Source: Myxococcota bacterium (lineage in GTDB: Bacteria > Myxococcota_C > UBA6777). Taken from it: a stretch of 64,000 bases of DNA. Every line of letters starts with the position of its first letter. Positions within the stretch are counted from its first letter, which is position 1. Location: positions 46,607-110,606 of the forward strand of contig JAKLKB010000003.1 in assembly GCA_023150835.1 (NCBI GenBank), written 5' to 3'. The notes beneath the pieces were generated by a model. The model was not told the origin of the DNA and did no database searches. It saw nothing but the letters and a program-made list of their open reading frames with translations. This document shows, one piece after another, positions 1 to 64,000 of this stretch. The position numbers and the translations under genes are program-made.

Positions 1-29
1 AGAATGTCTGCTCACCCCGTAATGTCTGC

Positions 30-1520
30 TCACCCCACCGACGTCTGCTGCTTCGGCGAAGAAGTCCGCCATGACAGCACAATGATCCACACGCAGATCA
101 CCGCTGTTAACAAGAAATTACTCGACTCCCCCCACATCCGAGCGACCACACCACCAAGCAAAAATCCACCAAGATTCCCAAGGTGGATCATCGAAGTGCC
201 TAATCCCATGTATTTGCTGCGTTCCGAAGCCGCAACCTGCGTAGATATCACCGCATAAGGGAGGCTAGACAGCCCACTCAACCCACCACCCATCACAAAA
301 CGCGCAAACAACACCCACCCCCAAGGCGGCCAAAGCACCAACAAAAACGAACCCACCGCGATCATCAACGACGCATGCGACATCAAATGCCGCTCCCCCG
401 CATCATGCAAACGCCCCCACACAAACGACATCGCAAAGCTCATCACACCCGTTGCGCTCATACAAATGGACACAAACACAAGATCCTGACTCCACCAAGA
501 AGCCGAAACACGGCCCTCTGCGACCGCTTGTGTGATCAATTTCCCCGCATAGATCGCAAACACCGCTTGCGATAACGTCCACGCAAAGTTGCCCAACATC
601 AAGATCCCAAACGCCACTCGCAACGAGAGATTCCGCCATCCTTCGCCCATCGCTATCCAAAGCGCCACAAACGGATTGGCCGATGGACGCCATGTATCCG
701 CTGTTTTCGTCGTATCCGATGCGGTCGCTGTATCCGACACCTTCGCCGCATCCGATGCGGTCGCTGTATCCGACATCTTCGTCGTATCCGGTACGGTCGC
801 TGTATCCGACATCTTCGTCGTATCCGATGCGGTCGCTGTATTCGACATCTTCGTCGTATCCGATGCGGTCGCTGTATCCGACATCTTCGTCGTATCCGAT
901 GCGGTCGCTGTATCCGACATCTTCGTTGTGCCCGTTCGTTCAGCATCCGCAGGCAGCCACCACCAAGACACCAACGTCGTCAACAAGATCACGCCCCCGA
1001 TCAGCCAGTAGACGGGACGAAATCCAAGGGCGTGCGCCAAAGTCCCCCCGATCATCGGGCCAAGCACGAGGCCCACCGTGTTGGAAGATTGTAAGATCGA
1101 GATCGCACGACCTTGATGTTCTTCGGGGGTAATCGCGCTTAACAACCCCAGATTGGCCGCGATCACCCCCGACACCATCCCTTGCAACATCCGAATCAAC
1201 ACCAATTGGAGTGGAGACGTCGCAAAACCCATCAACAACTGCGTAATCCCCAACCCAACGATCGCACGCAAGACCTGTTTTTTGTGGCCTGTGCGATCCC
1301 CCATCCATCCCCAAAATGGCGTCGCGATCAAGGTCGTAAAAAAAGGCCCCGCCAAGATCAAACTTGTGTAAAACAACCGATCTGCATCCACAGTAACGGC
1401 AAGAAACGGGTCTTTTTCGAGATAAAACGGAACGAAGGTCAGACCAAGTGTCGTCGCCATCGTGACAAGAAATTGAACGATCCAAAGAATCACCAAAACA
1501 CTACGCCAAGAGACAGTCAT
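30..1520 (-). CDS. MFS transporter with internal 7x12-aa tandem repeat loop (TTKMSDTATASD)
   Basis: 496-aa ORF with about 12 hydrophobic helices and MFS-like loop motifs (GWMGDRTGHKKQ, GRLHDAGER). A central loop is encoded by a 36-bp tandem repeat. Confidence 0.75.
   Translation of the reverse strand: MTVSWRSVLVILWIVQFLVTMATTLGLTFVPFYLEKDPFLAVTVDADRLFYTSLILAGPFFTTLIATPFWGWMGDRTGHKKQVLRAIVGLGITQLLMGFATSPLQLVLIRMLQGMVSGVIAANLGLLSAITPEEHQGRAISILQSSNTVGLVLGPMIGGTLAHALGFRPVYWLIGGVILLTTLVSWWWLPADAERTGTTKMSDTATASDTTKMSDTATASDTTKMSNTATASDTTKMSDTATVPDTTKMSDTATASDAAKVSDTATASDTTKTADTWRPSANPFVALWIAMGEGWRNLSLRVAFGILMLGNFAWTLSQAVFAIYAGKLITQAVAEGRVSASWWSQDLVFVSICMSATGVMSFAMSFVWGRLHDAGERHLMSHASLMIAVGSFLLVLWPPWGWVLFARFVMGGGLSGLSSLPYAVISTQVAASERSKYMGLGTSMIHLGNLGGFLLGGVVARMWGESSNFLLTAVICVWIIVLSWRTSSPKQQTSVG
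700..956 (-). repeat. In-frame 36-bp coding tandem repeat (about 7 units) inside the MFS gene
   Basis: Near-perfect iterations of gtatccgatgcggtcgctgtatccgacatcttcgtc are seen directly. They translate on the minus strand to repeated TTKMSDTATASD. Confidence 0.85.
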
Positions 1521-1589
1521 CGAGAATGGTCTTCCATCGGGTGGGCGAAGAGAGAGCGGGATCGTGGGATCAAAGCGGAGACATCGGCA

Positions 1590-3488
1590 TCACAGCGAGA
1601 TCATCGGGGGGGCATCGGTCGGATGCACCAAACGCTCGAGGCGCTGGGCTTCTTTCATCGGCTCGAACGTCGATGGATCAAGACAGTCCATTCCGCCGTG
1701 AGGTTGGGGGCCTGTGACAAGATGTTTGACTTGGTAGCGTGAATGAAAGATCCCGGGAGCGGCCATATACCCGCGCTCTATCGCAAGGGCCAGAGCTTGT
1801 GGATCCGCAAGCAACGGAGCCAGCGCATCAAGAGAAGGCCCTGCGCTGAGCAAAGCGGGCGAAGGATAAGGCAGTGCGCTCAGTTTCGCAATCTGCTGAA
1901 GCAAGAATTCTGCTTCGGAAAGCAAAAAAGCCCGACGTTCCACAACTTTTGGATCTTTCAAGTAGGGCAAGAGTTCATGTTGGTGTTGTTGAAAAACACG
2001 CACAGCGCGGCGCACCAGTTTGGAGCTATCGATCACATCTTCGGCTGTAGCGATGTGGTCGGCCTCGCAATAACTAACTTGGTGGATGATGTGGGGCTGC
2101 ACCATCATCTGCAACAGCGTGGAACGTGCGAGCTGATACTTGGCGATGGCAGGATCAGGATCAAGTGAGTCGATCCCTGTCCGAGTCTCTCGCCAGATCT
2201 TCGGTCTCTGCGGCGCTTTGGCGATCACTTGTCGAGCCAGTTCCAGCCCTGCGGTCATCTTCGCAAGATCCGCAAAATCGCTCGTCTCGCGGGGCTTATT
2301 AAACTGCATCTGCAACACCAGATCACGCGAGCCATTTTGCGACATCACGGCGCTAATCAGCGCATAATCCGCACAAAACACCGTATCATGCACCCATCGG
2401 GACGACCACTGGTTGGGATCGTTCATCTCCGTGGGGATGCCGTATTTCACCAACTCACGGATCGCTGCAATGTGTTCGACAATCGACTCAGGAACACTCA
2501 TCTCCCCGCGTCCATCCAAGACATTGAACCAATACAGCGGCACAGCTTGATGCGCGCCGATCAGCATCCCCGCTCTCACACAATCGCGCACAAACTCCAC
2601 CAGATCGACCACATGAGCATACGGCTTCAACGAAGGATAATTTCCCCGCTGTGCGGCCTCGACCATCGCCACAAGATCGTCAAACACTTGGTAGGGAACC
2701 CCCCCGTCGTTTTTGCGCTCTGCGAACACGTGCGGCTTTCCGTAATAGCGTTGCGACAGATCGGAAGAACCGATCGAGATCTCATCGATCACACGTTCGC
2801 TTGCGATACGGGCGATCCCTTCGACCGTTGGGCGGATGGTCTTGTCTGGAACACCAAAGTGGACCCGCAACACAGGGATCGGCGAGTCTTCGATCCGCTT
2901 TGTGTACGAATGACGGGCTTCTTGCGATGGGATCGGCAAGGGCGGTTCTTCACGATACGCATCGTTGGCGACGACCTGCTTTGCGAGAACATCCAACGCT
3001 TCGATGCGCGGAGGAAACCACTCCGCATGCAGCGCAGAAAGGATCTGCGTGCGCAAAGCCCCTTGGATGCCGAAAAAGTCCAATACACGGCTTGCACCGC
3101 GCATCCGATCATTGTCTTGCGCCATCGTCCAGATCGGGCAAGGCAGCGAAGACGCGATATCTTGCATCGCACGCATGGTCTCAGGCAGGCCCGCTAACGC
3201 GACCTTCCGAACGGCTTCGCCATGTTGCTGTTTCAACAAGCCGCTCTGCGCCAAACGCCCCAACAACCCCTGAAATAGCCGCACTCCCACATCCGGGCTG
3301 AGCCGATAACTCAACCCCAAAAACAGCGGATCATGCTCATGAATCGCTTGCAAGATGACTTCTTCGGATGCACCGGGAGGTAGCACGTGACACACGATCC
3401 CCGCCTTCTCCACCATGCGGCGGATCCGAAACAAACCTTGGGTATGTGGATCGTTACCAAGCGTACACAACACGCAGTGCATCGTCAT
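1590..3488 (-). CDS. Cobalamin (B12)-binding domain protein with large uncharacterized C-terminal domain
   Basis: N-terminal DxHxxG signature (GNDPHTQG), then an S-x-L (SYRLS) and Rossmann-like pattern that aligns with GlmS/MutS-type B12-binding domains. The remaining ~480 aa carry no recognisable motif. The start overlaps the upstream gene stop (ATGA), indicating translational coupling. Confidence 0.6.
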   Translation of the reverse strand: MTMHCVLCTLGNDPHTQGLFRIRRMVEKAGIVCHVLPPGASEEVILQAIHEHDPLFLGLSYRLSPDVGVRLFQGLLGRLAQSGLLKQQHGEAVRKVALAGLPETMRAMQDIASSLPCPIWTMAQDNDRMRGASRVLDFFGIQGALRTQILSALHAEWFPPRIEALDVLAKQVVANDAYREEPPLPIPSQEARHSYTKRIEDSPIPVLRVHFGVPDKTIRPTVEGIARIASERVIDEISIGSSDLSQRYYGKPHVFAERKNDGGVPYQVFDDLVAMVEAAQRGNYPSLKPYAHVVDLVEFVRDCVRAGMLIGAHQAVPLYWFNVLDGRGEMSVPESIVEHIAAIRELVKYGIPTEMNDPNQWSSRWVHDTVFCADYALISAVMSQNGSRDLVLQMQFNKPRETSDFADLAKMTAGLELARQVIAKAPQRPKIWRETRTGIDSLDPDPAIAKYQLARSTLLQMMVQPHIIHQVSYCEADHIATAEDVIDSSKLVRRAVRVFQQHQHELLPYLKDPKVVERRAFLLSEAEFLLQQIAKLSALPYPSPALLSAGPSLDALAPLLADPQALALAIERGYMAAPGIFHSRYQVKHLVTGPQPHGGMDCLDPSTFEPMKEAQRLERLVHPTDAPPMISL

Positions 3489-4837
3489 CCGACATCCTTT
3501 TGCTTTTTGTTGAGTTCACCGCGTAAATAACGCAGCAAATACTCCGTCTCAAACCGCGCAAGATTCCGCCCCGTGTCACGAAAATCTTGCGGATTAATGG
3601 CTCGGTAACGGTCGATCACTTCGCTGATCGGCTGATGTGCGACCCCTAGCCGCTTTGCCAGTGCTTCCAACGGAACCAGCCCTGTGGGGATATCTTCTTC
3701 GGCGTAGCGCTGTTGTGGATACGAACGCTCTTGAAAGTTCGGCGTCCGACCGATCGCGTCGGCCAACGACTCCCCCGGTATCCGATCGATACCGTAGGTG
3801 TAGCACAACCACAACTGCGCGGAGATCACGGTTTCGTTGATCGACTCCAACAACTCACCGCGCTTTCGGCGACGCGCACGTACCGTCAAGCTTTTCTCTT
3901 CATCCACCGCCTTCACTCGCGCCAAGACGTCCAAAAATTCAGCCTCGTTGTGATCGTCTTCAAATCCGATCACTTTGCATCCGGCAGCACGAGCGATCTG
4001 CAAACGGATCTGATCGATCTCTCCCACAACCCTTCCAACTTCGGGGTTTTGCGCGATCCCTTGAATGTAAAACGAAAACGTTTCTCCACGCGCTGCTGCC
4101 GCCTGAATCGCCTCATAGTTCAACACAAACGGCGCAGGATGAAACACCGCACCGATATTCCCAAGCGAAGTGGTTGCGGGCGTGCGGCTGTAAACCAGTT
4201 GTGGGAAAAGCCGCTTAATTTGTTGCAACAGGCGCGTGGAAACCTCACCATCCACCGAGGCCACCCAGCTACGCTTGCGACGCTTGATATAACTCGAACC
4301 CGGAGAATACGACTTACACGCATACGGGCATGTCTGCAACGACACGATCGGATACTGATCGTCCAATATCTCCCACAGATAGGGCGTGGCGAGTGTACGA
4401 GAAGGCGACAGCATCAACGGAATGCGCTGCTCAACCAAGCCATCCCGCATCAACCGCGCCGTGTCCTCGTGATACACCGACGGATGCGAAAACAAGATCA
4501 CATCGGTCTCAAAAAGTGCTTCCAGATCATGACCGACTTCGCTTTGACCAAGCGGAATAAACCGTTTTGTCGGTTCGATGGGGTTTTCAGGGCGTTGCAG
4601 TTCGATCCCGCCTTGGGCTTGCAAAGCACAAACGACCTCTTTCCCATGATCGGTCGTGCGCGCATAACCATACACCTCCACCTCTGGCATCTCCAACAAA
4701 TCCGCAAGATAGGCTTTCCCTGACTGCGTACTCAAACCGTAGATCCCCACCCGCAACACACGATCGTTCTTTTTCAAGCCTTGCACTGTCATCGCACTCG
4801 CTCCCTCCATAATCATCGGGGGCGGACTCCCCTTCAA
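3485..4837 (-). CDS. Opine dehydrogenase family NAD(P)-dependent oxidoreductase
   Basis: Rossmann N-terminus (VGIYGLSTQSG). Blocks NIGAVFHPAPFVLN and EEDIPTGLVPLEALAKRLGV match conserved octopine/nopaline dehydrogenase family blocks (NxxAVxHPxPxxLN; EDVPxGLVPL). The 4-bp overlap with the B12-binding gene suggests an operon. Confidence 0.75.
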   Translation of the reverse strand: MKGSPPPMIMEGASAMTVQGLKKNDRVLRVGIYGLSTQSGKAYLADLLEMPEVEVYGYARTTDHGKEVVCALQAQGGIELQRPENPIEPTKRFIPLGQSEVGHDLEALFETDVILFSHPSVYHEDTARLMRDGLVEQRIPLMLSPSRTLATPYLWEILDDQYPIVSLQTCPYACKSYSPGSSYIKRRKRSWVASVDGEVSTRLLQQIKRLFPQLVYSRTPATTSLGNIGAVFHPAPFVLNYEAIQAAAARGETFSFYIQGIAQNPEVGRVVGEIDQIRLQIARAAGCKVIGFEDDHNEAEFLDVLARVKAVDEEKSLTVRARRRKRGELLESINETVISAQLWLCYTYGIDRIPGESLADAIGRTPNFQERSYPQQRYAEEDIPTGLVPLEALAKRLGVAHQPISEVIDRYRAINPQDFRDTGRNLARFETEYLLRYLRGELNKKQKDVG

Positions 4838-5008
4838 GTTGATTGAAACTCACCCTCCTTGGGATGGGGCAGCCTCGATCTGTTTGAGAAAGTGCCCGCA
4901 TTGGGACCCCTTCGCCTGCAAAAATCAACACCAAAACATTGGATATGTACAGATCATTCCGCGACGACGCAAGAAAGGGATGAACTTTTTCTCATCGAAA
5001 AAACGGAA

Positions 5009-8000
5009 TCAATTACAGTCGACTTTGTAGTTGATCTCGATGGTTTGGCTGGGTTGGGGTGTGCTGGCATCGGCAAAAGCAACCGATTGCGTGGTGGGAT
5101 CGAAGGTATACGTGGCGGGAGCCGCGACTTTTCCATCGACCGAGACGGAAAGCGTGTTGGCTGTAGCACTACGGGAGAGAAAGAACCGTCGTTGGAGGCC
5201 AAAGGTCGAAGCCGCAAGGGACTTGAGCGTCACGCTCCAATCGGGCGCACAGATCGACTCGGTGCTTCCGCCAAAAGCGCCTGCAAGTGTCCAATAACGC
5301 CCGTTGGTGGTCGCATCTTGGCAAGACTTCGCTGGCATCGGCGCTGTGATCGCGGAGATCCGCACGACACGGCCACGTTGCGAACCGCGCAGACTTTCAA
5401 AAAATTGTTGGTAAAAGCCCAAGGGTTGGGGGGATTGATCGGGTTCATCCGTGACAAAGATCACGGACAACGAAGCATCGTTGCGCAAAAAGCCCAAGTT
5501 GCAGTCGGGGTTATACAGCACAGGCGGCGTCAAAGCCCGATAAGCAGCCTCTAAGCCCTGTTCGACAGCATCGCCCGTCGTTCCGACTTGAACAAGCTGC
5601 TGAAAAGCCTGCAAAAGGTTCGGTGTTTGGGGCGTAAGGATCTTGTCGTTGCTGCCGACAAAACATCCCCCGGGGCGTTGCGTGACAGGGCCTTCTTTGG
5701 GAAGACTGGTCGTCGTCACCGCGATCCGAAAATCACTTTTGCGTGTTTGGGCTTCTTGCAAAAAGATCTGGAGGTTTTGCGATAGGCTTTGTTGGCGCTT
5801 TGCCATCGAAAAAGAGTCGTCGATCACAAACAAGATATCCGCCTTTGGACTTCCAGATTGTACGAAAATATCTTTTTGTGTATCCGAAGAAGTTCCCTGC
5901 GCTTGGATGGGAATCTCCATCTCAGGCAAAGCATCGGAGTTGTTTTGGATGCGCAGGATTCCTTGATCTTGCGTGGTATCTGTGGGCGAATACCCCAGTT
6001 CGATCTCTGCGGTTTGACCGAGTTGCAGCGTAAGCGGCGTGGGCGGAGCTTTGACGATAGAAAATTCTTTTGACGTGGCGCTGCTCAAGGCGATGTTTTG
6101 GACAGCAAGGGCTTGGGGACAAAGGTTGTAAAGGGTGACGCGCTGCGTGCGAGCGCGGCAAGCCGTCATCGTGTCGTCAAAACGGATATCCTCGGGAACT
6201 GCGCGGATGCAAAGGCGAGACGCACTGCCGAGCAATTTGAGTTTCATCTCGGGACGTTGCGGATCATCACTTTTGACGGTGAGCAGATTCTCGACCCAGC
6301 TTGCGCGGGTGGGGCTGTAGCGGATCTCGATCGGAAGCTGATCCGAAGGCTTGAGGATCACAGGCGTCCCGACGGGTCGGGCAAGTTGAAGCTCTCCGCT
6401 TTGCTGCGGTGTGCTGCCGTTTGGAACGGAGACCTCTGTGATCCGGCAATCTTTGAGTCCTTCGTTGACCAACGTAATCGAACGAACTTGGGTCTTTCCG
6501 ATCGGGATGCGGCCAAAGTTTAAGGCCGCAGGGTTGGGGGCAAGTTGACAGGCTTCGACGCGCACAGGGGCTTCGAGAGGGATCTCGATCTTTGGTTCGT
6601 CAGCGTCATCGCTTTCGATGATGATCTTGCCCTTGTCATCGACGTTATCGGATGGACGGTACTCAACGAAAAATTCCAACGAAGCGTTGGGAGCAAGACT
6701 CAAGACCGGCCATGTCGCGGGGATCATGATGTAATCTTTCGAGCTACTCGCATCCAACGCGATGCGCTTGATCGTGCAAGCGCGATTGCCTTGGTTCGAA
6801 AGCGTCACGGTGATGGTCTTCTTCGATGGAAAATTCAGCGTTTTTGGATCGCTTTTCAGGTCGCATCCATCGGTGACTGCGTACACAGGAACGCTCACCT
6901 GCGGCTGTTTTGGATCGCTGTTTTCTAACACAAGCGTTGCTTGTTGGCGTGAAAGATCACTGCCCTTGTAGATCACAGGAAGCTCAAAAGACTGCCCGAC
7001 AGGGATAGACAAGGGAAAGCGCACGCTTGGATCGACGGAGAAGGGGTTCCCTGCTGCACCTTGGATCTGCGCGGAAGTGACGGTCAGTTCGATCTCACCG
7101 CGAGAAAGGATGGCGAGCTTTCGCGTGGTCTCCTTTCCTTGCGAAGTCAGCGGGAAGATCAAAAACTCGGGAACCACTTGGATCGTTGCAGTCGCCGATT
7201 GGCCGCGCAGATTGATCGAGGGGCGCGCTGCGTTGGGTTCGGCTTCTTTGCCGACAAAAAACAGTTGGGCTTGATCTTCGCCTTGATCTTGGGGACTGTA
7301 AGTGACTTGTATCTTTTGGGCCGCAGCACCCGACTTGATCGTCATTGGCAGCGAGGCCGACGCCGAAAACTCTCGTTCAGCCCCTTCCGAAAGCGCGAAG
7401 CCGGCGATCTCCCAATCAGCGGTTCCTCGGTTGGAAAGCTCGCAGTCAAGCGACTTTTTCTCTCCGATGCGAACGCTGCCAAAGTCCAACGCTGGCACGC
7501 ATGAAAACACGGGCGACGGCGCGTTGACCAAGCTCAACAACCGCACCTCAAACTTCCCTTCTTGATCTGCGTTGTCGGCATCGCTCCACAGCAACAAGCG
7601 GCCACTGGCTCCGCCCCCTTCAAGCGGCGCAAAACGCAAAGCGATCTTGGCCGTTTCTTTCGGTTGTAAAGTCAGCGGTAGATCGGGCGCTTTCGCCAAA
7701 GCAAACGAGGGGTGTGTCCCTGCCGAGAGCTCCAATTTGGTCACTTTGACCACCAAGGTTTCGGGGTTGCTCAGCTCGACTTCCAGCACGCTCTCTTTTC
7801 CAACGGGTGTCAGCGGAAACACGAGGTTGGTCGGTGTCACCGCAAGCTTGCTTCGTTTTTGTTGGGTCACTTCATCGCAGTTGCAGCCGCTTCCCATCGC
7901 AAGCACCGACAAGATCGCAAAAAAACCAACACGCCCAAACCATGCGCGTGCTTCCAACCGCGTAACTCCTATCACAAAAAAACGGCCCAACGGGGGAGCG

Positions 8001-11000
8001 AAGCGTTGTCCGACAGCCGCTTGCTTTGCTGTACGGAGATCCCCGCGTCCCCCTTCAAACTTTCCCAAGCATTCTCCTTTGCGGCGGCGAAGCACAAACA
8101 GCAACAACAAACCAATCACCCAAAATGCCCGTTCTGCGGGCGGTTGTGTTGCAGAACAACCGCATCCTCCCGGAGATTGCTTTTCGGCGTTGGGGTCGTT
8201 GTCTCCGCTTCCGCCGTCCACGATCTTCGTACCTGAGCCGCCTTCGGTGTCTTTGGGTTCACTTGGCGGCGGTTCTTGCGTACCATCCGCAGCACACTCT
8301 CCCGCCTTACACACCTGCCCTTGGGGACATTGCAACGTCAAACAAGGATCATCGACGCACTTGTTGGCCGCAGGATCACAGATGCGCCCTTCGGGGCATT
8401 TCAGCGCAGGGCATGGATCTGCAAGGCACTTTCCGCCCACACACACCTCGCCCGACGGGCATTTCACGCTCGCGCATGGGTCCTCGACGCATTGCCCTTC
8501 CACACAGCGTTTTCCTGCGGAACAAGCGATCCCCACACAAGAATCAAAGCACTTGCCCAAGCGGCAGGCTTGACCGGGCTTGCACTTCGCCGCCAAACAA
8601 GCATCCGTTTCGCACTGCCCGTTTACACAAACCGTCCCCCCCGGGCAACCGAGCCCATAACACGAGTTGTCGCGGCACTTTCCATCCCGACAAAGCTGTC
8701 CTTCTGGGCAAGTGATCGCCGCACAAGCATCGACACAACGACCTGACAAACACGCCTTGCCTTCGGGACAATCGACACCTTTGCATGGATCGCCCACGCA
8801 AAAACCTTCGATACATTGGCCGTTGTCGCTGCAATCTTGGTCTTTCTGACACGTCGCGGTGCATTTGCCTTTATAGCAGCCTTGCCCGACTTGACATGGT
8901 GCGTTGTTGTCCACGAATCCATCGCAGTTGTTATCGATCCCGTCGCAGATCTCTTCGGCGGGCTTGGGCGCGGTGCAATCTTTCCAAAAACCGTTGATAC
9001 AAGTTTCTTTGCCTTCGCCACACTCGCTTCGACAAGTGCGCGGTTCGATATCGTCGATCTTTCCATTACAATCGTTGTCTACGCCATCGCAGACTTCGGG
9101 CTGTGGCGTGAGGCCGTCGCATCCGACAAAAACGCCCGCTTCACAAGAAGCTGTCCCTTTCCCACAAGCCCCTGTACAAGGGCGTGTTGGGATACCTTCA
9201 TCCACTTGCCCGTTGCAGTCGTTGTCTTTTCCGTCGCAGATCTCGGCTTGGGGCTGGGGAGCCGAACAACTTCCCCAGACTCCGGCCTTGCAGACCTCTG
9301 TCCCCGCTCCACAAGCTGTCTGACAGGGACGCGAAAGCCCGTTGTCCACCGAACCATCGCAATCTTCGTCGGTATTATCGCAGGTTTCGGGCTTGGGTTG
9401 GCGTGCCGAACAAGCGCCCCAAACACCCGCATTACAGATCTGTTCGCCTGTCCCACAGGCCGATGTACACGAGCGTTTCACACCATTGTCGACTTGCCCG
9501 TCGCAGTCGTTGTCGGTGTTGTCGCAGATCTCGGGTGTTCCTTGACCTGCGGTGGCACTACAGCGTACGCCGTTTCCGTTGGTCGCACATTGAAAGATGC
9601 CCGATTGTTGGCAAGGTCCGACACCTGCGCTGCATGCTTGCCCGAGTTGCGTGAAGGTTTCATCGATCTGTCCGTTGCAGTTGTTGTCTACGCCGTCGCA
9701 GATCTCGGCGGTCGCCGCTCCTGCCGATGCATTGCACTCCGTCCCTGATCCATCGGCCTTGCAGACGCTGGTCCCTGTCTTTTGGCAAGCTCCCACACCT
9801 GACGTACAGCTTTTGTTTTTGTCAGGGAAATCTTCGTCGACTTGTCCATCGCAATCGTTGTCCACACCATCGCATCGCTCGGCGGTGGGGATGACTTGGC
9901 CGATGCAGTTGCCCCATTGACCGCCCGTACAAGTCTGCGTGCCTTGCTTGCAAGGCCCTTGGCCCGCTGTTCCAGCAGCCCCGCTATAACATGGGCGCGT
10001 CGTCCCGTCCGTACACTGGCAACCTTCGTCGACTTGTCCGTCGCAATCGTTGTCTTTACCGTCGCAGATCTCGGGGCTAGAGGCTCCTGCGCTTGCGCTA
10101 CAAACAAGGCTTGCGCCATCCGCACTGCACAGGAAAGTTCCGCTGCGCTGACACTCTCCAAGCCCGACCGTACAGGCTTTTCCTTTATCCGAAAAGTTCT
10201 CGTCGATTTGCCCGTCGCAATCGTTGTCTTTGCCATCGCAAAGCTCCGTCGTGGGCGTTCCCGCAGAGACCGAGCATTGCGTGGCTGTACCATCCGCCCG
10301 ACAAACAAACGTACCGCTGCGCAAGCACTCTCCAAGGCCCACAGTACAAGCGGTCCCCTTGTTTGCGAAGGTTTCGTCGATCTGCCCATTGCAGTTGTTG
10401 TCTTTGCCGTCGCAGATCTCGGTGCTTGGCGTCCCTGCGCTCACCGAGCATTGCGTGTTGCTTCCGTTCGCAGCACACACAAAAACGCCCGTACGAAGGC
10501 ACTCTCCAAGGCCAACGGTACAAACCGCTCCTTTGTTTGAGAACGTTTCGTCGATCTGTCCGTTGCAGTTGTTGTCGATCCCATCGCATATCTCGGCGGT
10601 TGCCGTCCCTGCGGTGGCCGAACATTGCGTGCCGCTGCCATTTGCAGCACAGACGAAGATCCCCGCACGAAGGCACGCACCGATCCCCACCGTACAAGCC
10701 GTCCCCTTGTTCGTGAACGTTTCGTCGATCTGTCCGTTGCAATCGTTGTCCTTGCCATCGCAAAGCTCTGCTGTGGGTGTTCCTGCGGAGACAGAACACG
10801 TCACGCCATTTTGCGCAGCGTTGCATACAAGTGTCCCGTTGCGTTGACATTCTCCGACGCCCACCGTACAAGCCGTCCCTTTGGTCGGCCAAGTTTCATC
10901 GACTCGACCATCGCAGTTGTTATCGATCCCATCACAGATCTCGGCGCTGGGTGTCCCTGCGGTGACGCTACATTGAAGTGCCGTCCCTGCTGCATTGCAT

Positions 11001-12285
11001 TGCATGACACCTGTGCGCTGACAAGCTCCGACGCCCACCGTACAAGGCGCGCCTACACCCGGCAATGCGCATCCCGAGACAGTGATCTGGCAGCTTTGAC
11101 GGGCATATTCGACCCCATCACCATAAACACACACATCGAAAGCATACGCTCCTGCGCTCGTTCCATTCGGCGGCGTCACGGTAATCCCCAACGAATGAGG
11201 CCCCGTTCCTGTCGTGACGTTGGTCATCGCATCACCACTGCTCAGCCACGTTGCATAACTTGGCGGCTGATCTTTGCACAGTTCGATGCTTAGGCGGCTA
11301 ATGGTCGAAGACAGCGCTTGCACGGTTTGTTGGATGAATTGAGCGATGTTGGCATTGTTCGGAAGATTGCCTTGTTGATCGAGTTGGTAAGCGTTGCCCA
11401 ACGTTGTTTTCGAGTGCGTCTGCCAAAACTCAAAGACCCGCAACGGCGGCCCTCCGCCAAGACTGAGCTTGTCGGGACCGCTATAAAGCGTGATTAGCGT
11501 GATGTTGTTGTTCTTGAGTCCGTTGATGGTATCGATCCACTTGATGTCATCGGCATTTCCAGCTACGCCATCTCGCCCGGGATCAGGCCCTGTCGTCAAG
11601 GTGTACGGATTCACCACCAAACTACATTCGTGTGGAAGCGCATCGCCATACAACACAACGAAACGCTTCGATCCTGCGCGCCATCCGACGTTTGTATCGT
11701 TGTAAAGCTCCCATAGCGCCCGACCATACGAAGCGGGATAATCTGTGTTGGGGTCTGTGCTGATCGTCCACGTGTTGATCGCGTTCGAAACGGCTGTCTT
11801 GTTGACGGTTATCCCTTGATCCAAACGATACGGATAGTCTTGGCCCGAACCGTACAACACCGCACCGCCTGTCGAGGTTTGGTAATTACAATATTTATAC
11901 GAGTTTCTGTAATCCTTAAAAGAAAAAGCCCCGAAATAAGTATCTGGGATCGCTGTCGTAATCTGGTTCATAATGCTTGTGGAGGTGGCTTTGGCCTTTG
12001 CCACCTCATCCACCATCGAAGATGTCAAGTCACTCCCAAAGATCACATCCGCCTTGGGTGGAACGGACGGCAGCGTCAGCGAGATCGTGCGGCGGATGCT
12101 TTGCCCTGCCGTCAACGTATCGTTGCAAAGGTTGGTTGCGGCTTGCTGCACAACGCCCAACGCTGGCTCGCCTGTGTCCTTGTTTTTGCCTGTGATATCG
12201 GCTTGGTCGGGAGACACACAAGCCCAACTCCACCAAAATACCCCCATCCATACCATCCACGAACGCTGCTTCCACATACGCATAC
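5009..12285 (-). CDS. Giant secreted multidomain protein: signal peptide, vWA, about 20 Myxococcus cysteine-rich repeats, EGF-like Cys-rich modules, internal MYXO-CTERM-like tail, lipoprotein-like signal, repeated beta-sandwich domains and C-terminal vWA
   Basis: The ORF is 2506 aa from 12529. The likely true start is MRMWKQRSW at 12285, which has a GAGGAGAGGGAAG RBS and lies downstream of an intergenic repeat copy. Repeats of CDGxDNxCxGxxDE and CTVGxGxCxRxG are visible. PGGCGCSATQPPAERAFWVIGLLLLFVLRRRKGE sits mid-protein (coding about 8060-8170). It is followed by FFAILSVLAMGSGC (about 7885-7960). A DDSFSM MIDAS motif lies near the C-terminus. Confidence 0.7.
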
Positions 12286-12477
12286 TTCCCTCTCCTCTCA
12301 CACGCCTCTGTCGTTGCGCTCGCCAAACCAAGCAGACCGCGCACCCACACAGAACAAACAAAGCGGCCATACCGCACCTTGTCGAACCCCAAACCAAACC
12401 GCTCAAAAAAACTTTTATACACCCGCCTTTGAAGATTTCATCCCCACAAATCCCCCATGTTCGGACCACTTCAAGCG

Positions 12478-12592
12478 ACTCAGACGTCGGTTTGAAAAAA
12501 CGATGTTCTCTTCGCCTACACAGGGTCAAGGGAGCCGCGCTCTATGGCGGGGCGTGGGGCAGCGCCCCATACGCGCCTTGTTAAGGTGGAAA
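12478..12592 (-). repeat. Structured intergenic repeat family 1, copy E (5' leader of giant protein gene)
   Basis: Shares the blocks ggggcgctgcccc ... gcggctcccttgaccc(t/c)gtgt(a/t)ggcgaa.ag.acatcgtttttcaaacc.acg with five other copies. It is co-oriented with the gene downstream. Confidence 0.8.
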
Positions 12593-12825
12593 CCTCGTAG
12601 AGTCGGTCTTGATCGCCTTTTTTTTTCTCCCCCCCTCAATCCCCCCGGCCAACGGGGGGAAGTTGGAACGGGCAGCGTCTGCATCTCGTGCATACAGCGT
12701 GCGTCATGAAAAAACAAAATCCCCGATGCTTCCGACTTTCGCTCCTTCCCCTGTTCACGGGGGAGGGCGGGGTGGGGGGCTTTCCTCCGCTTCACCTAAC
12801 GCCTATGGGGCAGCGCCCCACAAAT

Positions 12826-12877
12826 CTATCCAACCCATCCAACCTATCCGACCTATCCGACATATCCAACTGCACCA
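12826..12877. repeat. Tandem octamer array (c/t)atccaacc / atccgacc, 5-6 units, in the divergent promoter region
   Basis: tatccaacccatccaacctatccgacctatccgacatatccaactg is seen directly. The array lies between the divergently transcribed giant protein gene and the lipoprotein gene at 13115. Confidence 0.7.
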
Positions 12878-13114
12878 CCCCGCAGCGGAAAAAAAATGAG
12901 AGCTTTTTTTTTCGCTTCGACAACCCTCCCCGAAAACGCGATCTGCTTTTGGGGATAGCCTCGCCCCACCAAAGCAAACCCCAATAACGGAACTTTTGCT
13001 ACACAAAATATTTCGTTATCATGGATTCGCTTATCTTCACTATCTGAGGCAAAAAAAAACTTTTTTCTTGCTAGAAAACGCGAATAGACTGGATCACCAA
13101 GAAAGGATTCTTCG

Positions 13115-14590
13115 ATGCAGACGAAGCGACTTTTTTATCTTTTGACGCTCCTTGGTCTGATGGCTGTCCCTCATCTGATGGTGTCGGGTTGTGCAAGTCC
13201 CCGTTGTGGCGATGGTATCGTTCAGAAGGATTACACCGACTCAAGCGGTGCGACTGTGACGGAAGAATGTGATGACGGAAACAGCGACAACACCGATGGT
13301 TGCACCAGTTCGTGCAAGCTGGCCGTCTGCGGGGATGGGTATATCCAAACAGGGGTGGAAGAGTGCGACAACGGCAGCAAAAATGCCGATGATGCGACGT
13401 GTACCAAGTCGTGCAAGATCGCCAAGTGCGGTGACGGCCTTGTCCAAAAAGGTGAAGAGTGCGACGACGGCAACACCAACAACAACGATGCTTGCCTCAA
13501 CACCTGCGTCAAAGCCACCTGTGGCGATGGCTTCGTTCAAAAAGATGTTGAAGAGTGCGATGACGCCAACAAAAACAACAACGATTCTTGTACAAACGCT
13601 TGCAAACTAAACGTCTGTGGGGACGGCTTTGTGCATATAGGTGTTGAAGCCTGTGACGATGGAAACCAAGAAGACACCGATGGTTGCACCAAGCTTTGCC
13701 GCCTTCCGACTTGCGGCGATGGCATCGTCCAAAAAGGCGAAGAGTGCGACGACGGCAACAACACCAACACCGATGCTTGCCTCAATACTTGCATCAAAGC
13801 CTCTTGTGGCGATGGTATCATCCAAGCCGGAACCGAAGAGTGCGATGACGCCAACAAAAACAACAACGACGGATGCACCAACACTTGCAAGATCGCCAAA
13901 TGCGGTGATGGTTTCGTCCAAAAAGATGTCGAAGAATGCGACAACGGCCCCAACAACAGCGACACAGGCTCCTGCACAACCGCTTGCAAAAAAGCCACTT
14001 GCGGCGACGGCTTTGTCCAACCGGGCGAAGAGTGCGACGACGGCCCGAACAACAGCAACACAGGCGCTTGTACGCTTGCTTGTAAAAAAGCCAAGTGCGG
14101 TGACGGCCTTGTCCAAAAAGGCGTCGAAGAATGCGACGACGGCAACACCAACGACGGGGATTGGTGCAACGCAACCTGCAAACGCGAGTGCATCCTTGGA
14201 AGCGCCAAAAAACTCGATGGCAACAGTTGTTATATGGCCTTTAACACCACGCTATCTTGGCGTGACGCAGCAGCCGCTTGTTCGATCGTCGGAGCGCACC
14301 TTGCCAACATCGGAAGCGCCGCCGAAAACACCCTTGTCACCGACTTGATCAAGACAGGCGCAGCCGCTTGGATCGGTTTGACCGATCAATACGGCGAAGG
14401 CACCTTTGTTTGGGACGAAGGCAAAAACCGCTATACCGCCCCCACCTTTACCAAATGGGCCGCCAACCAACCCGACAACAACCCGGGCGGCAACGCAAAC
14501 TGCGCGCAGATATCCACCACAGGCGACTGGTCTGACGAAGCCTGCACCCAACTCAAACCCTACGTTTGCAAATACACTTGGCCTCAATAG
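13115..14590 (+). CDS. Lipoprotein with about 9 Myxococcus cysteine-rich repeats and a C-terminal C-type lectin-like domain
   Basis: Signal peptide with a VSGC lipobox. Repeats of CGDGxVQxGEECDDGNxxNNDxCxxxC. The C-terminus WIGLTDQYGEGTFVWDEG...CAQISTTGDWSDEAC...YVCK matches the C-type lectin WIGL / WxD / Cys pattern. RBS AAGAAAGGA. Confidence 0.8.
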   Translation: MQTKRLFYLLTLLGLMAVPHLMVSGCASPRCGDGIVQKDYTDSSGATVTEECDDGNSDNTDGCTSSCKLAVCGDGYIQTGVEECDNGSKNADDATCTKSCKIAKCGDGLVQKGEECDDGNTNNNDACLNTCVKATCGDGFVQKDVEECDDANKNNNDSCTNACKLNVCGDGFVHIGVEACDDGNQEDTDGCTKLCRLPTCGDGIVQKGEECDDGNNTNTDACLNTCIKASCGDGIIQAGTEECDDANKNNNDGCTNTCKIAKCGDGFVQKDVEECDNGPNNSDTGSCTTACKKATCGDGFVQPGEECDDGPNNSNTGACTLACKKAKCGDGLVQKGVEECDDGNTNDGDWCNATCKRECILGSAKKLDGNSCYMAFNTTLSWRDAAAACSIVGAHLANIGSAAENTLVTDLIKTGAAAWIGLTDQYGEGTFVWDEGKNRYTAPTFTKWAANQPDNNPGGNANCAQISTTGDWSDEACTQLKPYVCKYTWPQ

Positions 14591-14646
14591 CGAAGATGCC
14601 CTCCCTCCGTTTTCAACAGTTTTGCTCCGCTGAGGAGGTTTTTTCC

Positions 14647-17600
14647 ATGAGGCGATTCATTCTTTCCATCATCGGCATCCTTTGGATCGCCATCGCAGCC
14701 ACTTCGTGCGGCCCCGGCCCGTACTGCGGCGATGGAATCCCCCAAGAAGGCGAAGAATGCGACGATGGCAACTCCATCAATACCGATGGCTGTACTGCGG
14801 CTTGCAAAAAAGCCGTATGCGGCGACGGTTACATCCAAAAAGGCGTCGAAGAGTGCGATGATGGCAACAAAAACGCCGATGACGCCGCTTGTTCCAAATC
14901 CTGCAAACGCTCTCTTTGTGGCGATGGCATCGTCCAAAAAGGCGAAGAGTGCGACGACGGCAACAAAAACAACAACGATGAATGTACCAACGCTTGCACC
15001 AAAGCCACTTGTGGCGATGGCATCGTCCAAAAAGGCGAAGAATGCGACGACGGCAACAAAAACAACAACGATGAATGTACCAACGCCTGCAAACTCAACG
15101 TCTGCGGTGATGGCTTTGTCTTCGTTGGTGTCGAAGAGTGCGACGATGGCAACAAAAACGATGGCGACGGCTGCTCGAATCAATGCAAAGGCAGTCGCTG
15201 TGGTGATGGTGTTGTCCAAGCCAACGAAGCCTGCGATGACGGCAACAAAAGCAACAACGACGCTTGCTTAAACAATTGCACAAAAGCCCGTTGTGGCGAT
15301 GGTATCGTCCATCTCGGCGTCGAGTTGTGCGATGACGGCAAAGACAACGGCCCCGGCAAAAAATGTACAGCCCAATGCACGCTCCCGACTTGCGGCGATG
15401 GCATCGTCCAAGCTGGCGAACAATGCGACGACGGCAACGCTTCCAACAACGACGCTTGCCTCAATACCTGCGTCAAGTCCTCCTGCGGTGATGGCTTTGT
15501 CCAACCGGGCGAAGAGTGCGATGATGGCAACAAAAACAACCACGACGGCTGCACCAACGACTGCAAGATCGCCCGTTGTGGCGATGGCATCGTTCAAATC
15601 GGTGTCGAAGAGTGCGATGATGGCAACAAAAACAACCACGACGGCTGCCTCAATACCTGCAAACGCGCTGTTTGTGGCGACGGTGTTGTGCGCGCAGGCA
15701 TCGAAGACTGCGATGACGCCAACCGCGATAACACCGATGGCTGCTTGATTAACTGTCGATCGTATGATCCATGCGCCAACTTTCAGATCGATCAACTACA
15801 ACCTGCCGTCGCTTGCGTGGGACTTGTGCCCAACCGCATCAAGATCCTTGGCGATGGCTTCTTGCGTATCGACGGAACCGATCCCACCGTTCGTTTCCAA
15901 GGCAACCCCCTCACGATCACCAGTCTTACACAATGCCAGCCCGAACAAGGCAACTTCTTGCGCATCGATCGCTGCAAAGAGATCGAAGTCGCCCTCCCCG
16001 CTGGCCTCGGCGCAGGGGCCTATCAAGTGGCCGTCACCAACGCCACCACCAAACAATGCGAAGCCAAGGCGATCTTTAGTGTTGGCCCTCGACCCACTAT
16101 CACCCAAGTCCGTCCCAACGAGACTTGCGAAGGCCGCTTGACCAGCTTTACTTTGCTCGGAACAGGCTTTACCCCAAGCACTCAAGTGACATTCCGTCGC
16201 GGTGGCAATACCTTTTCTCCCAACAGCTTCCGTTATGTCAGCGCCACCGAGATCGAAGTGATCTTTAACGCCCTTGATCCCGGACAATACGACGTCACCG
16301 TCTCCAACGGTGCGGGTTGTGATTCCACGCTACCGCTTGCAGTGACGGTCTACAAAAATCCCCTTGTCTTCTTTGTCGATCCCGAAGTGGCTTACAACCA
16401 GATCAGCCTTCAAGCGACACTCTACTTGACAGGACTCAACGGCCCGGGCGTCACCTTTGTCGGTATCCGCCGCAGTGGTTCAGGAGATCCCTTTACCAGC
16501 GTGTCCTTTACCTTTGACCCAAGCCGCCCAAGCAAAACGCTAATCGAGTTGCCCAAGAACCTCACCCCCGACGAATACGACGTGTTGGTGCGGGATGCCA
16601 AAACGTGCGAAAACACCCTTCCCAAGGGCTTTAAGGCAACCAACACCACGACGCTCTTTGTCAAAGCCATCGATCCGCCCTTTGGTTGGGCGCAAACCGA
16701 AACAGCCGTCACACTCACCTCCGAAAATCCAGCCCCCGCTGGCAAAGTTCCCTTTCAAAACGGCGTCCGTGTCTACCTCAGCCCAAGCACAGGAACAGGG
16801 CTTTCCTCACCGCTCAACGCGGTAGCCTTTGTCAAATCCACCGAAGTGACGGGCCTCGTCCCCAAACTTCCTGTCGGCGAATATGACGTTGTCGCCGTAA
16901 ATCCCGATGGAACAGTCGGTGTTCTACAAAAAGGCTTCCGCATCACCCAAGAAGCCCCTCCCGTCATCGCCAGCATCGCTCCCGGATCGATCCCCAACTC
17001 CAGCACCGAAACCGTGATCGTGCGTGGCCAAGGCTTCCGAACAGGAGCCACGGCCCAACTCGAATGTCGCGATCCTGCCGGAACGATCACCACACGAACG
17101 ATCCCCATCACCAACACCCAAAGCACTCAAGTCACGCTGTCTATCGCTTCGGGGATATCCGCAGGCTCCGTTTGCATCGTTCGCGTCACCAATACGGACG
17201 GAACCTACGGCGAATTCTCGGCGCTTGGTGTGACGAACCCCGCCGAAAATATCGGTGCGCCCAAGCTGTTGACCTCCAACCTTGTGACGGGACGCCGCGC
17301 CTTGGCCGCCATCTCAGGGCGTCCCACACTCAGCGCACGCTTTCTCTACGTCTTGGGTGGCGATACAGGAACCGTCGCAAACGCCCTTGATTCCGTCGAA
17401 GCCGCACCCGTCAACCGTTTCGGAGACGTCGGCGCATGGGCCGCCCTCCCCGTAAAACTTCCCAACCGACTGACCTTTGCCTCGGCCCAACGCATCGAAC
17501 GATTCATCTATATCGTCGGCGGAAACAACGGTGCATCAGCGCAAAACAAAGCCTACCGTGCCGAAGTCTTGCGCCCAAGCGATGCTCCGCAGATCCGCGA

Positions 17601-18660
17601 TGTCACCATCGAAGTGGATGACAATATCGGACTCGGCATAGGTTTATGGTACTATCGTGTCTCGGCTGTCATGGCGGCAAACGATCTCAACAACCCGAAC
17701 GGCGAAACACTTCCGAGCGAACCGCTACCGTTTAAACTTCCTGCAACGTTCTTGAAAAAAGTGCAGATCACCTTGCAATGGACCCCGATCACAGGAGCCG
17801 CCAAATACCGCATCTATCGCAGCCCCACTCCGAACCTGATCTCTGGTCAAGAACAACTGATCGGCGAAGTCAACGCACCGACCACCCAATACACCGACCG
17901 TAACGCAACAGCTACGGCTCCAATCCCTCGCCGCATCGGAGCCTTGGGCGAATGGATCACTCTCCCTGATCTGGGTGTTGCTCGCGAAGGATTGGGCCTT
18001 GGCCTTGGGCGCGATCCCAACAATGCAAACCTCTGGTATCTCTACGCCGTCGGAGGCCGCAACAGCACAACCGCCCACCGCAGCTACGAATACCTTTCGG
18101 TCACCCTCGACGCACAAGGCAATCAAACCGTCGGAGCTTCGTGGACTCAAGATGCAACGAACTTATTCGCACAAGGTCGCTGGCAAATGGCTGCTTATTC
18201 CGTAGATGAAGTCGCAACCACTCGCTACGGCAGCAACGAGACGTGGATCTACGCAGGCCCGGGCGCAAACCAAGCGGCAAACGCAGGAATAGGCGATGTC
18301 GATGCTGGAAAAGTCCAATCAGGCGGAAAACTGGGAACGTGGATCTCTGTTGACTCCGTCGGTGGGCAAAGTTGGACAGGCTACGGTTTTGCCGCTGTTG
18401 CCAACCAACTCTTCTTGTTCGGCGGACAGGGCTTTGCCCCAAGTGGTAGCGTCAACTCCGCCTTGCTTTGTGGGATCGGACTCGCCTGTGGGGGTGGAGC
18501 CTCTGATCCACCCGACCTTCGCAACTGGAACGCCGCCGGTGTCAGCCTCTCGACACCCCGCTACCTGATGGGAAGCATCCTCGAAAGCGGACACATCTAT
18601 CTCGTCGCAGGAGCCGTATCAAACGGCGTATCCAACACCCTCGAAAGTAGCGTGTGGTAG
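14647..18660 (+). CDS. Large lipoprotein: about 13 Myxococcus cysteine-rich repeats, IPT/TIG-like beta-sandwich domains and Kelch-like repeats
   Basis: The start at 14647 has a GAGGAGG RBS and a signal peptide with an ATSC lipobox. The repeat series is as in the upstream gene. Later come repeated beta-strand-rich modules and Kelch-like YVLGG/YIVGG/YAVGG/LFLFGG motifs. Confidence 0.75.
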   Translation: MRRFILSIIGILWIAIAATSCGPGPYCGDGIPQEGEECDDGNSINTDGCTAACKKAVCGDGYIQKGVEECDDGNKNADDAACSKSCKRSLCGDGIVQKGEECDDGNKNNNDECTNACTKATCGDGIVQKGEECDDGNKNNNDECTNACKLNVCGDGFVFVGVEECDDGNKNDGDGCSNQCKGSRCGDGVVQANEACDDGNKSNNDACLNNCTKARCGDGIVHLGVELCDDGKDNGPGKKCTAQCTLPTCGDGIVQAGEQCDDGNASNNDACLNTCVKSSCGDGFVQPGEECDDGNKNNHDGCTNDCKIARCGDGIVQIGVEECDDGNKNNHDGCLNTCKRAVCGDGVVRAGIEDCDDANRDNTDGCLINCRSYDPCANFQIDQLQPAVACVGLVPNRIKILGDGFLRIDGTDPTVRFQGNPLTITSLTQCQPEQGNFLRIDRCKEIEVALPAGLGAGAYQVAVTNATTKQCEAKAIFSVGPRPTITQVRPNETCEGRLTSFTLLGTGFTPSTQVTFRRGGNTFSPNSFRYVSATEIEVIFNALDPGQYDVTVSNGAGCDSTLPLAVTVYKNPLVFFVDPEVAYNQISLQATLYLTGLNGPGVTFVGIRRSGSGDPFTSVSFTFDPSRPSKTLIELPKNLTPDEYDVLVRDAKTCENTLPKGFKATNTTTLFVKAIDPPFGWAQTETAVTLTSENPAPAGKVPFQNGVRVYLSPSTGTGLSSPLNAVAFVKSTEVTGLVPKLPVGEYDVVAVNPDGTVGVLQKGFRITQEAPPVIASIAPGSIPNSSTETVIVRGQGFRTGATAQLECRDPAGTITTRTIPITNTQSTQVTLSIASGISAGSVCIVRVTNTDGTYGEFSALGVTNPAENIGAPKLLTSNLVTGRRALAAISGRPTLSARFLYVLGGDTGTVANALDSVEAAPVNRFGDVGAWAALPVKLPNRLTFASAQRIERFIYIVGGNNGASAQNKAYRAEVLRPSDAPQIRDVTIEVDDNIGLGIGLWYYRVSAVMAANDLNNPNGETLPSEPLPFKLPATFLKKVQITLQWTPITGAAKYRIYRSPTPNLISGQEQLIGEVNAPTTQYTDRNATATAPIPRRIGALGEWITLPDLGVAREGLGLGLGRDPNNANLWYLYAVGGRNSTTAHRSYEYLSVTLDAQGNQTVGASWTQDATNLFAQGRWQMAAYSVDEVATTRYGSNETWIYAGPGANQAANAGIGDVDAGKVQSGGKLGTWISVDSVGGQSWTGYGFAAVANQLFLFGGQGFAPSGSVNSALLCGIGLACGGGASDPPDLRNWNAAGVSLSTPRYLMGSILESGHIYLVAGAVSNGVSNTLESSVW

Positions 18661-19011
18661 CTCTCCCACTTGTTCCCTCCCCCTACCTCGCAGCAAACAT
18701 CCGCCCAAATCCCCATCGTTCACGATATCACCCGCCCATCCTTTTCCGTCGCAGCCCGCTGGTTTGAAAAGCGATCAAAAAGCAATGATCGCGCAGATAG
18801 AACACGTTCCAAAAAAAGCAGCAAGCACGCGACACCACAAGGCAAGCAAAAAAAACAAGAAAATACGGCAACTTCTGAAAAACGAACGCGATAACTTTAC
18901 CGAAAGCCAAAGGACAGCTACGCAAGCGATGCAGACCACCACAAAGCAACGCAAACCGCCTACCGACCGCCTTCGGCAAACCATGCTTCTCCAACACAAA
19001 AGAGGGATTCC

Positions 19012-20679
19012 ATGAGCATCAATAACATCCGTCAAAACAGTGCTTTTTCTTCTGCCTTCCAAGGTGCGATGGGACAAGGGATCCAGTCGTGGGGAGCCTC
19101 CTTCTCCACTTCGTCCGTTTCAAAAAGTGGTGCGTCTGCCGAAGGAAACCAAGGCGCAACGGGCGCAGCAGCCGCAGCATTCGCACAATTTCAAAATAAC
19201 AGCTTTGGCGCTTTTGCAACCTCGGCTTCTTTCGGACAAGGCGCGCTCAACCTCGACAAACAGGGCTTTTTGAATAAACCCGAAGCCGCTGGACAAGCCG
19301 GTGGACTCGGCCAAGCCATGAAAAGCCTTGAACAACTTTCCAAGTCCGTCGATCAACTTTGGAACCAAGTGACGGGCGGCAAAGGTGCAGAAGGTGGCAA
19401 AGGTGCAGAAGGCGGACAAGCCGCACCACAAATGCCGACATTCGCAGGCCCCCAAGCTCCCGCCGCTCCCGCTGGTGGCCCCCAAGCTCCCGCCGCTCCC
19501 GCTGGTGGTCCCCAAGCCCCCGCCGCTTCTGCTGGTGGTCCCCAAGCCCCCGCAGGCGCTCCCCCCGCAGCGGGCGACCAAGGCGTGGCTCCAACCACAG
19601 ACAAAGGAGCCAACGAAAACAAAGGCCTCGGCGAAACACTCCAAAAAGCCTTCCAACAGATCTTCCAACAGATCAATCAGATGATGGATCTCCTCAAAAA
19701 CATCACCAAGATGGCCCAAGAAGCCAACCGTCCCCAAGCCCCCGCTGGTGCGGGCGGCGCAGGTGGTGAGGGAGCCGAAGGCGAAGAAGGCGCGGGCGGC
19801 GCGGGTGGCGCGGGTGGCGGCGGTGGCGCTGGCAAAGCCGGTGGCGGCGGTGGCGCTGGCAAAGCCGGTGGCGGCGGTGGCGCTGGCAAAGCCGGTGGCG
19901 CTGGCAAAGGCATGGATGCCCGAAACGCCAACGCAAAAGTTCCCATGAAACAAGCCCAAGCCCCACGCCCTCGCGGTTCTGACGCAGCCGCAAAAGCACA
20001 AGGAGCCGGTGGCGCACAAGGAGCAGGCGGCGCACAAGGAGCAGGCGGCGCGGGCGATGTCAAACAAGTCGTTGGCGATGCAATGAAAAAACTGGCCGAC
20101 AAATTGGGCGACAAGATCGGAAACAAAGTCGGAGCCAAGATCGGCGCAGAAGTCAGCAAAGCCTTCGGAAAAGAAACAGGCGAAGCCGTCCAAAAAGCGG
20201 TCAGCCAAATGATCGACAAAGCCGTCGAGCAAGTCATGGGCAAAGCCATCGACAAGATGCTCAACCCCCAAGCCAACGGCGAGGCACCCGCTGCTGCTGG
20301 CGCTGGACAACCCGCCGCTCCTGCTGCTGGCGCTGGTCAACCCGCCGCTCCTGCTGCTGGCGCTGGTCAACCCGCCGCTCCTGCTGCTGGCGCTGGTCAA
20401 CCCGCCGCTCCTGCCGCTGGACAACCCGCTGCTCCCGCTGGATTCGCACAGCAACCGACCCAAGCAGGCAATCCTCCCCAAGATATCGCCAAGATGCTTG
20501 AAGGACTCGCCAAAGAGATCGAAGGACTCAGCAAACAGATCGGTGAATTCGCGGACAAGACCTTCGGAAAAGATGTGGGCGCGACTTCCCAACAAGCCGC
20601 CGGAGCCGCCCTCGATCAAAACGTCCAACAAAGCGTCAGCTTCGCCGCTTTCAGCGCCTTCCAAACCTTCCAAGCCTAA
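19012..20679 (+). CDS. Low-complexity Ala/Gly/Gln/Pro-rich protein with several perfect in-frame tandem repeats (disordered, function unknown)
   Basis: Good AAGAGGGA RBS and no signal peptide. 3x GGPQAPAAPA, 3x GGGGGAGKAG and 4x GAGQPAAPAA repeats are encoded by perfect 27-30-bp DNA repeats. Both termini are Phe/Ser/Gln-rich. Confidence 0.65.
   Translation: MSINNIRQNSAFSSAFQGAMGQGIQSWGASFSTSSVSKSGASAEGNQGATGAAAAAFAQFQNNSFGAFATSASFGQGALNLDKQGFLNKPEAAGQAGGLGQAMKSLEQLSKSVDQLWNQVTGGKGAEGGKGAEGGQAAPQMPTFAGPQAPAAPAGGPQAPAAPAGGPQAPAASAGGPQAPAGAPPAAGDQGVAPTTDKGANENKGLGETLQKAFQQIFQQINQMMDLLKNITKMAQEANRPQAPAGAGGAGGEGAEGEEGAGGAGGAGGGGGAGKAGGGGGAGKAGGGGGAGKAGGAGKGMDARNANAKVPMKQAQAPRPRGSDAAAKAQGAGGAQGAGGAQGAGGAGDVKQVVGDAMKKLADKLGDKIGNKVGAKIGAEVSKAFGKETGEAVQKAVSQMIDKAVEQVMGKAIDKMLNPQANGEAPAAAGAGQPAAPAAGAGQPAAPAAGAGQPAAPAAGAGQPAAPAAGQPAAPAGFAQQPTQAGNPPQDIAKMLEGLAKEIEGLSKQIGEFADKTFGKDVGATSQQAAGAALDQNVQQSVSFAAFSAFQTFQA
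20311..20430 (+). repeat. 4x perfect 30-bp coding tandem repeat (cccgccgctcctgctgctggcgctggtcaa)
   Basis: Seen directly. Similar 30-bp (about 19450-19560) and 27-bp (about 19810-19900) arrays occur in the same gene. Confidence 0.85.
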
Positions 20680-20723
20680 GACGAAATCCGCCCTTTTCTT
20701 TACACGAGCGAAACAGCCCGATA

Positions 20724-20835
20724 GAGGGGCGCTGCCCCTCACCCCGCAAGGGAGCTTTGCCCCCTTGAACCCGTGTTGGCGAACAGAACATCGTTTTTCA
20801 TACAAACGACGCTCTCGCTTGAACGTCCGAAAACA
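20724..20835 (+). repeat. Structured intergenic repeat family 1, copy A (between low-complexity gene and D-aminoacylase gene)
   Basis: gaggggcgctgcccctc hairpin, caagggagc...cccttga hairpin, and ccgtgttggcgaac ... gcgaacacgg-type long-range complement. It is co-oriented with the downstream gene. Confidence 0.8.
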
Positions 20836-20982
20836 TGGGGACTTCTGCACCCTGCGTTACTCACCCAACACCATCCCACATCCCCCCATATCCCGCTTTC
20901 TCCCTCTTGACATCACCCCTCCACAAAAAGCAAAACAAGACAAGCATTTGGATCAACCGCGATCTTCAAAGAGAGGGCAAGG

Positions 20983-22701
20983 ATGTTCGATATCGTGATT
21001 CGCAATGGGTATATCGTCGATGGTACGGGCGCTTCGGGCCGCGTGGTGGATATCGCCATCGAAGGCGAAAAGATCGTCGCGATGGGTGCAGCGTTGGGGC
21101 CGGGAAAGCGTGAGATCGATGCAACGGGGTTTTTGGTGACGCCGGGCTGGGTGGATATGCACACCCATTACGACGGGCAAGTGACATGGGACCCTTATTT
21201 GACCCCCTCAAGCGAACACGGCGTGACCACCGTCGTGATGGGTAATTGCGGCGTGGGTTTCGCTCCCTGCCGCAAAGAAGACCGTGAATGGCTGATCAAC
21301 GTCATGGAAGGCGTCGAAGATATCCCGGGATCCGCTCTTTCCGAAGGCATCAAGTGGTCATGGGAAACCTTTCCCGAATACATGGACGCTCTCGCAGGCG
21401 AAAAGCACGCGATCGACTTCGGAACGCAGATCCCCCACAGTGCCTTGCGCGGCTGGGTCATGGGCCAAGACAGTTCCGAACAAGACGACGCCACCCCCGA
21501 ACAGATCGAAGCGATGCGCAAGCTCGTCACCGAAGCCCTTCAGGCGGGCGCATTGGGCTTTTCCACTTCGCGCACTTCACTTCATCGCACCGCCAAAGGG
21601 GTCTTGGTCGCCGGCACAAACGCCAAACGCGACGAACTCTTTGGGATCGCACAAGCCCTCAAAGAAACGGGCCTTGGGGTCTTTGAGTGCGCAAGCGAAC
21701 ACCTTTCTGTCCCCGAAGAATTCTTGTGGATGCGCGAGATGGCGCAAACCATCCAACGCCCCGTAGTTTTCAATCTCTCTCAAACCGATCAAGCCCCCCA
21801 TCTTTGGCGTCATCTGCTTGAAACGCTCGAAGATGCCGAACAAAAAGATATCCCTGTTTACGGCCAAGTCGCAGGACGCGCCATCGGCATCGTCATGAAC
21901 TGGCAAGCCACCGTTCATCCGTTCGTTTCCTATGAAGCGTGGATGCAGATCATGCAACAGCCTTGGGAAGTCAAACGCAAGCGCGTCATGGACCCTGCCT
22001 TCAAAGCAGAGCTACTCGCCCAAGAACCTTATGATCTGTGGGAGTTTGCCAACTTCGTCACTCGTTCGTTTCACAAGATGTTTCCGATGAAAGATGGTTC
22101 TTCCTACGAGCCCGACATCAGCGAAAGCGTTGCCGCACGCGCCAAACGAGAAGGCCGCTCTCCCAAAGAGATCGCCTTCGAGATGTTGATGGAAAACGAC
22201 GGCAACGGGATGATCTACTTTCCGCTGTTCAACTACACCGACAACAGCCTCGATCACCTCCACACCCTCCACAGCCACCCACGAACGCTGATGGGCCTTA
22301 GCGATGGAGGCGCCCACTGTGGCGCGATCTGTGACGCAGGGATGCCCACCTTTATGCTGACCCATTGGACCCGCGACCGCAAACGCGGCGAAAAACTCTC
22401 GCTCGAATACATGGTGATGCGCCAAACCAGTCAAACAGCCCGATTCTACGGCCTTGAAGATCGCGGTGTCCTTGCCCCGGGATACCTCGCCGATATCAAC
22501 ATCATCGACTACGACAACCTCCGCCTTGGCGTCCCCCAAGTCGTCTATGATCTCCCTGCGGGCGGAAAACGCTTGCTTCAACACGCCACAGGTTACAAAG
22601 CCACCCTCAAAAGCGGACAAATCATCCTCCAAGACGGCCAACCCACGGGCGCTTTGCCCGGAAAACTTATCCGTGGATCTCAACCCGCCCCCCACAAATA
22701 A
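20983..22701 (+). CDS. N-acyl-D-amino-acid deacylase (D-aminoacylase), amidohydrolase superfamily
   Basis: The N-terminus MFDIVIRNGYIVDGTG...TPGWVDMHTHYDGQVTWDP is the characteristic D-aminoacylase metal-binding start (HxH). Length 572 aa. RBS GAGAGGG. Confidence 0.85.
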   Translation: MFDIVIRNGYIVDGTGASGRVVDIAIEGEKIVAMGAALGPGKREIDATGFLVTPGWVDMHTHYDGQVTWDPYLTPSSEHGVTTVVMGNCGVGFAPCRKEDREWLINVMEGVEDIPGSALSEGIKWSWETFPEYMDALAGEKHAIDFGTQIPHSALRGWVMGQDSSEQDDATPEQIEAMRKLVTEALQAGALGFSTSRTSLHRTAKGVLVAGTNAKRDELFGIAQALKETGLGVFECASEHLSVPEEFLWMREMAQTIQRPVVFNLSQTDQAPHLWRHLLETLEDAEQKDIPVYGQVAGRAIGIVMNWQATVHPFVSYEAWMQIMQQPWEVKRKRVMDPAFKAELLAQEPYDLWEFANFVTRSFHKMFPMKDGSSYEPDISESVAARAKREGRSPKEIAFEMLMENDGNGMIYFPLFNYTDNSLDHLHTLHSHPRTLMGLSDGGAHCGAICDAGMPTFMLTHWTRDRKRGEKLSLEYMVMRQTSQTARFYGLEDRGVLAPGYLADINIIDYDNLRLGVPQVVYDLPAGGKRLLQHATGYKATLKSGQIILQDGQPTGALPGKLIRGSQPAPHK

Positions 22702-22924
22702 TCCGCTCCAAAAATCGAACATTCTGAACCTTCGCATCTTTCCACTTTGCCGATATCTCCGAAGTGATCACGGGAGAAGAAGTCAGAGCCACGGCATATT
22801 CGCCATCGAGGATCTCCGATGGTTGAGGGCCACAAGCCACAACGCTCAGCAACAAGCCCCCCAAAAACAGCCCAAAAGCCCATCGCCTCGCAGAAGCCGA
22901 GGACTTGGAACCGTGAGATCGAGA
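22667..22924 (-). CDS. Possible small lipoprotein (85 aa)
   Basis: MSRSHGSKSSASARRWAFGLFLGGLLLSVVACGPQ is a signal peptide with a VVAC lipobox. The gene is convergent with and slightly overlaps the D-aminoacylase 3' end. There is no further support. Confidence 0.3.
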   Translation of the reverse strand, partial: SRSHGSKSSASARRWAFGLFLGGLLLSVVACGPQPSEILDGEYAVALTSSPVITSEISAKWKDAKVQNVRFLERIICGGRVEIHG

Positions 22925-23015
22925 CATCAAACCAAACAAAACATCAGACAACATCGCCGTTCACCCTTTCTCAGAGAAAAATACTTTTTGATTCGATCAG
23001 ACTTACTCGGATCGT

Positions 23016-23140
23016 TTTGTGGGTCATTGCCCCACACCCCACAAGGGAGCTTTGGCCCTTTGACCCCGTGAGAGGCGAAAAGAGCAAAGGTTTTTCAAAC
23101 CAACGACGGTGTCGCTTGAACCTCCGCGAACACGGAGTTT
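23016..23140 (+). repeat. Structured intergenic repeat family 1, copy B
   Basis: gttttgtgggtcattgccccacaccccacaagggagctttggccctttgaccccgtg...caaaccaacgacggtgtcgcttgaacctccgcgaacacgg. Confidence 0.8.
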
Positions 23141-23403
23141 TGTCAACCGCGTCATCCAGATGACCCGATCTGCTCTGGGCGCTTCGCCCCTACAACAAAA
23201 AGCACACCACATCTCAAAAAAACAAAAAAGAATCAAAAGGCAAAGCACTTATCAGACACGGATTGTTTTTTCTGCGTTGGTTTGCGCTTCGGTATCGGAG
23301 GGCTGTATGCCATGCAAAACGGCAAACAAAAAAGAGAGTGTATGCGAAAACATACATATCGCCTATTCCGAGAGATCGTCTGCTTTGGGGGCTGTTGAGG
23401 CGA

Positions 23404-24717
23404 TTATCCAGCGCGCTCCGCTTCGGCCATCGCCATCATCACCAAAGTTGCCGCGATCAATGGGATATTTTTGGTGAGTGGGCCAAAGGGATGCACCCAA
23501 AACGACGGGCTCCCGTACGTCAAGATCCCCATAAATCCAAACATCAACAAAAGCTGCAAAGCCCCCATCCATCGGAGCCGAAACCCGATCGCGGTGCAGA
23601 TCCCCAAAACGATCTCGAGATAACTCGTCCCATACAACGCGATCTTTGCAAGGATGCCCGTCAAGCCAACGCCCGCAAGCAACTTGAGGCTCTCTTGTTC
23701 GGGGTAGATCCAAGCCGAGACGATGCCTGTTGCGATCCAGATGAACGCCACAGACCACTGCACAACAAGACGCAACGGTGTTAAATAAGCTGCCCATCGG
23801 GCTTCTACGCTGCGCGGCCTGCGAGAGATCCCCAATGCAAACGGCATCGGTGAAAAACCAAAGATCTGCACAAACCGCGTGTTGTCACAATGATTGCCCC
23901 GCAACAACATACCCAATTCATCGCGTGATATCGGACCTCTTCCGCCAAGCAGATCGGTGATCCAAGCCAGCACGCTCATCCACCACAACGGCAGATGCAG
24001 CCGAAACGCGCCGTTGTTTTTTCCCAACCAGACAGCCAAGGTGTCCAACATCGCGTTAAAAGAAAGCGCCTCCGCTCCGCCTACATCCACCGCAACATCC
24101 GCGATATCGTCGTCTTCAACGGCTCGCGTGATGGCGCTGACCAGATCTTCCACATGGATCGGTTGCACAAGGTACTCTCCATCCCCAACCACGGGCGTCA
24201 CAGGCAGCGCAGCCAACGAAGTAAAAAAAGTCATCGAGTGATCTTGCGGGCCGTACACAAAGGACGGACGCAACACAACGTAGGGGATCCCCAAGCTCGC
24301 AAGATGCTGATCTGCGGCGCGTTTGCTTTGGTGGTAGTGACTTTTGGCCCCTTCATCCGCCCCCAACGCGCTAAGTTGAATGATCTTTTTTATACCCGCC
24401 TGTTTTGCCGCATCAAAAAACGCGATCGGAGCGGCCTGATGCAAGATATCAAATCGCGCCTCACCTTGTTCGCGGATGATCCCCACAAGGTTGATCGCGA
24501 TATCATGGCCTTGCAAAGAGTTCGCCCATGCGGCGGGTTGCGCAAATTCCCCCGCCACACACCGCACGCCCGACCACTGCATCTGCTCGACCCATCCGAC
24601 TTGCTTTCCCCGCAACAACACCGTCACTCGATGGCCCCGTTTCGATAGCGCTTCCAACACATGACGACCGATAAATCCGCTTCCACCCGTTAGAAAAATC
24701 GTCTTTCCTTCTGGCAT
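23404..24717 (-). CDS. Atypical SDR NAD(P)-binding epimerase/dehydratase-like domain fused to C-terminal DoxX-like membrane domain
   Basis: The start MPEGKTIFLTGGSGFIGRHV has a GAGGG RBS and a TGGxGxxG Rossmann motif. The C-terminal ~130 aa form 3-4 TM helices typical of DoxX. Confidence 0.7.
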   Translation of the reverse strand: MPEGKTIFLTGGSGFIGRHVLEALSKRGHRVTVLLRGKQVGWVEQMQWSGVRCVAGEFAQPAAWANSLQGHDIAINLVGIIREQGEARFDILHQAAPIAFFDAAKQAGIKKIIQLSALGADEGAKSHYHQSKRAADQHLASLGIPYVVLRPSFVYGPQDHSMTFFTSLAALPVTPVVGDGEYLVQPIHVEDLVSAITRAVEDDDIADVAVDVGGAEALSFNAMLDTLAVWLGKNNGAFRLHLPLWWMSVLAWITDLLGGRGPISRDELGMLLRGNHCDNTRFVQIFGFSPMPFALGISRRPRSVEARWAAYLTPLRLVVQWSVAFIWIATGIVSAWIYPEQESLKLLAGVGLTGILAKIALYGTSYLEIVLGICTAIGFRLRWMGALQLLLMFGFMGILTYGSPSFWVHPFGPLTKNIPLIAATLVMMAMAEAERAG

Positions 24718-24856
24718 CACACCCTCGCTCTTCGTTCCCAAAAAATGCGCTTGACGTCCACAGCCAGATGCTGCAACTCTTCCCATGACGCGCCAAAAGA
24801 CCATACATCGCTTTGTCTTTTTTCAATAGGACACAACGGGCAAGGAATTCTTTGAC

Positions 24857-25333
24857 ATGACTTCTTTCTATTTGCTTTTAAAAACCATCCATATCCTCGC
24901 AGCAACCTTGTTTTTCGGCACAGGATTAGGGAGTGCTTTTTTTAAGTTCCGCGCCGATCAAAGCGGAAAGATCGAGGATATCGTGTTTGCACAAAAGAAT
25001 ATCGTCCTTGCAGACTGGCTTTTCACCATCCCTTCGGGGATCTTGCTTCCCCTGACGGGTTTGTGGATGGTTTGGTATCTCGGTATCCCACTAACAACAC
25101 CTTGGATTATGGCGGGCCTTGGGCTGTATGCGCTTGCGGGCCTTTGTTGGGTGCCTGCCGCCTTGATGCAGATCTGGATGCGTGAAGCCGCCCTCCACGC
25201 CCAAGCCACACAAACGCCCCTCCCACCGCGCTATCACACATGGGCCTTGTGGTGGCTTCTGCTCGGCTTCCCTGCTTTTGGAGCGTCCGTTTGGACCATC
25301 TACATCATGGTCTCCAAACGTTTCCCTTGGTGA
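24857..25333 (+). CDS. Small integral membrane protein (DUF2269-like, 4 TM)
   Basis: 158 aa with four hydrophobic helices. The family assignment is from memory only. Confidence 0.55.
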   Translation: MTSFYLLLKTIHILAATLFFGTGLGSAFFKFRADQSGKIEDIVFAQKNIVLADWLFTIPSGILLPLTGLWMVWYLGIPLTTPWIMAGLGLYALAGLCWVPAALMQIWMREAALHAQATQTPLPPRYHTWALWWLLLGFPAFGASVWTIYIMVSKRFPW

Positions 25334-25610
25334 AAAATCGCCCAACACACAGATATCTCGCTTTTTCCGCCGCCCCCATACTCCCCAAGTACTTTCCTTG
25401 GGGCCTCAAAAGCACGTTTTTTCCCCTCCTGCGTATATCCCCGCAAGCCCGCTCTCCCCTTTTCTCACCTCTCGCAAAGGAGCCTTGATGACCCCTCACA
25501 ACACACGCCCCCTGTCCTCTACAACCTCCGCCCTAGAAACCAAACAAAGTACAAACAAAGTTTGTTTTTTTCATGGCATCACTTCTATTTGGACTGATGC
25601 AGTTAAATGG

Positions 25611-25735
25611 TTTTGTGGGGTTCCACCCCACACCCCGCAAGGGAGCGCGGCTCCCTTGACCCCGTGTTGGGCGAACAGGTCACTGTTTTCCAAACCAACG
25701 ACGCTCTCGCTTGGATGGGTGCGAACACGGCTTTT
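25611..25735 (+). repeat. Structured intergenic repeat family 1, copy C
   Basis: This is the most canonical copy: ggttttgtggggttccaccccacaccccgcaagggagcgcggctcccttgaccccgtgttgggcgaacag...caaaccaacgacgctctcgcttggatgggtgcgaacacggc. Confidence 0.85.
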
Positions 25736-26315
25736 TTTGGGCCGACTGCGTCGCTCCTATTCAATATTCATCCCTTGTCTTTTTTCTTTATTCGCTTTTT
25801 TTATCTGTTTCCTTGAAGATCCTGCGCCATCCTACGCGTCTTCCGTCACGTCTGCTCGTCTTCGGTGTTGGCCGATCAAAAAAAACCACAAAAGCGGGCG
25901 TATTGAAGTCACTTGGAGCCATCATTGCGCAGGAGGCCGAACTTGCAGCAAAAGAATCGATATCACGCTGCAACTCAACAGGAAATGGTACAACGAAAGC
26001 ATCGATTATCCGACGTATCCCGCTCAAAAAAATGGGGTTCAGTCCGAGGCTTTTGGGTGTTGGAAGTCCAAAAAGAAGTACTTTCGTTATCGCTTTACGC
26101 GCTGGGGAAAACGGCGGATCAGTATCGAGATCTCTCCCGAGCGTAATGAGTACAAATTGCGTCTGCATATCAGACGAAAACACCCGATCCAAACGGGCGG
26201 CTGGTTGGGAGGGTTGCGCTGTCAAATCCACCACCGCGCACTGACGTTTCGTCGCTGTCCCCCACAGCCACCCTCGCCGCGTTAAGTATCGCTGCTCTCA
26301 AAAGAAAGGTATCTC

Positions 26316-26786
26316 ATGCGAAATCAATGGTTGACCCTCATCGGCCTTGGGTGCTTGGGGCTTTTTGCAGCCTGCGAAAAAAAAGAACCCGATCATCTTT
26401 GGTTGCGCGGTAATGCAACGCAACGAATCCTCACTCTTGCCAAGCACCACCGAGGGAACGACGTGGTGATGATGGAAGTGCGTTACCGCCACGAACAACT
26501 CTACCTTGCGATCCAAAGCAAGAACACAAATTATGCGATGTATCAGCTCAACAAAATAGAGAACGTCATGCGACACGGCGCAGAACGTCGCCCAAAAAGA
26601 AAGAAATCCTATGATTGGTTCTTTCAAACCGCCCTCCCGCCGATGAAAGCCAGTCTGGAGAAAAAGTACCAACCTGATATCGCCTTCCAGCAGTTCACTG
26701 CTCAGTGCATGGCTTGCCACATCAAAGAAAAGCTGCCCTACATCCCCGTCCCACAGCCTTGGGAAAAGCGCCGACTCCCCCCTTGA
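26316..26786 (+). CDS. Class II c-type cytochrome (cytochrome c'-like) lipoprotein
   Basis: Signal peptide with an LFAAC lipobox. A single CxxCH (CMACH) lies near the C-terminus of a ~130-aa helical protein, which is the cytochrome c' / c-556 arrangement. Confidence 0.55.
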   Translation: MRNQWLTLIGLGCLGLFAACEKKEPDHLWLRGNATQRILTLAKHHRGNDVVMMEVRYRHEQLYLAIQSKNTNYAMYQLNKIENVMRHGAERRPKRKKSYDWFFQTALPPMKASLEKKYQPDIAFQQFTAQCMACHIKEKLPYIPVPQPWEKRRLPP

Positions 26787-26837
26787 TCGGAGACCACCCA
26801 AAAGACCTCCTCACATCTTCTACGAGATCCGCCCATC

Positions 26838-26935
26838 GTGTGATCGTAAAGCGTAGAAGCAGCCCCTGTGGCTGCCCGATAACAGGGCATCTGCGTACGA
26901 TTCTTTGTGTACGTCGCTCGGATATCGTAGGACAT
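26838..26935 (+). repeat. Palindromic repeat family 2, copy 1 (immediately 3' of cytochrome gene; terminator-like GC hairpin)
   Basis: tgtgatcg ... gtag.agcagcc-cctgt-ggctgccc ... acagggc ... ggatatcg is shared with the copies at 34125 and 37041. Confidence 0.75.
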
Positions 26936-26952
26936 CACGGGCAGATCTCGTA

Positions 26953-27795
26953 TCAATGCACAAGATATCCCCACCCAGTCTCGGGATAGACGTTCATGTG
27001 ATAAAACTCGCCCGGGATCTCGATCTGTTTTCGCCAAGCCACCAACAGCGCGTATGCAGCGCGATGAAGAAGATCAAGCCGTTCAAAGATCCGCCCAAGC
27101 ACCGACGGCATCAACGGGGCTGCTCCTTTGTGACATTGGATCGCAAGCGAAACCACTTCTTCGAGCGCTCCGTCTTCGCGCAAGAAAAACGGCCACGCTT
27201 GCGTTGCGCCCCAGACTTCGGTCAAACCGCGCTCAAGGCTCGCAAGATGCTCATGGATCGTTGTCCAAAAGCTCCCGACATCCCGTATCGTCCGACTGCA
27301 CAGCACTTGATGGAAAGCCAACAAGCGCTCGACAGGGCCTTCTTGACAAAGCCCTTGGCGGTAGGCTCCCAAAGCACCGAGAAAGCGGGGTTCTTGGTGA
27401 AACAGAAAATGCGTCTCTCGAAAAGCGCTTTGCCACTCAGGTTTTTCAAGCGCCCGCTTGGTAATTCCCCGATCGCGCATAAACGGGCGCGCTTCTTGGC
27501 GGCTCGCCAACAGCGGCAGATTGCAACGCGTCGCCAAAACATCCAACAGCCGCTCCAAGTAAAACAGCGCGATATGGCTCCCCACCAAGCCATTTTCTGC
27601 GTGCATCTTGAAAAAAATCTGCGCGCCATACGAAGCAGGTCTTACTTCGATGTCACGAAAAACGATCTCTTCTGCAAAAAAAGCCTCGACTTCTTCGAGC
27701 TGAAATCGCGTACTGATCACGAACGATCCGTACACCTGCAAATCAAAATGCCAGATCGGACGATCGGCTTCCTTGCCTGCCATGGAATCAACCAT
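26953..27795 (-). CDS. Hypothetical protein (280 aa)
   Basis: A long ORF directly downstream of and co-oriented with the SUKH gene. No recognisable motifs. Confidence 0.5.
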   Translation of the reverse strand: MVDSMAGKEADRPIWHFDLQVYGSFVISTRFQLEEVEAFFAEEIVFRDIEVRPASYGAQIFFKMHAENGLVGSHIALFYLERLLDVLATRCNLPLLASRQEARPFMRDRGITKRALEKPEWQSAFRETHFLFHQEPRFLGALGAYRQGLCQEGPVERLLAFHQVLCSRTIRDVGSFWTTIHEHLASLERGLTEVWGATQAWPFFLREDGALEEVVSLAIQCHKGAAPLMPSVLGRIFERLDLLHRAAYALLVAWRKQIEIPGEFYHMNVYPETGWGYLVH

Positions 27796-27813
27796 CTTGA
27801 CTCATCGCTCCTC

Positions 27814-28329
27814 TCAATCCTCTTCGCTCAAAAGTGCGAAGACTTCGCCTTCTTCGATCACTTCGTAGTGACCCGCTTCCAGCCGATCAGCCAACCCCGC
27901 CAGCCAACGCCCAAACGAAGGGGCCACCACCACCCGATCATACGGATCGTGAAAGGCTTCCAAACACTCGCCTGTATCCATATCCAGCACCAAAAAATCC
28001 CCTCCCCCGTTGCCCAACACAGGCAACCACTCAGGCAGCCACTCGTAGTCTGGATTCTCTGCGGCGATCTGATTGTTCAACTTCCACTCCGCCAAGATAT
28101 CGCGTGTCCCCATCAAAAACCAACTCCCAAGCACATACGACTCATCCGAACCGTTGTTGCAAAACAAAACCGTCCGAATGTCGGAGGGGAGCCCTCGTCC
28201 CAAAGCCGTTTCCAGCGCATCGATCTGCTCATCGCTTGCAGCGGGTCGCAAAAAGTCATACGCCACAGGAAATTTCTCTTCCAAAAAATCAACCACTCTT
28301 TTCCATGATTTCAAAGCCAGATTCGCCAT
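27814..28329 (-). CDS. SMI1/KNR4 (SUKH-1) family protein, immunity-protein-like
   Basis: Internal start MANLALKSW with an AAAGGAA RBS; the longer ORF would run into repeat copy D. Motifs GLPSDIRTVLFCNNGSDE and LGNGGGDFLVLD match the SMI1_KNR4 pattern (LPxDY..FL..NGG ... GnGd.l.lD). Confidence 0.65.
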   Translation of the reverse strand: MANLALKSWKRVVDFLEEKFPVAYDFLRPAASDEQIDALETALGRGLPSDIRTVLFCNNGSDESYVLGSWFLMGTRDILAEWKLNNQIAAENPDYEWLPEWLPVLGNGGGDFLVLDMDTGECLEAFHDPYDRVVVAPSFGRWLAGLADRLEAGHYEVIEEGEVFALLSEED

Positions 28330-28374
28330 CCCATATTCCTTTCTTCTGTATAAATAGAAGTGACGCAGTTTCCA

Positions 28375-28500
28375 AAAAAGCCGTGTTCGCGAACGCCCAA
28401 GCGAGAGCGTCGTTGGTTTGAAAAACGATGCTCTGTTCGCCAATACAGGGTCAAGGGGGCAAAACTCCCTTGCAGGGCGTGGTACCTCGCCCCACAACGC
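28375..28500 (-). repeat. Structured intergenic repeat family 1, copy D (46 nt upstream of SUKH start)
   Basis: The reverse complement reads ggcgttgtggggcgaggtaccacgccctgcaagggagttttgcccccttgaccctgtattggcgaacagagcatcgtttttcaaaccaacgacgctctcgcttgggcgttcgcgaacacggc. Confidence 0.85.
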
Positions 28501-28536
28501 CATTCAACCTCGTCCATCCTATACAAATGTCGCTTT

Positions 28537-31068
28537 TCAAGACACCCATGAAACACGATCGATACGGTGGGCGTTTCGTCGCCTGCGCCACACACCCCAA
28601 CACAACCATCCCAACAGCCAAAAAGCCAGCCCCAAAGACTCTTGCGAAAGCACAGACTGACAAGAACATCCGAAGGCTCGGGGTTTGAACTCGGAGCCGT
28701 TGGGAACCAAGCAGACTTTCGTGCTATCGGGCTGTTGAACACAGATCGCATTGCCATCGCAGCTTCCGTCGCTACGACAAGGGCCACCAAAGGCCCCAGC
28801 CGCCCGTTCCGTTAGATCTCCGTCAAGCGGTCCGGCATCTGGGGGGCGCGATCCATCAGGAGGCCGTGACTCGGTGCTGCTTCCGCCTTCTTCACGAACG
28901 CTTGTGTTTTCTCCGCTATTTTCGCTTGTGCTTTCGGTACTTGCGTTCCCTTCGGGAGAACTCGCTTGGCAGAGACTATCCAAACACACCTGCCCTTGGG
29001 GACATCGACAATCTTGTGGGCAAGAGTCACATGCCTCTCCTTCTGCACAACGCCCGTCTCCACAATTCGCCAACGGCTTACACAGGCCGTTGTTGCAAGC
29101 TAAACCCTCTGGGCAAAGACAGTCGGCCTTACACGCATCGCATGTTTCGTTGTTGTCACAGATGCCGTTGCCACATTGCGGCTTATTTTCTTCGCATTTT
29201 CCTGCGTTGCAGATCTGTGTTGGCGGACACGCGCAATCTTGCGCACACGTCGCGCAATTTTCGCTTGCATCACACGCTCCGTTGCCGCACGTGGAAGGCG
29301 TGATGCAGATCCCTCCTTGACATTGTTGTCCGCTCGGGCAGGGGCAATCCTTTGGACACGAACTGCAATCCTCGTTGCCATCGCAGCTTCCGTTTCCACA
29401 AACGGCTCCTCCGCTTGGAATACAAAAATTCCCATCGCACGCATACCCTGTCGGACACGTACCGCCCCCGCGCTGTGCGCAAGCGCCAAGGCCCAGATTC
29501 CCCAGCACCTCTTTGTTGCAGTTGTATCCGCTCGCACAATCTGTATCCCCACGACACAAACAAAACGGCGTACCGCTGTTGATCCGCCCGCAAAGTCCGC
29601 CTGCTGCTGCTGCGCACGTACTGTTGCTCGAACAGCTCCGCAAACAAGCACTCAAACCGACGTTGTCGATGCAAGAAGTTCCCGCCGCACACGACGAACA
29701 AGACGAGCCGGGCGCTCCGTTCGGAAAGCCCCCTGTCCCTGTTCCACAAGCCACCGTACAGATCTGCCCCTTGGAAGTGTTTTGACAGATCGTCCCCGCC
29801 ACACACGGGATATTGGCATTGCAAGGCTGACCGAGGTTGGCGGGTTGTGCTTCGATACAAGCCTGATTCTTACAGACAAAACCTGCGGCGCAATCCGCAT
29901 CGCTCTGACACATTTTTTGGCAGCGACCATTTTGGCAAGTCTCGTTGCTCCCACATTCGTTGGTCGTTGCGCAAGGAGCATCGGGGCATTTGTTGGTGTC
30001 GGGCATACAAAGCATCGAAGCTCCCGAAGATTGGCACTTTGTACCCGAAGGACAACAGCCTGCGGCATCGCAGCGCAACAAACAGCGCGAACGGCCATCG
30101 ACTTGGGCGCAGGCACCACCACCACAATCGGCATCTTGACGGCATGGCTTACAGTTTTGGGGTGGGATGGGAAACGTCTTAGGGCCGCACTTTCCGCCTA
30201 CACAATCACGACACGTCCCGCACTGCGCCGCCGAAGTGCAGCCTGTGGTCGGGTAGATCGTACAAACCCCCGACTCTTCGTCCGAAGTGATGCCGTTAAA
30301 CAACGGCCCCACACCACGCACCGAAAAATACATCAGCGAAGAACGCGGGGCTGTATGTCCGAAACCAAGGGCATGACCGATCTCGTGCGCGGCAACGTCG
30401 GCAAAGTCCATCTCGTTGGCTTGTACGTTGGGCGTCATCCCCCACAAACGCCCCGAAGGAAGGGGGTTAAAAGCGATATCCGCATCGATCAACGAACCAT
30501 TCGATGACACCGCTGGTTGCGTCACCGCAAGCACCGAAGAAGGCAGCCGCATCGCCGACCAATCCGCACTCGACGGCAACCAACACACCAAACGCCGATC
30601 CGAAGGATTCCCTTTGGTGGTGGTTTGTCCCAGATAATTGTGCGCAAAGTCCGTACAACTCGGCTGCTTCCAAGCATCCCAAGCCGCTTTTAAAGTTGCC
30701 TCGATGGTGGTTCCTGTCTTGCCTTGGTATCCGCCCTGCCCGGGCATGTTGTTGAGGTTGAGATACCATCCCACAGGCAAAGCAGGCCACTTGTACGGAT
30801 TTCCGCCCACACATTCATTCTGCGCAGCGCAAGTCGCCAGTCCCGAACTCAGCGGATCACAACACGCATCCGCTCCGCCCGCGTTGCCGATCGTCGTGCG
30901 ACAAGAGGTCTGGGTTTGCTTGCATTGTCCGCCCGTCGTCAACGAGTGCCACGCCAAAGCCGCCGATGTACCAAAGAAAAACACCGATACACACAAACAG
31001 AAAAATACCGCACTCCACAAACCAAAGCCAAGTTCCGACCTCACCGTGCTACCCTCGTTGCGACTCAT
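28537..31068 (-). CDS. Secreted matrixin-like (metzincin) zinc metalloprotease with Cys-rich EGF-like region and MYXO-CTERM-type C-terminal anchor
   Basis: Signal peptide. HEIGHALGFGH matches HExxHxxGxxH, followed by a Met-turn-like LMYF. About 400 aa of Cys-rich modules follow. The C-terminus FGCSCQSVLSQESLGLAFWLLGWLCWGVWRRRRNAH is a GC motif, TM helix and Arg cluster. Confidence 0.8.
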   Translation of the reverse strand: MSRNEGSTVRSELGFGLWSAVFFCLCVSVFFFGTSAALAWHSLTTGGQCKQTQTSCRTTIGNAGGADACCDPLSSGLATCAAQNECVGGNPYKWPALPVGWYLNLNNMPGQGGYQGKTGTTIEATLKAAWDAWKQPSCTDFAHNYLGQTTTKGNPSDRRLVCWLPSSADWSAMRLPSSVLAVTQPAVSSNGSLIDADIAFNPLPSGRLWGMTPNVQANEMDFADVAAHEIGHALGFGHTAPRSSLMYFSVRGVGPLFNGITSDEESGVCTIYPTTGCTSAAQCGTCRDCVGGKCGPKTFPIPPQNCKPCRQDADCGGGACAQVDGRSRCLLRCDAAGCCPSGTKCQSSGASMLCMPDTNKCPDAPCATTNECGSNETCQNGRCQKMCQSDADCAAGFVCKNQACIEAQPANLGQPCNANIPCVAGTICQNTSKGQICTVACGTGTGGFPNGAPGSSCSSCAAGTSCIDNVGLSACLRSCSSNSTCAAAAGGLCGRINSGTPFCLCRGDTDCASGYNCNKEVLGNLGLGACAQRGGGTCPTGYACDGNFCIPSGGAVCGNGSCDGNEDCSSCPKDCPCPSGQQCQGGICITPSTCGNGACDASENCATCAQDCACPPTQICNAGKCEENKPQCGNGICDNNETCDACKADCLCPEGLACNNGLCKPLANCGDGRCAEGEACDSCPQDCRCPQGQVCLDSLCQASSPEGNASTESTSENSGENTSVREEGGSSTESRPPDGSRPPDAGPLDGDLTERAAGAFGGPCRSDGSCDGNAICVQQPDSTKVCLVPNGSEFKPRAFGCSCQSVLSQESLGLAFWLLGWLCWGVWRRRRNAHRIDRVSWVS

Positions 31069-31889
31069 CTCCCCCCTCCTTGTCTTTTCGTCTCATGCAC
31101 AGGGGCCTTTTTGCGATGGAGCGCCCAAAGCGCCCGCAAGCGCAGCGTAAATTCGCGTAGTGTCGTGTGTCGTATCTTAGAGCGATCTTGCACTGAGCGC
31201 ATCTTCCGCGCCCTCGCCTCTGGCTGTTCGGATGCTGTGACTCTCCCGTCGCGTGGCTTATCGGATGGCGCGAACATCCCGCTGTGCGATTCATTGGAAG
31301 GGGTGATGTACAAACGCAGATCTTCTGCGGTGTTTTGCGCAAACGAAGCGGGCGGGGTGGCGATCTTCCAGATACCTTGTGTCCAACCTGTCAGAAGATA
31401 CTCACCTCTGATGTGCGGATTGGGATACAAAAACAAGACGACTTCTTCACCCACGACAAAACGTGGCCCGCCCTCCAATCCCATCGAATCTTTGCCAACG
31501 GTTCCCCCGTAGTGACCGACCAAAACACGCTTTGGAGCAGAGCGACCCAAAAGCTCCGAGACGACGCCCAAGGTCGCTTGCGTGACGATCGCTTGCTGTT
31601 CTTTCGTCCAAAAAGACCACTGATAAAGAACCTTCGCACGAACGATCAAGCTGGACTGTTCGAGCATTTGAGCTTCGGTCAAGCGCAAGATCGTTGCGGC
31701 ACGACTGGTCATCGCACTCCCCACAAGAAAAAGCGCAACCAATCCAACACACCATGCTCTCGCTCCGCCCCAAAAAGCCCGTCGATTCGGATTGTTTCGC
31801 CACGCACACACACACGACCTTACGGTGGCGTACAGCTTTGCGATCACACACAACCCTGCGATACATCGTTCCAACATCGTTTCCTCCAT
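31065..31889 (-). CDS. Secreted hypothetical protein translationally coupled (ATGA overlap) to the metalloprotease gene
   Basis: A signal-like segment RRAFWGGARAWCVGLVALFLVGSAMTSRAA. The ORF extends to 32099, but an internal start near MEETMLER or MLER is more plausible given its overlap with the divergent PARG gene. Confidence 0.45.
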   Translation of the reverse strand: MEETMLERCIAGLCVIAKLYATVRSCVCAWRNNPNRRAFWGGARAWCVGLVALFLVGSAMTSRAATILRLTEAQMLEQSSLIVRAKVLYQWSFWTKEQQAIVTQATLGVVSELLGRSAPKRVLVGHYGGTVGKDSMGLEGGPRFVVGEEVVLFLYPNPHIRGEYLLTGWTQGIWKIATPPASFAQNTAEDLRLYITPSNESHSGMFAPSDKPRDGRVTASEQPEARARKMRSVQDRSKIRHTTLREFTLRLRALWALHRKKAPVHETKRQGGGR

Positions 31890-32059
31890 CAGCCCGTCGC
31901 CACCGCTTTGTGGTCTCTCTTGCCGAATCCAAGCAGCCAACGCGCACAGGATTGTACTCGCCTGCGTTGCTTTTGGCAAAAGGCTTTGTTCGCCGATCGA
32001 ACTCTCCATGCTATCGCTGCGTAGTGGGTTCGCCTTATCCCTACACACGGAGCTGATCG

Positions 32060-32920
32060 ATGAGCCAAAACAACCGACAAAAACGGTCTCGAATCGCACA
32101 AGAAACCTTGGATATCCTTTCTCGTGGAAGCTACAACCTCCCCGACCAACAAAGTGTCAGCCTCCAACCCGCCCTCCAAGACGCCATCCAACGCACCGAG
32201 CTATTCTCCCCCGAAGTCTTGGATGACTTGTTGAGCGAAGCGCGAACGCTGCTGGAAACACAACACGGCCCCCTCGCAACCATCGAAGTGACAGGCGAAA
32301 CAACGTTGGCCGCAGCAAGTCGTTTGCTTCAACAAGGCCACACCGATGTCATGTGCCTTAACTTTGCTTCGGCCAAAAACCCCGGTGGCGGCTTTTTGGG
32401 CGGCAGCCAAGCCCAAGAAGAAAGCCTCGCACGCGCTTCGGGGCTTTATGCCTGTATCGCCCCTGTTCACGGATACTACGCAACCCATCGCCATCTCAAA
32501 TCTCTTCTTTATACCGACAACATGATCTATTCACCCGATGTCCCCGTGTTTCGCGATGACAACGATCAACTTCTTGAGGTGCCTTATCGCGCAACGATGA
32601 TCACCTCTGCCGCCGTCAATCGCGGTGCCATCGAGCAAAACAGCCCCGAAGAAAAACCTCGCATCGCTGCGGTGATGTCCGAACGCATCGAAAAGATGCT
32701 CGCGCTATGCGTCCATAAAAAGCAACAAGCCCTTGTATTGGGTGCATGGGGATGCGGAGTCTTTCGCAACGATCCCTTGCAGATGGCCGAGTGGTTTCGT
32801 CAACACCTCCTCGAACACGGCTACGCACGCGCTTTCAAACACATCACCTTCGCCGTGTACGACACCTCCAAACAACAAAATACACGCAACGCTTTTCAAC
32901 AGACATTTGCTCCCGCCTGA
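32060..32920 (+). CDS. Bacterial-type poly(ADP-ribose) glycohydrolase-like macrodomain protein (TIGR02452 / DUF2263)
   Basis: LNFASAKNPGGGFLGGSQAQEES contains the PARG catalytic signature GGG-X7-QEE in its typical context. Length 286 aa. Confidence 0.7.
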   Translation: MSQNNRQKRSRIAQETLDILSRGSYNLPDQQSVSLQPALQDAIQRTELFSPEVLDDLLSEARTLLETQHGPLATIEVTGETTLAAASRLLQQGHTDVMCLNFASAKNPGGGFLGGSQAQEESLARASGLYACIAPVHGYYATHRHLKSLLYTDNMIYSPDVPVFRDDNDQLLEVPYRATMITSAAVNRGAIEQNSPEEKPRIAAVMSERIEKMLALCVHKKQQALVLGAWGCGVFRNDPLQMAEWFRQHLLEHGYARAFKHITFAVYDTSKQQNTRNAFQQTFAPA

Positions 32921-33084
32921 TTATTCGTCCTGCTTAACAAGTTTCCGCATATCCCTATTATCCGCCATTTTCGATCGGATCTCTTCTCTCCAACGCATCC
33001 ACCATCCCTAGACAGGCAGCACACCTTGGCTAAGATGGTTTCGCCTATTTCGACCTTTTACCTCAAACACGCCGAGGAACACGA

Positions 33085-34119
33085 ATGTTTGAATCTCTGC
33101 GCCTAGCGGCCTTGGGAGGGTTGCTCAAACTGCCTCCGTCGATCCAACGCACCCTCTCAGGTCCGCCTTCCACCGATGACGGCGTGGCTTTGGACCCACA
33201 ACACCACTGGTTGACTTACCTTGCCTCACGCTTCCAAGCCGACGACACTCCCCCCCCCCACAAGATCCCCCATCAGCGCCACGAACACGAGATCGCAGCC
33301 GCATTTCTTTCAGGCCCACGCCCCACAAGTGTCCGCGTCGAGGAACGCTTCGTACCACTCGAACAGCGCACACTCGCGATGCGGATCTATCGGCCTCAAC
33401 ACCACGATGGAACGGCGCTGTTTTACCTTCACGGGGGCGGTTTCGTGATGGGAAGCATCGTCGGACAGGACGGCGTTTGCGCACGCATCGCAGAAAAAGC
33501 CCGATGTACCGTCATCTCATGCAGCTACCGCCTCGCTCCAGAACACTTATTCCCTGCGGCTCATGCGGATGCCGCTGAAGCCTACGCATGGATAGTTGCA
33601 AATGCCGAAGAGATCGGCATCGATCGCTCGCGTTTGGGTATCGGCGGAGATAGCGCAGGTGGAAACCTCGCAGCTTCCGTCGTCAACACACGCCGCAAAC
33701 AAAACCTCCCGCTTCCCAAGGTTCAAATGCTGCTCTACCCTGTCGCCGACGCCACAAAAGAAGCCCTATCCTACGGACTTTTTGGCGAAGGTTCTTTTCT
33801 CTCACAAAAAAGAATGCGGTGGTTTTTCGATCAATACATCCCCGAACGCGCACAACGCACAGATCCCCGAATCAGCATACTCCTCGAACCCGATCTATCG
33901 GGCGTTTCGCCTGCGTTGATCGCGACCGCAGGTTTTGACGTCTTGCGGGATGAAGGCATCGCTTACACCCAACGCCTCCAAACATCGGGCGTTTCTGTAC
34001 ATCACCTGCACTTTCCGCATCTCACACACGGCAGCTTCAATTTTGCAGGCCGATTGCCTGCCGCTGCGCAAGCCCTTGATCGTGTATCCCAAACACTTTG
34101 CGACCTCTTCACCGCCTAA
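33085..34119 (+). CDS. Alpha/beta hydrolase fold-3 (HSL family) esterase/lipase
   Basis: An HGGGF oxyanion motif (LFYLHGGGFVMGS) and a GDSAGG nucleophile elbow. Confidence 0.8.
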   Translation: MFESLRLAALGGLLKLPPSIQRTLSGPPSTDDGVALDPQHHWLTYLASRFQADDTPPPHKIPHQRHEHEIAAAFLSGPRPTSVRVEERFVPLEQRTLAMRIYRPQHHDGTALFYLHGGGFVMGSIVGQDGVCARIAEKARCTVISCSYRLAPEHLFPAAHADAAEAYAWIVANAEEIGIDRSRLGIGGDSAGGNLAASVVNTRRKQNLPLPKVQMLLYPVADATKEALSYGLFGEGSFLSQKRMRWFFDQYIPERAQRTDPRISILLEPDLSGVSPALIATAGFDVLRDEGIAYTQRLQTSGVSVHHLHFPHLTHGSFNFAGRLPAAAQALDRVSQTLCDLFTA

Positions 34120-34124
34120 TATCC

Positions 34125-34240
34125 GCCTATTGTGTGATCGAATGATGTAGGGGCAGCCCCCCGTGGCTGCCCAACCACAGGGCGTTTACAACGGATCACA
34201 TCGACCTTTTGTGTACACTTCTCTTGGATATCGTCTATCC
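34125..34240 (+). repeat. Palindromic repeat family 2, copy 2 (6 nt after esterase stop)
   Basis: tgtgatcgaatgatgtaggggcagcc-ccccgt-ggctgcccaaccacagggcg...ttggatatcgtc. Confidence 0.75.
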
Positions 34241-34316
34241 GCCCAAACGGAGATCACACATCTAGGATGAGGATATCCCAGAGGAGCGAGCAACCCCCAC
34301 AAAAAAGGAGCGTATC

Positions 34317-35006
34317 ATGGAGTTCTTCGATCCCTTGTTTCTTGCATCAAGCGGTTCTTCCTTTGGCATGGAGATCTTGCAAAAAGTGCTTGCGTGGTTG
34401 ATCGGCTTGTCGATCTCCGCAGGTGTCGTCTGGTTTTTGGCTTACCGCGAGATGATCGGAAAAAGCTTCTTTGGCCGCATTACCTTTTCGTACATCGGCC
34501 TCGAAGATGGCGAAAACAGCGAGCGGATCACCATCGACACTCTGCTCGACAAGCACCTCAGCGACGTGTGGCTCAACAATCGCATCCTTTTGCGCAGCAT
34601 CGTCTCCTGCGCCCAACAATGCAACGAATCCGCACCGCTTGTTGTCCCCGAAAAACATCACCTCTATCACGTCACCTCCGGCCTCCGCCACCAGATCTCC
34701 GAGCGCTACTCGGACGGTCTGATCGATCGCGCCCTTGGCTTCGAGATCCGCAAAGAAGAACTCTTGATCGCCCTGTGCTTTAGCGCTTCCAAAGCCGACG
34801 GTGTGCAAAAACTTCGCGCCCTCGTGCTCCATCCTCAGATCCTCAAAAAGATCGGCGAACAGGCCGATGCCTTCGAGAAAGCCAATCCAAAACAAATCCC
34901 CTTTATCAAGGCCCTCCAAGCCGCCTACAAGCGATGGCAACAAGAAGAAAACGATCCCAAAATCGATCGGCTCATCACCAAAGTCCGCGTGTACCGAAGA
35001 AAATAA
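34317..35006 (+). CDS. Membrane-anchored hypothetical protein
   Basis: 229-aa ORF with an N-terminal TM helix (VLAWLIGLSISAGVVWFLAY). No recognisable domain. Confidence 0.5.
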   Translation: MEFFDPLFLASSGSSFGMEILQKVLAWLIGLSISAGVVWFLAYREMIGKSFFGRITFSYIGLEDGENSERITIDTLLDKHLSDVWLNNRILLRSIVSCAQQCNESAPLVVPEKHHLYHVTSGLRHQISERYSDGLIDRALGFEIRKEELLIALCFSASKADGVQKLRALVLHPQILKKIGEQADAFEKANPKQIPFIKALQAAYKRWQQEENDPKIDRLITKVRVYRRK

Positions 35007-35166
35007 CCCCACCCCACAGATCCAAACGGCGCCCATCCGATCCATTACGTTGGCTCCCAAGTGCCTCTACCGTTTGCCAGATGGTACGGCTATGCTTATC
35101 TTCCTTGCTGCTTTGCGGCACGAAGTGGACGCTCTCGTCCCCCTACAACCAAGGAGATCTTGCGTA

Positions 35167-35745
35167 ATGACTCGCTTGAGTGATGACTTTGCCTCCGAAA
35201 GTATGCGATCTTTCCTCGAACGCAAACTACTCGAAACCCGAACCCTGCTGATCTACGGACGCATCGATCAAAGCGTCGCCGAAGACGTCACCCAAAAGTT
35301 GCTGCTGTTATCGGCAACCTCCAATGATCCGATCAAGCTGTTTATCAACAGCCAAGGCGGACACGTCGAGTCTGGCGACACCATCTTTGACATGATCCGC
35401 TTCGTCAAACCGCGTGTAAAGATCATCGGCACAGGATGGGTGGCCAGCGCTGGGGCGTTGATCTACTCCTCCGTCCCCCTCGAAGATCGCTACAGCCTCC
35501 CCAACACCCGCTATATGCTGCACCAGCCCCTCGGCGGCGTGAGCGGCCAAGCCTCCGATATCGCCATCGAGGCCCTTGAGATCGTCAAGATGCGCGAACG
35601 CCTCAACAAATCCTTCGCCCAACAAACAGGACAACCTCTCGAAAAGATTACAAAAGATACCGACCGCAACTTCTGGATGTCCGCCGAAGAAGCCAAAGAA
35701 TACAAACTCGTCGGCCACATCATCCAATCCATCGACGCCCTCTAA
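35167..35745 (+). CDS. clpP: ATP-dependent Clp protease proteolytic subunit (orphan ClpP paralog)
   Basis: It aligns end to end with E. coli ClpP. The catalytic Ser sits in GWVASAGA, the His in MLHQPLGG and the Asp in KDTDRNFWMSAEEA. The start is MTRLSDD at 35167 with an AAGGAG RBS; the longer upstream ORF extension is rejected. No clpX or clpA is adjacent. Confidence 0.85.
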   Translation: MTRLSDDFASESMRSFLERKLLETRTLLIYGRIDQSVAEDVTQKLLLLSATSNDPIKLFINSQGGHVESGDTIFDMIRFVKPRVKIIGTGWVASAGALIYSSVPLEDRYSLPNTRYMLHQPLGGVSGQASDIAIEALEIVKMRERLNKSFAQQTGQPLEKITKDTDRNFWMSAEEAKEYKLVGHIIQSIDAL

Positions 35746-35848
35746 CCCCCTCCTCTCCGCCTTCCTCGTCTCCTGCCCCTTTCCTTTCGCTTGTTATTTC
35801 GTACATTCCCTCCGACACTCTACCCCACCCAAAAAGGGAACAACGACC

Positions 35849-37039
35849 ATGCAAACCCGACCTCTCTTTGCCCTCTTGTTTGTCCTTGTTTGGCCTCTCC
35901 AAGCCCGCGCACAAACGCCTCCACCCACACCAACACCCCAAACTTCCGCACAAATGGAACAAGCCATCCAACAAGCACGCCTTCAACACATCCAAGACGC
36001 GCAAAACAAAGACAAACAGCTTCAACGCATCCGAAAAGCCGAAACAGCCCTCCAAGCCAAACAAGCCCTCGGCACCTGCAAAGCCATCCAACTCCCCTTC
36101 GTCAAACCGATCGAACTCTGCATCAAACCCCACGAAGGCAAAAGCACACTCTTCGTCAACGGCTCCCCCAAACCCGTCCCTGCCGCCTTCCACGGCGCGG
36201 CTCTTGGACTCAAAAAAGCCTATCGCGTAGCCAAAGCCAAAGCCGATATCCTCGCACAAAAATTATCCCACCAAGGAAAAAAACGCGCAGAACAAGTCGC
36301 AAAGCACTCCGCTTCACTTTTCGACAAAGCTCTTCAAAAATACCGAAAAAAAGCCACCGACCTCGCGCAAAAACTCGCCAACTCCCCCGAATGGAAACAG
36401 CGACTGGCCGCGCAACTCGCAATCGTCGCGATATCCAAAGTCGACGAAGCCACCAAGCTCGCCCAACAACAGATGCAAACCAAACTTCAACGCACCCTTG
36501 AGCTTTACACCCATCCCGAAAAGATCCGCGACCTCGCGCTCAAAAAACCCACATCAAAAAAAGGCGAAACCTTCGACAACAAGGCTGTCCTCCTTGGTGT
36601 GGGGTTGATTATGGCCCATCAAGCCGCCCGTATCGCCTTCGTCTGCTGGCAACAAAGCGGCCCACAAAAGCGCGCTTGCTTCAACCGAGAGATCGCAACG
36701 AGTATGCGCGATGCCCTGTTTGATGTCCTCGCGCTGCTCGTTCGTACCGCGCTCGATGCCCATGTGATCGCCCCGCTCTCTCACTCCCTCGCAGCCGCCC
36801 TTACCGCACACCGCCTGCTTTCGACAGCCAGCATCGGCTCCGCCGCCTATCCCACAGCCTACGCTGCCGCCAGCATCGCCTTTCACGGTATGCTCTCCAC
36901 CCTCTACGAAGCCCTCTTACGCCCCGAATACAACAAGCTCTTTGAAACGCGCCTTCGCTCTCCGATCGAGCGCTTCAACAACAAACTGATCCGCCAACTC
37001 CCCGAAGCCGCATTCAAATGTTGGGGTTCATGCAAATAA
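35849..37039 (+). CDS. Secreted helical / coiled-coil hypothetical protein
   Basis: Signal peptide MQTRPLFALLFVLVWPLQARA, then a Lys/Ala/Gln-rich helical sequence. Function unknown. Confidence 0.55.
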   Translation: MQTRPLFALLFVLVWPLQARAQTPPPTPTPQTSAQMEQAIQQARLQHIQDAQNKDKQLQRIRKAETALQAKQALGTCKAIQLPFVKPIELCIKPHEGKSTLFVNGSPKPVPAAFHGAALGLKKAYRVAKAKADILAQKLSHQGKKRAEQVAKHSASLFDKALQKYRKKATDLAQKLANSPEWKQRLAAQLAIVAISKVDEATKLAQQQMQTKLQRTLELYTHPEKIRDLALKKPTSKKGETFDNKAVLLGVGLIMAHQAARIAFVCWQQSGPQKRACFNREIATSMRDALFDVLALLVRTALDAHVIAPLSHSLAAALTAHRLLSTASIGSAAYPTAYAAASIAFHGMLSTLYEALLRPEYNKLFETRLRSPIERFNNKLIRQLPEAAFKCWGSCK

Positions 37040-37040
37040 C

Positions 37041-37130
37041 ACGATATCCGAAAGATCTGTGATCGAAGGGTAGGTGCGTTCCGCTGTATATGCCCTGTTC
37101 TTGGGCAGCCACAGGAGGCTGCCCCTACGT
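37041..37130 (+). repeat. Palindromic repeat family 2, copy 3 (2 nt after stop of 35849-37039)
   Basis: acgatatcc...tgtgatcgaagggtagg...gggcagcc-acagga-ggctgcccctac. Confidence 0.7.
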
Positions 37131-37302
37131 TTTACGCACACACCCTGCGGATTTCGTCTAAGCCTCTCCCCCACCCCAAGGCTCTTTTCGTTTCTTTGCT
37201 CTTGCGCTATACCGACACTCCAAGCGCACAGCCAAGACACTCCGCTCCGCACGCGCCTCGCTCTCAGCCGATCCCTCACCCCCACCTACGAAAGGAAGCC
37301 CC

Positions 37303-38103
37303 ATGCTCCAAGAGATCCTCGATCTACGCGAAGAAGGTGACGCACTCTACGCCGTCTTGAAAACGATGGACGAACACCGCTGGCATACCGTCACGCAGTT
37401 CAAATCATGGACGATCCACGATGTTGTGCTTCATCTGCATTTTTCGGATTATCTTGCGATCACCACCGCACGCGATCGCTCCGCCTTTTCCGATGTCCTC
37501 TCCGCCCTTTTGACCGCGATGGGAGAAGGCCAAACCCTGATGCAATACTCCCGTGACTGGATCGGGCCGATATCTGGGCCTGATCTGCTTGTGCGTTGGC
37601 GCGACGCGTTTGTCGAGATGTGCGATCTCTTTGTCGGCCTTGATCCGCAAACGCGCCTTGAATGGTTTGGCCCCGATATGGGCCTTCGGATGTTCGCAAC
37701 CGCCCGTCAGATGGAGACTTGGGCGCACGGTCAGGAGATCTACGACCTGCTCGGACTGATCCGCCAAAACACCGACCGACTCAAAAACATCGTCGTCATC
37801 GGCCTCAAGACGTTTGCGTGGACCTTCATCAATCGCGGCCTCACCCCCCCCGCCTCCCCTCCCTACCTTCGACTCGAAGCTCCCTCTGGCGCTATTTGGG
37901 AATGGGGACAACCAAGCGATACATACGAGATCAGCGGAACTGCCGAAGCATTCGCCCAAGTCGTCACACAAACACGCAACGTCGCCGATACTTCGCTGCA
38001 AGTCATCGGCGAAGATGCCAAACATTGGATGTCCATCGCACAATGCTTTGCAGGCCCACCCGCCGATCCACCCGCCCCCAACACACGCTTTCGTCACACC
38101 TAA
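37303..38103 (+). CDS. DinB/YfiT-like (maleylpyruvate-isomerase N-terminal domain family, TIGR03083/03084-like) protein
   Basis: The N-terminal WTIHDVVLHLHFSDY pattern and an overall ~260-aa helical-bundle profile are typical of MDMPI_N/DinB_2 proteins. This is pattern-level only. Confidence 0.5.
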   Translation: MLQEILDLREEGDALYAVLKTMDEHRWHTVTQFKSWTIHDVVLHLHFSDYLAITTARDRSAFSDVLSALLTAMGEGQTLMQYSRDWIGPISGPDLLVRWRDAFVEMCDLFVGLDPQTRLEWFGPDMGLRMFATARQMETWAHGQEIYDLLGLIRQNTDRLKNIVVIGLKTFAWTFINRGLTPPASPPYLRLEAPSGAIWEWGQPSDTYEISGTAEAFAQVVTQTRNVADTSLQVIGEDAKHWMSIAQCFAGPPADPPAPNTRFRHT

Positions 38104-38117
38104 TCTACCGAATCATC

Positions 38118-40832
38118 CTACTCCAACGGATCGAACTTGAGAATCTTGCTGATCTCGACTTCTCCCGTCGTCGGGTTGACAGAAGCACGAACCTTGTAAG
38201 TGCCGTATTTGCCATCACAATCGAGATCCCCTTGTGCTGTTACCTCGAATTGTGACTTTACGCCCGTCCCTTCAGACTTGTAGCAATAACGGTAGTAGTG
38301 CCGCTTATTCAAGCTGAACCGCAATTGCTTCCAACAAGCATGCTCCCACTGTGCAGGATTGGGCGTGTACAACGCTTGACCTGACGCGCAAGGCATCGCT
38401 TTGGGGGCACAAATCCATCCTTTCCCTTCACAAGGAAAATGGCGCGCCATGGGGTTGCCCTCTTTATCGGCGTGTTCATCGTCGTACCAGCGTATCGCGC
38501 CTCTCCATATCGCTCTGAGATTGGCGGTGACCTCGCTGGTTTTGGCACGCCGCGCAAAACGCAAGTAGGTGGGGATCGCCACCGCAGCGGACACACCCGA
38601 CATCAAAAGCATCGGCAACCCAAGCGACAAAGTCCCCGCAGCAACAGGCAAGAGTTCTTGCGCTTGTTTGGGTGGGGTTGCGAACTCCAGCAAGTTCGGA
38701 AGAACAGCGCGTTGACCAAGGAAAGCCTCGGAGACAAGGGACTTTTCGGAAAAAGCCAACGTCCAACCATACGCATAATCCACCCCATCGACCAGATCAT
38801 ACACCCCAAGCAAGCGCAGATGCGACCACGCCCGCCGCGCAAATAGCTTAAACATCGGCGGCACGAACCACTCCCCTAAATCCCGCAACACCCGTGGATG
38901 CACCACCATCGCGTTTGCCGTCTTCATCAAGGCATAGTCAAACAACCCGGGAAAACTATCCCGAAGAATGTGCGGTGTGCGCGGAGCCACGGCCTGTACT
39001 GGCATCGACAATGGCCCTGTAGATTCAGGCTTTTTGTTCGCATTGGGCGCAGACGGTGTCGGTGTTTCTCCCCCTTGTGGTTTTTCGGGAAGCTCTTGCG
39101 GCGGAAGTCCCGTAGGCACGGGCGTTTTGTTCGCGGGTTGCGCATCCGAACCTGCATCCAGAACAGGACCCAACAGCTCCAATGCGCGCTTTGTGCGAAC
39201 TCCCGCTGTATCGGTCGCTGCAAACGATGGAGCCTCACCCTTCCACACCGCTGCAAACTGCCCAAACGTGGCTTGGTGGCCAAAGAAGAACAAAAAGCGT
39301 TGAACCGTCGAAAGATACACAGGCTGTACCCCGGGCAGATGGATCGCAAGTGCATCGCGCCCAAACAGAGACACCTTTTCCACACGAACAGGCGGTGCGC
39401 CGCGCCCTTGCGGTCCTCTCGCCAACACCGTACTCCACGCTTGAAACAACAAGCGCAAAAACCCCTTTGCTTCGACGGGAGTGTTAAAGCCCAACGCAAA
39501 GAACACACCCCGCAGATGGCCGGGGAAAAACTTCATCGAACGGTTTTGAAGCGCTAAAGCCACACGCGCCATCCCATCTTCCCATAAAAAGCCGCCTGCA
39601 ACATCGCCACGCAAGCCTTTCAGCACCGAAGTCAACTCCGTCCCCAACACCTGCTTGGCCATCCCATCGGCCTTGGCTTGCTCTTTACGAAATCCTCCGA
39701 TCACTTCCTTGGCTTTGGGATGAAAGTTTTCTACAAACGCCAGCAAGCGCACGATCCCCTTTGGCGAAAGATGCATACGACCAAACCAACCCGTCGTGAT
39801 CGGCAACATCGAAAACCACGATGCCAACGTCGTATCCGAACGCAAGATCCCCAACACGGGCGAAAACTCTTTCGTCATCACAAAGCGTTGTTCGGCTTGA
39901 ATGCCTTCTCGCAGATCAAAGGAACTGATGCTACCGCGAAAATAGCGCTTGACCCAAGGCAAGACCGCCTCAACCATCGGAAAATTCGCTTGCTCAGGTA
40001 GCAACATATCAAGCGTCACTTTTGCGCAGATATCGGTTTGTTCAGGACAAGAAACATCCGACAACACCGATGCTGCAAGCCCCATCCCATCGCCTTGTTT
40101 GGACCACACGCGATCCAACAAACGACCCAAACCCGCAGCATCCATCTTCACGCTGTTCGGATCAGGCCCTGCCATCGCATACAAGCGCCCTTTCCAGATC
40201 AACGCCACAGGTCGAGAGTCCGGGGCCATCAACAGCGCAAGCTCCGGTGCAAACCACACCAAGCGCACAGGCAGCCGCCAACGTGCAAACGCCCGCTCCA
40301 GCTTCAAAGCATCCACACCCAACGACACCAACGTCTCCACTTTGATGCCCTTTGCGTACACGACGCTCGTCGCGGGTTGATCGAGCTCCAAACCCACACT
40401 TCGCAACAACGCGGGCAACTGCACAAACAGCGATTCAAGGTCTTTTGCGGGCTTCCCGTCCGCCATCGGACCCACCATCGCCAAGATCTCTTGGACTTTT
40501 GGACCCAACATCTCCAACGGCGCAAGCGCCCGCACCCTCAAAAAGCGGCGCAGCGCACGACCCGGATCTTCCGACCAGATCACCGCCACCGGCGTCCCAT
40601 CTTTGACCAAGCCCTTGCTGGCCACCAACGCCACAGAGGGCTGCGGTGCTTTCCCACGCAACATCGGGCCTGATGACTTGCCCTCGACAGATGCCGGTGT
40701 CTCTTTCAAGACCCGAGATTTCGGCGGACCTGCCCATGTTTCGGCCCCTCCCCACACGCTACAGACAAAACCCCACAACAGCACGCTCTTTCGCATTCCG
40801 TCTACTCCATACGTCGTTTGAACCCTGTACAT
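38118..40832 (-). CDS. Large (about 900 aa) protein with N-terminal signal peptide and C-terminal type IV pilin-like domain
   Basis: The C-terminal segment LLMSGVSAAVAIPTYLRFARRAKTSEVTANLRAIWRGAIRWY closely parallels the alpha1 helix of Myxococcus type IV pilins (AIAIPNFIRFQARAKQSEAKTNLKAIYTA). It is followed by a Cys-containing head-like region. There is no prepilin G/FTLIE cleavage site. The N-terminal ~700 aa are unassigned. Confidence 0.55.
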   Translation of the reverse strand: MYRVQTTYGVDGMRKSVLLWGFVCSVWGGAETWAGPPKSRVLKETPASVEGKSSGPMLRGKAPQPSVALVASKGLVKDGTPVAVIWSEDPGRALRRFLRVRALAPLEMLGPKVQEILAMVGPMADGKPAKDLESLFVQLPALLRSVGLELDQPATSVVYAKGIKVETLVSLGVDALKLERAFARWRLPVRLVWFAPELALLMAPDSRPVALIWKGRLYAMAGPDPNSVKMDAAGLGRLLDRVWSKQGDGMGLAASVLSDVSCPEQTDICAKVTLDMLLPEQANFPMVEAVLPWVKRYFRGSISSFDLREGIQAEQRFVMTKEFSPVLGILRSDTTLASWFSMLPITTGWFGRMHLSPKGIVRLLAFVENFHPKAKEVIGGFRKEQAKADGMAKQVLGTELTSVLKGLRGDVAGGFLWEDGMARVALALQNRSMKFFPGHLRGVFFALGFNTPVEAKGFLRLLFQAWSTVLARGPQGRGAPPVRVEKVSLFGRDALAIHLPGVQPVYLSTVQRFLFFFGHQATFGQFAAVWKGEAPSFAATDTAGVRTKRALELLGPVLDAGSDAQPANKTPVPTGLPPQELPEKPQGGETPTPSAPNANKKPESTGPLSMPVQAVAPRTPHILRDSFPGLFDYALMKTANAMVVHPRVLRDLGEWFVPPMFKLFARRAWSHLRLLGVYDLVDGVDYAYGWTLAFSEKSLVSEAFLGQRAVLPNLLEFATPPKQAQELLPVAAGTLSLGLPMLLMSGVSAAVAIPTYLRFARRAKTSEVTANLRAIWRGAIRWYDDEHADKEGNPMARHFPCEGKGWICAPKAMPCASGQALYTPNPAQWEHACWKQLRFSLNKRHYYRYCYKSEGTGVKSQFEVTAQGDLDCDGKYGTYKVRASVNPTTGEVEISKILKFDPLE

Positions 40833-41004
40833 CGGCCTGTTCGCAACTCACGAACGCCCACGCAGACCACTCATCAAAAAAATGCTCTTCTCTTTTAACT
40901 GATCACTCTTTACAAAACAACCCACACGAAGCCTCTTGCACAATTCCCTTCCGATCGTGCAAATCTTTTCGACACAAAGCCCGATCCATACGAAGAGAGC
41001 GCAG

Positions 41005-42180
41005 ATGCCCACAAAAACGCCCCCCATCACTTTGCTGTGGCCAAACAAGCCATCGCTTCTTCCCCCAAACGATCCGCCCGCGCCACAACGCCTCGGAACC
41101 TTTGCGGTCCCCTCTGAGCCTTCGGATGCTGCTCTTCACGTCCCGCCGAATGCTCTCTATCACGGCGACAACCTTCTTGCGCTGCAACATCTGCGTTGCT
41201 CTTGCGCGCAAAAGATCGATCTGATCTACCTCGATCCTCCTTTTGCAACAGGTCGTATCTTTCGCACTCGCCAAACCCCAAGCAACGCTCCAACAACTGC
41301 TTACCGCGATACATGGAGCGATAAAGCACAATTCCTTTCGATGCTTTACCCTCGAATCTACTGTATGACAGAACTTCTTTCTCCAAAAGGCGTTCTAATT
41401 ATCCACACAGATACTCGATTTTCTTCTTATGTTGCAACGCTTCTTTTTGAGATCATGGGCGAAGAATCCTTACAAAACGAGATCATCTGGTCTTATGGAG
41501 GACGGGGAGCCAAAGCCCACGCCGGGCAATTCCCCCGCAACCACGACACCTTACTGGTCTTTTCCAAAGGCACACCCACTTATCACCGACAAGACCGCAT
41601 CCTTCGCCATCCCAAAACACAACTCCCCAAGCATATCCTGATCGATGAACTGGGCCGCCCTTTCAAAACCAGCCCACGCGGCGATTACACCGATCAAAGC
41701 ATCGATCGGCTGGCTTTAGAAGGCCGCATTTACTACACGCGCAATCGGCAGATCCGTATCAAGTATTTCCTCGAACACGACAAACACCATGTCCTCGAAC
41801 CCAAGCAGATCGGCGATGTCTGGGATGATATCCCCGATATGATGCACTGCCCCCGCACAGAACGCTCGGGCTATCCGACCCAAAAACCGCTGGCCTTGCT
41901 CGAACGCCTGTTGCGTGCGTGGAGCAACGAAGGCGACACCATCGCGGATCTGTTCTGTGGTTCAGGCACGACCCTTCTCGCAGCGCAGCGGCTCAAACGC
42001 CGATGGATCGGCGCAGATCAAAGCGATATCGCCATCCAAACCACGCAACATCGTCTTCTTCAAACGCCCAATTGCCCAACCTTCCATCTCTACCGCTTGA
42101 ACGAAGCTGCCCCCTCACCTGAACAGCCCTCGCCCGATCCGCCCGTCCCTCCGCCGACTTCTGCACGGCGCAAGCGCTAA
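41005..42180 (+). CDS. Beta-class N4-cytosine/N6-adenine DNA methyltransferase (N6_N4_Mtase family), orphan
   Basis: Motif IV LIYLDPPFATG (a DPPY variant) precedes motif I ADLFCGSGTTLLAAQ, giving the beta order. No restriction endonuclease candidate is adjacent. Confidence 0.8.
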   Translation: MPTKTPPITLLWPNKPSLLPPNDPPAPQRLGTFAVPSEPSDAALHVPPNALYHGDNLLALQHLRCSCAQKIDLIYLDPPFATGRIFRTRQTPSNAPTTAYRDTWSDKAQFLSMLYPRIYCMTELLSPKGVLIIHTDTRFSSYVATLLFEIMGEESLQNEIIWSYGGRGAKAHAGQFPRNHDTLLVFSKGTPTYHRQDRILRHPKTQLPKHILIDELGRPFKTSPRGDYTDQSIDRLALEGRIYYTRNRQIRIKYFLEHDKHHVLEPKQIGDVWDDIPDMMHCPRTERSGYPTQKPLALLERLLRAWSNEGDTIADLFCGSGTTLLAAQRLKRRWIGADQSDIAIQTTQHRLLQTPNCPTFHLYRLNEAAPSPEQPSPDPPVPPPTSARRKR

Positions 42181-42343
42181 ACATCCGCTGCCCGCCAAAC
42201 CCCCTTGCAACACAGACACACCTCCTGCGTCCAAGAAGTTGTCTGAACCAAGGTATTGTGCTACCTATCCCAAGACAGCGATGCGTAGGACATCTTGGGC
42301 GTTCTACCTTGCATCGCATGGATGTTTGTGAAGGGATCAACCG

Positions 42344-43288
42344 ATGTGCCGATTGTTTGGATTCCGCTCCGTGATCGAAAGCCAAGTTCACCACAGTCTT
42401 CTTCATGCCGAAAATGCGCTGATGCGACAAAGTGAACGCCATCCCGATGGATGGGGCGTAGGGTACTACGTCGCGGGTGCGCCCCACATCATCAAGTCCT
42501 CCGAAGCCGCGATCACCGATATCCTTTTTCGCCGTGTATCGGGCATCGTCTCTTCGGAAACCGTCATCGCCCACATCCGCAAAGCCACCCAAGGGCAGCT
42601 CACCATCCTCAACACGCACCCTTTTCAATACGGAAACTGGGTCTTTGCACACAACGGAAATATCGCGGAGTTTGGAGGCCGACGCGAGACGCTCAAAAAG
42701 CGCATCGCCCCAAGGCTACAACGCTTTATCCTCGGTGACACCGACAGCGAAGTCCTCTTTTATCTGCTGCTCACCCATATCGCCCAACGTGCCGAACTCC
42801 ACCGCCCCGGCTGCGATATCGACGCCGTCGCTGAAGCCGCTCGCGATACCGTCGACGAGATCACTTCGATCACAGGGCCGTTCTACCACCAAAACGACGG
42901 CCCCCCTCACGAAACCTATCTGACTTTTTTGCTCACCAACGGCTCCACCATGCTCGCTCATCATGGCGGAAAAGACCTCTACTACAGCACTTACAAGACG
43001 CTCTGCTCCCAACGCGACCTCTGCCCAAGCTTCTCTCAAGAATGCGAGCAAAAAACACAAACAGGCTTCGTCAACCATCTGATCTTTTCGAGTGAACCCC
43101 TCCAAGGAGAAAATATCTGGCTGCCCATGATCCCCGGCCAGATGGTCGGTGTCGACTGGCGGATGCGCTTGCGACTTTATCCGTCTCAAATCCCTCAACA
43201 TCACCAAGAGACCGAATCCATCACGGAAAATCAAAACTCTTCCACACACTCTCTCACCCATTCTTCCCAACGCATCGCCCACACCTAG
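42344..43288 (+). CDS. Class II glutamine amidotransferase-like Ntn hydrolase (YafJ/EgtC-like)
   Basis: It starts MCRLFGF, which places the nucleophilic Cys2 in the typical context. HPDGWGVGYY and HIRKAT...NTHPF blocks fit the GATase-II fold. Confidence 0.65.
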   Translation: MCRLFGFRSVIESQVHHSLLHAENALMRQSERHPDGWGVGYYVAGAPHIIKSSEAAITDILFRRVSGIVSSETVIAHIRKATQGQLTILNTHPFQYGNWVFAHNGNIAEFGGRRETLKKRIAPRLQRFILGDTDSEVLFYLLLTHIAQRAELHRPGCDIDAVAEAARDTVDEITSITGPFYHQNDGPPHETYLTFLLTNGSTMLAHHGGKDLYYSTYKTLCSQRDLCPSFSQECEQKTQTGFVNHLIFSSEPLQGENIWLPMIPGQMVGVDWRMRLRLYPSQIPQHHQETESITENQNSSTHSLTHSSQRIAHT

Positions 43289-43303
43289 CCCGACGATCTC
43301 ACT

Positions 43304-44632
43304 GTGTCCAAGGCATCCTTTTCGGAGAACCCCACCATGCACGCTTCGGCGACCTCTCCTGCGTCTCCTCACAAACGTATCTTGTTTCTTGCTTTTGTGA
43401 CCATCTTTCTTGATCTGCTCGGCTTCGGCATCCTTATTCCGATCCAGCCTTTTTATGCAGAAGCCTTTGGGGCGCGGCCTTTTACGGTGACGATGCTTGG
43501 CGCGTCCTACTCAGCGATGCAATTTCTCTTTGCTCCGCTTTGGGGCCGCCTCTCTGATCGCATCGGAAGAAGACCTGTGATTTTAACGAGTATTGTGATC
43601 AACATCGTCGGTTATCTCTTGTTTGGCTTGGCAGGGAGTCTCTGGATGTTGTTTGCCGCGAGGATGCTTTCGGGCTTTGGCAGCGCCAACATCGGAGCCA
43701 TCCAAGCCGTGATCGCAGACAGTACCTCTCCTTCTGAACGCGCCAAAGGCATGGGCATCATCGGCGCGGCATTTGGTTTGGGCTTCATTTTTGGCCCTGC
43801 CATCGGTGGGATCATGGGGCAGATCAGCCCCAGCGCACCCGCTTTTTTCGCTTGCGGCATCGGCCTCTTTAACTTCTTTCTCGCTCTCCGCTTTTTGCCT
43901 GAAACACGCACTCCCCAGATATCGCCAAGCCCGATCTCACCGAACACACGGCGCTTTTCGCTCGTTCGGTGGGCTGCTTCCATCCAGTTGCCCAACGTCT
44001 TTTGGCTTTTTGCGCTGTACTTTACGATCACAACGGCCTTTTCGATGATGGAACAAGTCTTGGGACTCTACATCGACCGCATCTGGCTAACAGGCGAGCC
44101 ATTTGCTCACCCAAACGACCGAATCAAACGCGCAGCCGCACTGACTAGCTCTGTGCTGATCGTCGTCGGCGTCGTCGCAACCATCGTCCAAGGCGGGCTG
44201 ATCGGGCGATTGTCACGGCGCTTTGGAGAGCGTCGATTGCTGCTTGCAGGAACAACGATCAACACCTTCGCATTTGTCGGACTAATCGCCGTCGGCTCCT
44301 CCAAGATCTTTGCTCTGATGATGCTATGCGGTGCTTGTATCGCCCTTGCCAGCGGACTCAACAACCCTTCGCTTGGCAGCCTGCTTTCACAAAGCGCCCC
44401 CCAAGGGCAACAAGGCGCACTCCTCGGACAAGGCCAAGCCCTCTCCGCCCTTGGCCGTGTCCTTGGACCCGCTCTTGCCGGCCTTTTCTTTGAATGGCAG
44501 ATCAACCTGCCCTTTGCCCTCAGCGCTTGTATGATGCTCGTTTGTATCTTCTTTGCCGCTCGCCTCCATCTTCCCGACGTACCCTCGAAACCGCTTCACG
44601 AACATCCCCATCCCACCGCCCACTCAAGCTGA
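43304..44632 (+). CDS. MFS transporter (drug:H+ antiporter-like)
   Basis: 12 predicted TM helices. The GRLSDRIGRRPVIL motif lies between TM2 and TM3. Confidence 0.8.
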   Translation: MSKASFSENPTMHASATSPASPHKRILFLAFVTIFLDLLGFGILIPIQPFYAEAFGARPFTVTMLGASYSAMQFLFAPLWGRLSDRIGRRPVILTSIVINIVGYLLFGLAGSLWMLFAARMLSGFGSANIGAIQAVIADSTSPSERAKGMGIIGAAFGLGFIFGPAIGGIMGQISPSAPAFFACGIGLFNFFLALRFLPETRTPQISPSPISPNTRRFSLVRWAASIQLPNVFWLFALYFTITTAFSMMEQVLGLYIDRIWLTGEPFAHPNDRIKRAAALTSSVLIVVGVVATIVQGGLIGRLSRRFGERRLLLAGTTINTFAFVGLIAVGSSKIFALMMLCGACIALASGLNNPSLGSLLSQSAPQGQQGALLGQGQALSALGRVLGPALAGLFFEWQINLPFALSACMMLVCIFFAARLHLPDVPSKPLHEHPHPTAHSS

Positions 44633-44705
44633 TCCACCGCCCACTCAGCCCTATACACCGCCCACTCAGCCCTATACACCGCCCACTCAGCCCTATACAC
44701 CGCCC
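44630..44705 (+). repeat. 23-bp tandem repeat x3.3 (caccgcccactcagccctataca) at the 3' end of the MFS gene
   Basis: Seen directly. Confidence 0.85.
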
Positions 44706-44711
44706 CATCCA

Positions 44712-46529
44712 TCAACGCACGCCATACACCGCCAAACGATGCCGCCCGTCCTCTACCCCGCGCAGGATCACATACAGATCACTCGCCATCCCCCAAGGCG
44801 TATACACCGATAGATCCACCGACGCTTTCTCTTGCTGGATCTTCCCACGCAAGAAATCGATCAACTGCCAGCGCACCTCCTTCACTTCGCCTGTACGCAA
44901 AGCATCCAACGCCAAGATCTCGATACGTCGATTGTTTTGTGGATACTGTCGAGAGGGCAGTTCGAGGAAAGGTATCCCCGACCAAAACAACGGCTTCGGC
45001 AACGGCGCATAAAACGCCGTGTACTCCATCTTTTGCCCATCATCCGCAACATACGAAAACCCTGCATCATAACACTGCAAAAACTCTGTCATCCTGCCCA
45101 TCACCGCAGGAACAAGCGCCTCTCCAACCTCGCGCAGTCGTCCGCCTTGTGGGTCAGGAAAAAACGTCCACAAACGTTGCTTTGCCCCCGAAGGCGTCAC
45201 TTGATCGCGCAACACAAAGAACGGCGGAGCGGGAGCATGACCACCTCTGCCCGACGGATGACACCCTTCGACCGATGAAAAACGCTGCAACGCTCCTTGA
45301 GGGCGCCACACCATCCGCGCCCCCTCGGCCTGCCATGCCCCCAACTCTCCGTTTTGTGCCAACGCCCACATCCGCCCGTGCGTTGCTCCCAGCCATTGGC
45401 CCACCGCAGGCACCGAAGGCAGCGGCATCTGCTGATGCTTCCCGAGCCGCGCCAAGATCCGCACCATCTCCTTTTGCAACAAAACCCAGAAAACATCTTC
45501 TCCTGCATCATACCAACACGGCAAAGAAAAAAGGTTTTTTTCTGGCACATCGATACGAAGGATCGAACGACCGATCTCACGAGTACTTCGCAGATGAACG
45601 AACCAATATCGCGCCCCTGCCGCATCGGTTTGTGATTCTGCCAACACCAGATGCTCTTTGCCAAAACACAGATGCCCTTGCAACCAAGCACGCTCGGGCA
45701 GATCCGCTTGCGACAACACGCGCCGCTGCTCCACATCCCACACCATCGCTTGGTGACGTTTGTCTGGGCCAAGAAAGATCACCACATCATACAAGGCTTC
45801 TTGTGCAGCCGCCGGCGAAACATGATAAAAAACAGGCTGTATATTTGCTTGTGTCGGTACTGAAAAAGTAGCTCGAAGGCTATCATAGAAAACCGTCAAA
45901 TGAGGTGTCGGCTCAGAAGAAAGGCTCGTCGAAAAGTACAAAAAGCCTCTCCTCCCTAAAAAAGGAGACGACGTCGTAGGCACCCATACGCGCCCTTTTG
46001 GAGCCACCCACTCATTCTCGCCGTCAAAGTGCGTCAACCACGCCATCCGAGCGATCTCCCCTTGCGCGCCCCCTGCCTTGCGATACTCCAACAACAGCGG
46101 GAAACCCACGCTCGGGATGATCTCCAACACACCGCCCTCTTTCGAGACCAACGCCCGCCTTCGGCACGTCTCCAAATCCACAAGATGAAACGTGCTTTGC
46201 TCCCGCAAGATCAACAACTTTCCATAAGTCGCAACCGCCGCCTCCCCCGAAGCCACTTCGACAAAACAACGAAAACACGCCACTTCTTGATTGCACGTCC
46301 CGCCCTCTTCAGAAGGTTCAGCCTCTTGAGCTACTTCGCTTTGGGCCTCGGTGGACTCGATGCTCCCGCCATCTTCGACTTGACGCTCACCACCCGCAAC
46401 ACCTTCTTTGACCGTTCCATCGCCCACAGGAAGGGAGATATCGTACTCACAGCCTATCGCCCCAAACACCACGACTCCGATCAGCAACGCCACCCAGCCA
46501 CAGACCCGCAGGCCCTTCAAACACCACAT
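44712..46529 (-). CDS. Hypothetical lipoprotein (605 aa)
   Basis: Signal peptide with an AIGC lipobox. RBS GAAAGGAAGG. No recognisable domain. Confidence 0.55.
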   Translation of the reverse strand: MWCLKGLRVCGWVALLIGVVVFGAIGCEYDISLPVGDGTVKEGVAGGERQVEDGGSIESTEAQSEVAQEAEPSEEGGTCNQEVACFRCFVEVASGEAAVATYGKLLILREQSTFHLVDLETCRRRALVSKEGGVLEIIPSVGFPLLLEYRKAGGAQGEIARMAWLTHFDGENEWVAPKGRVWVPTTSSPFLGRRGFLYFSTSLSSEPTPHLTVFYDSLRATFSVPTQANIQPVFYHVSPAAAQEALYDVVIFLGPDKRHQAMVWDVEQRRVLSQADLPERAWLQGHLCFGKEHLVLAESQTDAAGARYWFVHLRSTREIGRSILRIDVPEKNLFSLPCWYDAGEDVFWVLLQKEMVRILARLGKHQQMPLPSVPAVGQWLGATHGRMWALAQNGELGAWQAEGARMVWRPQGALQRFSSVEGCHPSGRGGHAPAPPFFVLRDQVTPSGAKQRLWTFFPDPQGGRLREVGEALVPAVMGRMTEFLQCYDAGFSYVADDGQKMEYTAFYAPLPKPLFWSGIPFLELPSRQYPQNNRRIEILALDALRTGEVKEVRWQLIDFLRGKIQQEKASVDLSVYTPWGMASDLYVILRGVEDGRHRLAVYGVR

Positions 46530-46583
46530 CTCTCAACCTTCCTTTCACAACCCTTCCAGTCCTTCGGTCATCCATTCCTTCGG

Positions 46584-46650
46584 TTTTGTGGGGCGTTGCC
46601 CCCTACGGAACCCCACTCTCTTGACCCCGCGTAGGCGAACCAAACCATGC
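46584..46650 (+). repeat. Structured repeat family 1, partial copy F (5' half)
   Basis: ggttttgtggggcgttgccccctacgg...ctcttgaccccgcgtaggcgaaccaaacc. It lies 177 nt upstream of the TPR gene. Confidence 0.6.
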
Positions 46651-46826
46651 CCCTACAAGACTCCTGTCGGTTGTCTGCGATCTCCTTCTTGTTCTTCATC
46701 TGCCGACACCACGCAGCCAAAACACCGCCGAATCCGACAGAAGTGGGGCTTGGTCTTGTCAAAGCCTGTCCTCGAAACTATGCTTGCGGGCGGACTCTTT
46801 TGGTAGGGCAAAGGAGAAACGATCAC

Positions 46827-47792
46827 GTGGCAGAATACATCTCGATCCACAAAGAAGACCCCGATGAAGCAAGACTTTATGAACTAATCCCGATGATCCA
46901 GTACGCGATTGAACGAGGGGCCTTGTGTCAAGCGTGGTGGGAACTTCGCCGAGTCCTCGAAACAGCCCCCATGAGCAAAACGGGGCTGTTGTTGCTCGAT
47001 CGGCTGCTTGCCGAGATCGGCGGAGACTCCGAAGGGATCTTTCGCCTGTGCGGAAAAAAACACACACAAATCGACGTTGCGCTTCACGCTTATGCGCTCG
47101 GTGCAGCCGGCCAATACAACAAAGCGCTGTATTTATTATGCGAATTAGCCCGACTCGACCCAACGCGCCCCTTGCTTGCGTGGGCATGGCGTTGGCTTCC
47201 TCCTCAACCCACCCTCCAACCCGAAACGCTCTATCCTCCGCTCTATCACGCCATCCAAATATGCCGCGCCCAAGAAGCCGATGCTTCGGCCTTTTGGCTC
47301 CAACTGCTCGCGCTTAGCAAACTCATCCACCAATCCGATCCAACCGCGCTTTTGTGGCTCTACCTTCGCGCAGAGGCCGCACGCGAGATCGGCGATCTGC
47401 TACTGGCCCAAACTCTGGCCTTAGAACTCCGCAGCTACGGATGGACGGCTGAAAGCTTTGTCCTCCAAGCCCGCAACTGCGAAGCCGAAGCCCACCTCGA
47501 AGAAGCCACCCAACACTACCAAGCCGCACTCCGCTCTCACCTCCATCACCCCGATATCTACGCAGAGATCATCGCCTATCTTCTCCAACGCGATCGGTGG
47601 GAGGAAGCTCAACAACATCTCCGCCAGCTTTTGCACGAACACCCCTATCATCCGCACGCATTGGCTTTGTTCTTCTGGGCTTCTTATCGCCAAACCCCCA
47701 GCGGGGAGTGGTCGCAAAAGCTGACTTGCCTCGCTCGCGCCTACCCCCACGATCCGGCCATCCAACACATTCAAGATCACCTTCTCACCTAA
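46827..47792 (+). CDS. TPR-like helical repeat protein
   Basis: A GTG start is preferred because it has an AAAGGAGAAA RBS. The ATG at 46647 would overlap repeat copy F. The protein consists of Leu/Ala/Trp-rich helix pairs. Confidence 0.5.
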   Translation: MAEYISIHKEDPDEARLYELIPMIQYAIERGALCQAWWELRRVLETAPMSKTGLLLLDRLLAEIGGDSEGIFRLCGKKHTQIDVALHAYALGAAGQYNKALYLLCELARLDPTRPLLAWAWRWLPPQPTLQPETLYPPLYHAIQICRAQEADASAFWLQLLALSKLIHQSDPTALLWLYLRAEAAREIGDLLLAQTLALELRSYGWTAESFVLQARNCEAEAHLEEATQHYQAALRSHLHHPDIYAEIIAYLLQRDRWEEAQQHLRQLLHEHPYHPHALALFFWASYRQTPSGEWSQKLTCLARAYPHDPAIQHIQDHLLT

Positions 47793-47935
47793 ACCCAAAC
47801 TCCCATCCAACAAGGATTTGCGTACTTCCACCCTGACCTTGTCGCGTTGCGACAGTTTTTCGTGTTAGCATCCGCCCCTGTTTGTTCGACCTCCAACACT
47901 TCGCCTCCCCCCTCCAACAACACAAGGAGTCCACG

Positions 47936-48775
47936 ATGCCAGAGTTCGCAGAAGTCAATCTCCAAGTCCGCTACTTGCGAGAGCGTTGCACAGGATGGCC
48001 GATCGCCAGCATCGGCTACGAAGGTTGGTCTCACTTTCAAAATCTCCCCGAAGAAGGCCGAGAAGCCGCCATCCAAGAATTTTTCCACAACAATACCCTC
48101 GAAGCCATCACACAAAAAGGAAAACACGTCGTCATGCGCACCACCAAAGGCACGATGCTCTCCCACCTGATGTTCAAAGGGCGGTGGAGCGTCGCAGGCG
48201 ATGACTTCCTTTCCAACTACAAACAACACAAAAAACCACCGACAGAAAAAAGCAATAATTTCTGGCTGATCAACCCCGATGGAAAACGCCTCAACTTCCA
48301 TGAACCCGAATACAAGGGCAAGATCACCCTCTTTCCCAAACAGTCCCCCGGCCAAGTCGAAACCCTCGAAAAACTTGGCCCCGACATCCTCATCCTCCCC
48401 GAAACCGACCCCGATCTGCGCCAAGAATGGACTGTCGACGGATTTCTCAAAGCGCTCAAACGCTCCAAACAGCCGATCAAAGTCTTCTTGCTCGATCAAA
48501 AACGCCAAGCTGGACTCGGCAATATGTATGTCTGCGAAGCTCTCTACAGCGCAGGCATCGCTCCCCAACGACCCGCCCAAAGCCTCTCCGATCCAGAGGC
48601 CAAACGCCTCCATCAAGCCGCCCGCGACATCCTACAAGCCGCTCTCGACACCGACCTCGATTACGACAAGATCCTCAACGTCTACCGCAAAGAAGCCGAT
48701 CCCGAAGGCCACCCCGTCGAAGAATCCGATGTCGGCGGACGCGACACCTTTTGGGTTCCCACCAAACAAAGCTAA
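47936..48775 (+). CDS. Fpg/Nei family DNA glycosylase lacking the C-terminal zinc finger (zincless)
   Basis: MPEFAEVN (Pro2, Glu3, Glu6). The H2TH block LLDQKRQAGLGNMYVCEALYSAGIAP matches E. coli Fpg LLDQ..VGVGNIYASESLF.AGIHP. There is no CxxC...CxxC at the C-terminus. RBS AAGGAG. Confidence 0.7.
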   Translation: MPEFAEVNLQVRYLRERCTGWPIASIGYEGWSHFQNLPEEGREAAIQEFFHNNTLEAITQKGKHVVMRTTKGTMLSHLMFKGRWSVAGDDFLSNYKQHKKPPTEKSNNFWLINPDGKRLNFHEPEYKGKITLFPKQSPGQVETLEKLGPDILILPETDPDLRQEWTVDGFLKALKRSKQPIKVFLLDQKRQAGLGNMYVCEALYSAGIAPQRPAQSLSDPEAKRLHQAARDILQAALDTDLDYDKILNVYRKEADPEGHPVEESDVGGRDTFWVPTKQS

Positions 48776-48777
48776 AC

Positions 48778-50040
48778 TCACAACGAGCGCAAAAAGGCCA
48801 ACAAAGCCTCTTGTTCCGTAGAAGAAAGCGCGAAAAATCTATCGCGACTTTTTTGTGCTTCACCGCCGTGTTCGTCGATGGCTTCTTTGAGGGTTTTGGC
48901 GCGCCCATCGTGCAAGTAAAAAGGCTGCCCTCCCATCAAATCTCCGATTACACCCAACCCCCAAAGTGGCGTCGTTCGCCACATATCGCCTGTCGCTTGC
49001 CCCTCGGGGTATCCGTCGGCCAGCTTGGGTCCCATGTCGTGCAATAAGAGATCAGAGTACAGAGGAACCGTCTTTTCACGGAGAGCTTCGATCGCACTCT
49101 TTCCTGTTTTCATGGAAGGGACATGGCATTTTGCACACCCGACTTGCGCAAAAAAACCTTCGCCTTGTTTCACCACGGGATTTTCCGCATCACGCCGAGG
49201 GGGTGGGCGCAAGGTCCGCATATAAAATGTCACCGATCGAACCGTTGCAGCGGATACTTCGGGATCTGGAGCGCTGTCTCCCGAAGGTCCACCGACAAGA
49301 GGATTATGCAGATCTTTCATCAAAAAGTCGGAGGTGATCCCCATATCGTTGAGATAGGCTTCGGCTACCTGTTGCAACAAATTGATCGCCGCCGCTTTTC
49401 GCCCAAAGCGCCCCATGATCTTGCCGTCCTTTGGCGTGTGTTCGATCACAGGCTCGAAGAAACTCGGCGGAGTGACGTAGTTGGGCCGCCCTCGGATCCC
49501 ATCGCCGTCTTTGTCGTCTGGATCGGCGTATCGGAGGATCTCGGATTCGGGGATCGCCTCGATCAAACCCAGCCCTGTCACGATGGGAGCGCTGCGCACA
49601 GAACGCGCTAAACCTTCCAGATTCGGTAGCTTTTCAGCTTGGTAGCCAAGGACCGCTCGGTGCTGGAGTTGAGGCCCCCCAAGGTGCAGCAAGTAATCAA
49701 AACGCGCAGCATCCGTCGGATCGCCCACCCCAAAGCGCGTCAGGTTGGTCGACGGATGCCCCTTGCCATCGGCGGTATGACAAGCGATACACGACGCTTC
49801 CACAAAGATCGGCCCCAAGCCCGTTGCAGGTGTAAAGACACGTGCGAATTCTTCGTCTCCTGCCTTAAACGTCTGCAACTGTGCGTGAGAAAGCCCCTCG
49901 ATCGGCCCATCCAGCACCGTTTCTCGTCGCGGCTCTTCTGTGAACAACACGCCGCAACCGCTCCCACACACCATCCAAACACTCCACAAACACAAAAGCC
50001 GAAACATCCAAGACATCGTATAAGTCCTATCTCTTTGCAA
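48778..50040 (-). CDS. Di-heme c-type oxidoreductase (DUF1111 / putative thiol oxidoreductase-peroxidase) lipoprotein
   Basis: Two CxxCH motifs (CIACH, CAKCH). A VCGSGC lipobox. Size and spacing are typical of the DUF1111 di-haem family. Confidence 0.65.
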   Translation of the reverse strand: MQRDRTYTMSWMFRLLCLWSVWMVCGSGCGVLFTEEPRRETVLDGPIEGLSHAQLQTFKAGDEEFARVFTPATGLGPIFVEASCIACHTADGKGHPSTNLTRFGVGDPTDAARFDYLLHLGGPQLQHRAVLGYQAEKLPNLEGLARSVRSAPIVTGLGLIEAIPESEILRYADPDDKDGDGIRGRPNYVTPPSFFEPVIEHTPKDGKIMGRFGRKAAAINLLQQVAEAYLNDMGITSDFLMKDLHNPLVGGPSGDSAPDPEVSAATVRSVTFYMRTLRPPPRRDAENPVVKQGEGFFAQVGCAKCHVPSMKTGKSAIEALREKTVPLYSDLLLHDMGPKLADGYPEGQATGDMWRTTPLWGLGVIGDLMGGQPFYLHDGRAKTLKEAIDEHGGEAQKSRDRFFALSSTEQEALLAFLRSL

Positions 50041-50058
50041 GAAACTTTTCGATTTGCC

Positions 50059-51432
50059 TCAAAAGTAGGTCGCCACGCCAAACTGTACCCCCGCACGACG
50101 CGCCACATTCCCCAAACGATCTGTGAGCCAACTGTGTTGGTACTCCACACGCAAAGAAGTCCCTTCGTAGGGGCGAAACGACAGAGCCAACGTCAAGCGC
50201 AACGTCTCGTCGCCGATATCCTGCCCCGTTGACGCAAAACGCCCGACGTGCAGATCGACGTAATCAACGCGCCCCACAAGACGAAACGCAGCCTCTCGTA
50301 AAAATCCAAGACGCCCCTTCCAAAATTCCCAGATCACATCCGCATAAATCCCCCACTGCGTATCCGCAAACAGCTCCACCAAACCATCCGGGATATCGAT
50401 CCAAGCGACCGCTGCTTCGGTGCGGATCGTGACCGGCCCAAAAGATATCTCCGCATCCACCGCAAAGATCTTGAGCCACAACGCTCGATCGATCTCTTCG
50501 GCTCCGTCCCGATAACGGTTGAAGATCCCCACATACCCCGAAAACCCGACCTCAAGCCCCAAAGGTCCTGCATACGCGATCCGACCCGTCAATGCAGGAG
50601 ATCCGTTTTCATTGGCCGCAAAGATCGCCGACGATTTGCCTCGTGCGATCCGCGTCCCTTCGGCAGAATCGTTGATGATCCCGCTGCGCAACCCGTTCAC
50701 TACGTAGAGTTCGTAATACAACTTGTGCCCAAGCGCAGGAAAAAAACTACCCGTCACACCAAAGCCGACATCCGAGTACGTCGACGGGATCACCCATGTC
50801 GAGACCAATGGCCGATCGATCACATCATAACGCGGCCCATCGTGGGCGATATTGAAACGCCCGATAGGAGGCAGCAAGATGCCCCCTCGCAACACAAACG
50901 CCCGATGGAAGCGAAAATCCACCAGCGCCGTCTCCAACGCGATGCTCGAAGTTCCCTGCTCGAATTCCAACTCCGCCGTCAAACGTACAAAACTCCCAAG
51001 AGACGAAAAAACAAACAGATTAAAGCGCCGCGCCTCAAACGAAAAGCCATCCGTCAACCCTTCTTGAAGGATGTATCGACCCAAAAACTCGGTATACCCG
51101 CCCAAGGCGATCGACATCCCACCAAGCGCCTCCGAAGTCCCCAGCCTACCGATATAAGGGCGATCATAAATTCCACCCCGAACCACGGGTGTCTCGGACG
51201 TTGTTGGTTTTTTCCCGAAGTTCCCTTCATATTGAAAGCTCGGAGCCTTTGGTGTATCCGCTTTTTGAGAAGATGTCGGAAGGCTACTTGGCCTTGAAGT
51301 CGGCGGCCCATACGCGGCGTGCTCCTGAGCACGTGCAAGATCAAGCCCTGCCCAAAACACAACCCACGCACCCAGCAGCCCAAAGCACCGACGCCACCAA
51401 ATCCCCAAAAACACACAACCGCCCAGCTTCAA
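50059..51432 (-). CDS. Outer-membrane beta-barrel (porin-like) protein
   Basis: Signal peptide, an alternating amphipathic beta-strand pattern and a C-terminal aromatic residue (…GVATYF). It has a 4-bp overlap with the upstream Rieske gene. Confidence 0.55.
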   Translation of the reverse strand: MKLGGCVFLGIWWRRCFGLLGAWVVFWAGLDLARAQEHAAYGPPTSRPSSLPTSSQKADTPKAPSFQYEGNFGKKPTTSETPVVRGGIYDRPYIGRLGTSEALGGMSIALGGYTEFLGRYILQEGLTDGFSFEARRFNLFVFSSLGSFVRLTAELEFEQGTSSIALETALVDFRFHRAFVLRGGILLPPIGRFNIAHDGPRYDVIDRPLVSTWVIPSTYSDVGFGVTGSFFPALGHKLYYELYVVNGLRSGIINDSAEGTRIARGKSSAIFAANENGSPALTGRIAYAGPLGLEVGFSGYVGIFNRYRDGAEEIDRALWLKIFAVDAEISFGPVTIRTEAAVAWIDIPDGLVELFADTQWGIYADVIWEFWKGRLGFLREAAFRLVGRVDYVDLHVGRFASTGQDIGDETLRLTLALSFRPYEGTSLRVEYQHSWLTDRLGNVARRAGVQFGVATYF

Positions 51433-51989
51433 CGGCCACCTCCCCGCGCTCTCAAGTCGATCCAGACGCCTTCGGCCTTCTCCACAACGGGATAGCGCAC
51501 CAACCCAGACCGCGCAGGCCCGGCCAAACGCGCTCCCATCCGATCAAATCGCGCCCCATGACACGGACATTCATAACCATCAGGCTCTGCATCGACCTCA
51601 CACCCCCGATGACTGCACCGCGATAGCAAAGCAACGTACCCCTCCGAAAGCTTTCGCAAATAGATCGGCGGCCCCCATCCTCCCGCACGCAACGACAACA
51701 CAGTCTGCGCGTCCTTGAGCGATACCAACTTCGCACGAGGAACCAAAGCCCATCCCCCTTGGATCGGCGCTTCATAAGCAACCTGTTTGACACACCCCAC
51801 ACCGCCAAATGCTGCACCACTCGCCAACACCAACGCCACCCGACCCAGCCGCCCCAACAACGCACGGCGCGTACACTCCGCCTCACCATCCCCCGTCGCT
51901 TCGGCCTCGCCCTCCTCCCAAAGTTGCTCGGCGTTTTCGTCGCGTTGCTGACAACCCATGCACAAAGGCGCACACTCTAATTTCTCCAT
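51429..51989 (-). CDS. Rieske [2Fe-2S] domain protein with Tat-like signal and extra N-terminal CxxCxxC cluster
   Basis: CSHRGC ... CPCHGARF is the Rieske CxH...CxxH pattern. RRALLGRLGRVALVLASGAAF is a twin-arginine-like signal. An extra Cys cluster CAPLCMGC precedes it. The start MEKLE at about 51989 is preferred over the longer ORF. Confidence 0.65.
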   Translation of the reverse strand: MEKLECAPLCMGCQQRDENAEQLWEEGEAEATGDGEAECTRRALLGRLGRVALVLASGAAFGGVGCVKQVAYEAPIQGGWALVPRAKLVSLKDAQTVLSLRAGGWGPPIYLRKLSEGYVALLSRCSHRGCEVDAEPDGYECPCHGARFDRMGARLAGPARSGLVRYPVVEKAEGVWIDLRARGGGR

Positions 51990-52127
51990 GTTCCGTTGCT
52001 TACCTCGGCTCTTTCTCTCAATCCAATAGAAATAAGACTTCACCTGCGCCCTTGGCGCGGCTCCAAGAAGCAAGAGGATAAAAGCAAAGCTAAAAGGATG
52101 CAAATCCTTTTTTAGCAAAGGCTAAAA

Positions 52128-53000
52128 TTAGCTTTTCGACTGGATCAAAGCGCGGGCTTGTCGGCGGACGGCTTCACGCAAAGCGTTGGATTTGGCGAGG
52201 ATACGCAAGTTCTCTTGGCGCAGTTGCCGCAACAATTGAAGAGCCAACGGTGTGGGCGTTTTTGGATGACGAACGGCCAACATCTTTAAGTCTTCGCTGC
52301 CTTGAAAGCGCCGATCTTTGAGGAGCATCTGGATGATCTCGCCTGTAATGTGTTTATTTCGCATCATGCTCTGGGCTTCGTCTAAACTCAGTCGAGGATT
52401 TTGCAGCAAAAGCTTCAAGACTTGTGGATGAGCATCTTGCGTCAGCAATGCTCTTTCCTGTCGATCTGCCCGTATCGCCAAGCGTGCGCGCTCAAATGTG
52501 CCGCGTTCTTTGAGCTGATGCAGCACAGAGATATCCCCGACCCGTCGGATGGACTCGCCTTCTGTCGCCGCTTCGGCCTCCAAAGCTGCCATCTCTTCTT
52601 CCGACAACTTTTCTCCCACGTATGGCTCTTCTCCCTCGATCTCATCGGATGAGGCGATGGCTTCGGATGCAGCCCATGCTCCCATGCGCTCGTGGGCTGT
52701 CGCAAGCTCTTTTTGTGCGTTTGGATCTTGACGGATCTGTATCGTCATGCCGACCCCTTCGGCCATACGCATCACTTGGACCACTTCGCCTCGCAACGAT
52801 ACCGACGTACCATCAGGCAGCAACAAAGCGATCTGCACCTGCGCAAACGCCGACAAAGCCCGTTCAAACACAGCGTACAGAAAGCCCTGTTGAAGTCCTT
52901 GTTGGTATAGCGAAACAAACGTTTGCGCTTCGCTACATACCAATTCAACCCTTGCATCCGAAGAATCCGAACCTTCTTGCAACCCTCTTACCGACCACAT
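52128..53000 (-). CDS. Hypothetical protein, possible PilZ-like N-terminal domain and Leu-rich helical C-terminal domain
   Basis: Only a weak resemblance. RBS GGACGGAG. Confidence 0.35.
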   Translation of the reverse strand: MWSVRGLQEGSDSSDARVELVCSEAQTFVSLYQQGLQQGFLYAVFERALSAFAQVQIALLLPDGTSVSLRGEVVQVMRMAEGVGMTIQIRQDPNAQKELATAHERMGAWAASEAIASSDEIEGEEPYVGEKLSEEEMAALEAEAATEGESIRRVGDISVLHQLKERGTFERARLAIRADRQERALLTQDAHPQVLKLLLQNPRLSLDEAQSMMRNKHITGEIIQMLLKDRRFQGSEDLKMLAVRHPKTPTPLALQLLRQLRQENLRILAKSNALREAVRRQARALIQSKS

Positions 53001-53355
53001 CGCCTACTCCGTCCGTTTGGCTTGATGAAAGACCACATCCTGCTTCGACCCTACACCAAAGGCGTCGTCCTGCACACCTCTCTCCAGCCTCGAAGACGAT
53101 ACGCCTTGACCTTGCGGGCCTTGTTCACTACGCTATCGCCCGAATCTCGGCACGTTATCGCCCGAATCTCAGCGATCCGAGCGACCGCCAAGATCGCCTC
53201 GCACCGTAAAACATTCTTTGCGCTGCGACCTTGCCCATGCCATGCTCGCAACTCTTCACTCAATTTTCACGCGACGCCTACAACCCCTTCAAGTCTTCTC
53301 TGCACTTAGCGCGATGTTGCGCCACTCTTCTTTCCCGCCCAAAAAAAGAGGCCCG

Positions 53356-53904
53356 ATGAAGACACACACAACTCCTGCCTCTCTTCGCCTTCTTGCCACA
53401 CTCGGCCTTTGTATGGCGTTGTTTTTCTTTGGCAAACGCTGGTATCAGCAAGCCGAGACCTCATCGCTGCTTTGGCTACTCGGCCCCACCACGCAGGCGC
53501 TGTCTTGGTGGTCTGGAAAGACCTATCACTTCGTGGTGTCTGAAGGATTTTTACGAGAAGATGGCGCTTTGCTGATCCACAAAAACTGTTCCGGTTTTCA
53601 GTTTTTTTTACTTGCGCTGCTTGTCTCATGGTCTTCTCTGCTGTATCACGCTCGCTCTTTTCGTACAGGCTTTGTTCGCTTTTTGATCAGCAGTTGTGCA
53701 GCGTATCTGTTGACCTTGCTTGCCAATACCGCACGCATTCTTTCCGCTGAACACTTGGCTGCCATGCCATCGATCGCGTCACACATCGCCGCCGACACCC
53801 TTCATCAAAGTGTCGGGATCTTTGTGTACTTCAGCTTTTTGGTGCTCTTTTCTCTTTGCCTTTGGAGTGTACCCGATGAACGTCCCAACCCAACCCCATC
53901 TTGA
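53356..53904 (+). CDS. Mini exosortase/archaeosortase-family-like integral membrane protein (182 aa)
   Basis: It starts at MKTHTT with an AAAGAGG RBS and has about 5 TM helices. NCSGFQ lies in one helix and LLANTARIL in the next, giving the exosortase-type Cys and Asn-x-x-Arg arrangement. The gene end overlaps the next ORF by 29 nt. Confidence 0.55.
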   Translation: MKTHTTPASLRLLATLGLCMALFFFGKRWYQQAETSSLLWLLGPTTQALSWWSGKTYHFVVSEGFLREDGALLIHKNCSGFQFFLLALLVSWSSLLYHARSFRTGFVRFLISSCAAYLLTLLANTARILSAEHLAAMPSIASHIAADTLHQSVGIFVYFSFLVLFSLCLWSVPDERPNPTPS

Positions 53905-56900
53905 ACCCGCCGAACCATCTAGGCAACTGGATCTACAAAGCAGCAACCATCCCTACTGGCTATTGCTCAGCCTCACTCTCCCACAAGTCTTGTTGTGGTT
54001 GGCTTTTTTCTATCAATACATCTTGATCCAAAGTCTTTTATCTGACAAGAGTAAAGGCTATTGGGCAGATTATGGAATGCTGATCGGCGCAGGGATTGTT
54101 GGATCGATCTTTGTTGCATGCTTTTTCCGATACAAACGTCATCCTCTTCCTGCATGGCTCGCTCCGCTGCTTTTGTTCGGATATATCGGCCTTCTTTATT
54201 TTTCGATCAAAGATATGCCCCAGCTTTTACCGTTCAACATCCCGCAGTGGATGAGCCAACGAGAAGAATTATCACTTCTTCCTTTTGCTTTCACGATGCC
54301 TGTTCTTTTTCATGCTTTGTTGATGTTGATCGCTTACTTTACGCCGAACCAAGACGAGACGGCCTCTTTCCCTAATTTCTTTTATGCGCTGCTGATCCCG
54401 TTGATCTGGTACTTTTTTATCCAGATCCTTGTGCCGTATTTGCGAACAAAAACGTACCTTTCGGAGCGCCTTTTTCTGATCTTTTTTATCTGCACAACGG
54501 TTTGTTTTTTCTTTTTTCTTTTGCGCGGTGTGCTGTTGGCCCTGCGAAAGAACCAAAAAACATCGCGTTATGCCCCATTCTGGCGTCTTTTGATCGCGTT
54601 GATCTTACCGCTTGCTGGGCTGGTGACCTACAACGCACGCAGCCTTTTTGGAATGCGCGGGATGCACACGCCTCAGATCGTTGGCGAACTCAGCCATCCG
54701 CTTTTCTATCTTTGCGCGATCCTCGCGGCAGGTGCGCTGCTTGCTCCATCTCCGCTGCTTCCACGCGCACGCTTGGCGCTGTTTTCGTTGCGTATGGTCG
54801 TGTATCCTTACACGCTGTTTTTCTTTGTGATCTTCTTGCCTTTCTTGCCTTTGTCGTTGCTTGCGATCTTGGTGATGGGTCTGGGTTTTCTGATGCTTGC
54901 TCCGACCCTGTTGATGATCTTGCACAGCAGGACACTCGCAGAAGAATGGAGAGCGCTTCGCCTGCATTACCGCACAACCCTGCTTGGTCTCGTTGCTGTC
55001 CTTTCCTTTTTTGCCGTCCCCTCTGGCATCCTCACTTATCTGTTCCAAGAACGCGCCACACTCCACCGCGCACTCGCCTATCTTTATCAGCCCGATCACC
55101 TGCGCGTCCAAGCCCCCGATATCTATCCCGCTCTCCTGCGCAACAGCATCGACGCTCTGCGCCAACACCACCAGCGCAGACGTGGACGCCGTTTCGTGAT
55201 CGCGGACGAAAAGCGTGTACCCTTTCTGACTTCTCTTTACAAAAGCATCGTGCTTGACAATATGACTTTATCGCAAAACAAGATCAACGAACTCTCCCAA
55301 ACCTTTTTGGGCAACACTTCTCCCTCCCAAACCACGACTGCTCGCCTCTTCCGCCCCAACAGAGCCTCTCCATCCGCTTCACTTCAGCCCATCCCCCCCC
55401 AAACCACCGCGATATCGCCCCATCAGTCGCGCTCTCCCCAAAGTACCGTCGCTTCGACCTCTCCTCCGCGCTCTCCCCAAAGTACCGTCGCTTCGACCTC
55501 TCCTCCGCGCTCTCCCCAAAGTACCGTCGCTTCGACCTCTCAACCAAACGTGAAGATTGCTCAACCATCCCCTGCGTCGGCCTCCAAGATGTTTACACCG
55601 TCTCCGTCTGTAAGCACCCAAACCGCCCTTTCCGCCACAAGGCCAACTTCTGCCACAGCCGCGACAGCCAGCCCCCACGCAGCCACGCAGCCCACCGTCG
55701 CCGCTGCTCAACCAGCATTTCGCATCACTACACCCAAGATCACACACTTACAAACCAGCACACACTACGATCCAACGATCCACGCTTACAAAAGCACGAT
55801 CCTTCTTCGGATCACGAATTACGGGACTTGGCAGCAAGAATTCTCCACCTCTTTCCAGATCCCGCTCGGTGTTTGGGCGAGTGCCTATGCCCTTTGGATC
55901 GATGGGAAAAAAGTGGACGGTGCGCTCACCGAAAAAAAGGCGACGCTGTGGGTCTATCAACAGATCGTTCGTGCGCGCCAAGATCCCGGCCTGTTGTACT
56001 ACGAAGACGCGACCACACTACGCCTGCGGGTGTTTCCCGTCCTTGCTCGCGAGACACGCCAAACGAGTTTCACGCTGTTGCACAAAGCGCCTTTTTCCTT
56101 TCAGATCGGCGCAAGCACACATCACCTCGACGATAGCCGTGTGCTCTCTCGGATGCAGCGCCCGATCGAACGGCTGTGGGGAGATCACCTGCTGTTCTTC
56201 CCGCACGAACAAAAAGCCAAACTCCCCACGTTGACGCGCAAGCCTTATCTGCACGCGATCCTCGATTGTTCACAGGGACGAAAAAGCCATTATGCCCTCT
56301 ACATCGAACAGATCCGCAAGCTGCACCAACGCTACAACCTCGATCCCACGCACACCCGCGTCACCTTTGCGAACTATCAAGCCCACACCAGCGCTTGGTC
56401 CGCTGACTTGCTCCAACACCTCGAAAGCTATCCTGCCCAAGGCGGACTTTTTCTTGTCCGCGTCCTCAAACGCATCTACCTCGAACACGCCACCCAAGCA
56501 CGCGACTCTTTCCCTGTGGTCGTCGTACTCACCCCTCGCATCCAAGACGCGATCCTCAAACAAAGACTCCAAGGAGTCCCGTTTTTAAGTCCCGACGCTG
56601 CGTCTTTTTATAGCCTTAACCCGCAAGATCGGTTCACACGCCACAGCCTTTACGGTCCCTTACGCGATCAAGAGATCCAAAACACCGATCCTGCGACATT
56701 TCAGCCCTTTTCCTTGGGGACTGTGCGTACATGGCCAGACGCGCAGCATCCTCGCGTATTCTTGCGCAACGATGGACAAGATAGCCTCGTATTGCGCGTC
56801 CCTTACGTGGCTCAGATGCCGCCCACCGCACTTCCCAACGATCCGTGGCAAGCGGGACTTGCGATCTATGGGCGTTGGCTATTGCAACAGCTACGTTTGG

Positions 56901-57178
56901 GGGGACAAGAAAACTGGCTTGCGCAGATCCGTTGGAGTTGGTATGCCCGCATCCTCGGACCTCAGACCTCCTTTACTGTGCTGGAAAATCAAGCCCAATG
57001 GGAAGCCTTGCGCCGAAAACAACAGCAAGTCCTCGCAGGAAAAAGCTTTTTCGATCTGACCGAAGACGAAGGACCACGCCGTGCGGATGAACCGCCGCTC
57101 GGAGGGTTGGTGCTGTTGTTGGGGATGTTCTTCTTCTACTTTCTGCGCAAAACACGCAAAGCGCGGTCCCAGAATTAA
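53876..57178 (+). CDS. Giant polytopic membrane protein with S/P/T-rich repeat linker, large C-terminal globular domain and PEP/MSEP-CTERM-like terminal sorting signal
   Basis: About 10-12 TM helices in the first ~440 aa. 3x perfect SPPRSPQSTVAST repeats. A ~500-aa domain. The final residues ADEPPLGG-LVLLLGMFFFYFL-RKTRKARSQN give a motif, TM helix and basic cluster. The start at 53876 is coupled to the mini-exosortase gene. Confidence 0.65.
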   Translation: MNVPTQPHLEPAEPSRQLDLQSSNHPYWLLLSLTLPQVLLWLAFFYQYILIQSLLSDKSKGYWADYGMLIGAGIVGSIFVACFFRYKRHPLPAWLAPLLLFGYIGLLYFSIKDMPQLLPFNIPQWMSQREELSLLPFAFTMPVLFHALLMLIAYFTPNQDETASFPNFFYALLIPLIWYFFIQILVPYLRTKTYLSERLFLIFFICTTVCFFFFLLRGVLLALRKNQKTSRYAPFWRLLIALILPLAGLVTYNARSLFGMRGMHTPQIVGELSHPLFYLCAILAAGALLAPSPLLPRARLALFSLRMVVYPYTLFFFVIFLPFLPLSLLAILVMGLGFLMLAPTLLMILHSRTLAEEWRALRLHYRTTLLGLVAVLSFFAVPSGILTYLFQERATLHRALAYLYQPDHLRVQAPDIYPALLRNSIDALRQHHQRRRGRRFVIADEKRVPFLTSLYKSIVLDNMTLSQNKINELSQTFLGNTSPSQTTTARLFRPNRASPSASLQPIPPQTTAISPHQSRSPQSTVASTSPPRSPQSTVASTSPPRSPQSTVASTSQPNVKIAQPSPASASKMFTPSPSVSTQTALSATRPTSATAATASPHAATQPTVAAAQPAFRITTPKITHLQTSTHYDPTIHAYKSTILLRITNYGTWQQEFSTSFQIPLGVWASAYALWIDGKKVDGALTEKKATLWVYQQIVRARQDPGLLYYEDATTLRLRVFPVLARETRQTSFTLLHKAPFSFQIGASTHHLDDSRVLSRMQRPIERLWGDHLLFFPHEQKAKLPTLTRKPYLHAILDCSQGRKSHYALYIEQIRKLHQRYNLDPTHTRVTFANYQAHTSAWSADLLQHLESYPAQGGLFLVRVLKRIYLEHATQARDSFPVVVVLTPRIQDAILKQRLQGVPFLSPDAASFYSLNPQDRFTRHSLYGPLRDQEIQNTDPATFQPFSLGTVRTWPDAQHPRVFLRNDGQDSLVLRVPYVAQMPPTALPNDPWQAGLAIYGRWLLQQLRLGGQENWLAQIRWSWYARILGPQTSFTVLENQAQWEALRRKQQQVLAGKSFFDLTEDEGPRRADEPPLGGLVLLLGMFFFYFLRKTRKARSQN
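55429..55545 (+). repeat. 3x 39-bp perfect coding tandem repeat (ctctccccaaagtaccgtcgcttcgacctctcctccgcg)
   Basis: Seen directly. It encodes RSPQSTVASTSPP units in the linker of the target protein. Confidence 0.85.
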
Positions 57179-57202
57179 GCTTGGGTCGGCCCCCCCCTCA
57201 TT

Positions 57203-57448
57203 CCCCCCGGCCAACGGGGGGAAGTTGGAGCAGGCAAAGACGCACCCGCAGAAGTCGTACCTGCAAGAGAGACCACAGCGGCCAACGGGGGGAAGTTGGA
57301 GCAGGCAAAGACGCACCCGCAGAAGTCCAAGTGTTCGGGAACCGCCCGTGTATCGGGACATCGAGCAGCGAACGGACACGCTCACACAACCACAGAAGTT
57401 TACGTAGGGGCGGTTCGCGAACCGCCCGTGTATCGGGACATCGAGCAG
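57203..57448 (+). repeat. Intergenic direct-repeat cluster upstream of the Clp ATPase gene: 2x 48-bp unit (period 71) and 2x 30-bp unit
   Basis: ggccaacggggggaagttggagcaggcaaagacgcacccgcagaagtc occurs at 57209-57256 and 57280-57327. gaaccgcccgtgtatcgggacatcgagcag occurs at 57339-57368 and 57419-57448. The ccccccggccaacgggggg hairpin also occurs at 12636-12660. Confidence 0.8.
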
Positions 57449-57677
57449 TGTTGTCTTTCCGACAGCACAGACGAAGTGTCCGAGTGTTCGGGGTGGGGGG
57501 CCAACCATCGCTTAACAAGGCGCGTATGGGGCGTCGCACAACGACGGGGTGAGGGTGAAACGAACATGGGAGGCCCTCTGGGTACTTGCCAGAACAAGCG
57601 AACCTGCGCAAGATCCATCCGTCCATAAGGCCCGCACCGATCGACCCGACGGATGCGCCCATCTTCACGGAGTTTGG

Positions 57678-60600
57678 ATGAACCCCCAAGACAGCACCCC
57701 CGCCAAAGACACCGCCCCCCAAGAAGCCCAACAAACCCAGATCATCAAGCTCAAGCTGTTTGTTCAAGAACACCACGACGGCCAATTTACCCTCGAAGTC
57801 CTCGGAAAACGCGATATCTGCGTGTACACACCCGACCTCGATCAAGGCCGCGAAGAACTGATGTTGATGCTTGTCGATCTCGTTGAACGCAGCCATCCCC
57901 GACTCCAAAGTAGCTTCCAACCCCCCGAAGATATCGAACACCACACCATCGAGATCCCCCGTGTGGTCTATGTTTCCGATGCTTCGGGACGTAGCGCAAC
58001 CCCAACCAAAGTATCGATGTTCCTTCAACGCGATCGCAAATGGCAACGTCTGTATTTTCCGCGCCTTGACTGCCATTACTGGCTATCGATCGAGGCTCCG
58101 CTCGAAGAAAATGCGATCTCCTTTCTTCAGCAACATCAGTTTAAAAAGATGAGCGATCACGCTCGCCTCAATCAGCGCTATGAGAAAAAAGAATGGATCG
58201 AAGAGTTGGAGATCGAAGCGATCCGTCCTCCCCTCGAAGAGTTTACAGGCCGGTATCTTGGGGTAGATCTGTTGCCGACTCCTGCGGAGCGCAAAGAAGC
58301 CGAAGAAAAAGAAGAGGAAGAAAACGCCCAAAAGCAAGGAAAAAAAGGCAAGAAGCGCCCGAATACACCGACATTTAAGAAGATCGGGATCCCGATCGCA
58401 CAACAAGCCAAAGACAAAGAACTCGAACATGCCTACGGACGGGACAAAGAGATCGAGTCGTTGTTTGGGATGCTGCAAGCCAAAGGCGGCAAAGCCATCG
58501 TACTAGTCGGTCCTTCGGGCTGTGGCAAAAGCGCCTTGTTGTCGGAGTTGGCCTATCGCGTGACGCACCCTGACACCCCCGAAGCCCTGCGCGAACGGCC
58601 TATTTGGTTTGCTGATGCCAACCGCGTCGTCGCAACAGACGGATGGTTCGGCGACTGGCAAAGGCAGTGCCTTGATGTCATCCAAGAAGCCATCGATGCC
58701 GAAGTGATCTGGTACATCGGCGATGTCTTGCATCTGCTTGATGCCGGAAAAAACGTTCGTTCCGAGCAAAACGTCGCGATGATGCTCAAGCCCTATCTTG
58801 CAGGCCGTCGCATCACGGTGATCGGTGAGTGTTCCTCGCGCAACTTTGCACAGCTTGAGTTGCGCGATGTCGGATTCGCCCGTATGTTCAGCCCTTTTCG
58901 CCTCGAAGATCCCCCCCCCGAAACGATCCGCTCCATCCTTCAAGAAGTCTCCAAAGATCTCAAAAAAGAACGCGCCATCGACGTATCGAGCCAAGGCTTG
59001 GACACCACGATGGAACTCAGCCGACGCTTCCAAAGCTCCCAAAGCCTACTCGGCCACAGCGTGGCCTTTTTGCGCCGCCTTGTGGACGACGCTTCCAGCA
59101 CAGAAGCCCCCCCCAAAGAACCACTCGGACGCAACGAAGTGATCGCTCACTTTTGCTCAGAAACAGGGATGCCTGCTTTTTTGGTGCGCGATGATCTTCC
59201 CCTTGATCCCGAAGCGATCTGGATGAGCTTTCGCACCCGCTTGATCGGCCAAGAAGAAGCCATCCGCCGCATGACCGATCTTGTCGCCATGATCAAGGCT
59301 GGGCTCTCTGATCTAGGCCGTCCCCTCGGCTCTTTTCTTTTTGTCGGTCCCACCGGCGTCGGAAAAACAGAGATGGCCAAGTGCCTTACCAGCTTTTTGT
59401 TTGGCCGCGAAGACCGCTTGATCCGCTTTGATATGTCCGAGTTTATCGACGCTTCAAGCGTCTATCGCTTCCTTGGTGACGCCCAAAATGAAGGGAAATT
59501 AATTAGCGCCATCCGCCGCAACCCGTTTTCTGTGCTGTTGCTCGACGAGATCGAAAAAGCCCATCCTGCGGTCTTTGACGTCTTGCTCCAAGTCCTTGGC
59601 GAGGCCCGACTCACCGACGAAGCAGGCCGCACCGCCGATTTCCGAAACGTCGTCGTCTTGATGACCTCAAACCTTGGTGTCGGCACTTTTCGCCGCCAAG
59701 TCGGCTTCGATCAAGGCGATGCGCTGCGCTTTCGCGATCACTTTCTGGCCGAAGCCGAACGCTTCTTTCGCCCCGAATTCTTCAACCGTATCGACTACAT
59801 CATCCCCTTTATGCCCCTCGAAAGCGAAGCCATCCATCAGATCACTGTGCGCGAGATGAACAAGTTCTTGCGCCGCGAAGGCATTCAACACCGCGAACTC
59901 CAACTCCAGATCGATCCGCTCGTCCATCCGTGGCTTGCCGAACGCGGCGTCAACCCACGCTACGGCGCACGCCCGCTCAAGCGCGTGCTTGAACAACAGC
60001 TAACCGCCCCTCTCGCACGACACCTTTCGAGCCAACGCGGCCCGCACATCGGACAGATCGGCGTCCAACCCGAAAAAGAAGCCCTTCAATTTACCAACCT
60101 CGGACAATCCAAACGCCAAGACACCCAACAAGCGCGAGCCACACTTCAAAAGCTGCTCGAACAGATCGGACTGGTTCGCTACCGCGCTCAGCGTTGGTCG
60201 CGTACCACCCTCTTTCGCGAACTCCACCAAAAAGTCCGCTTGTTTGATCGCCTCAGCCAGTCCCCCAACTTTTGGAACGATCACCATACCGCCGAACAAT
60301 ACGTCAAAAACATCGACGCAGAGCGCCAAGTCATCGAACAGTACCGCAGTTTTCAAGAGATGATCTGCTCCATCGAAGACCTCGCTTACGAGACTTATTA
60401 CGATCGCTCCGTCTCACAAAAACACACACTCGAAGAAGAACTTGCGCAGGCCGAAAAAAGCCTTGAAGCCTTGGAGTTTCAACTGTACGGTCAGCGCTTC
60501 CAACACCCCAACGCAGCGACCCTGTACTTTGAACCCGGCAAAAGCGCCGCAGGATTCTTGCGGGCCCTGCTTGAAACCTACATCGAGATCGCCATCGAAC

Positions 60601-61325
60601 GCGGGTGGCAAGTGACGGCCTACGCTTCGCGCCGCGTCCTCGATGAAGAACTTGAAATCCAACAGATCCCTGTCGAAGATCCCCCTCTTCCCGAGTCCTT
60701 GGCTGCTTTAGAAGAGCTTCAAAAACGCAAAGACCGCCGTCCCAACAACGCAAATGCAAGCGCAAATGCAGCTCCCTCCGAACAAGAAAACGAGCAAGAA
60801 TCTATCCGCCGCGCCAACGAACAACGCCTGCTCGAATTCAAAAAGCGCAACTCTCTCGAATACCGCCGCTGGCTCTGGCGCGAGCTCGATCCCCCCGATC
60901 TCGCAGAGTCCGAGATGCGAAAACGCCGCATCGAGCGCCTACTTGATCAGCTTTACTCTTTTAGCGGCGACGAATACCCCCGTGTCATGGTCTTTGAAGG
61001 CCAGCACGCCGCAAGCCTACTCAACCACGAAAGCGGCCTCCACACCCGCATCGCCCGCGATCAAACCGAGCAAGTTAAAGTCTTTTACGCCGATCAGCGG
61101 CCCTCCAAAAAAGAACAACTCCTTCATCCCGTCGATCTTTCCGAGAAATGGAGCACACAACGCCTTCGCACCGCCCAAGAAAACAAAAACCTCTTGATCG
61201 ATCATGTCCTTGATACGCACGTCTACCTCGAACCCCGCCTCCACCTTCTTTATGCTCGCATGATGCGCAGCCACATCTACGTCAACACCTTCGGCGAACA
61301 AGCCGCCAAGTGGCTTCGCACCTAG
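57678..61325 (+). CDS. Giant ClpA/ClpB-family double-AAA+ ATPase (about 1216 aa) with novel N- and C-terminal domains
   Basis: D1 has Walker A GPSGCGKS and a ClpB-like LKPYLAGRRITVIGECS block, but its Walker B is IWYIGDVLH, with no DE. D2 has Walker A GPTGVGKT, Walker B VLLLDEIEKAH and ARPLKRVLEQ. The D2 loop RRQVGFDQGD parallels the ClpA IGL / ClpX IGF ClpP-docking loop. The start MNPQD at 57678 has a GGAG RBS. Confidence 0.8.
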   Translation: MNPQDSTPAKDTAPQEAQQTQIIKLKLFVQEHHDGQFTLEVLGKRDICVYTPDLDQGREELMLMLVDLVERSHPRLQSSFQPPEDIEHHTIEIPRVVYVSDASGRSATPTKVSMFLQRDRKWQRLYFPRLDCHYWLSIEAPLEENAISFLQQHQFKKMSDHARLNQRYEKKEWIEELEIEAIRPPLEEFTGRYLGVDLLPTPAERKEAEEKEEEENAQKQGKKGKKRPNTPTFKKIGIPIAQQAKDKELEHAYGRDKEIESLFGMLQAKGGKAIVLVGPSGCGKSALLSELAYRVTHPDTPEALRERPIWFADANRVVATDGWFGDWQRQCLDVIQEAIDAEVIWYIGDVLHLLDAGKNVRSEQNVAMMLKPYLAGRRITVIGECSSRNFAQLELRDVGFARMFSPFRLEDPPPETIRSILQEVSKDLKKERAIDVSSQGLDTTMELSRRFQSSQSLLGHSVAFLRRLVDDASSTEAPPKEPLGRNEVIAHFCSETGMPAFLVRDDLPLDPEAIWMSFRTRLIGQEEAIRRMTDLVAMIKAGLSDLGRPLGSFLFVGPTGVGKTEMAKCLTSFLFGREDRLIRFDMSEFIDASSVYRFLGDAQNEGKLISAIRRNPFSVLLLDEIEKAHPAVFDVLLQVLGEARLTDEAGRTADFRNVVVLMTSNLGVGTFRRQVGFDQGDALRFRDHFLAEAERFFRPEFFNRIDYIIPFMPLESEAIHQITVREMNKFLRREGIQHRELQLQIDPLVHPWLAERGVNPRYGARPLKRVLEQQLTAPLARHLSSQRGPHIGQIGVQPEKEALQFTNLGQSKRQDTQQARATLQKLLEQIGLVRYRAQRWSRTTLFRELHQKVRLFDRLSQSPNFWNDHHTAEQYVKNIDAERQVIEQYRSFQEMICSIEDLAYETYYDRSVSQKHTLEEELAQAEKSLEALEFQLYGQRFQHPNAATLYFEPGKSAAGFLRALLETYIEIAIERGWQVTAYASRRVLDEELEIQQIPVEDPPLPESLAALEELQKRKDRRPNNANASANAAPSEQENEQESIRRANEQRLLEFKKRNSLEYRRWLWRELDPPDLAESEMRKRRIERLLDQLYSFSGDEYPRVMVFEGQHAASLLNHESGLHTRIARDQTEQVKVFYADQRPSKKEQLLHPVDLSEKWSTQRLRTAQENKNLLIDHVLDTHVYLEPRLHLLYARMMRSHIYVNTFGEQAAKWLRT

Positions 61326-61717
61326 CCGCACAAGCAAAGTCAAGGATTCATCTAGCTCAAGGCTTCTACGAAGACCACAGGCAATCCATCGCAAATAGGG
61401 GGATGTTCGAGATCTTGAGCAAGATGTTCTCCCAAAGAAAGCGCTGAAAGATAATCGACTTGGATTCCAACGACTTGGATGGGGACTCGTACATATCTAT
61501 CTCCACGCCCCTCTGTCAATCTTCCTGTTCCCGCTTGCCCTCGTTTCTAGCGTCGCTCCTGCCCACCGCTCACCTCCACGATAATCTTGACAAAAAAGGC
61601 AAACCGTCCTATCCATCGAAACACATCGGGTTTTGCTGTGCTTTTCTTCCAAGAAATCCAACAGCGACCACGCACCGAGAAACAATGGACTTTTTTGTCC
61701 GATAAAGGAGCCCCACC

Positions 61718-62164
61718 ATGAGCGAAAACCAAGAGAGCGGATATCCTGGGAGGAGAGAAAAACAAGTCAAGTACAAAGCAATGCCGTTGGTGTATTCATG
61801 TTCGGGTTGTTCGAGTGTTGCGCAGTTGGCGAATGCGTTGGCAGTGCGACTGGATCGAGAAGAACTGGCCGAGATGTCCTGCATCGCGGGGGTGGGTGGC
61901 GGTGTCAAAGCGTTGGTCAAAACAGCCAAGTCCCAAAGACCGATCCTTGCGCTCGATGGTTGCCCGTTGCATTGCACTCTTCATTGCTTGGAACAACAAG
62001 GCGTCGAACCCACGGTGCATGTCGATCTGTCGACTTTTGGCTTGCGCAAACGCTTTCACGAAGACGCGCTCCCCGAAGAACAAGCCTATGCTTGGGAACA
62101 AGCCATCGAACCCGCTCTTGAACAACTCAAATCTCCCCCGATCGAGCGGGCCAAAAGCGCTTAA
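61718..62164 (+). CDS. DGC-domain-like cysteine-rich putative zinc-binding protein
   Basis: YSCSGCSS ... LDGCPLHCTLHC gives a central DGC motif and conserved Cys/His. The family assignment is from memory. Confidence 0.45.
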   Translation: MSENQESGYPGRREKQVKYKAMPLVYSCSGCSSVAQLANALAVRLDREELAEMSCIAGVGGGVKALVKTAKSQRPILALDGCPLHCTLHCLEQQGVEPTVHVDLSTFGLRKRFHEDALPEEQAYAWEQAIEPALEQLKSPPIERAKSA

Positions 62165-62185
62165 AGGCAAGAGGATCGCGAACGC

Positions 62186-62629
62186 ATGGAATGCCAAGTC
62201 TGCTTCAATCGCAATCTGTACACCACTTTTCACACCCTGTGGCTGCGTTACATCCGTTGGGGCGTGGCGCGCTCCCGTCTGACGCCTCTGCTGTATCCCT
62301 TCGAGATGCTGCTCAATCCGCTGTTGTTGGCTTCGGTTCTTTGGCTGTGGACGGGTTGGTCTTGGCTGTGGGGTTGGTCGCTGTTGTTGATCAACCTGCG
62401 CGATATCAGCCAATGGTGGATACTGCGTGGAAAGCATCGGTGGTTCTGGGTCTGGATACTCGGCCCGTTTCGCGAGATCGTGTACTCCTGGCTTGCGGCA
62501 CCTTTCTACCACACCGTCCAATGGCGCGGACACACACTGCGCGTCGGCGCTGGAACTCATCTCTTCGTCGTCTATCCACCCCAAGAACGCACGCAAGAAC
62601 AACCCCAAGAAGCCCCCAAACGCTCGTAG
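62186..62629 (+). CDS. Hypothetical Trp-rich membrane protein
   Basis: 147-aa ORF with 2-3 TM helices. It lies downstream of the DGC protein with a 20-bp gap. Weak support. Confidence 0.35.
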   Translation: MECQVCFNRNLYTTFHTLWLRYIRWGVARSRLTPLLYPFEMLLNPLLLASVLWLWTGWSWLWGWSLLLINLRDISQWWILRGKHRWFWVWILGPFREIVYSWLAAPFYHTVQWRGHTLRVGAGTHLFVVYPPQERTQEQPQEAPKRS

Positions 62630-62906
62630 TCACCGCCGATGTAGCAGAAACTTAGACGAGATCCGCAGGGTGCGTGATCACAAAACGTCGGGGCAGACAG
62701 GTGTGACGAACACTCGGACACATCCTCTGTAAAGCCCATCCAGCAGGAGATATCTGACAGGGACACGTTTCGTTTGACCCTCACCCCAGCCCTTCGGGCG
62801 TCCCCTCTCCCTGCGACGCTCGCAAAGCCTCGCTGCTGCCGCGAGGGGAAAGCACAGAGCAAAGCAGAAGAGAAACAGAATGGAGCCGCGATGATTGGAT
62901 TTCGTA

Positions 62907-63311
62907 CTAAGCGGACAGACCGGGGGATGGGGTTCGTTCGGGGTTGAGCGACATACGGCTGTGGGGGAGTTCTTGGTCACGGATCTTTTGCAAAGCCCGG
63001 CACATCGTGGGTTTGCTGACGCGAACCTTGGCGCACGAGTAGAAGTCTTCGCAAAGGGCTTCGAGGGTGGCTTCGGGTTTGTTCGCGACGATCTGGCGAA
63101 GTGTGGATAAACTGCCTTGATCGATGCGGGGTTGTGGGCCACGACGATAATCTTTGGGTTGAAGGTGGCCTGTATCACGGAAACGCTTGAGCCAATTTTG
63201 GACGGTGGCCAAGCACACACAAAAACGGCGGGCCAACTCACGTTGCGAGCCTTCACCGTTTTTGTAAGCATTGATCACACGGATACGCAGATCATTGGAA
63301 TAAGGACGCAT
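62907..63311 (-). pseudogene. IS630/Tc1-mariner family transposase N-terminal (HTH) fragment; DDE domain missing
   Basis: MRPYSNDLRIRVINAYKNGEGSQRELARRFCVCLATVQNWLKRFRDTGHLQPK is the typical IS630 ORF-A HTH region. The ORF ends after about 135 aa, and no DDE-encoding continuation appears in any frame. Confidence 0.55.
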
Positions 63312-64000
63312 GGAAAACTCCTTGTGGATCGGATGCAGGGGTGGAGAGTCGCGAAAGCCAAGCAGCGACGTGAGGAGTCGGGCTTGGCTTGGCGAGCGAT
63401 GGGAGGCGTTGCGAAGATATTTTTTCGGAAAATGTTGTGCTTCGGCGATCTTTTGCGATAGCAACGGTCGCCCATCTCACAAAAATCAAACCTTGTGTGG
63501 CTTACTTCGTTTGAAGCAGTCGCCGCTGGTTTGGATACGCTTATGCGTCCAAAAAGCCCAACAACACAAAAGAATCGCTTTGGAGTGTGTTTTCAGCGAA
63601 CACTTTTCCTCGAAACGACACAAAAATATCGAAACCAACGCCGTCTTGAAACGACAGCCTCAGCCCTGCGGGTTCAACTTCCCCTCTCTCCCGCGATTTA
63701 CGGCGTAGAGGAAGTGGAAAACGCTGGGTGCTTTTGACAAAGAAACAAAACCACGTGGAAAAAGCCCGCAACGCAAGCCTTCCACAAAAAACCAACGAGC
63801 CAAAACATAAAAAACCAAAGAACCCAAGAGATCAGAGAATTCGATCCCGATATACGTCCTGCGACGTCAACTTTCCCTCCGATTTGAGCGTGGTGTGCGG
63901 TTGCAAACACCGAAGCATCGGCACAACACAAACCAGCGTAGAGAAAGTGGATGGCGTAGGATCGCTTTTCCAACCACCCGTCGATACGGGTCAGGGTGTG

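Follow-up and report, generated by a model that had tools for sequence, protein, structure and literature searches.

Gene A and its surroundings

The window (the whole 64,000-nt stretch of DNA that was analysed) carries the features listed in Table 1. Gene A lies in an uninterrupted plus-strand ORF that can be read to position 61325 from a GTG at 57549 or from an ATG at 57678. A GGAG stands 8 nt 5' of the ATG, and P0001, a database protein 97% identical to the gene A product, starts at the same ATG. The initial annotation gave a size of 1216 aa, which is right as a number of codons if the stop is counted, the protein itself being of 1215 aa. Its view of the product as a double-AAA+ Clp-family ATPase was borne out: Pfam gave AAA_2, ClpB_D2-small and PCRF matches, a phmmer search of PDB matched ClpB, ClpC and ClpA, and the corresponding alignments show a tandem pair of Clp/Hsp100-clade AAA+ modules together with a D2-small domain. 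The order of the modules is HicB-like N domain, D1, D2 and RF2-derived C module. About 28 full-length homologues were found in addition to P0001.

Table 1. Features of the gene A locus (positions are those of the window)
Feature	Position	Strand	Basis or remark
Stand-alone ClpP paralogue	35167-35745	+	Pfam CLP_protease PF00574, E = 2e-61
Intergenic 343-bp segment, window-specific	57185-57527		Absent from L001
Gene A, atypical Clp/Hsp100 double-AAA+ ATPase, 1215 aa	57678-61325	+	ORF, Pfam, PDB phmmer, homologues
N-terminal domain, aa ~20-190, predicted HicB-antitoxin-like beta-beta-beta-alpha fold	57735-58247	+	Predicted model
Charged Glu/Lys-rich linker, ending in KKRPNTPTFKKIG	58248-58388	+	Family consensus, ClpC alignment
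D1 AAA+ module	58365-59087	+	Alignments to ClpB, ClpC, ClpA
D1 Walker A GPSGCGKS, aa 278-285	58509-58532	+	Intact
D1 pore loop TDGWFGDWQ	58635-58661	+	Aromatic residue kept
D1 degenerate Walker B VIWYIGDVLH, aa 343-352	58704-58733	+	ClpB/ClpC/ClpA alignment
D1 sensor-1 strand VIGECS, with Glu384	58818-58835	+	Alignment
D2 AAA+ module and small domain	59226-60041	+	Pfam AAA_2, E = 1e-43; ClpB_D2-small, E = 3e-14; alignment
D2 Walker A, canonical	59346-59369	+	Invariant columns, alignment
D2 truncated pore-1 loop FLGDAQNEGKL	59469-59501	+	HMMER alignment to ClpB/ClpC; MAFFT alignments
D2 Walker B LLLDEIEKA, canonical	59532-59561	+	Invariant columns, alignment
D2 sensor-1 TSN, canonical	59658-59678	+	Invariant columns, alignment
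RRQVGFDQGD, aa 672-681, ClpC-type hydrophobic-Gly-Phe tripeptide	59691-59720	+	Alignment to ClpC/ClpA
D2 Arg-finger region, canonical	59766-59795	+	Invariant columns, alignment
D2 sensor-2 GAR, canonical	59961-59984	+	Invariant columns, alignment
RF2-derived C-terminal module	60099-61322	+	Pfam PCRF, RF2 in PDB
RF domain 1, three-helix bundle	60099-60497	+	
RF domain 2, first part	60498-60644	+	
Helical charged insert, ~110 aa, within domain 2	60645-60974	+	
RF domain 2, second part, and domain 4	60975-61322	+	
DGC-domain gene	61718-62164	+	Pfam DGC, E = 8e-33

An upstream array of direct repeats of 250 bp had been described. Direct repeats are present, but not as one array: a 49-nt repeat occurs at 57208 and 57279 and a different one, of 36 nt, at 57333 and 57413, all within a segment of 343 bp. 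In L001, the locus with ~93% DNA identity over gene A, 57 bp stand at the position of this segment, and the intergenic length is 213 bp versus 499 bp in the window. No promoter, terminator or Rfam match was obtained in the segment. The gene for a DGC zinc-binding protein is indeed found downstream of gene A; among 40 related loci, it adjoins the family gene only in L001, L002 and L008, the closest relatives. The initial annotation named both features in proposing a specialised, possibly regulated, proteolytic machine. Being lineage-specific, they are, by this comparison of loci, outside the conserved system. A Fapy-DNA glycosylase flank is kept in L001, L004 and L012. In the window's lineage the locus is also interrupted by mobile-element remnants (IS630-like HTH); an Eco57I-type restriction-modification gene is found in L002 and an IS4 insertion in L005.

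A three-paralogue operon

Gene A is the first gene of a conserved A-B-C operon, made of three paralogues of common architecture, which occurs in Myxococcota, Plesiocystis and one Pirellulaceae MAG. In loci L004-L007 the tandem is tight, with gaps of 1-5 nt or overlaps of 1-4 nt. A second paralogue lies directly downstream in 24 of the 29 species-level loci with enough flank, and 21 have all three; gene A stands alone in five loci. In the window's lineage, B and C come after a ~4.7-kb insertion, the start of B being about 200 bp past the end of the window. The operon is absent from the initial annotation, B and C lying just past the window.

The three paralogues are only ~30-40% identical to each other. 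The N domain is common to B and C, and the RF-like domain also occurs in C (97%) and in B (93%). The family is large, i.e. 761 clusters at 50% identity (E<=1e-10), where the RF-like domain is almost always C-terminal in proteins of ~1050-1200 aa. Its distribution in Myxococcota looks lineage-wide rather than patchy. Beyond the paralogues, no conserved neighbour, ClpP or other, was found in the 40 loci. Database labels read only 'AAA family ATPase' or 'ClpA/B family protein', and no description of the family was found in the literature searched. Judging from architecture and family identity, we are highly confident that gene A codes for a subunit of a three-paralogue (A-B-C) family derived from Clp/Hsp100.

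The D1 and D2 modules

The D1 alignment spans residues ~150-390 of ClpB and ClpC. Alignment to ClpB confirms that, as first annotated, the Walker A motif is kept and the Walker B lacks its Asp-Glu pair: VIWYIGDVLH faces ClpB ILFIDELH, so that the Walker B Asp has become Gly and the catalytic Glu has become Asp. The hhhhDE signature (IWYIGD versus ILFIDE) is degenerate across the A, B and C paralogues. G283, K284 and E384 do not vary across an alignment of 29 sequences. The last of these is the sensor-1 Glu (IGE[CA]T versus IGATT in ClpB), which is also invariant in the A/B/C set and was found in 59 of 82 representatives by a stricter pattern scan. Hydrolysis by D1 may therefore not be lost, as this Glu could substitute for that of the Walker B; D1 is not necessarily dead. 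The aromatic residues of the D1 pore loop are complementary across paralogues: KYLGEW in C, WF in A and mostly none in B.

D2 had been called canonical. Its ATPase motifs (Walker A and B, sensors, Arg finger) are intact in A, B and C, but its pore-1 loop is not. FLGDAQNEGKL stands where ClpB, ClpA and ClpC have LIGAPPGYVGYEEGGQL; in the alignment to GAPPGYVGYEEGG, gene A reads GDA, then a 6-residue gap, then QNEGK, and this deletion takes out the Tyr. The missing part is the GAPPGYVG segment. The G[YFW][VIL]G pattern was found in the D2 of none of the 82 family representatives, where the pore-loop segment measures 33-34 residues versus 39 in the references. Substrate processing depends on pore-loop tyrosines and, in ClpAP, the D2 pore loops drive translocation into ClpP (PMC5540906). 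Because no family member examined has kept the D2 Tyr loop, the gene A product does not appear to be a processive ClpA-like unfoldase with a canonical D2; that description is not supported.

The Gly-Phe loop and the ClpP question

The initial annotation placed VGF at the ClpP-docking loop, and the alignment agrees exactly: residues 675-677 face B. subtilis ClpC KYVGFNVQD, ClpC VVGFG and ClpA-type SIGF, at the helix-loop-helix position where ClpC and ClpA dock ClpP. All three paralogues have retained the loop. It is conserved as x-G-[FLIM] in 77 of 82 members and as [VLIM]-G-F in 44, G676 being at least 90% conserved. Many members, above all B proteins (T, A, S or P), have a non-hydrophobic residue just before Gly-Phe. 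ClpP binding needs the IGL/F tripeptide, and ClpB has no Gly-Phe tripeptide (PMC5540906). Seen together with the deleted D2 pore loop, such docking makes little sense; overall, we rate docking on ClpP via the Gly-Phe loop as possible, at somewhat under even odds.

The ClpP paralogue is, as annotated, the sole one of the window and has no adjacent clpX. Its candidate Ser/His/Asp catalytic residues were read off the translation, not from an alignment to a reference. The suggested link with gene A found no support: the two genes are 22 kb apart, the ClpP being upstream, and no ClpP was found within 10 kb on either side of the family genes in the 40 related loci.

If the gene A product were nevertheless a homohexameric ClpA-like unfoldase, with a static ATP-bound D1 and a D2 threading substrates into this ClpP, the whole would be a specialised, regulated protease. 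The conserved VGF at the docking position, the presence in the window of a ClpP paralogue with candidate catalytic residues and the absence of an M-domain, as in ClpA, are consistent with that model. We consider it improbable in view of the D2 pore-1 deletion, of the three-paralogue operon and of a ClpP that is never a neighbour. The NCBIfam scores argue in the same direction (TIGR02639 ClpA, 343 versus a cutoff of 993; NF008263, 279 versus 1350). Isolated clpP copies are also reported in Myxococcus xanthus (PMC11423568).

The terminal modules

The initial annotation had recognised no Clp_N, UVR or ClpS-binding pattern in either terminal region; both regions are in fact recognisable. The N-terminal extension, given as ~300 aa, is actually of about 230 aa. 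Neither Clp_N (PF02861) nor UVR was matched in the gene A product by profile search, in agreement with the initial annotation; canonical homologues in the same search have PF02861. Instead of Clp_N, the N-terminus models as a HicB-like fold, with about 4-11% identity only to its HicB matches and no Pfam match. HicB antitoxin has a C-terminal DNA-binding domain; the gene A product has none, its HicB-like domain leading directly to D1 and occupying, unlike that of the antitoxin, the position of a Clp N-domain. The Pfam labels given to neighbouring genes include no HicA partner. The end of the linker, KKRPNTPTFKKIG, resembles the ClpC N-domain/D1 junction NTPTLDSLA, the family consensus being KKRPPTPTL.

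The C-terminal ~400 aa, called novel in the initial annotation, match Pfam PCRF (27-30 bits versus a cutoff of 24) and RF2 in PDB. Like RF2 (PrfB), the module has RF domain 1 and a domain 2/4 superdomain: PCRF, which covers domain 1 and a portion of domain 2, is present together with the fold of domains 2/4, and the core motifs FW.D, L..Y...A...G[WF], E.G.H and R........D are conserved. Unlike RF2, it has a ~110-aa helical insert in domain 2 and is fused to an AAA+ motor. No match to domain 3, which bears GGQ (Pfam RF-1), was obtained in gene A, and the model runs directly from domain 2 to domain 4. The GxGGxE of the helix-alpha5 tip is gone (RF2 PGAGGTEA versus PGK, a three-residue gap and SA in gene A) and the SPF loop region is shrunk to ARDQTEQ. 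A relative, P0027, aligns to RF2 along the full length of the latter (E = 7e-22); in it GGQ is changed to GKG, and the SPF loop and helix-alpha5 tip are lost too. These alignments show descent of the C module from RF2. The SPF loop has gone, as has the tip of helix alpha5, which reads the stop codon, and the GGQ domain, or else its Gln, is lost too. As far as its sequence tells, the gene A module cannot decode stop codons or hydrolyse peptidyl-tRNA. As all three hallmark motifs are missing, homology does not imply ribosome binding; the charge of the RF-like domain showed no RNA-binding trend. A ribosomal target of the machine is a tentative and rather unlikely proposition.

A protease-independent remodeller or disaggregase of the ClpB/ClpV kind would fit the loss of the RF decoding and catalytic motifs. 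There, the Gly-Phe loop would be a structural remnant inherited from a ClpC-like ancestor, and the two terminal modules (RF2-like and HicB-like) would bind a non-ribosomal client or serve oligomerisation only. The top overall scores are to ClpB, clpP linkage is absent, and Clp-like proteins without pore loops offer a scaffold precedent, SMAX1 being among the PDB matches. Conversely, Gly-Phe is kept in three paralogue classes ~30-40% identical and in two phyla, which points to selection on the loop; the M-domain through which Hsp70 would couple is missing, and a disaggregase needs pore-loop tyrosines too (PMC5540906). We give this explanation roughly one chance in a few.

The last reading considered is an anti-phage or stress abortive system, in which the AAA+ trio with its dead RF mimic would shut down or remodel translation. 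RF-like and HicB-like folds are both known in conflict systems, and the IS630-like remnants, the Eco57I-type gene and the IS4 insertion mentioned above are in keeping with it. It is nonetheless very improbable: PADLOC gave only generic AAA matches (DolB, PDC-M37B) covering D2 alone, defence neighbours are not conserved in the 40 loci, the glycosylase flank is constant in three of them, and a lineage-wide distribution is not what it would lead one to expect.

Proposed mechanism and significance

The best explanation as a whole, to which we give a probability of about 0.5, is that gene A codes for the A subunit of an undescribed, Clp-derived A-B-C machine. Most likely, the family remodels its targets in a non-classical way, by means of mixed rings driven by D2. 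A, B and C would assemble as mixed hexamers, a proposal derived from the translationally coupled operon and the complementary D1 pore-loop aromatics; formation of such a heteromeric ring is, on these grounds, fairly probable. The D1 ring would be ATP-bound and serve assembly and substrate contact. D2, with all its ATPase motifs intact, is the only conventional motor; its hydrolysis would power remodelling and not the classical hand-over-hand threading of substrates. Target recognition would fall to the RF2-derived and HicB-like modules. The most plausible target is the ribosome or a complex associated with it, where these modules would neither decode nor release peptide, and the conserved Gly-Phe loops might dock the ring on ClpP.

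To our knowledge, Clp/Hsp100 machines are homohexamers that thread substrates with pore-loop tyrosines. The family departs from this three times, with a co-encoded trio of paralogues, a canonical motor ring without pore loop and a decommissioned release factor on each subunit. If real, the A/B/C ring would be the first Clp/Hsp100 ring of natural origin to be heteromeric. Should the RF2 relic still be aimed at ribosomes, bacterial AAA+ remodelling, and possibly ClpP proteolysis, would be tied directly to translation. Even without a ribosomal target, the family, with its hundreds of 50%-identity clusters, is a natural experiment on what a Clp ring does minus its D2 pore loop, on the use of a ClpP-docking motif in that situation and on a sensor-1 Glu that would replace the Walker B Glu.

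Comparison with known systems

Like ClpC and ClpA, the gene A product has a pair of AAA+ modules, which belong to the same clade as theirs; D2 and D2-small are locally 35-45% identical. With ClpC it has in common the NTPTL-type junction before D1 and a helix-loop-helix of equal length with V-G-F; with ClpA, the lack of a long M-domain, the ClpA match being single and continuous (206-782). It differs from both by the absence of Clp_N, UVR, the D1 Walker B Asp-Glu and the D2 GYVG loop, by the ~410 RF2-derived residues appended and by the grouping of three diverged paralogues in one operon. The best sequence scores are to ClpB/Hsp104 (T. thermophilus ClpB 1qvr, E = 1e-89), but TIGR03346 (ClpB) gives 360 bits versus a cutoff of 1232, so that the NCBIfam ClpA and ClpB scores are both about one third of their cutoffs. 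Unlike ClpB/Hsp104, gene A has a Gly-Phe tripeptide and lacks the M-domain, the D2 pore tyrosine and a canonical D1 hydrolase; its D1-D2 linker is of ~55 aa and the ClpB alignment is made of two stretches skipping the M-domain.

For the way in which the machine might work, other systems can be compared. Pex1/Pex6 and the proteasomal Rpt1-6 are heteromeric AAA+ rings with one inactive tier. Here, similarly, diverged paralogues are encoded together and one tier is without canonical hydrolysis. The Pex1/6 and Rpt subunits are, however, from a different AAA+ clade, and their active tier keeps its pore-loop aromatics, unlike the gene A family.

The only comparable link between an AAA+ motor and translation that we know of is the eukaryotic Cdc48-Vms1. 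Vms1, which resembles eRF1, acts together with Cdc48 in ribosome quality control (PMC6514570). In both cases an AAA+ motor is paired with a module resembling a release factor; the AAA+ clades differ and Vms1 is unrelated to bacterial RFs. It is a speculative and improbable idea, built on this analogy, that the A/B/C heterohexamer is a bacterial counterpart brought by six catalytically dead RF2 mimics to the A site or the factor-binding site of the ribosome. D2 hydrolysis would then pull out stalled nascent chains or pass them on, possibly to a ClpP docked on the Gly-Phe loops, or would pry apart stalled or hibernating ribosomes. If true, the idea would add a new class of AAA+ machine directed at ribosomes.

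A Clp-type core with a modified first AAA+ module

Gene A occupies most of a single long ORF (coordinates are in the table). The ATG at 57678 is its likely biological start: a GGAG lies 8 nt upstream, and P0001, a 97%-identical database homologue, begins at the same codon. On the 1215-aa product, Pfam detected AAA_2 (aa 548-707, E=1e-43), ClpB_D2-small (aa 714-788) and PCRF (aa 851-983, 27.3 bits versus a cutoff of 24), with weak P-loop matches only (aa 253-298) for D1, the first AAA+ module. When PDB was searched with phmmer, D1 (aa 232-462) and the second module, D2 (aa 517-784), aligned with ClpB, ClpC and ClpA. The nearest NCBIfam models were ClpB, ClpA and ClpV, with scores of about one-third of the curated cutoffs, and the PADLOC defence models gave generic AAA-domain matches only; the family is covered by no model of either collection.

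The PDB alignments confirm two points of the initial annotation, namely that GPSGCGKS is the Walker A of D1 and that the D1 Walker B is degenerate. EVIWYIGDVLH faces EVILFIDELH of ClpB (IWYIGD opposite ILFIDE), so that Asp-Glu is replaced by Gly-Asp. The D1 pore loop retains its aromatic residue (ATDGWFGDWQRQ versus AGAKYRGEFEER in ClpB). The sensor-1 strand reads IGE[CA]T, versus IGATT in ClpB, ClpC and ClpA. Its Glu, E384 in gene A, is present without exception in alignment A1 (29 sequences) and throughout the A/B/C alignment (the paralogues are described below), including the A, B and C proteins of loci L004 to L007; of 82 representatives, 59 matched a stricter regular expression for the motif. 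In each of the three paralogue classes this Glu coincides with a Walker B that has lost its catalytic Glu, for which it may compensate as a catalytic residue at a new position. ATP binding without hydrolysis, as initially predicted for D1, is for that reason the default reading and not a certainty.

Coordinates of features in the window and in its closest relative, L001, and layout of the paralogous genes in other loci
Window	L001	Strand	Feature	Product or remark
33085-37039			Flanks of the stand-alone ClpP gene	alpha/beta-hydrolase gene and two ORFs without Pfam match
35167-35745			ClpP gene	CLP_protease, E=2e-61
53720-57178		+	VIT-domain gene	1152-aa multi-pass membrane protein
~55350-55480			Tandem repeat in VIT-domain gene	13-aa Pro/Ser-rich unit, three copies (SPQSTVASTSPPR)
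57549-61325		+	Long ORF	
57678-61325		+	Gene A, from its likely start	1215 aa
58818-58835		+	Gene A sensor-1 segment	aa 381-386, VIGECS, with E384
61345-61534	13770-14861		L001 gene located after gene A and before the DGC gene	363 aa, no Pfam match; absent from the window
62186-62629	15525-16706		GT2 (Glyco_transf_21-type) gene after the DGC gene	
62193/62194			Deletion junction in the GT2 gene	733 bp, internal
62907-63464		-	IS630-like transposase HTH fragment	HTH_28, HTH_Tnp_IS630
64000	18145		Window end and aligned position	
	18341-21913		B	1190-aa double-AAA paralogue
	from 21936		C	~1016-aa double-AAA paralogue
			L004 genes	1209, 1197, 1025 aa; gaps of 5 and 1 nt
			L005 genes	1143, 1155 aa, then IS4 element, then 776 aa
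			L006 (Pirellulaceae MAG) genes	1106, 1113, 756 aa; stops and starts overlap
			L007 (Plesiocystis pacifica SIR-1) genes	1221, 1236, 806 aa; 4-nt overlaps

D2 keeps a Gly-Phe loop and lacks the pore-1 loop

The Walker A and B, sensor-1, Arg-finger region and sensor-2 of D2 are invariant, both in the 29-member alignment and in the reference alignment with ClpB, ClpC and ClpA. The description of D2 as canonical nevertheless fails at the pore-1 loop, where RFLGDA......QNEGKL faces RLIGAPPGYVGYEEGGQL in the PDB alignments and the substrate-gripping Tyr is deleted. In the same two alignments, the loop is 5-6 residues shorter in all members. None of the 82 full-length representatives contains G[YFW][VIL]G, and the MSE-to-Walker B stretch measures 33-34 residues in 72 of them versus 39 in the references.

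The VGF tripeptide does lie where the initial annotation placed it, at the ClpP-docking position (LGVGTFRRQVGFDQGD opposite VGASELKRNKYVGFNVQD of Bacillus subtilis ClpC). Its glycine, G676, is at least 90% conserved in the 29-member alignment; x-G-[FLIM] is present in 77 of the 82 representatives and [VLIM]-G-F in 44. The IGL/F motif enables ClpA to bind ClpP, and is missing from ClpB and Hsp104 (PMC5540906).

The C-terminal module derives from RF2

The terminal domains had been taken as novel, which no longer holds for the C-terminal one and probably not for the N-terminal one. Sequence comparison of the first 240 aa with Pfam and PDB gave no match, and the sole lead there is the predicted fold, which is HicB-like. 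The last 421 aa, searched alone, matched Pfam PCRF (E=7e-7) and Thermus thermophilus RF2 (E=3e-5), with a second, weak RF2 stretch in which GDEYPRVMVFEGQHAASLLNHESGLHTRI faces GIDYAQILV-KGENAYGLLSPEAGVHRLV. Core release-factor motifs are kept in the family (FW.D, L..Y...A..GW, E.G.H and R........D). What is missing is domain 3 with its GGQ: the domain-2 sheet runs straight into domain 4, and no Pfam RF-1 match was found in the members with a two-part profile match. In gene A, the SPF loop is cut down to ARDQTEQ, the tip of helix alpha5 has changed from PGAGGTEA in RF2 to PGK---SA, and domain 2 holds a charged helical insert of about 110 aa. Domain charge was uninformative as a hint of RNA binding.

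A divergent homologue from an ENA metagenome, P0027 (1000 aa), carries a complete four-domain RF2-like module and apparently lacks the HicB-like N-domain. It aligns to Escherichia coli RF2 over residues 8-361 (E=7e-22), domain 3 included, with SGAGGQHV replaced by SQGKG-LR (the dead GGQ being GKG) and SPF also lost. In evolutionary terms, it resembles an intermediate stage on the way from an RF2 fusion to the form without domain 3. This end-to-end alignment with a dead GGQ gives both the origin and the order of the losses: judged from the sequences, the module is a genuine RF2 derivative that was inactivated first and lost domain 3 later, in the clade of the window.

A profile of the RF-like domain, run against 1.84 billion cluster representatives, gave 2768 matches at E<=1e-3, 761 at E<=1e-10 and 68 at E<=1e-30. 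Among the best 150, the full-length proteins (~1050-1200 aa) have the domain at their C-terminus; many shorter entries, matched over most of their length, look like gene fragments. One entry, P0105 (1957 aa, domain at residues 1621-1946), might have arisen by fusion of two paralogues or by read-through in gene calling. Source names were generic ("AAA family ATPase", "ClpA/B family protein", "ClpC"). Neither a Clp-RF fusion nor a three-paralogue Clp operon was found described in the literature searched, and a survey of release-factor evolution by Burroughs and Aravind nowhere mentions Clp (PMC6514570).

Gene A belongs to an operon of three paralogues

On homologue contigs, three double-AAA genes, A, B and C, stand in tight tandem (see table); among the carriers found, Plesiocystis pacifica SIR-1 is the cultured one. 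A species scan (one genome per species) with the D1-specific motif FG[DE]WQ[RQ]Q[CT] returned 36 loci, all labelled either Myxococcota or unclassified MAGs (bacterial, proteobacterial or deltaproteobacterial); one Myxococcota MAG was 96% identical to the window across the D1 region. After assignment of the large ORFs by comparison with reference A, B and C sequences, B directly followed A in 24 of the 29 loci with enough downstream sequence, C was present too in 21, and A stood alone in five.

The lineage of the window (L001 and L002/L003) has about 4.7 kb between A and B-C. L001 is ~93% identical to the window in DNA over gene A, and from their collinearity B should start about 200 bp past the window end. 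B is 40% identical to A across the AAA core. The HicB-like N-domain recurs in B and C (hhalign, 96% and 97%), and so does the RF-like C-domain (93% in B by profile-profile comparison; 97% in C, without the insert). All three paralogues lack the D2 pore loop and the D1 catalytic Glu and keep the Gly-Phe. The D1 pore loop sets them apart, reading GWFGDW in A, mostly SVVGAW or SYVGQW in B, and in C KYLGEW, which is close to the canonical KYRGEF.

Neighbouring genes

All ORFs of at least 120 aa from 40 loci were clustered all-versus-all. The only recurrent families were the AAA paralogues and their antisense shadow ORFs, the next best real neighbour family occurring in 3-5 loci. ClpP, adaptor and ribosomal genes are absent from the recurrent families and were rejected as conserved neighbours. 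The ClpP of the window, named initially as a possible partner, is bona fide, with candidate Ser, His and Asp residues readable in its translation. It is the only one there and is flanked by unrelated genes; no clpX, as had been noted, and no other AAA+ partner lies nearby. Nothing ties it to gene A. A published account reports stand-alone clpP copies in Myxococcus xanthus (PMC11423568). Of the ClpA-like, ClpP-feeding unfoldase first envisaged, the Clp-type AAA+ core and the VGF remain; the loss of the D2 pore loop and the lack of clpP linkage speak against the rest.

The 250-bp direct-repeat array upstream of gene A, seen initially as a possible mark of regulation, resolves into two unrelated two-copy repeats in a 343-bp segment specific to the window (L001 has 57 bp there). 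They occur nowhere else in the window and show no promoter, terminator or Rfam match; a regulatory role was rejected on these grounds. The DGC gene does follow gene A in the window; among the 40 loci, it is a neighbour only in the closest relatives.

In the spacer between A and B-C lie the DGC gene, a gene for a GT2 glycosyltransferase and the IS630-like remnant. An internal deletion relative to L001 leaves only a 147-aa C-terminal ORF of the GT2 gene, without Pfam match, so that this gene is probably a pseudogene in the window. The IS630-like fragment, which comes after the DGC/GT2 genes and before the point where B is expected to start, fits a mobile-element-associated insertion that split A from B-C.

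Upstream, the VIT-domain gene is a conserved neighbour in the closest relatives only, and overlapping BLAST segments against L001 suggest that the copy number of its 13-aa unit varies. Long ORFs near gene A are mostly on the + strand, and GC skew is negative in nearly all 2-kb bins (cumulative -4.8 over 64 kb).

What kind of machine?

Gene A is one subunit of an undescribed, Clp-derived machine of three paralogues. The data establish how the proteins are built, the state of their motifs, the operon and the descent from RF2; to the composite explanation built on them we give, as a whole, a probability of about one-half. According to it, A, B and C would assemble into mixed rings, as translational coupling, the three orthologous classes in two phyla and the complementary D1 pore loops lead us to infer. 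D2 would be the sole conventional motor, the mode of action would be non-threading or otherwise unconventional, and targets would be recognized through the RF2-derived and HicB-like modules. The ribosome is an attractive candidate target for the RF2-derived module, which has an A-site factor as its ancestor and has been retained, stripped of the parts that catalyse and decode. Docking on ClpP is suggested by one feature, the conserved Gly-Phe loop, and is hard to reconcile with the pore-loop deletion and with the absence of linked clpP genes.

In ClpAP, translocation is driven by D2, and substrate processing requires the pore-loop tyrosines of both rings (PMC5540906). With its docking-type loop conserved and the pore Tyr deleted, gene A thus pairs a ClpP-docking signature with the loss of the ClpP-feeding element. 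A motor ring without pore loop, a ClpP-type loop that is kept and a decommissioned RF2 at the tail make up an unusual set.
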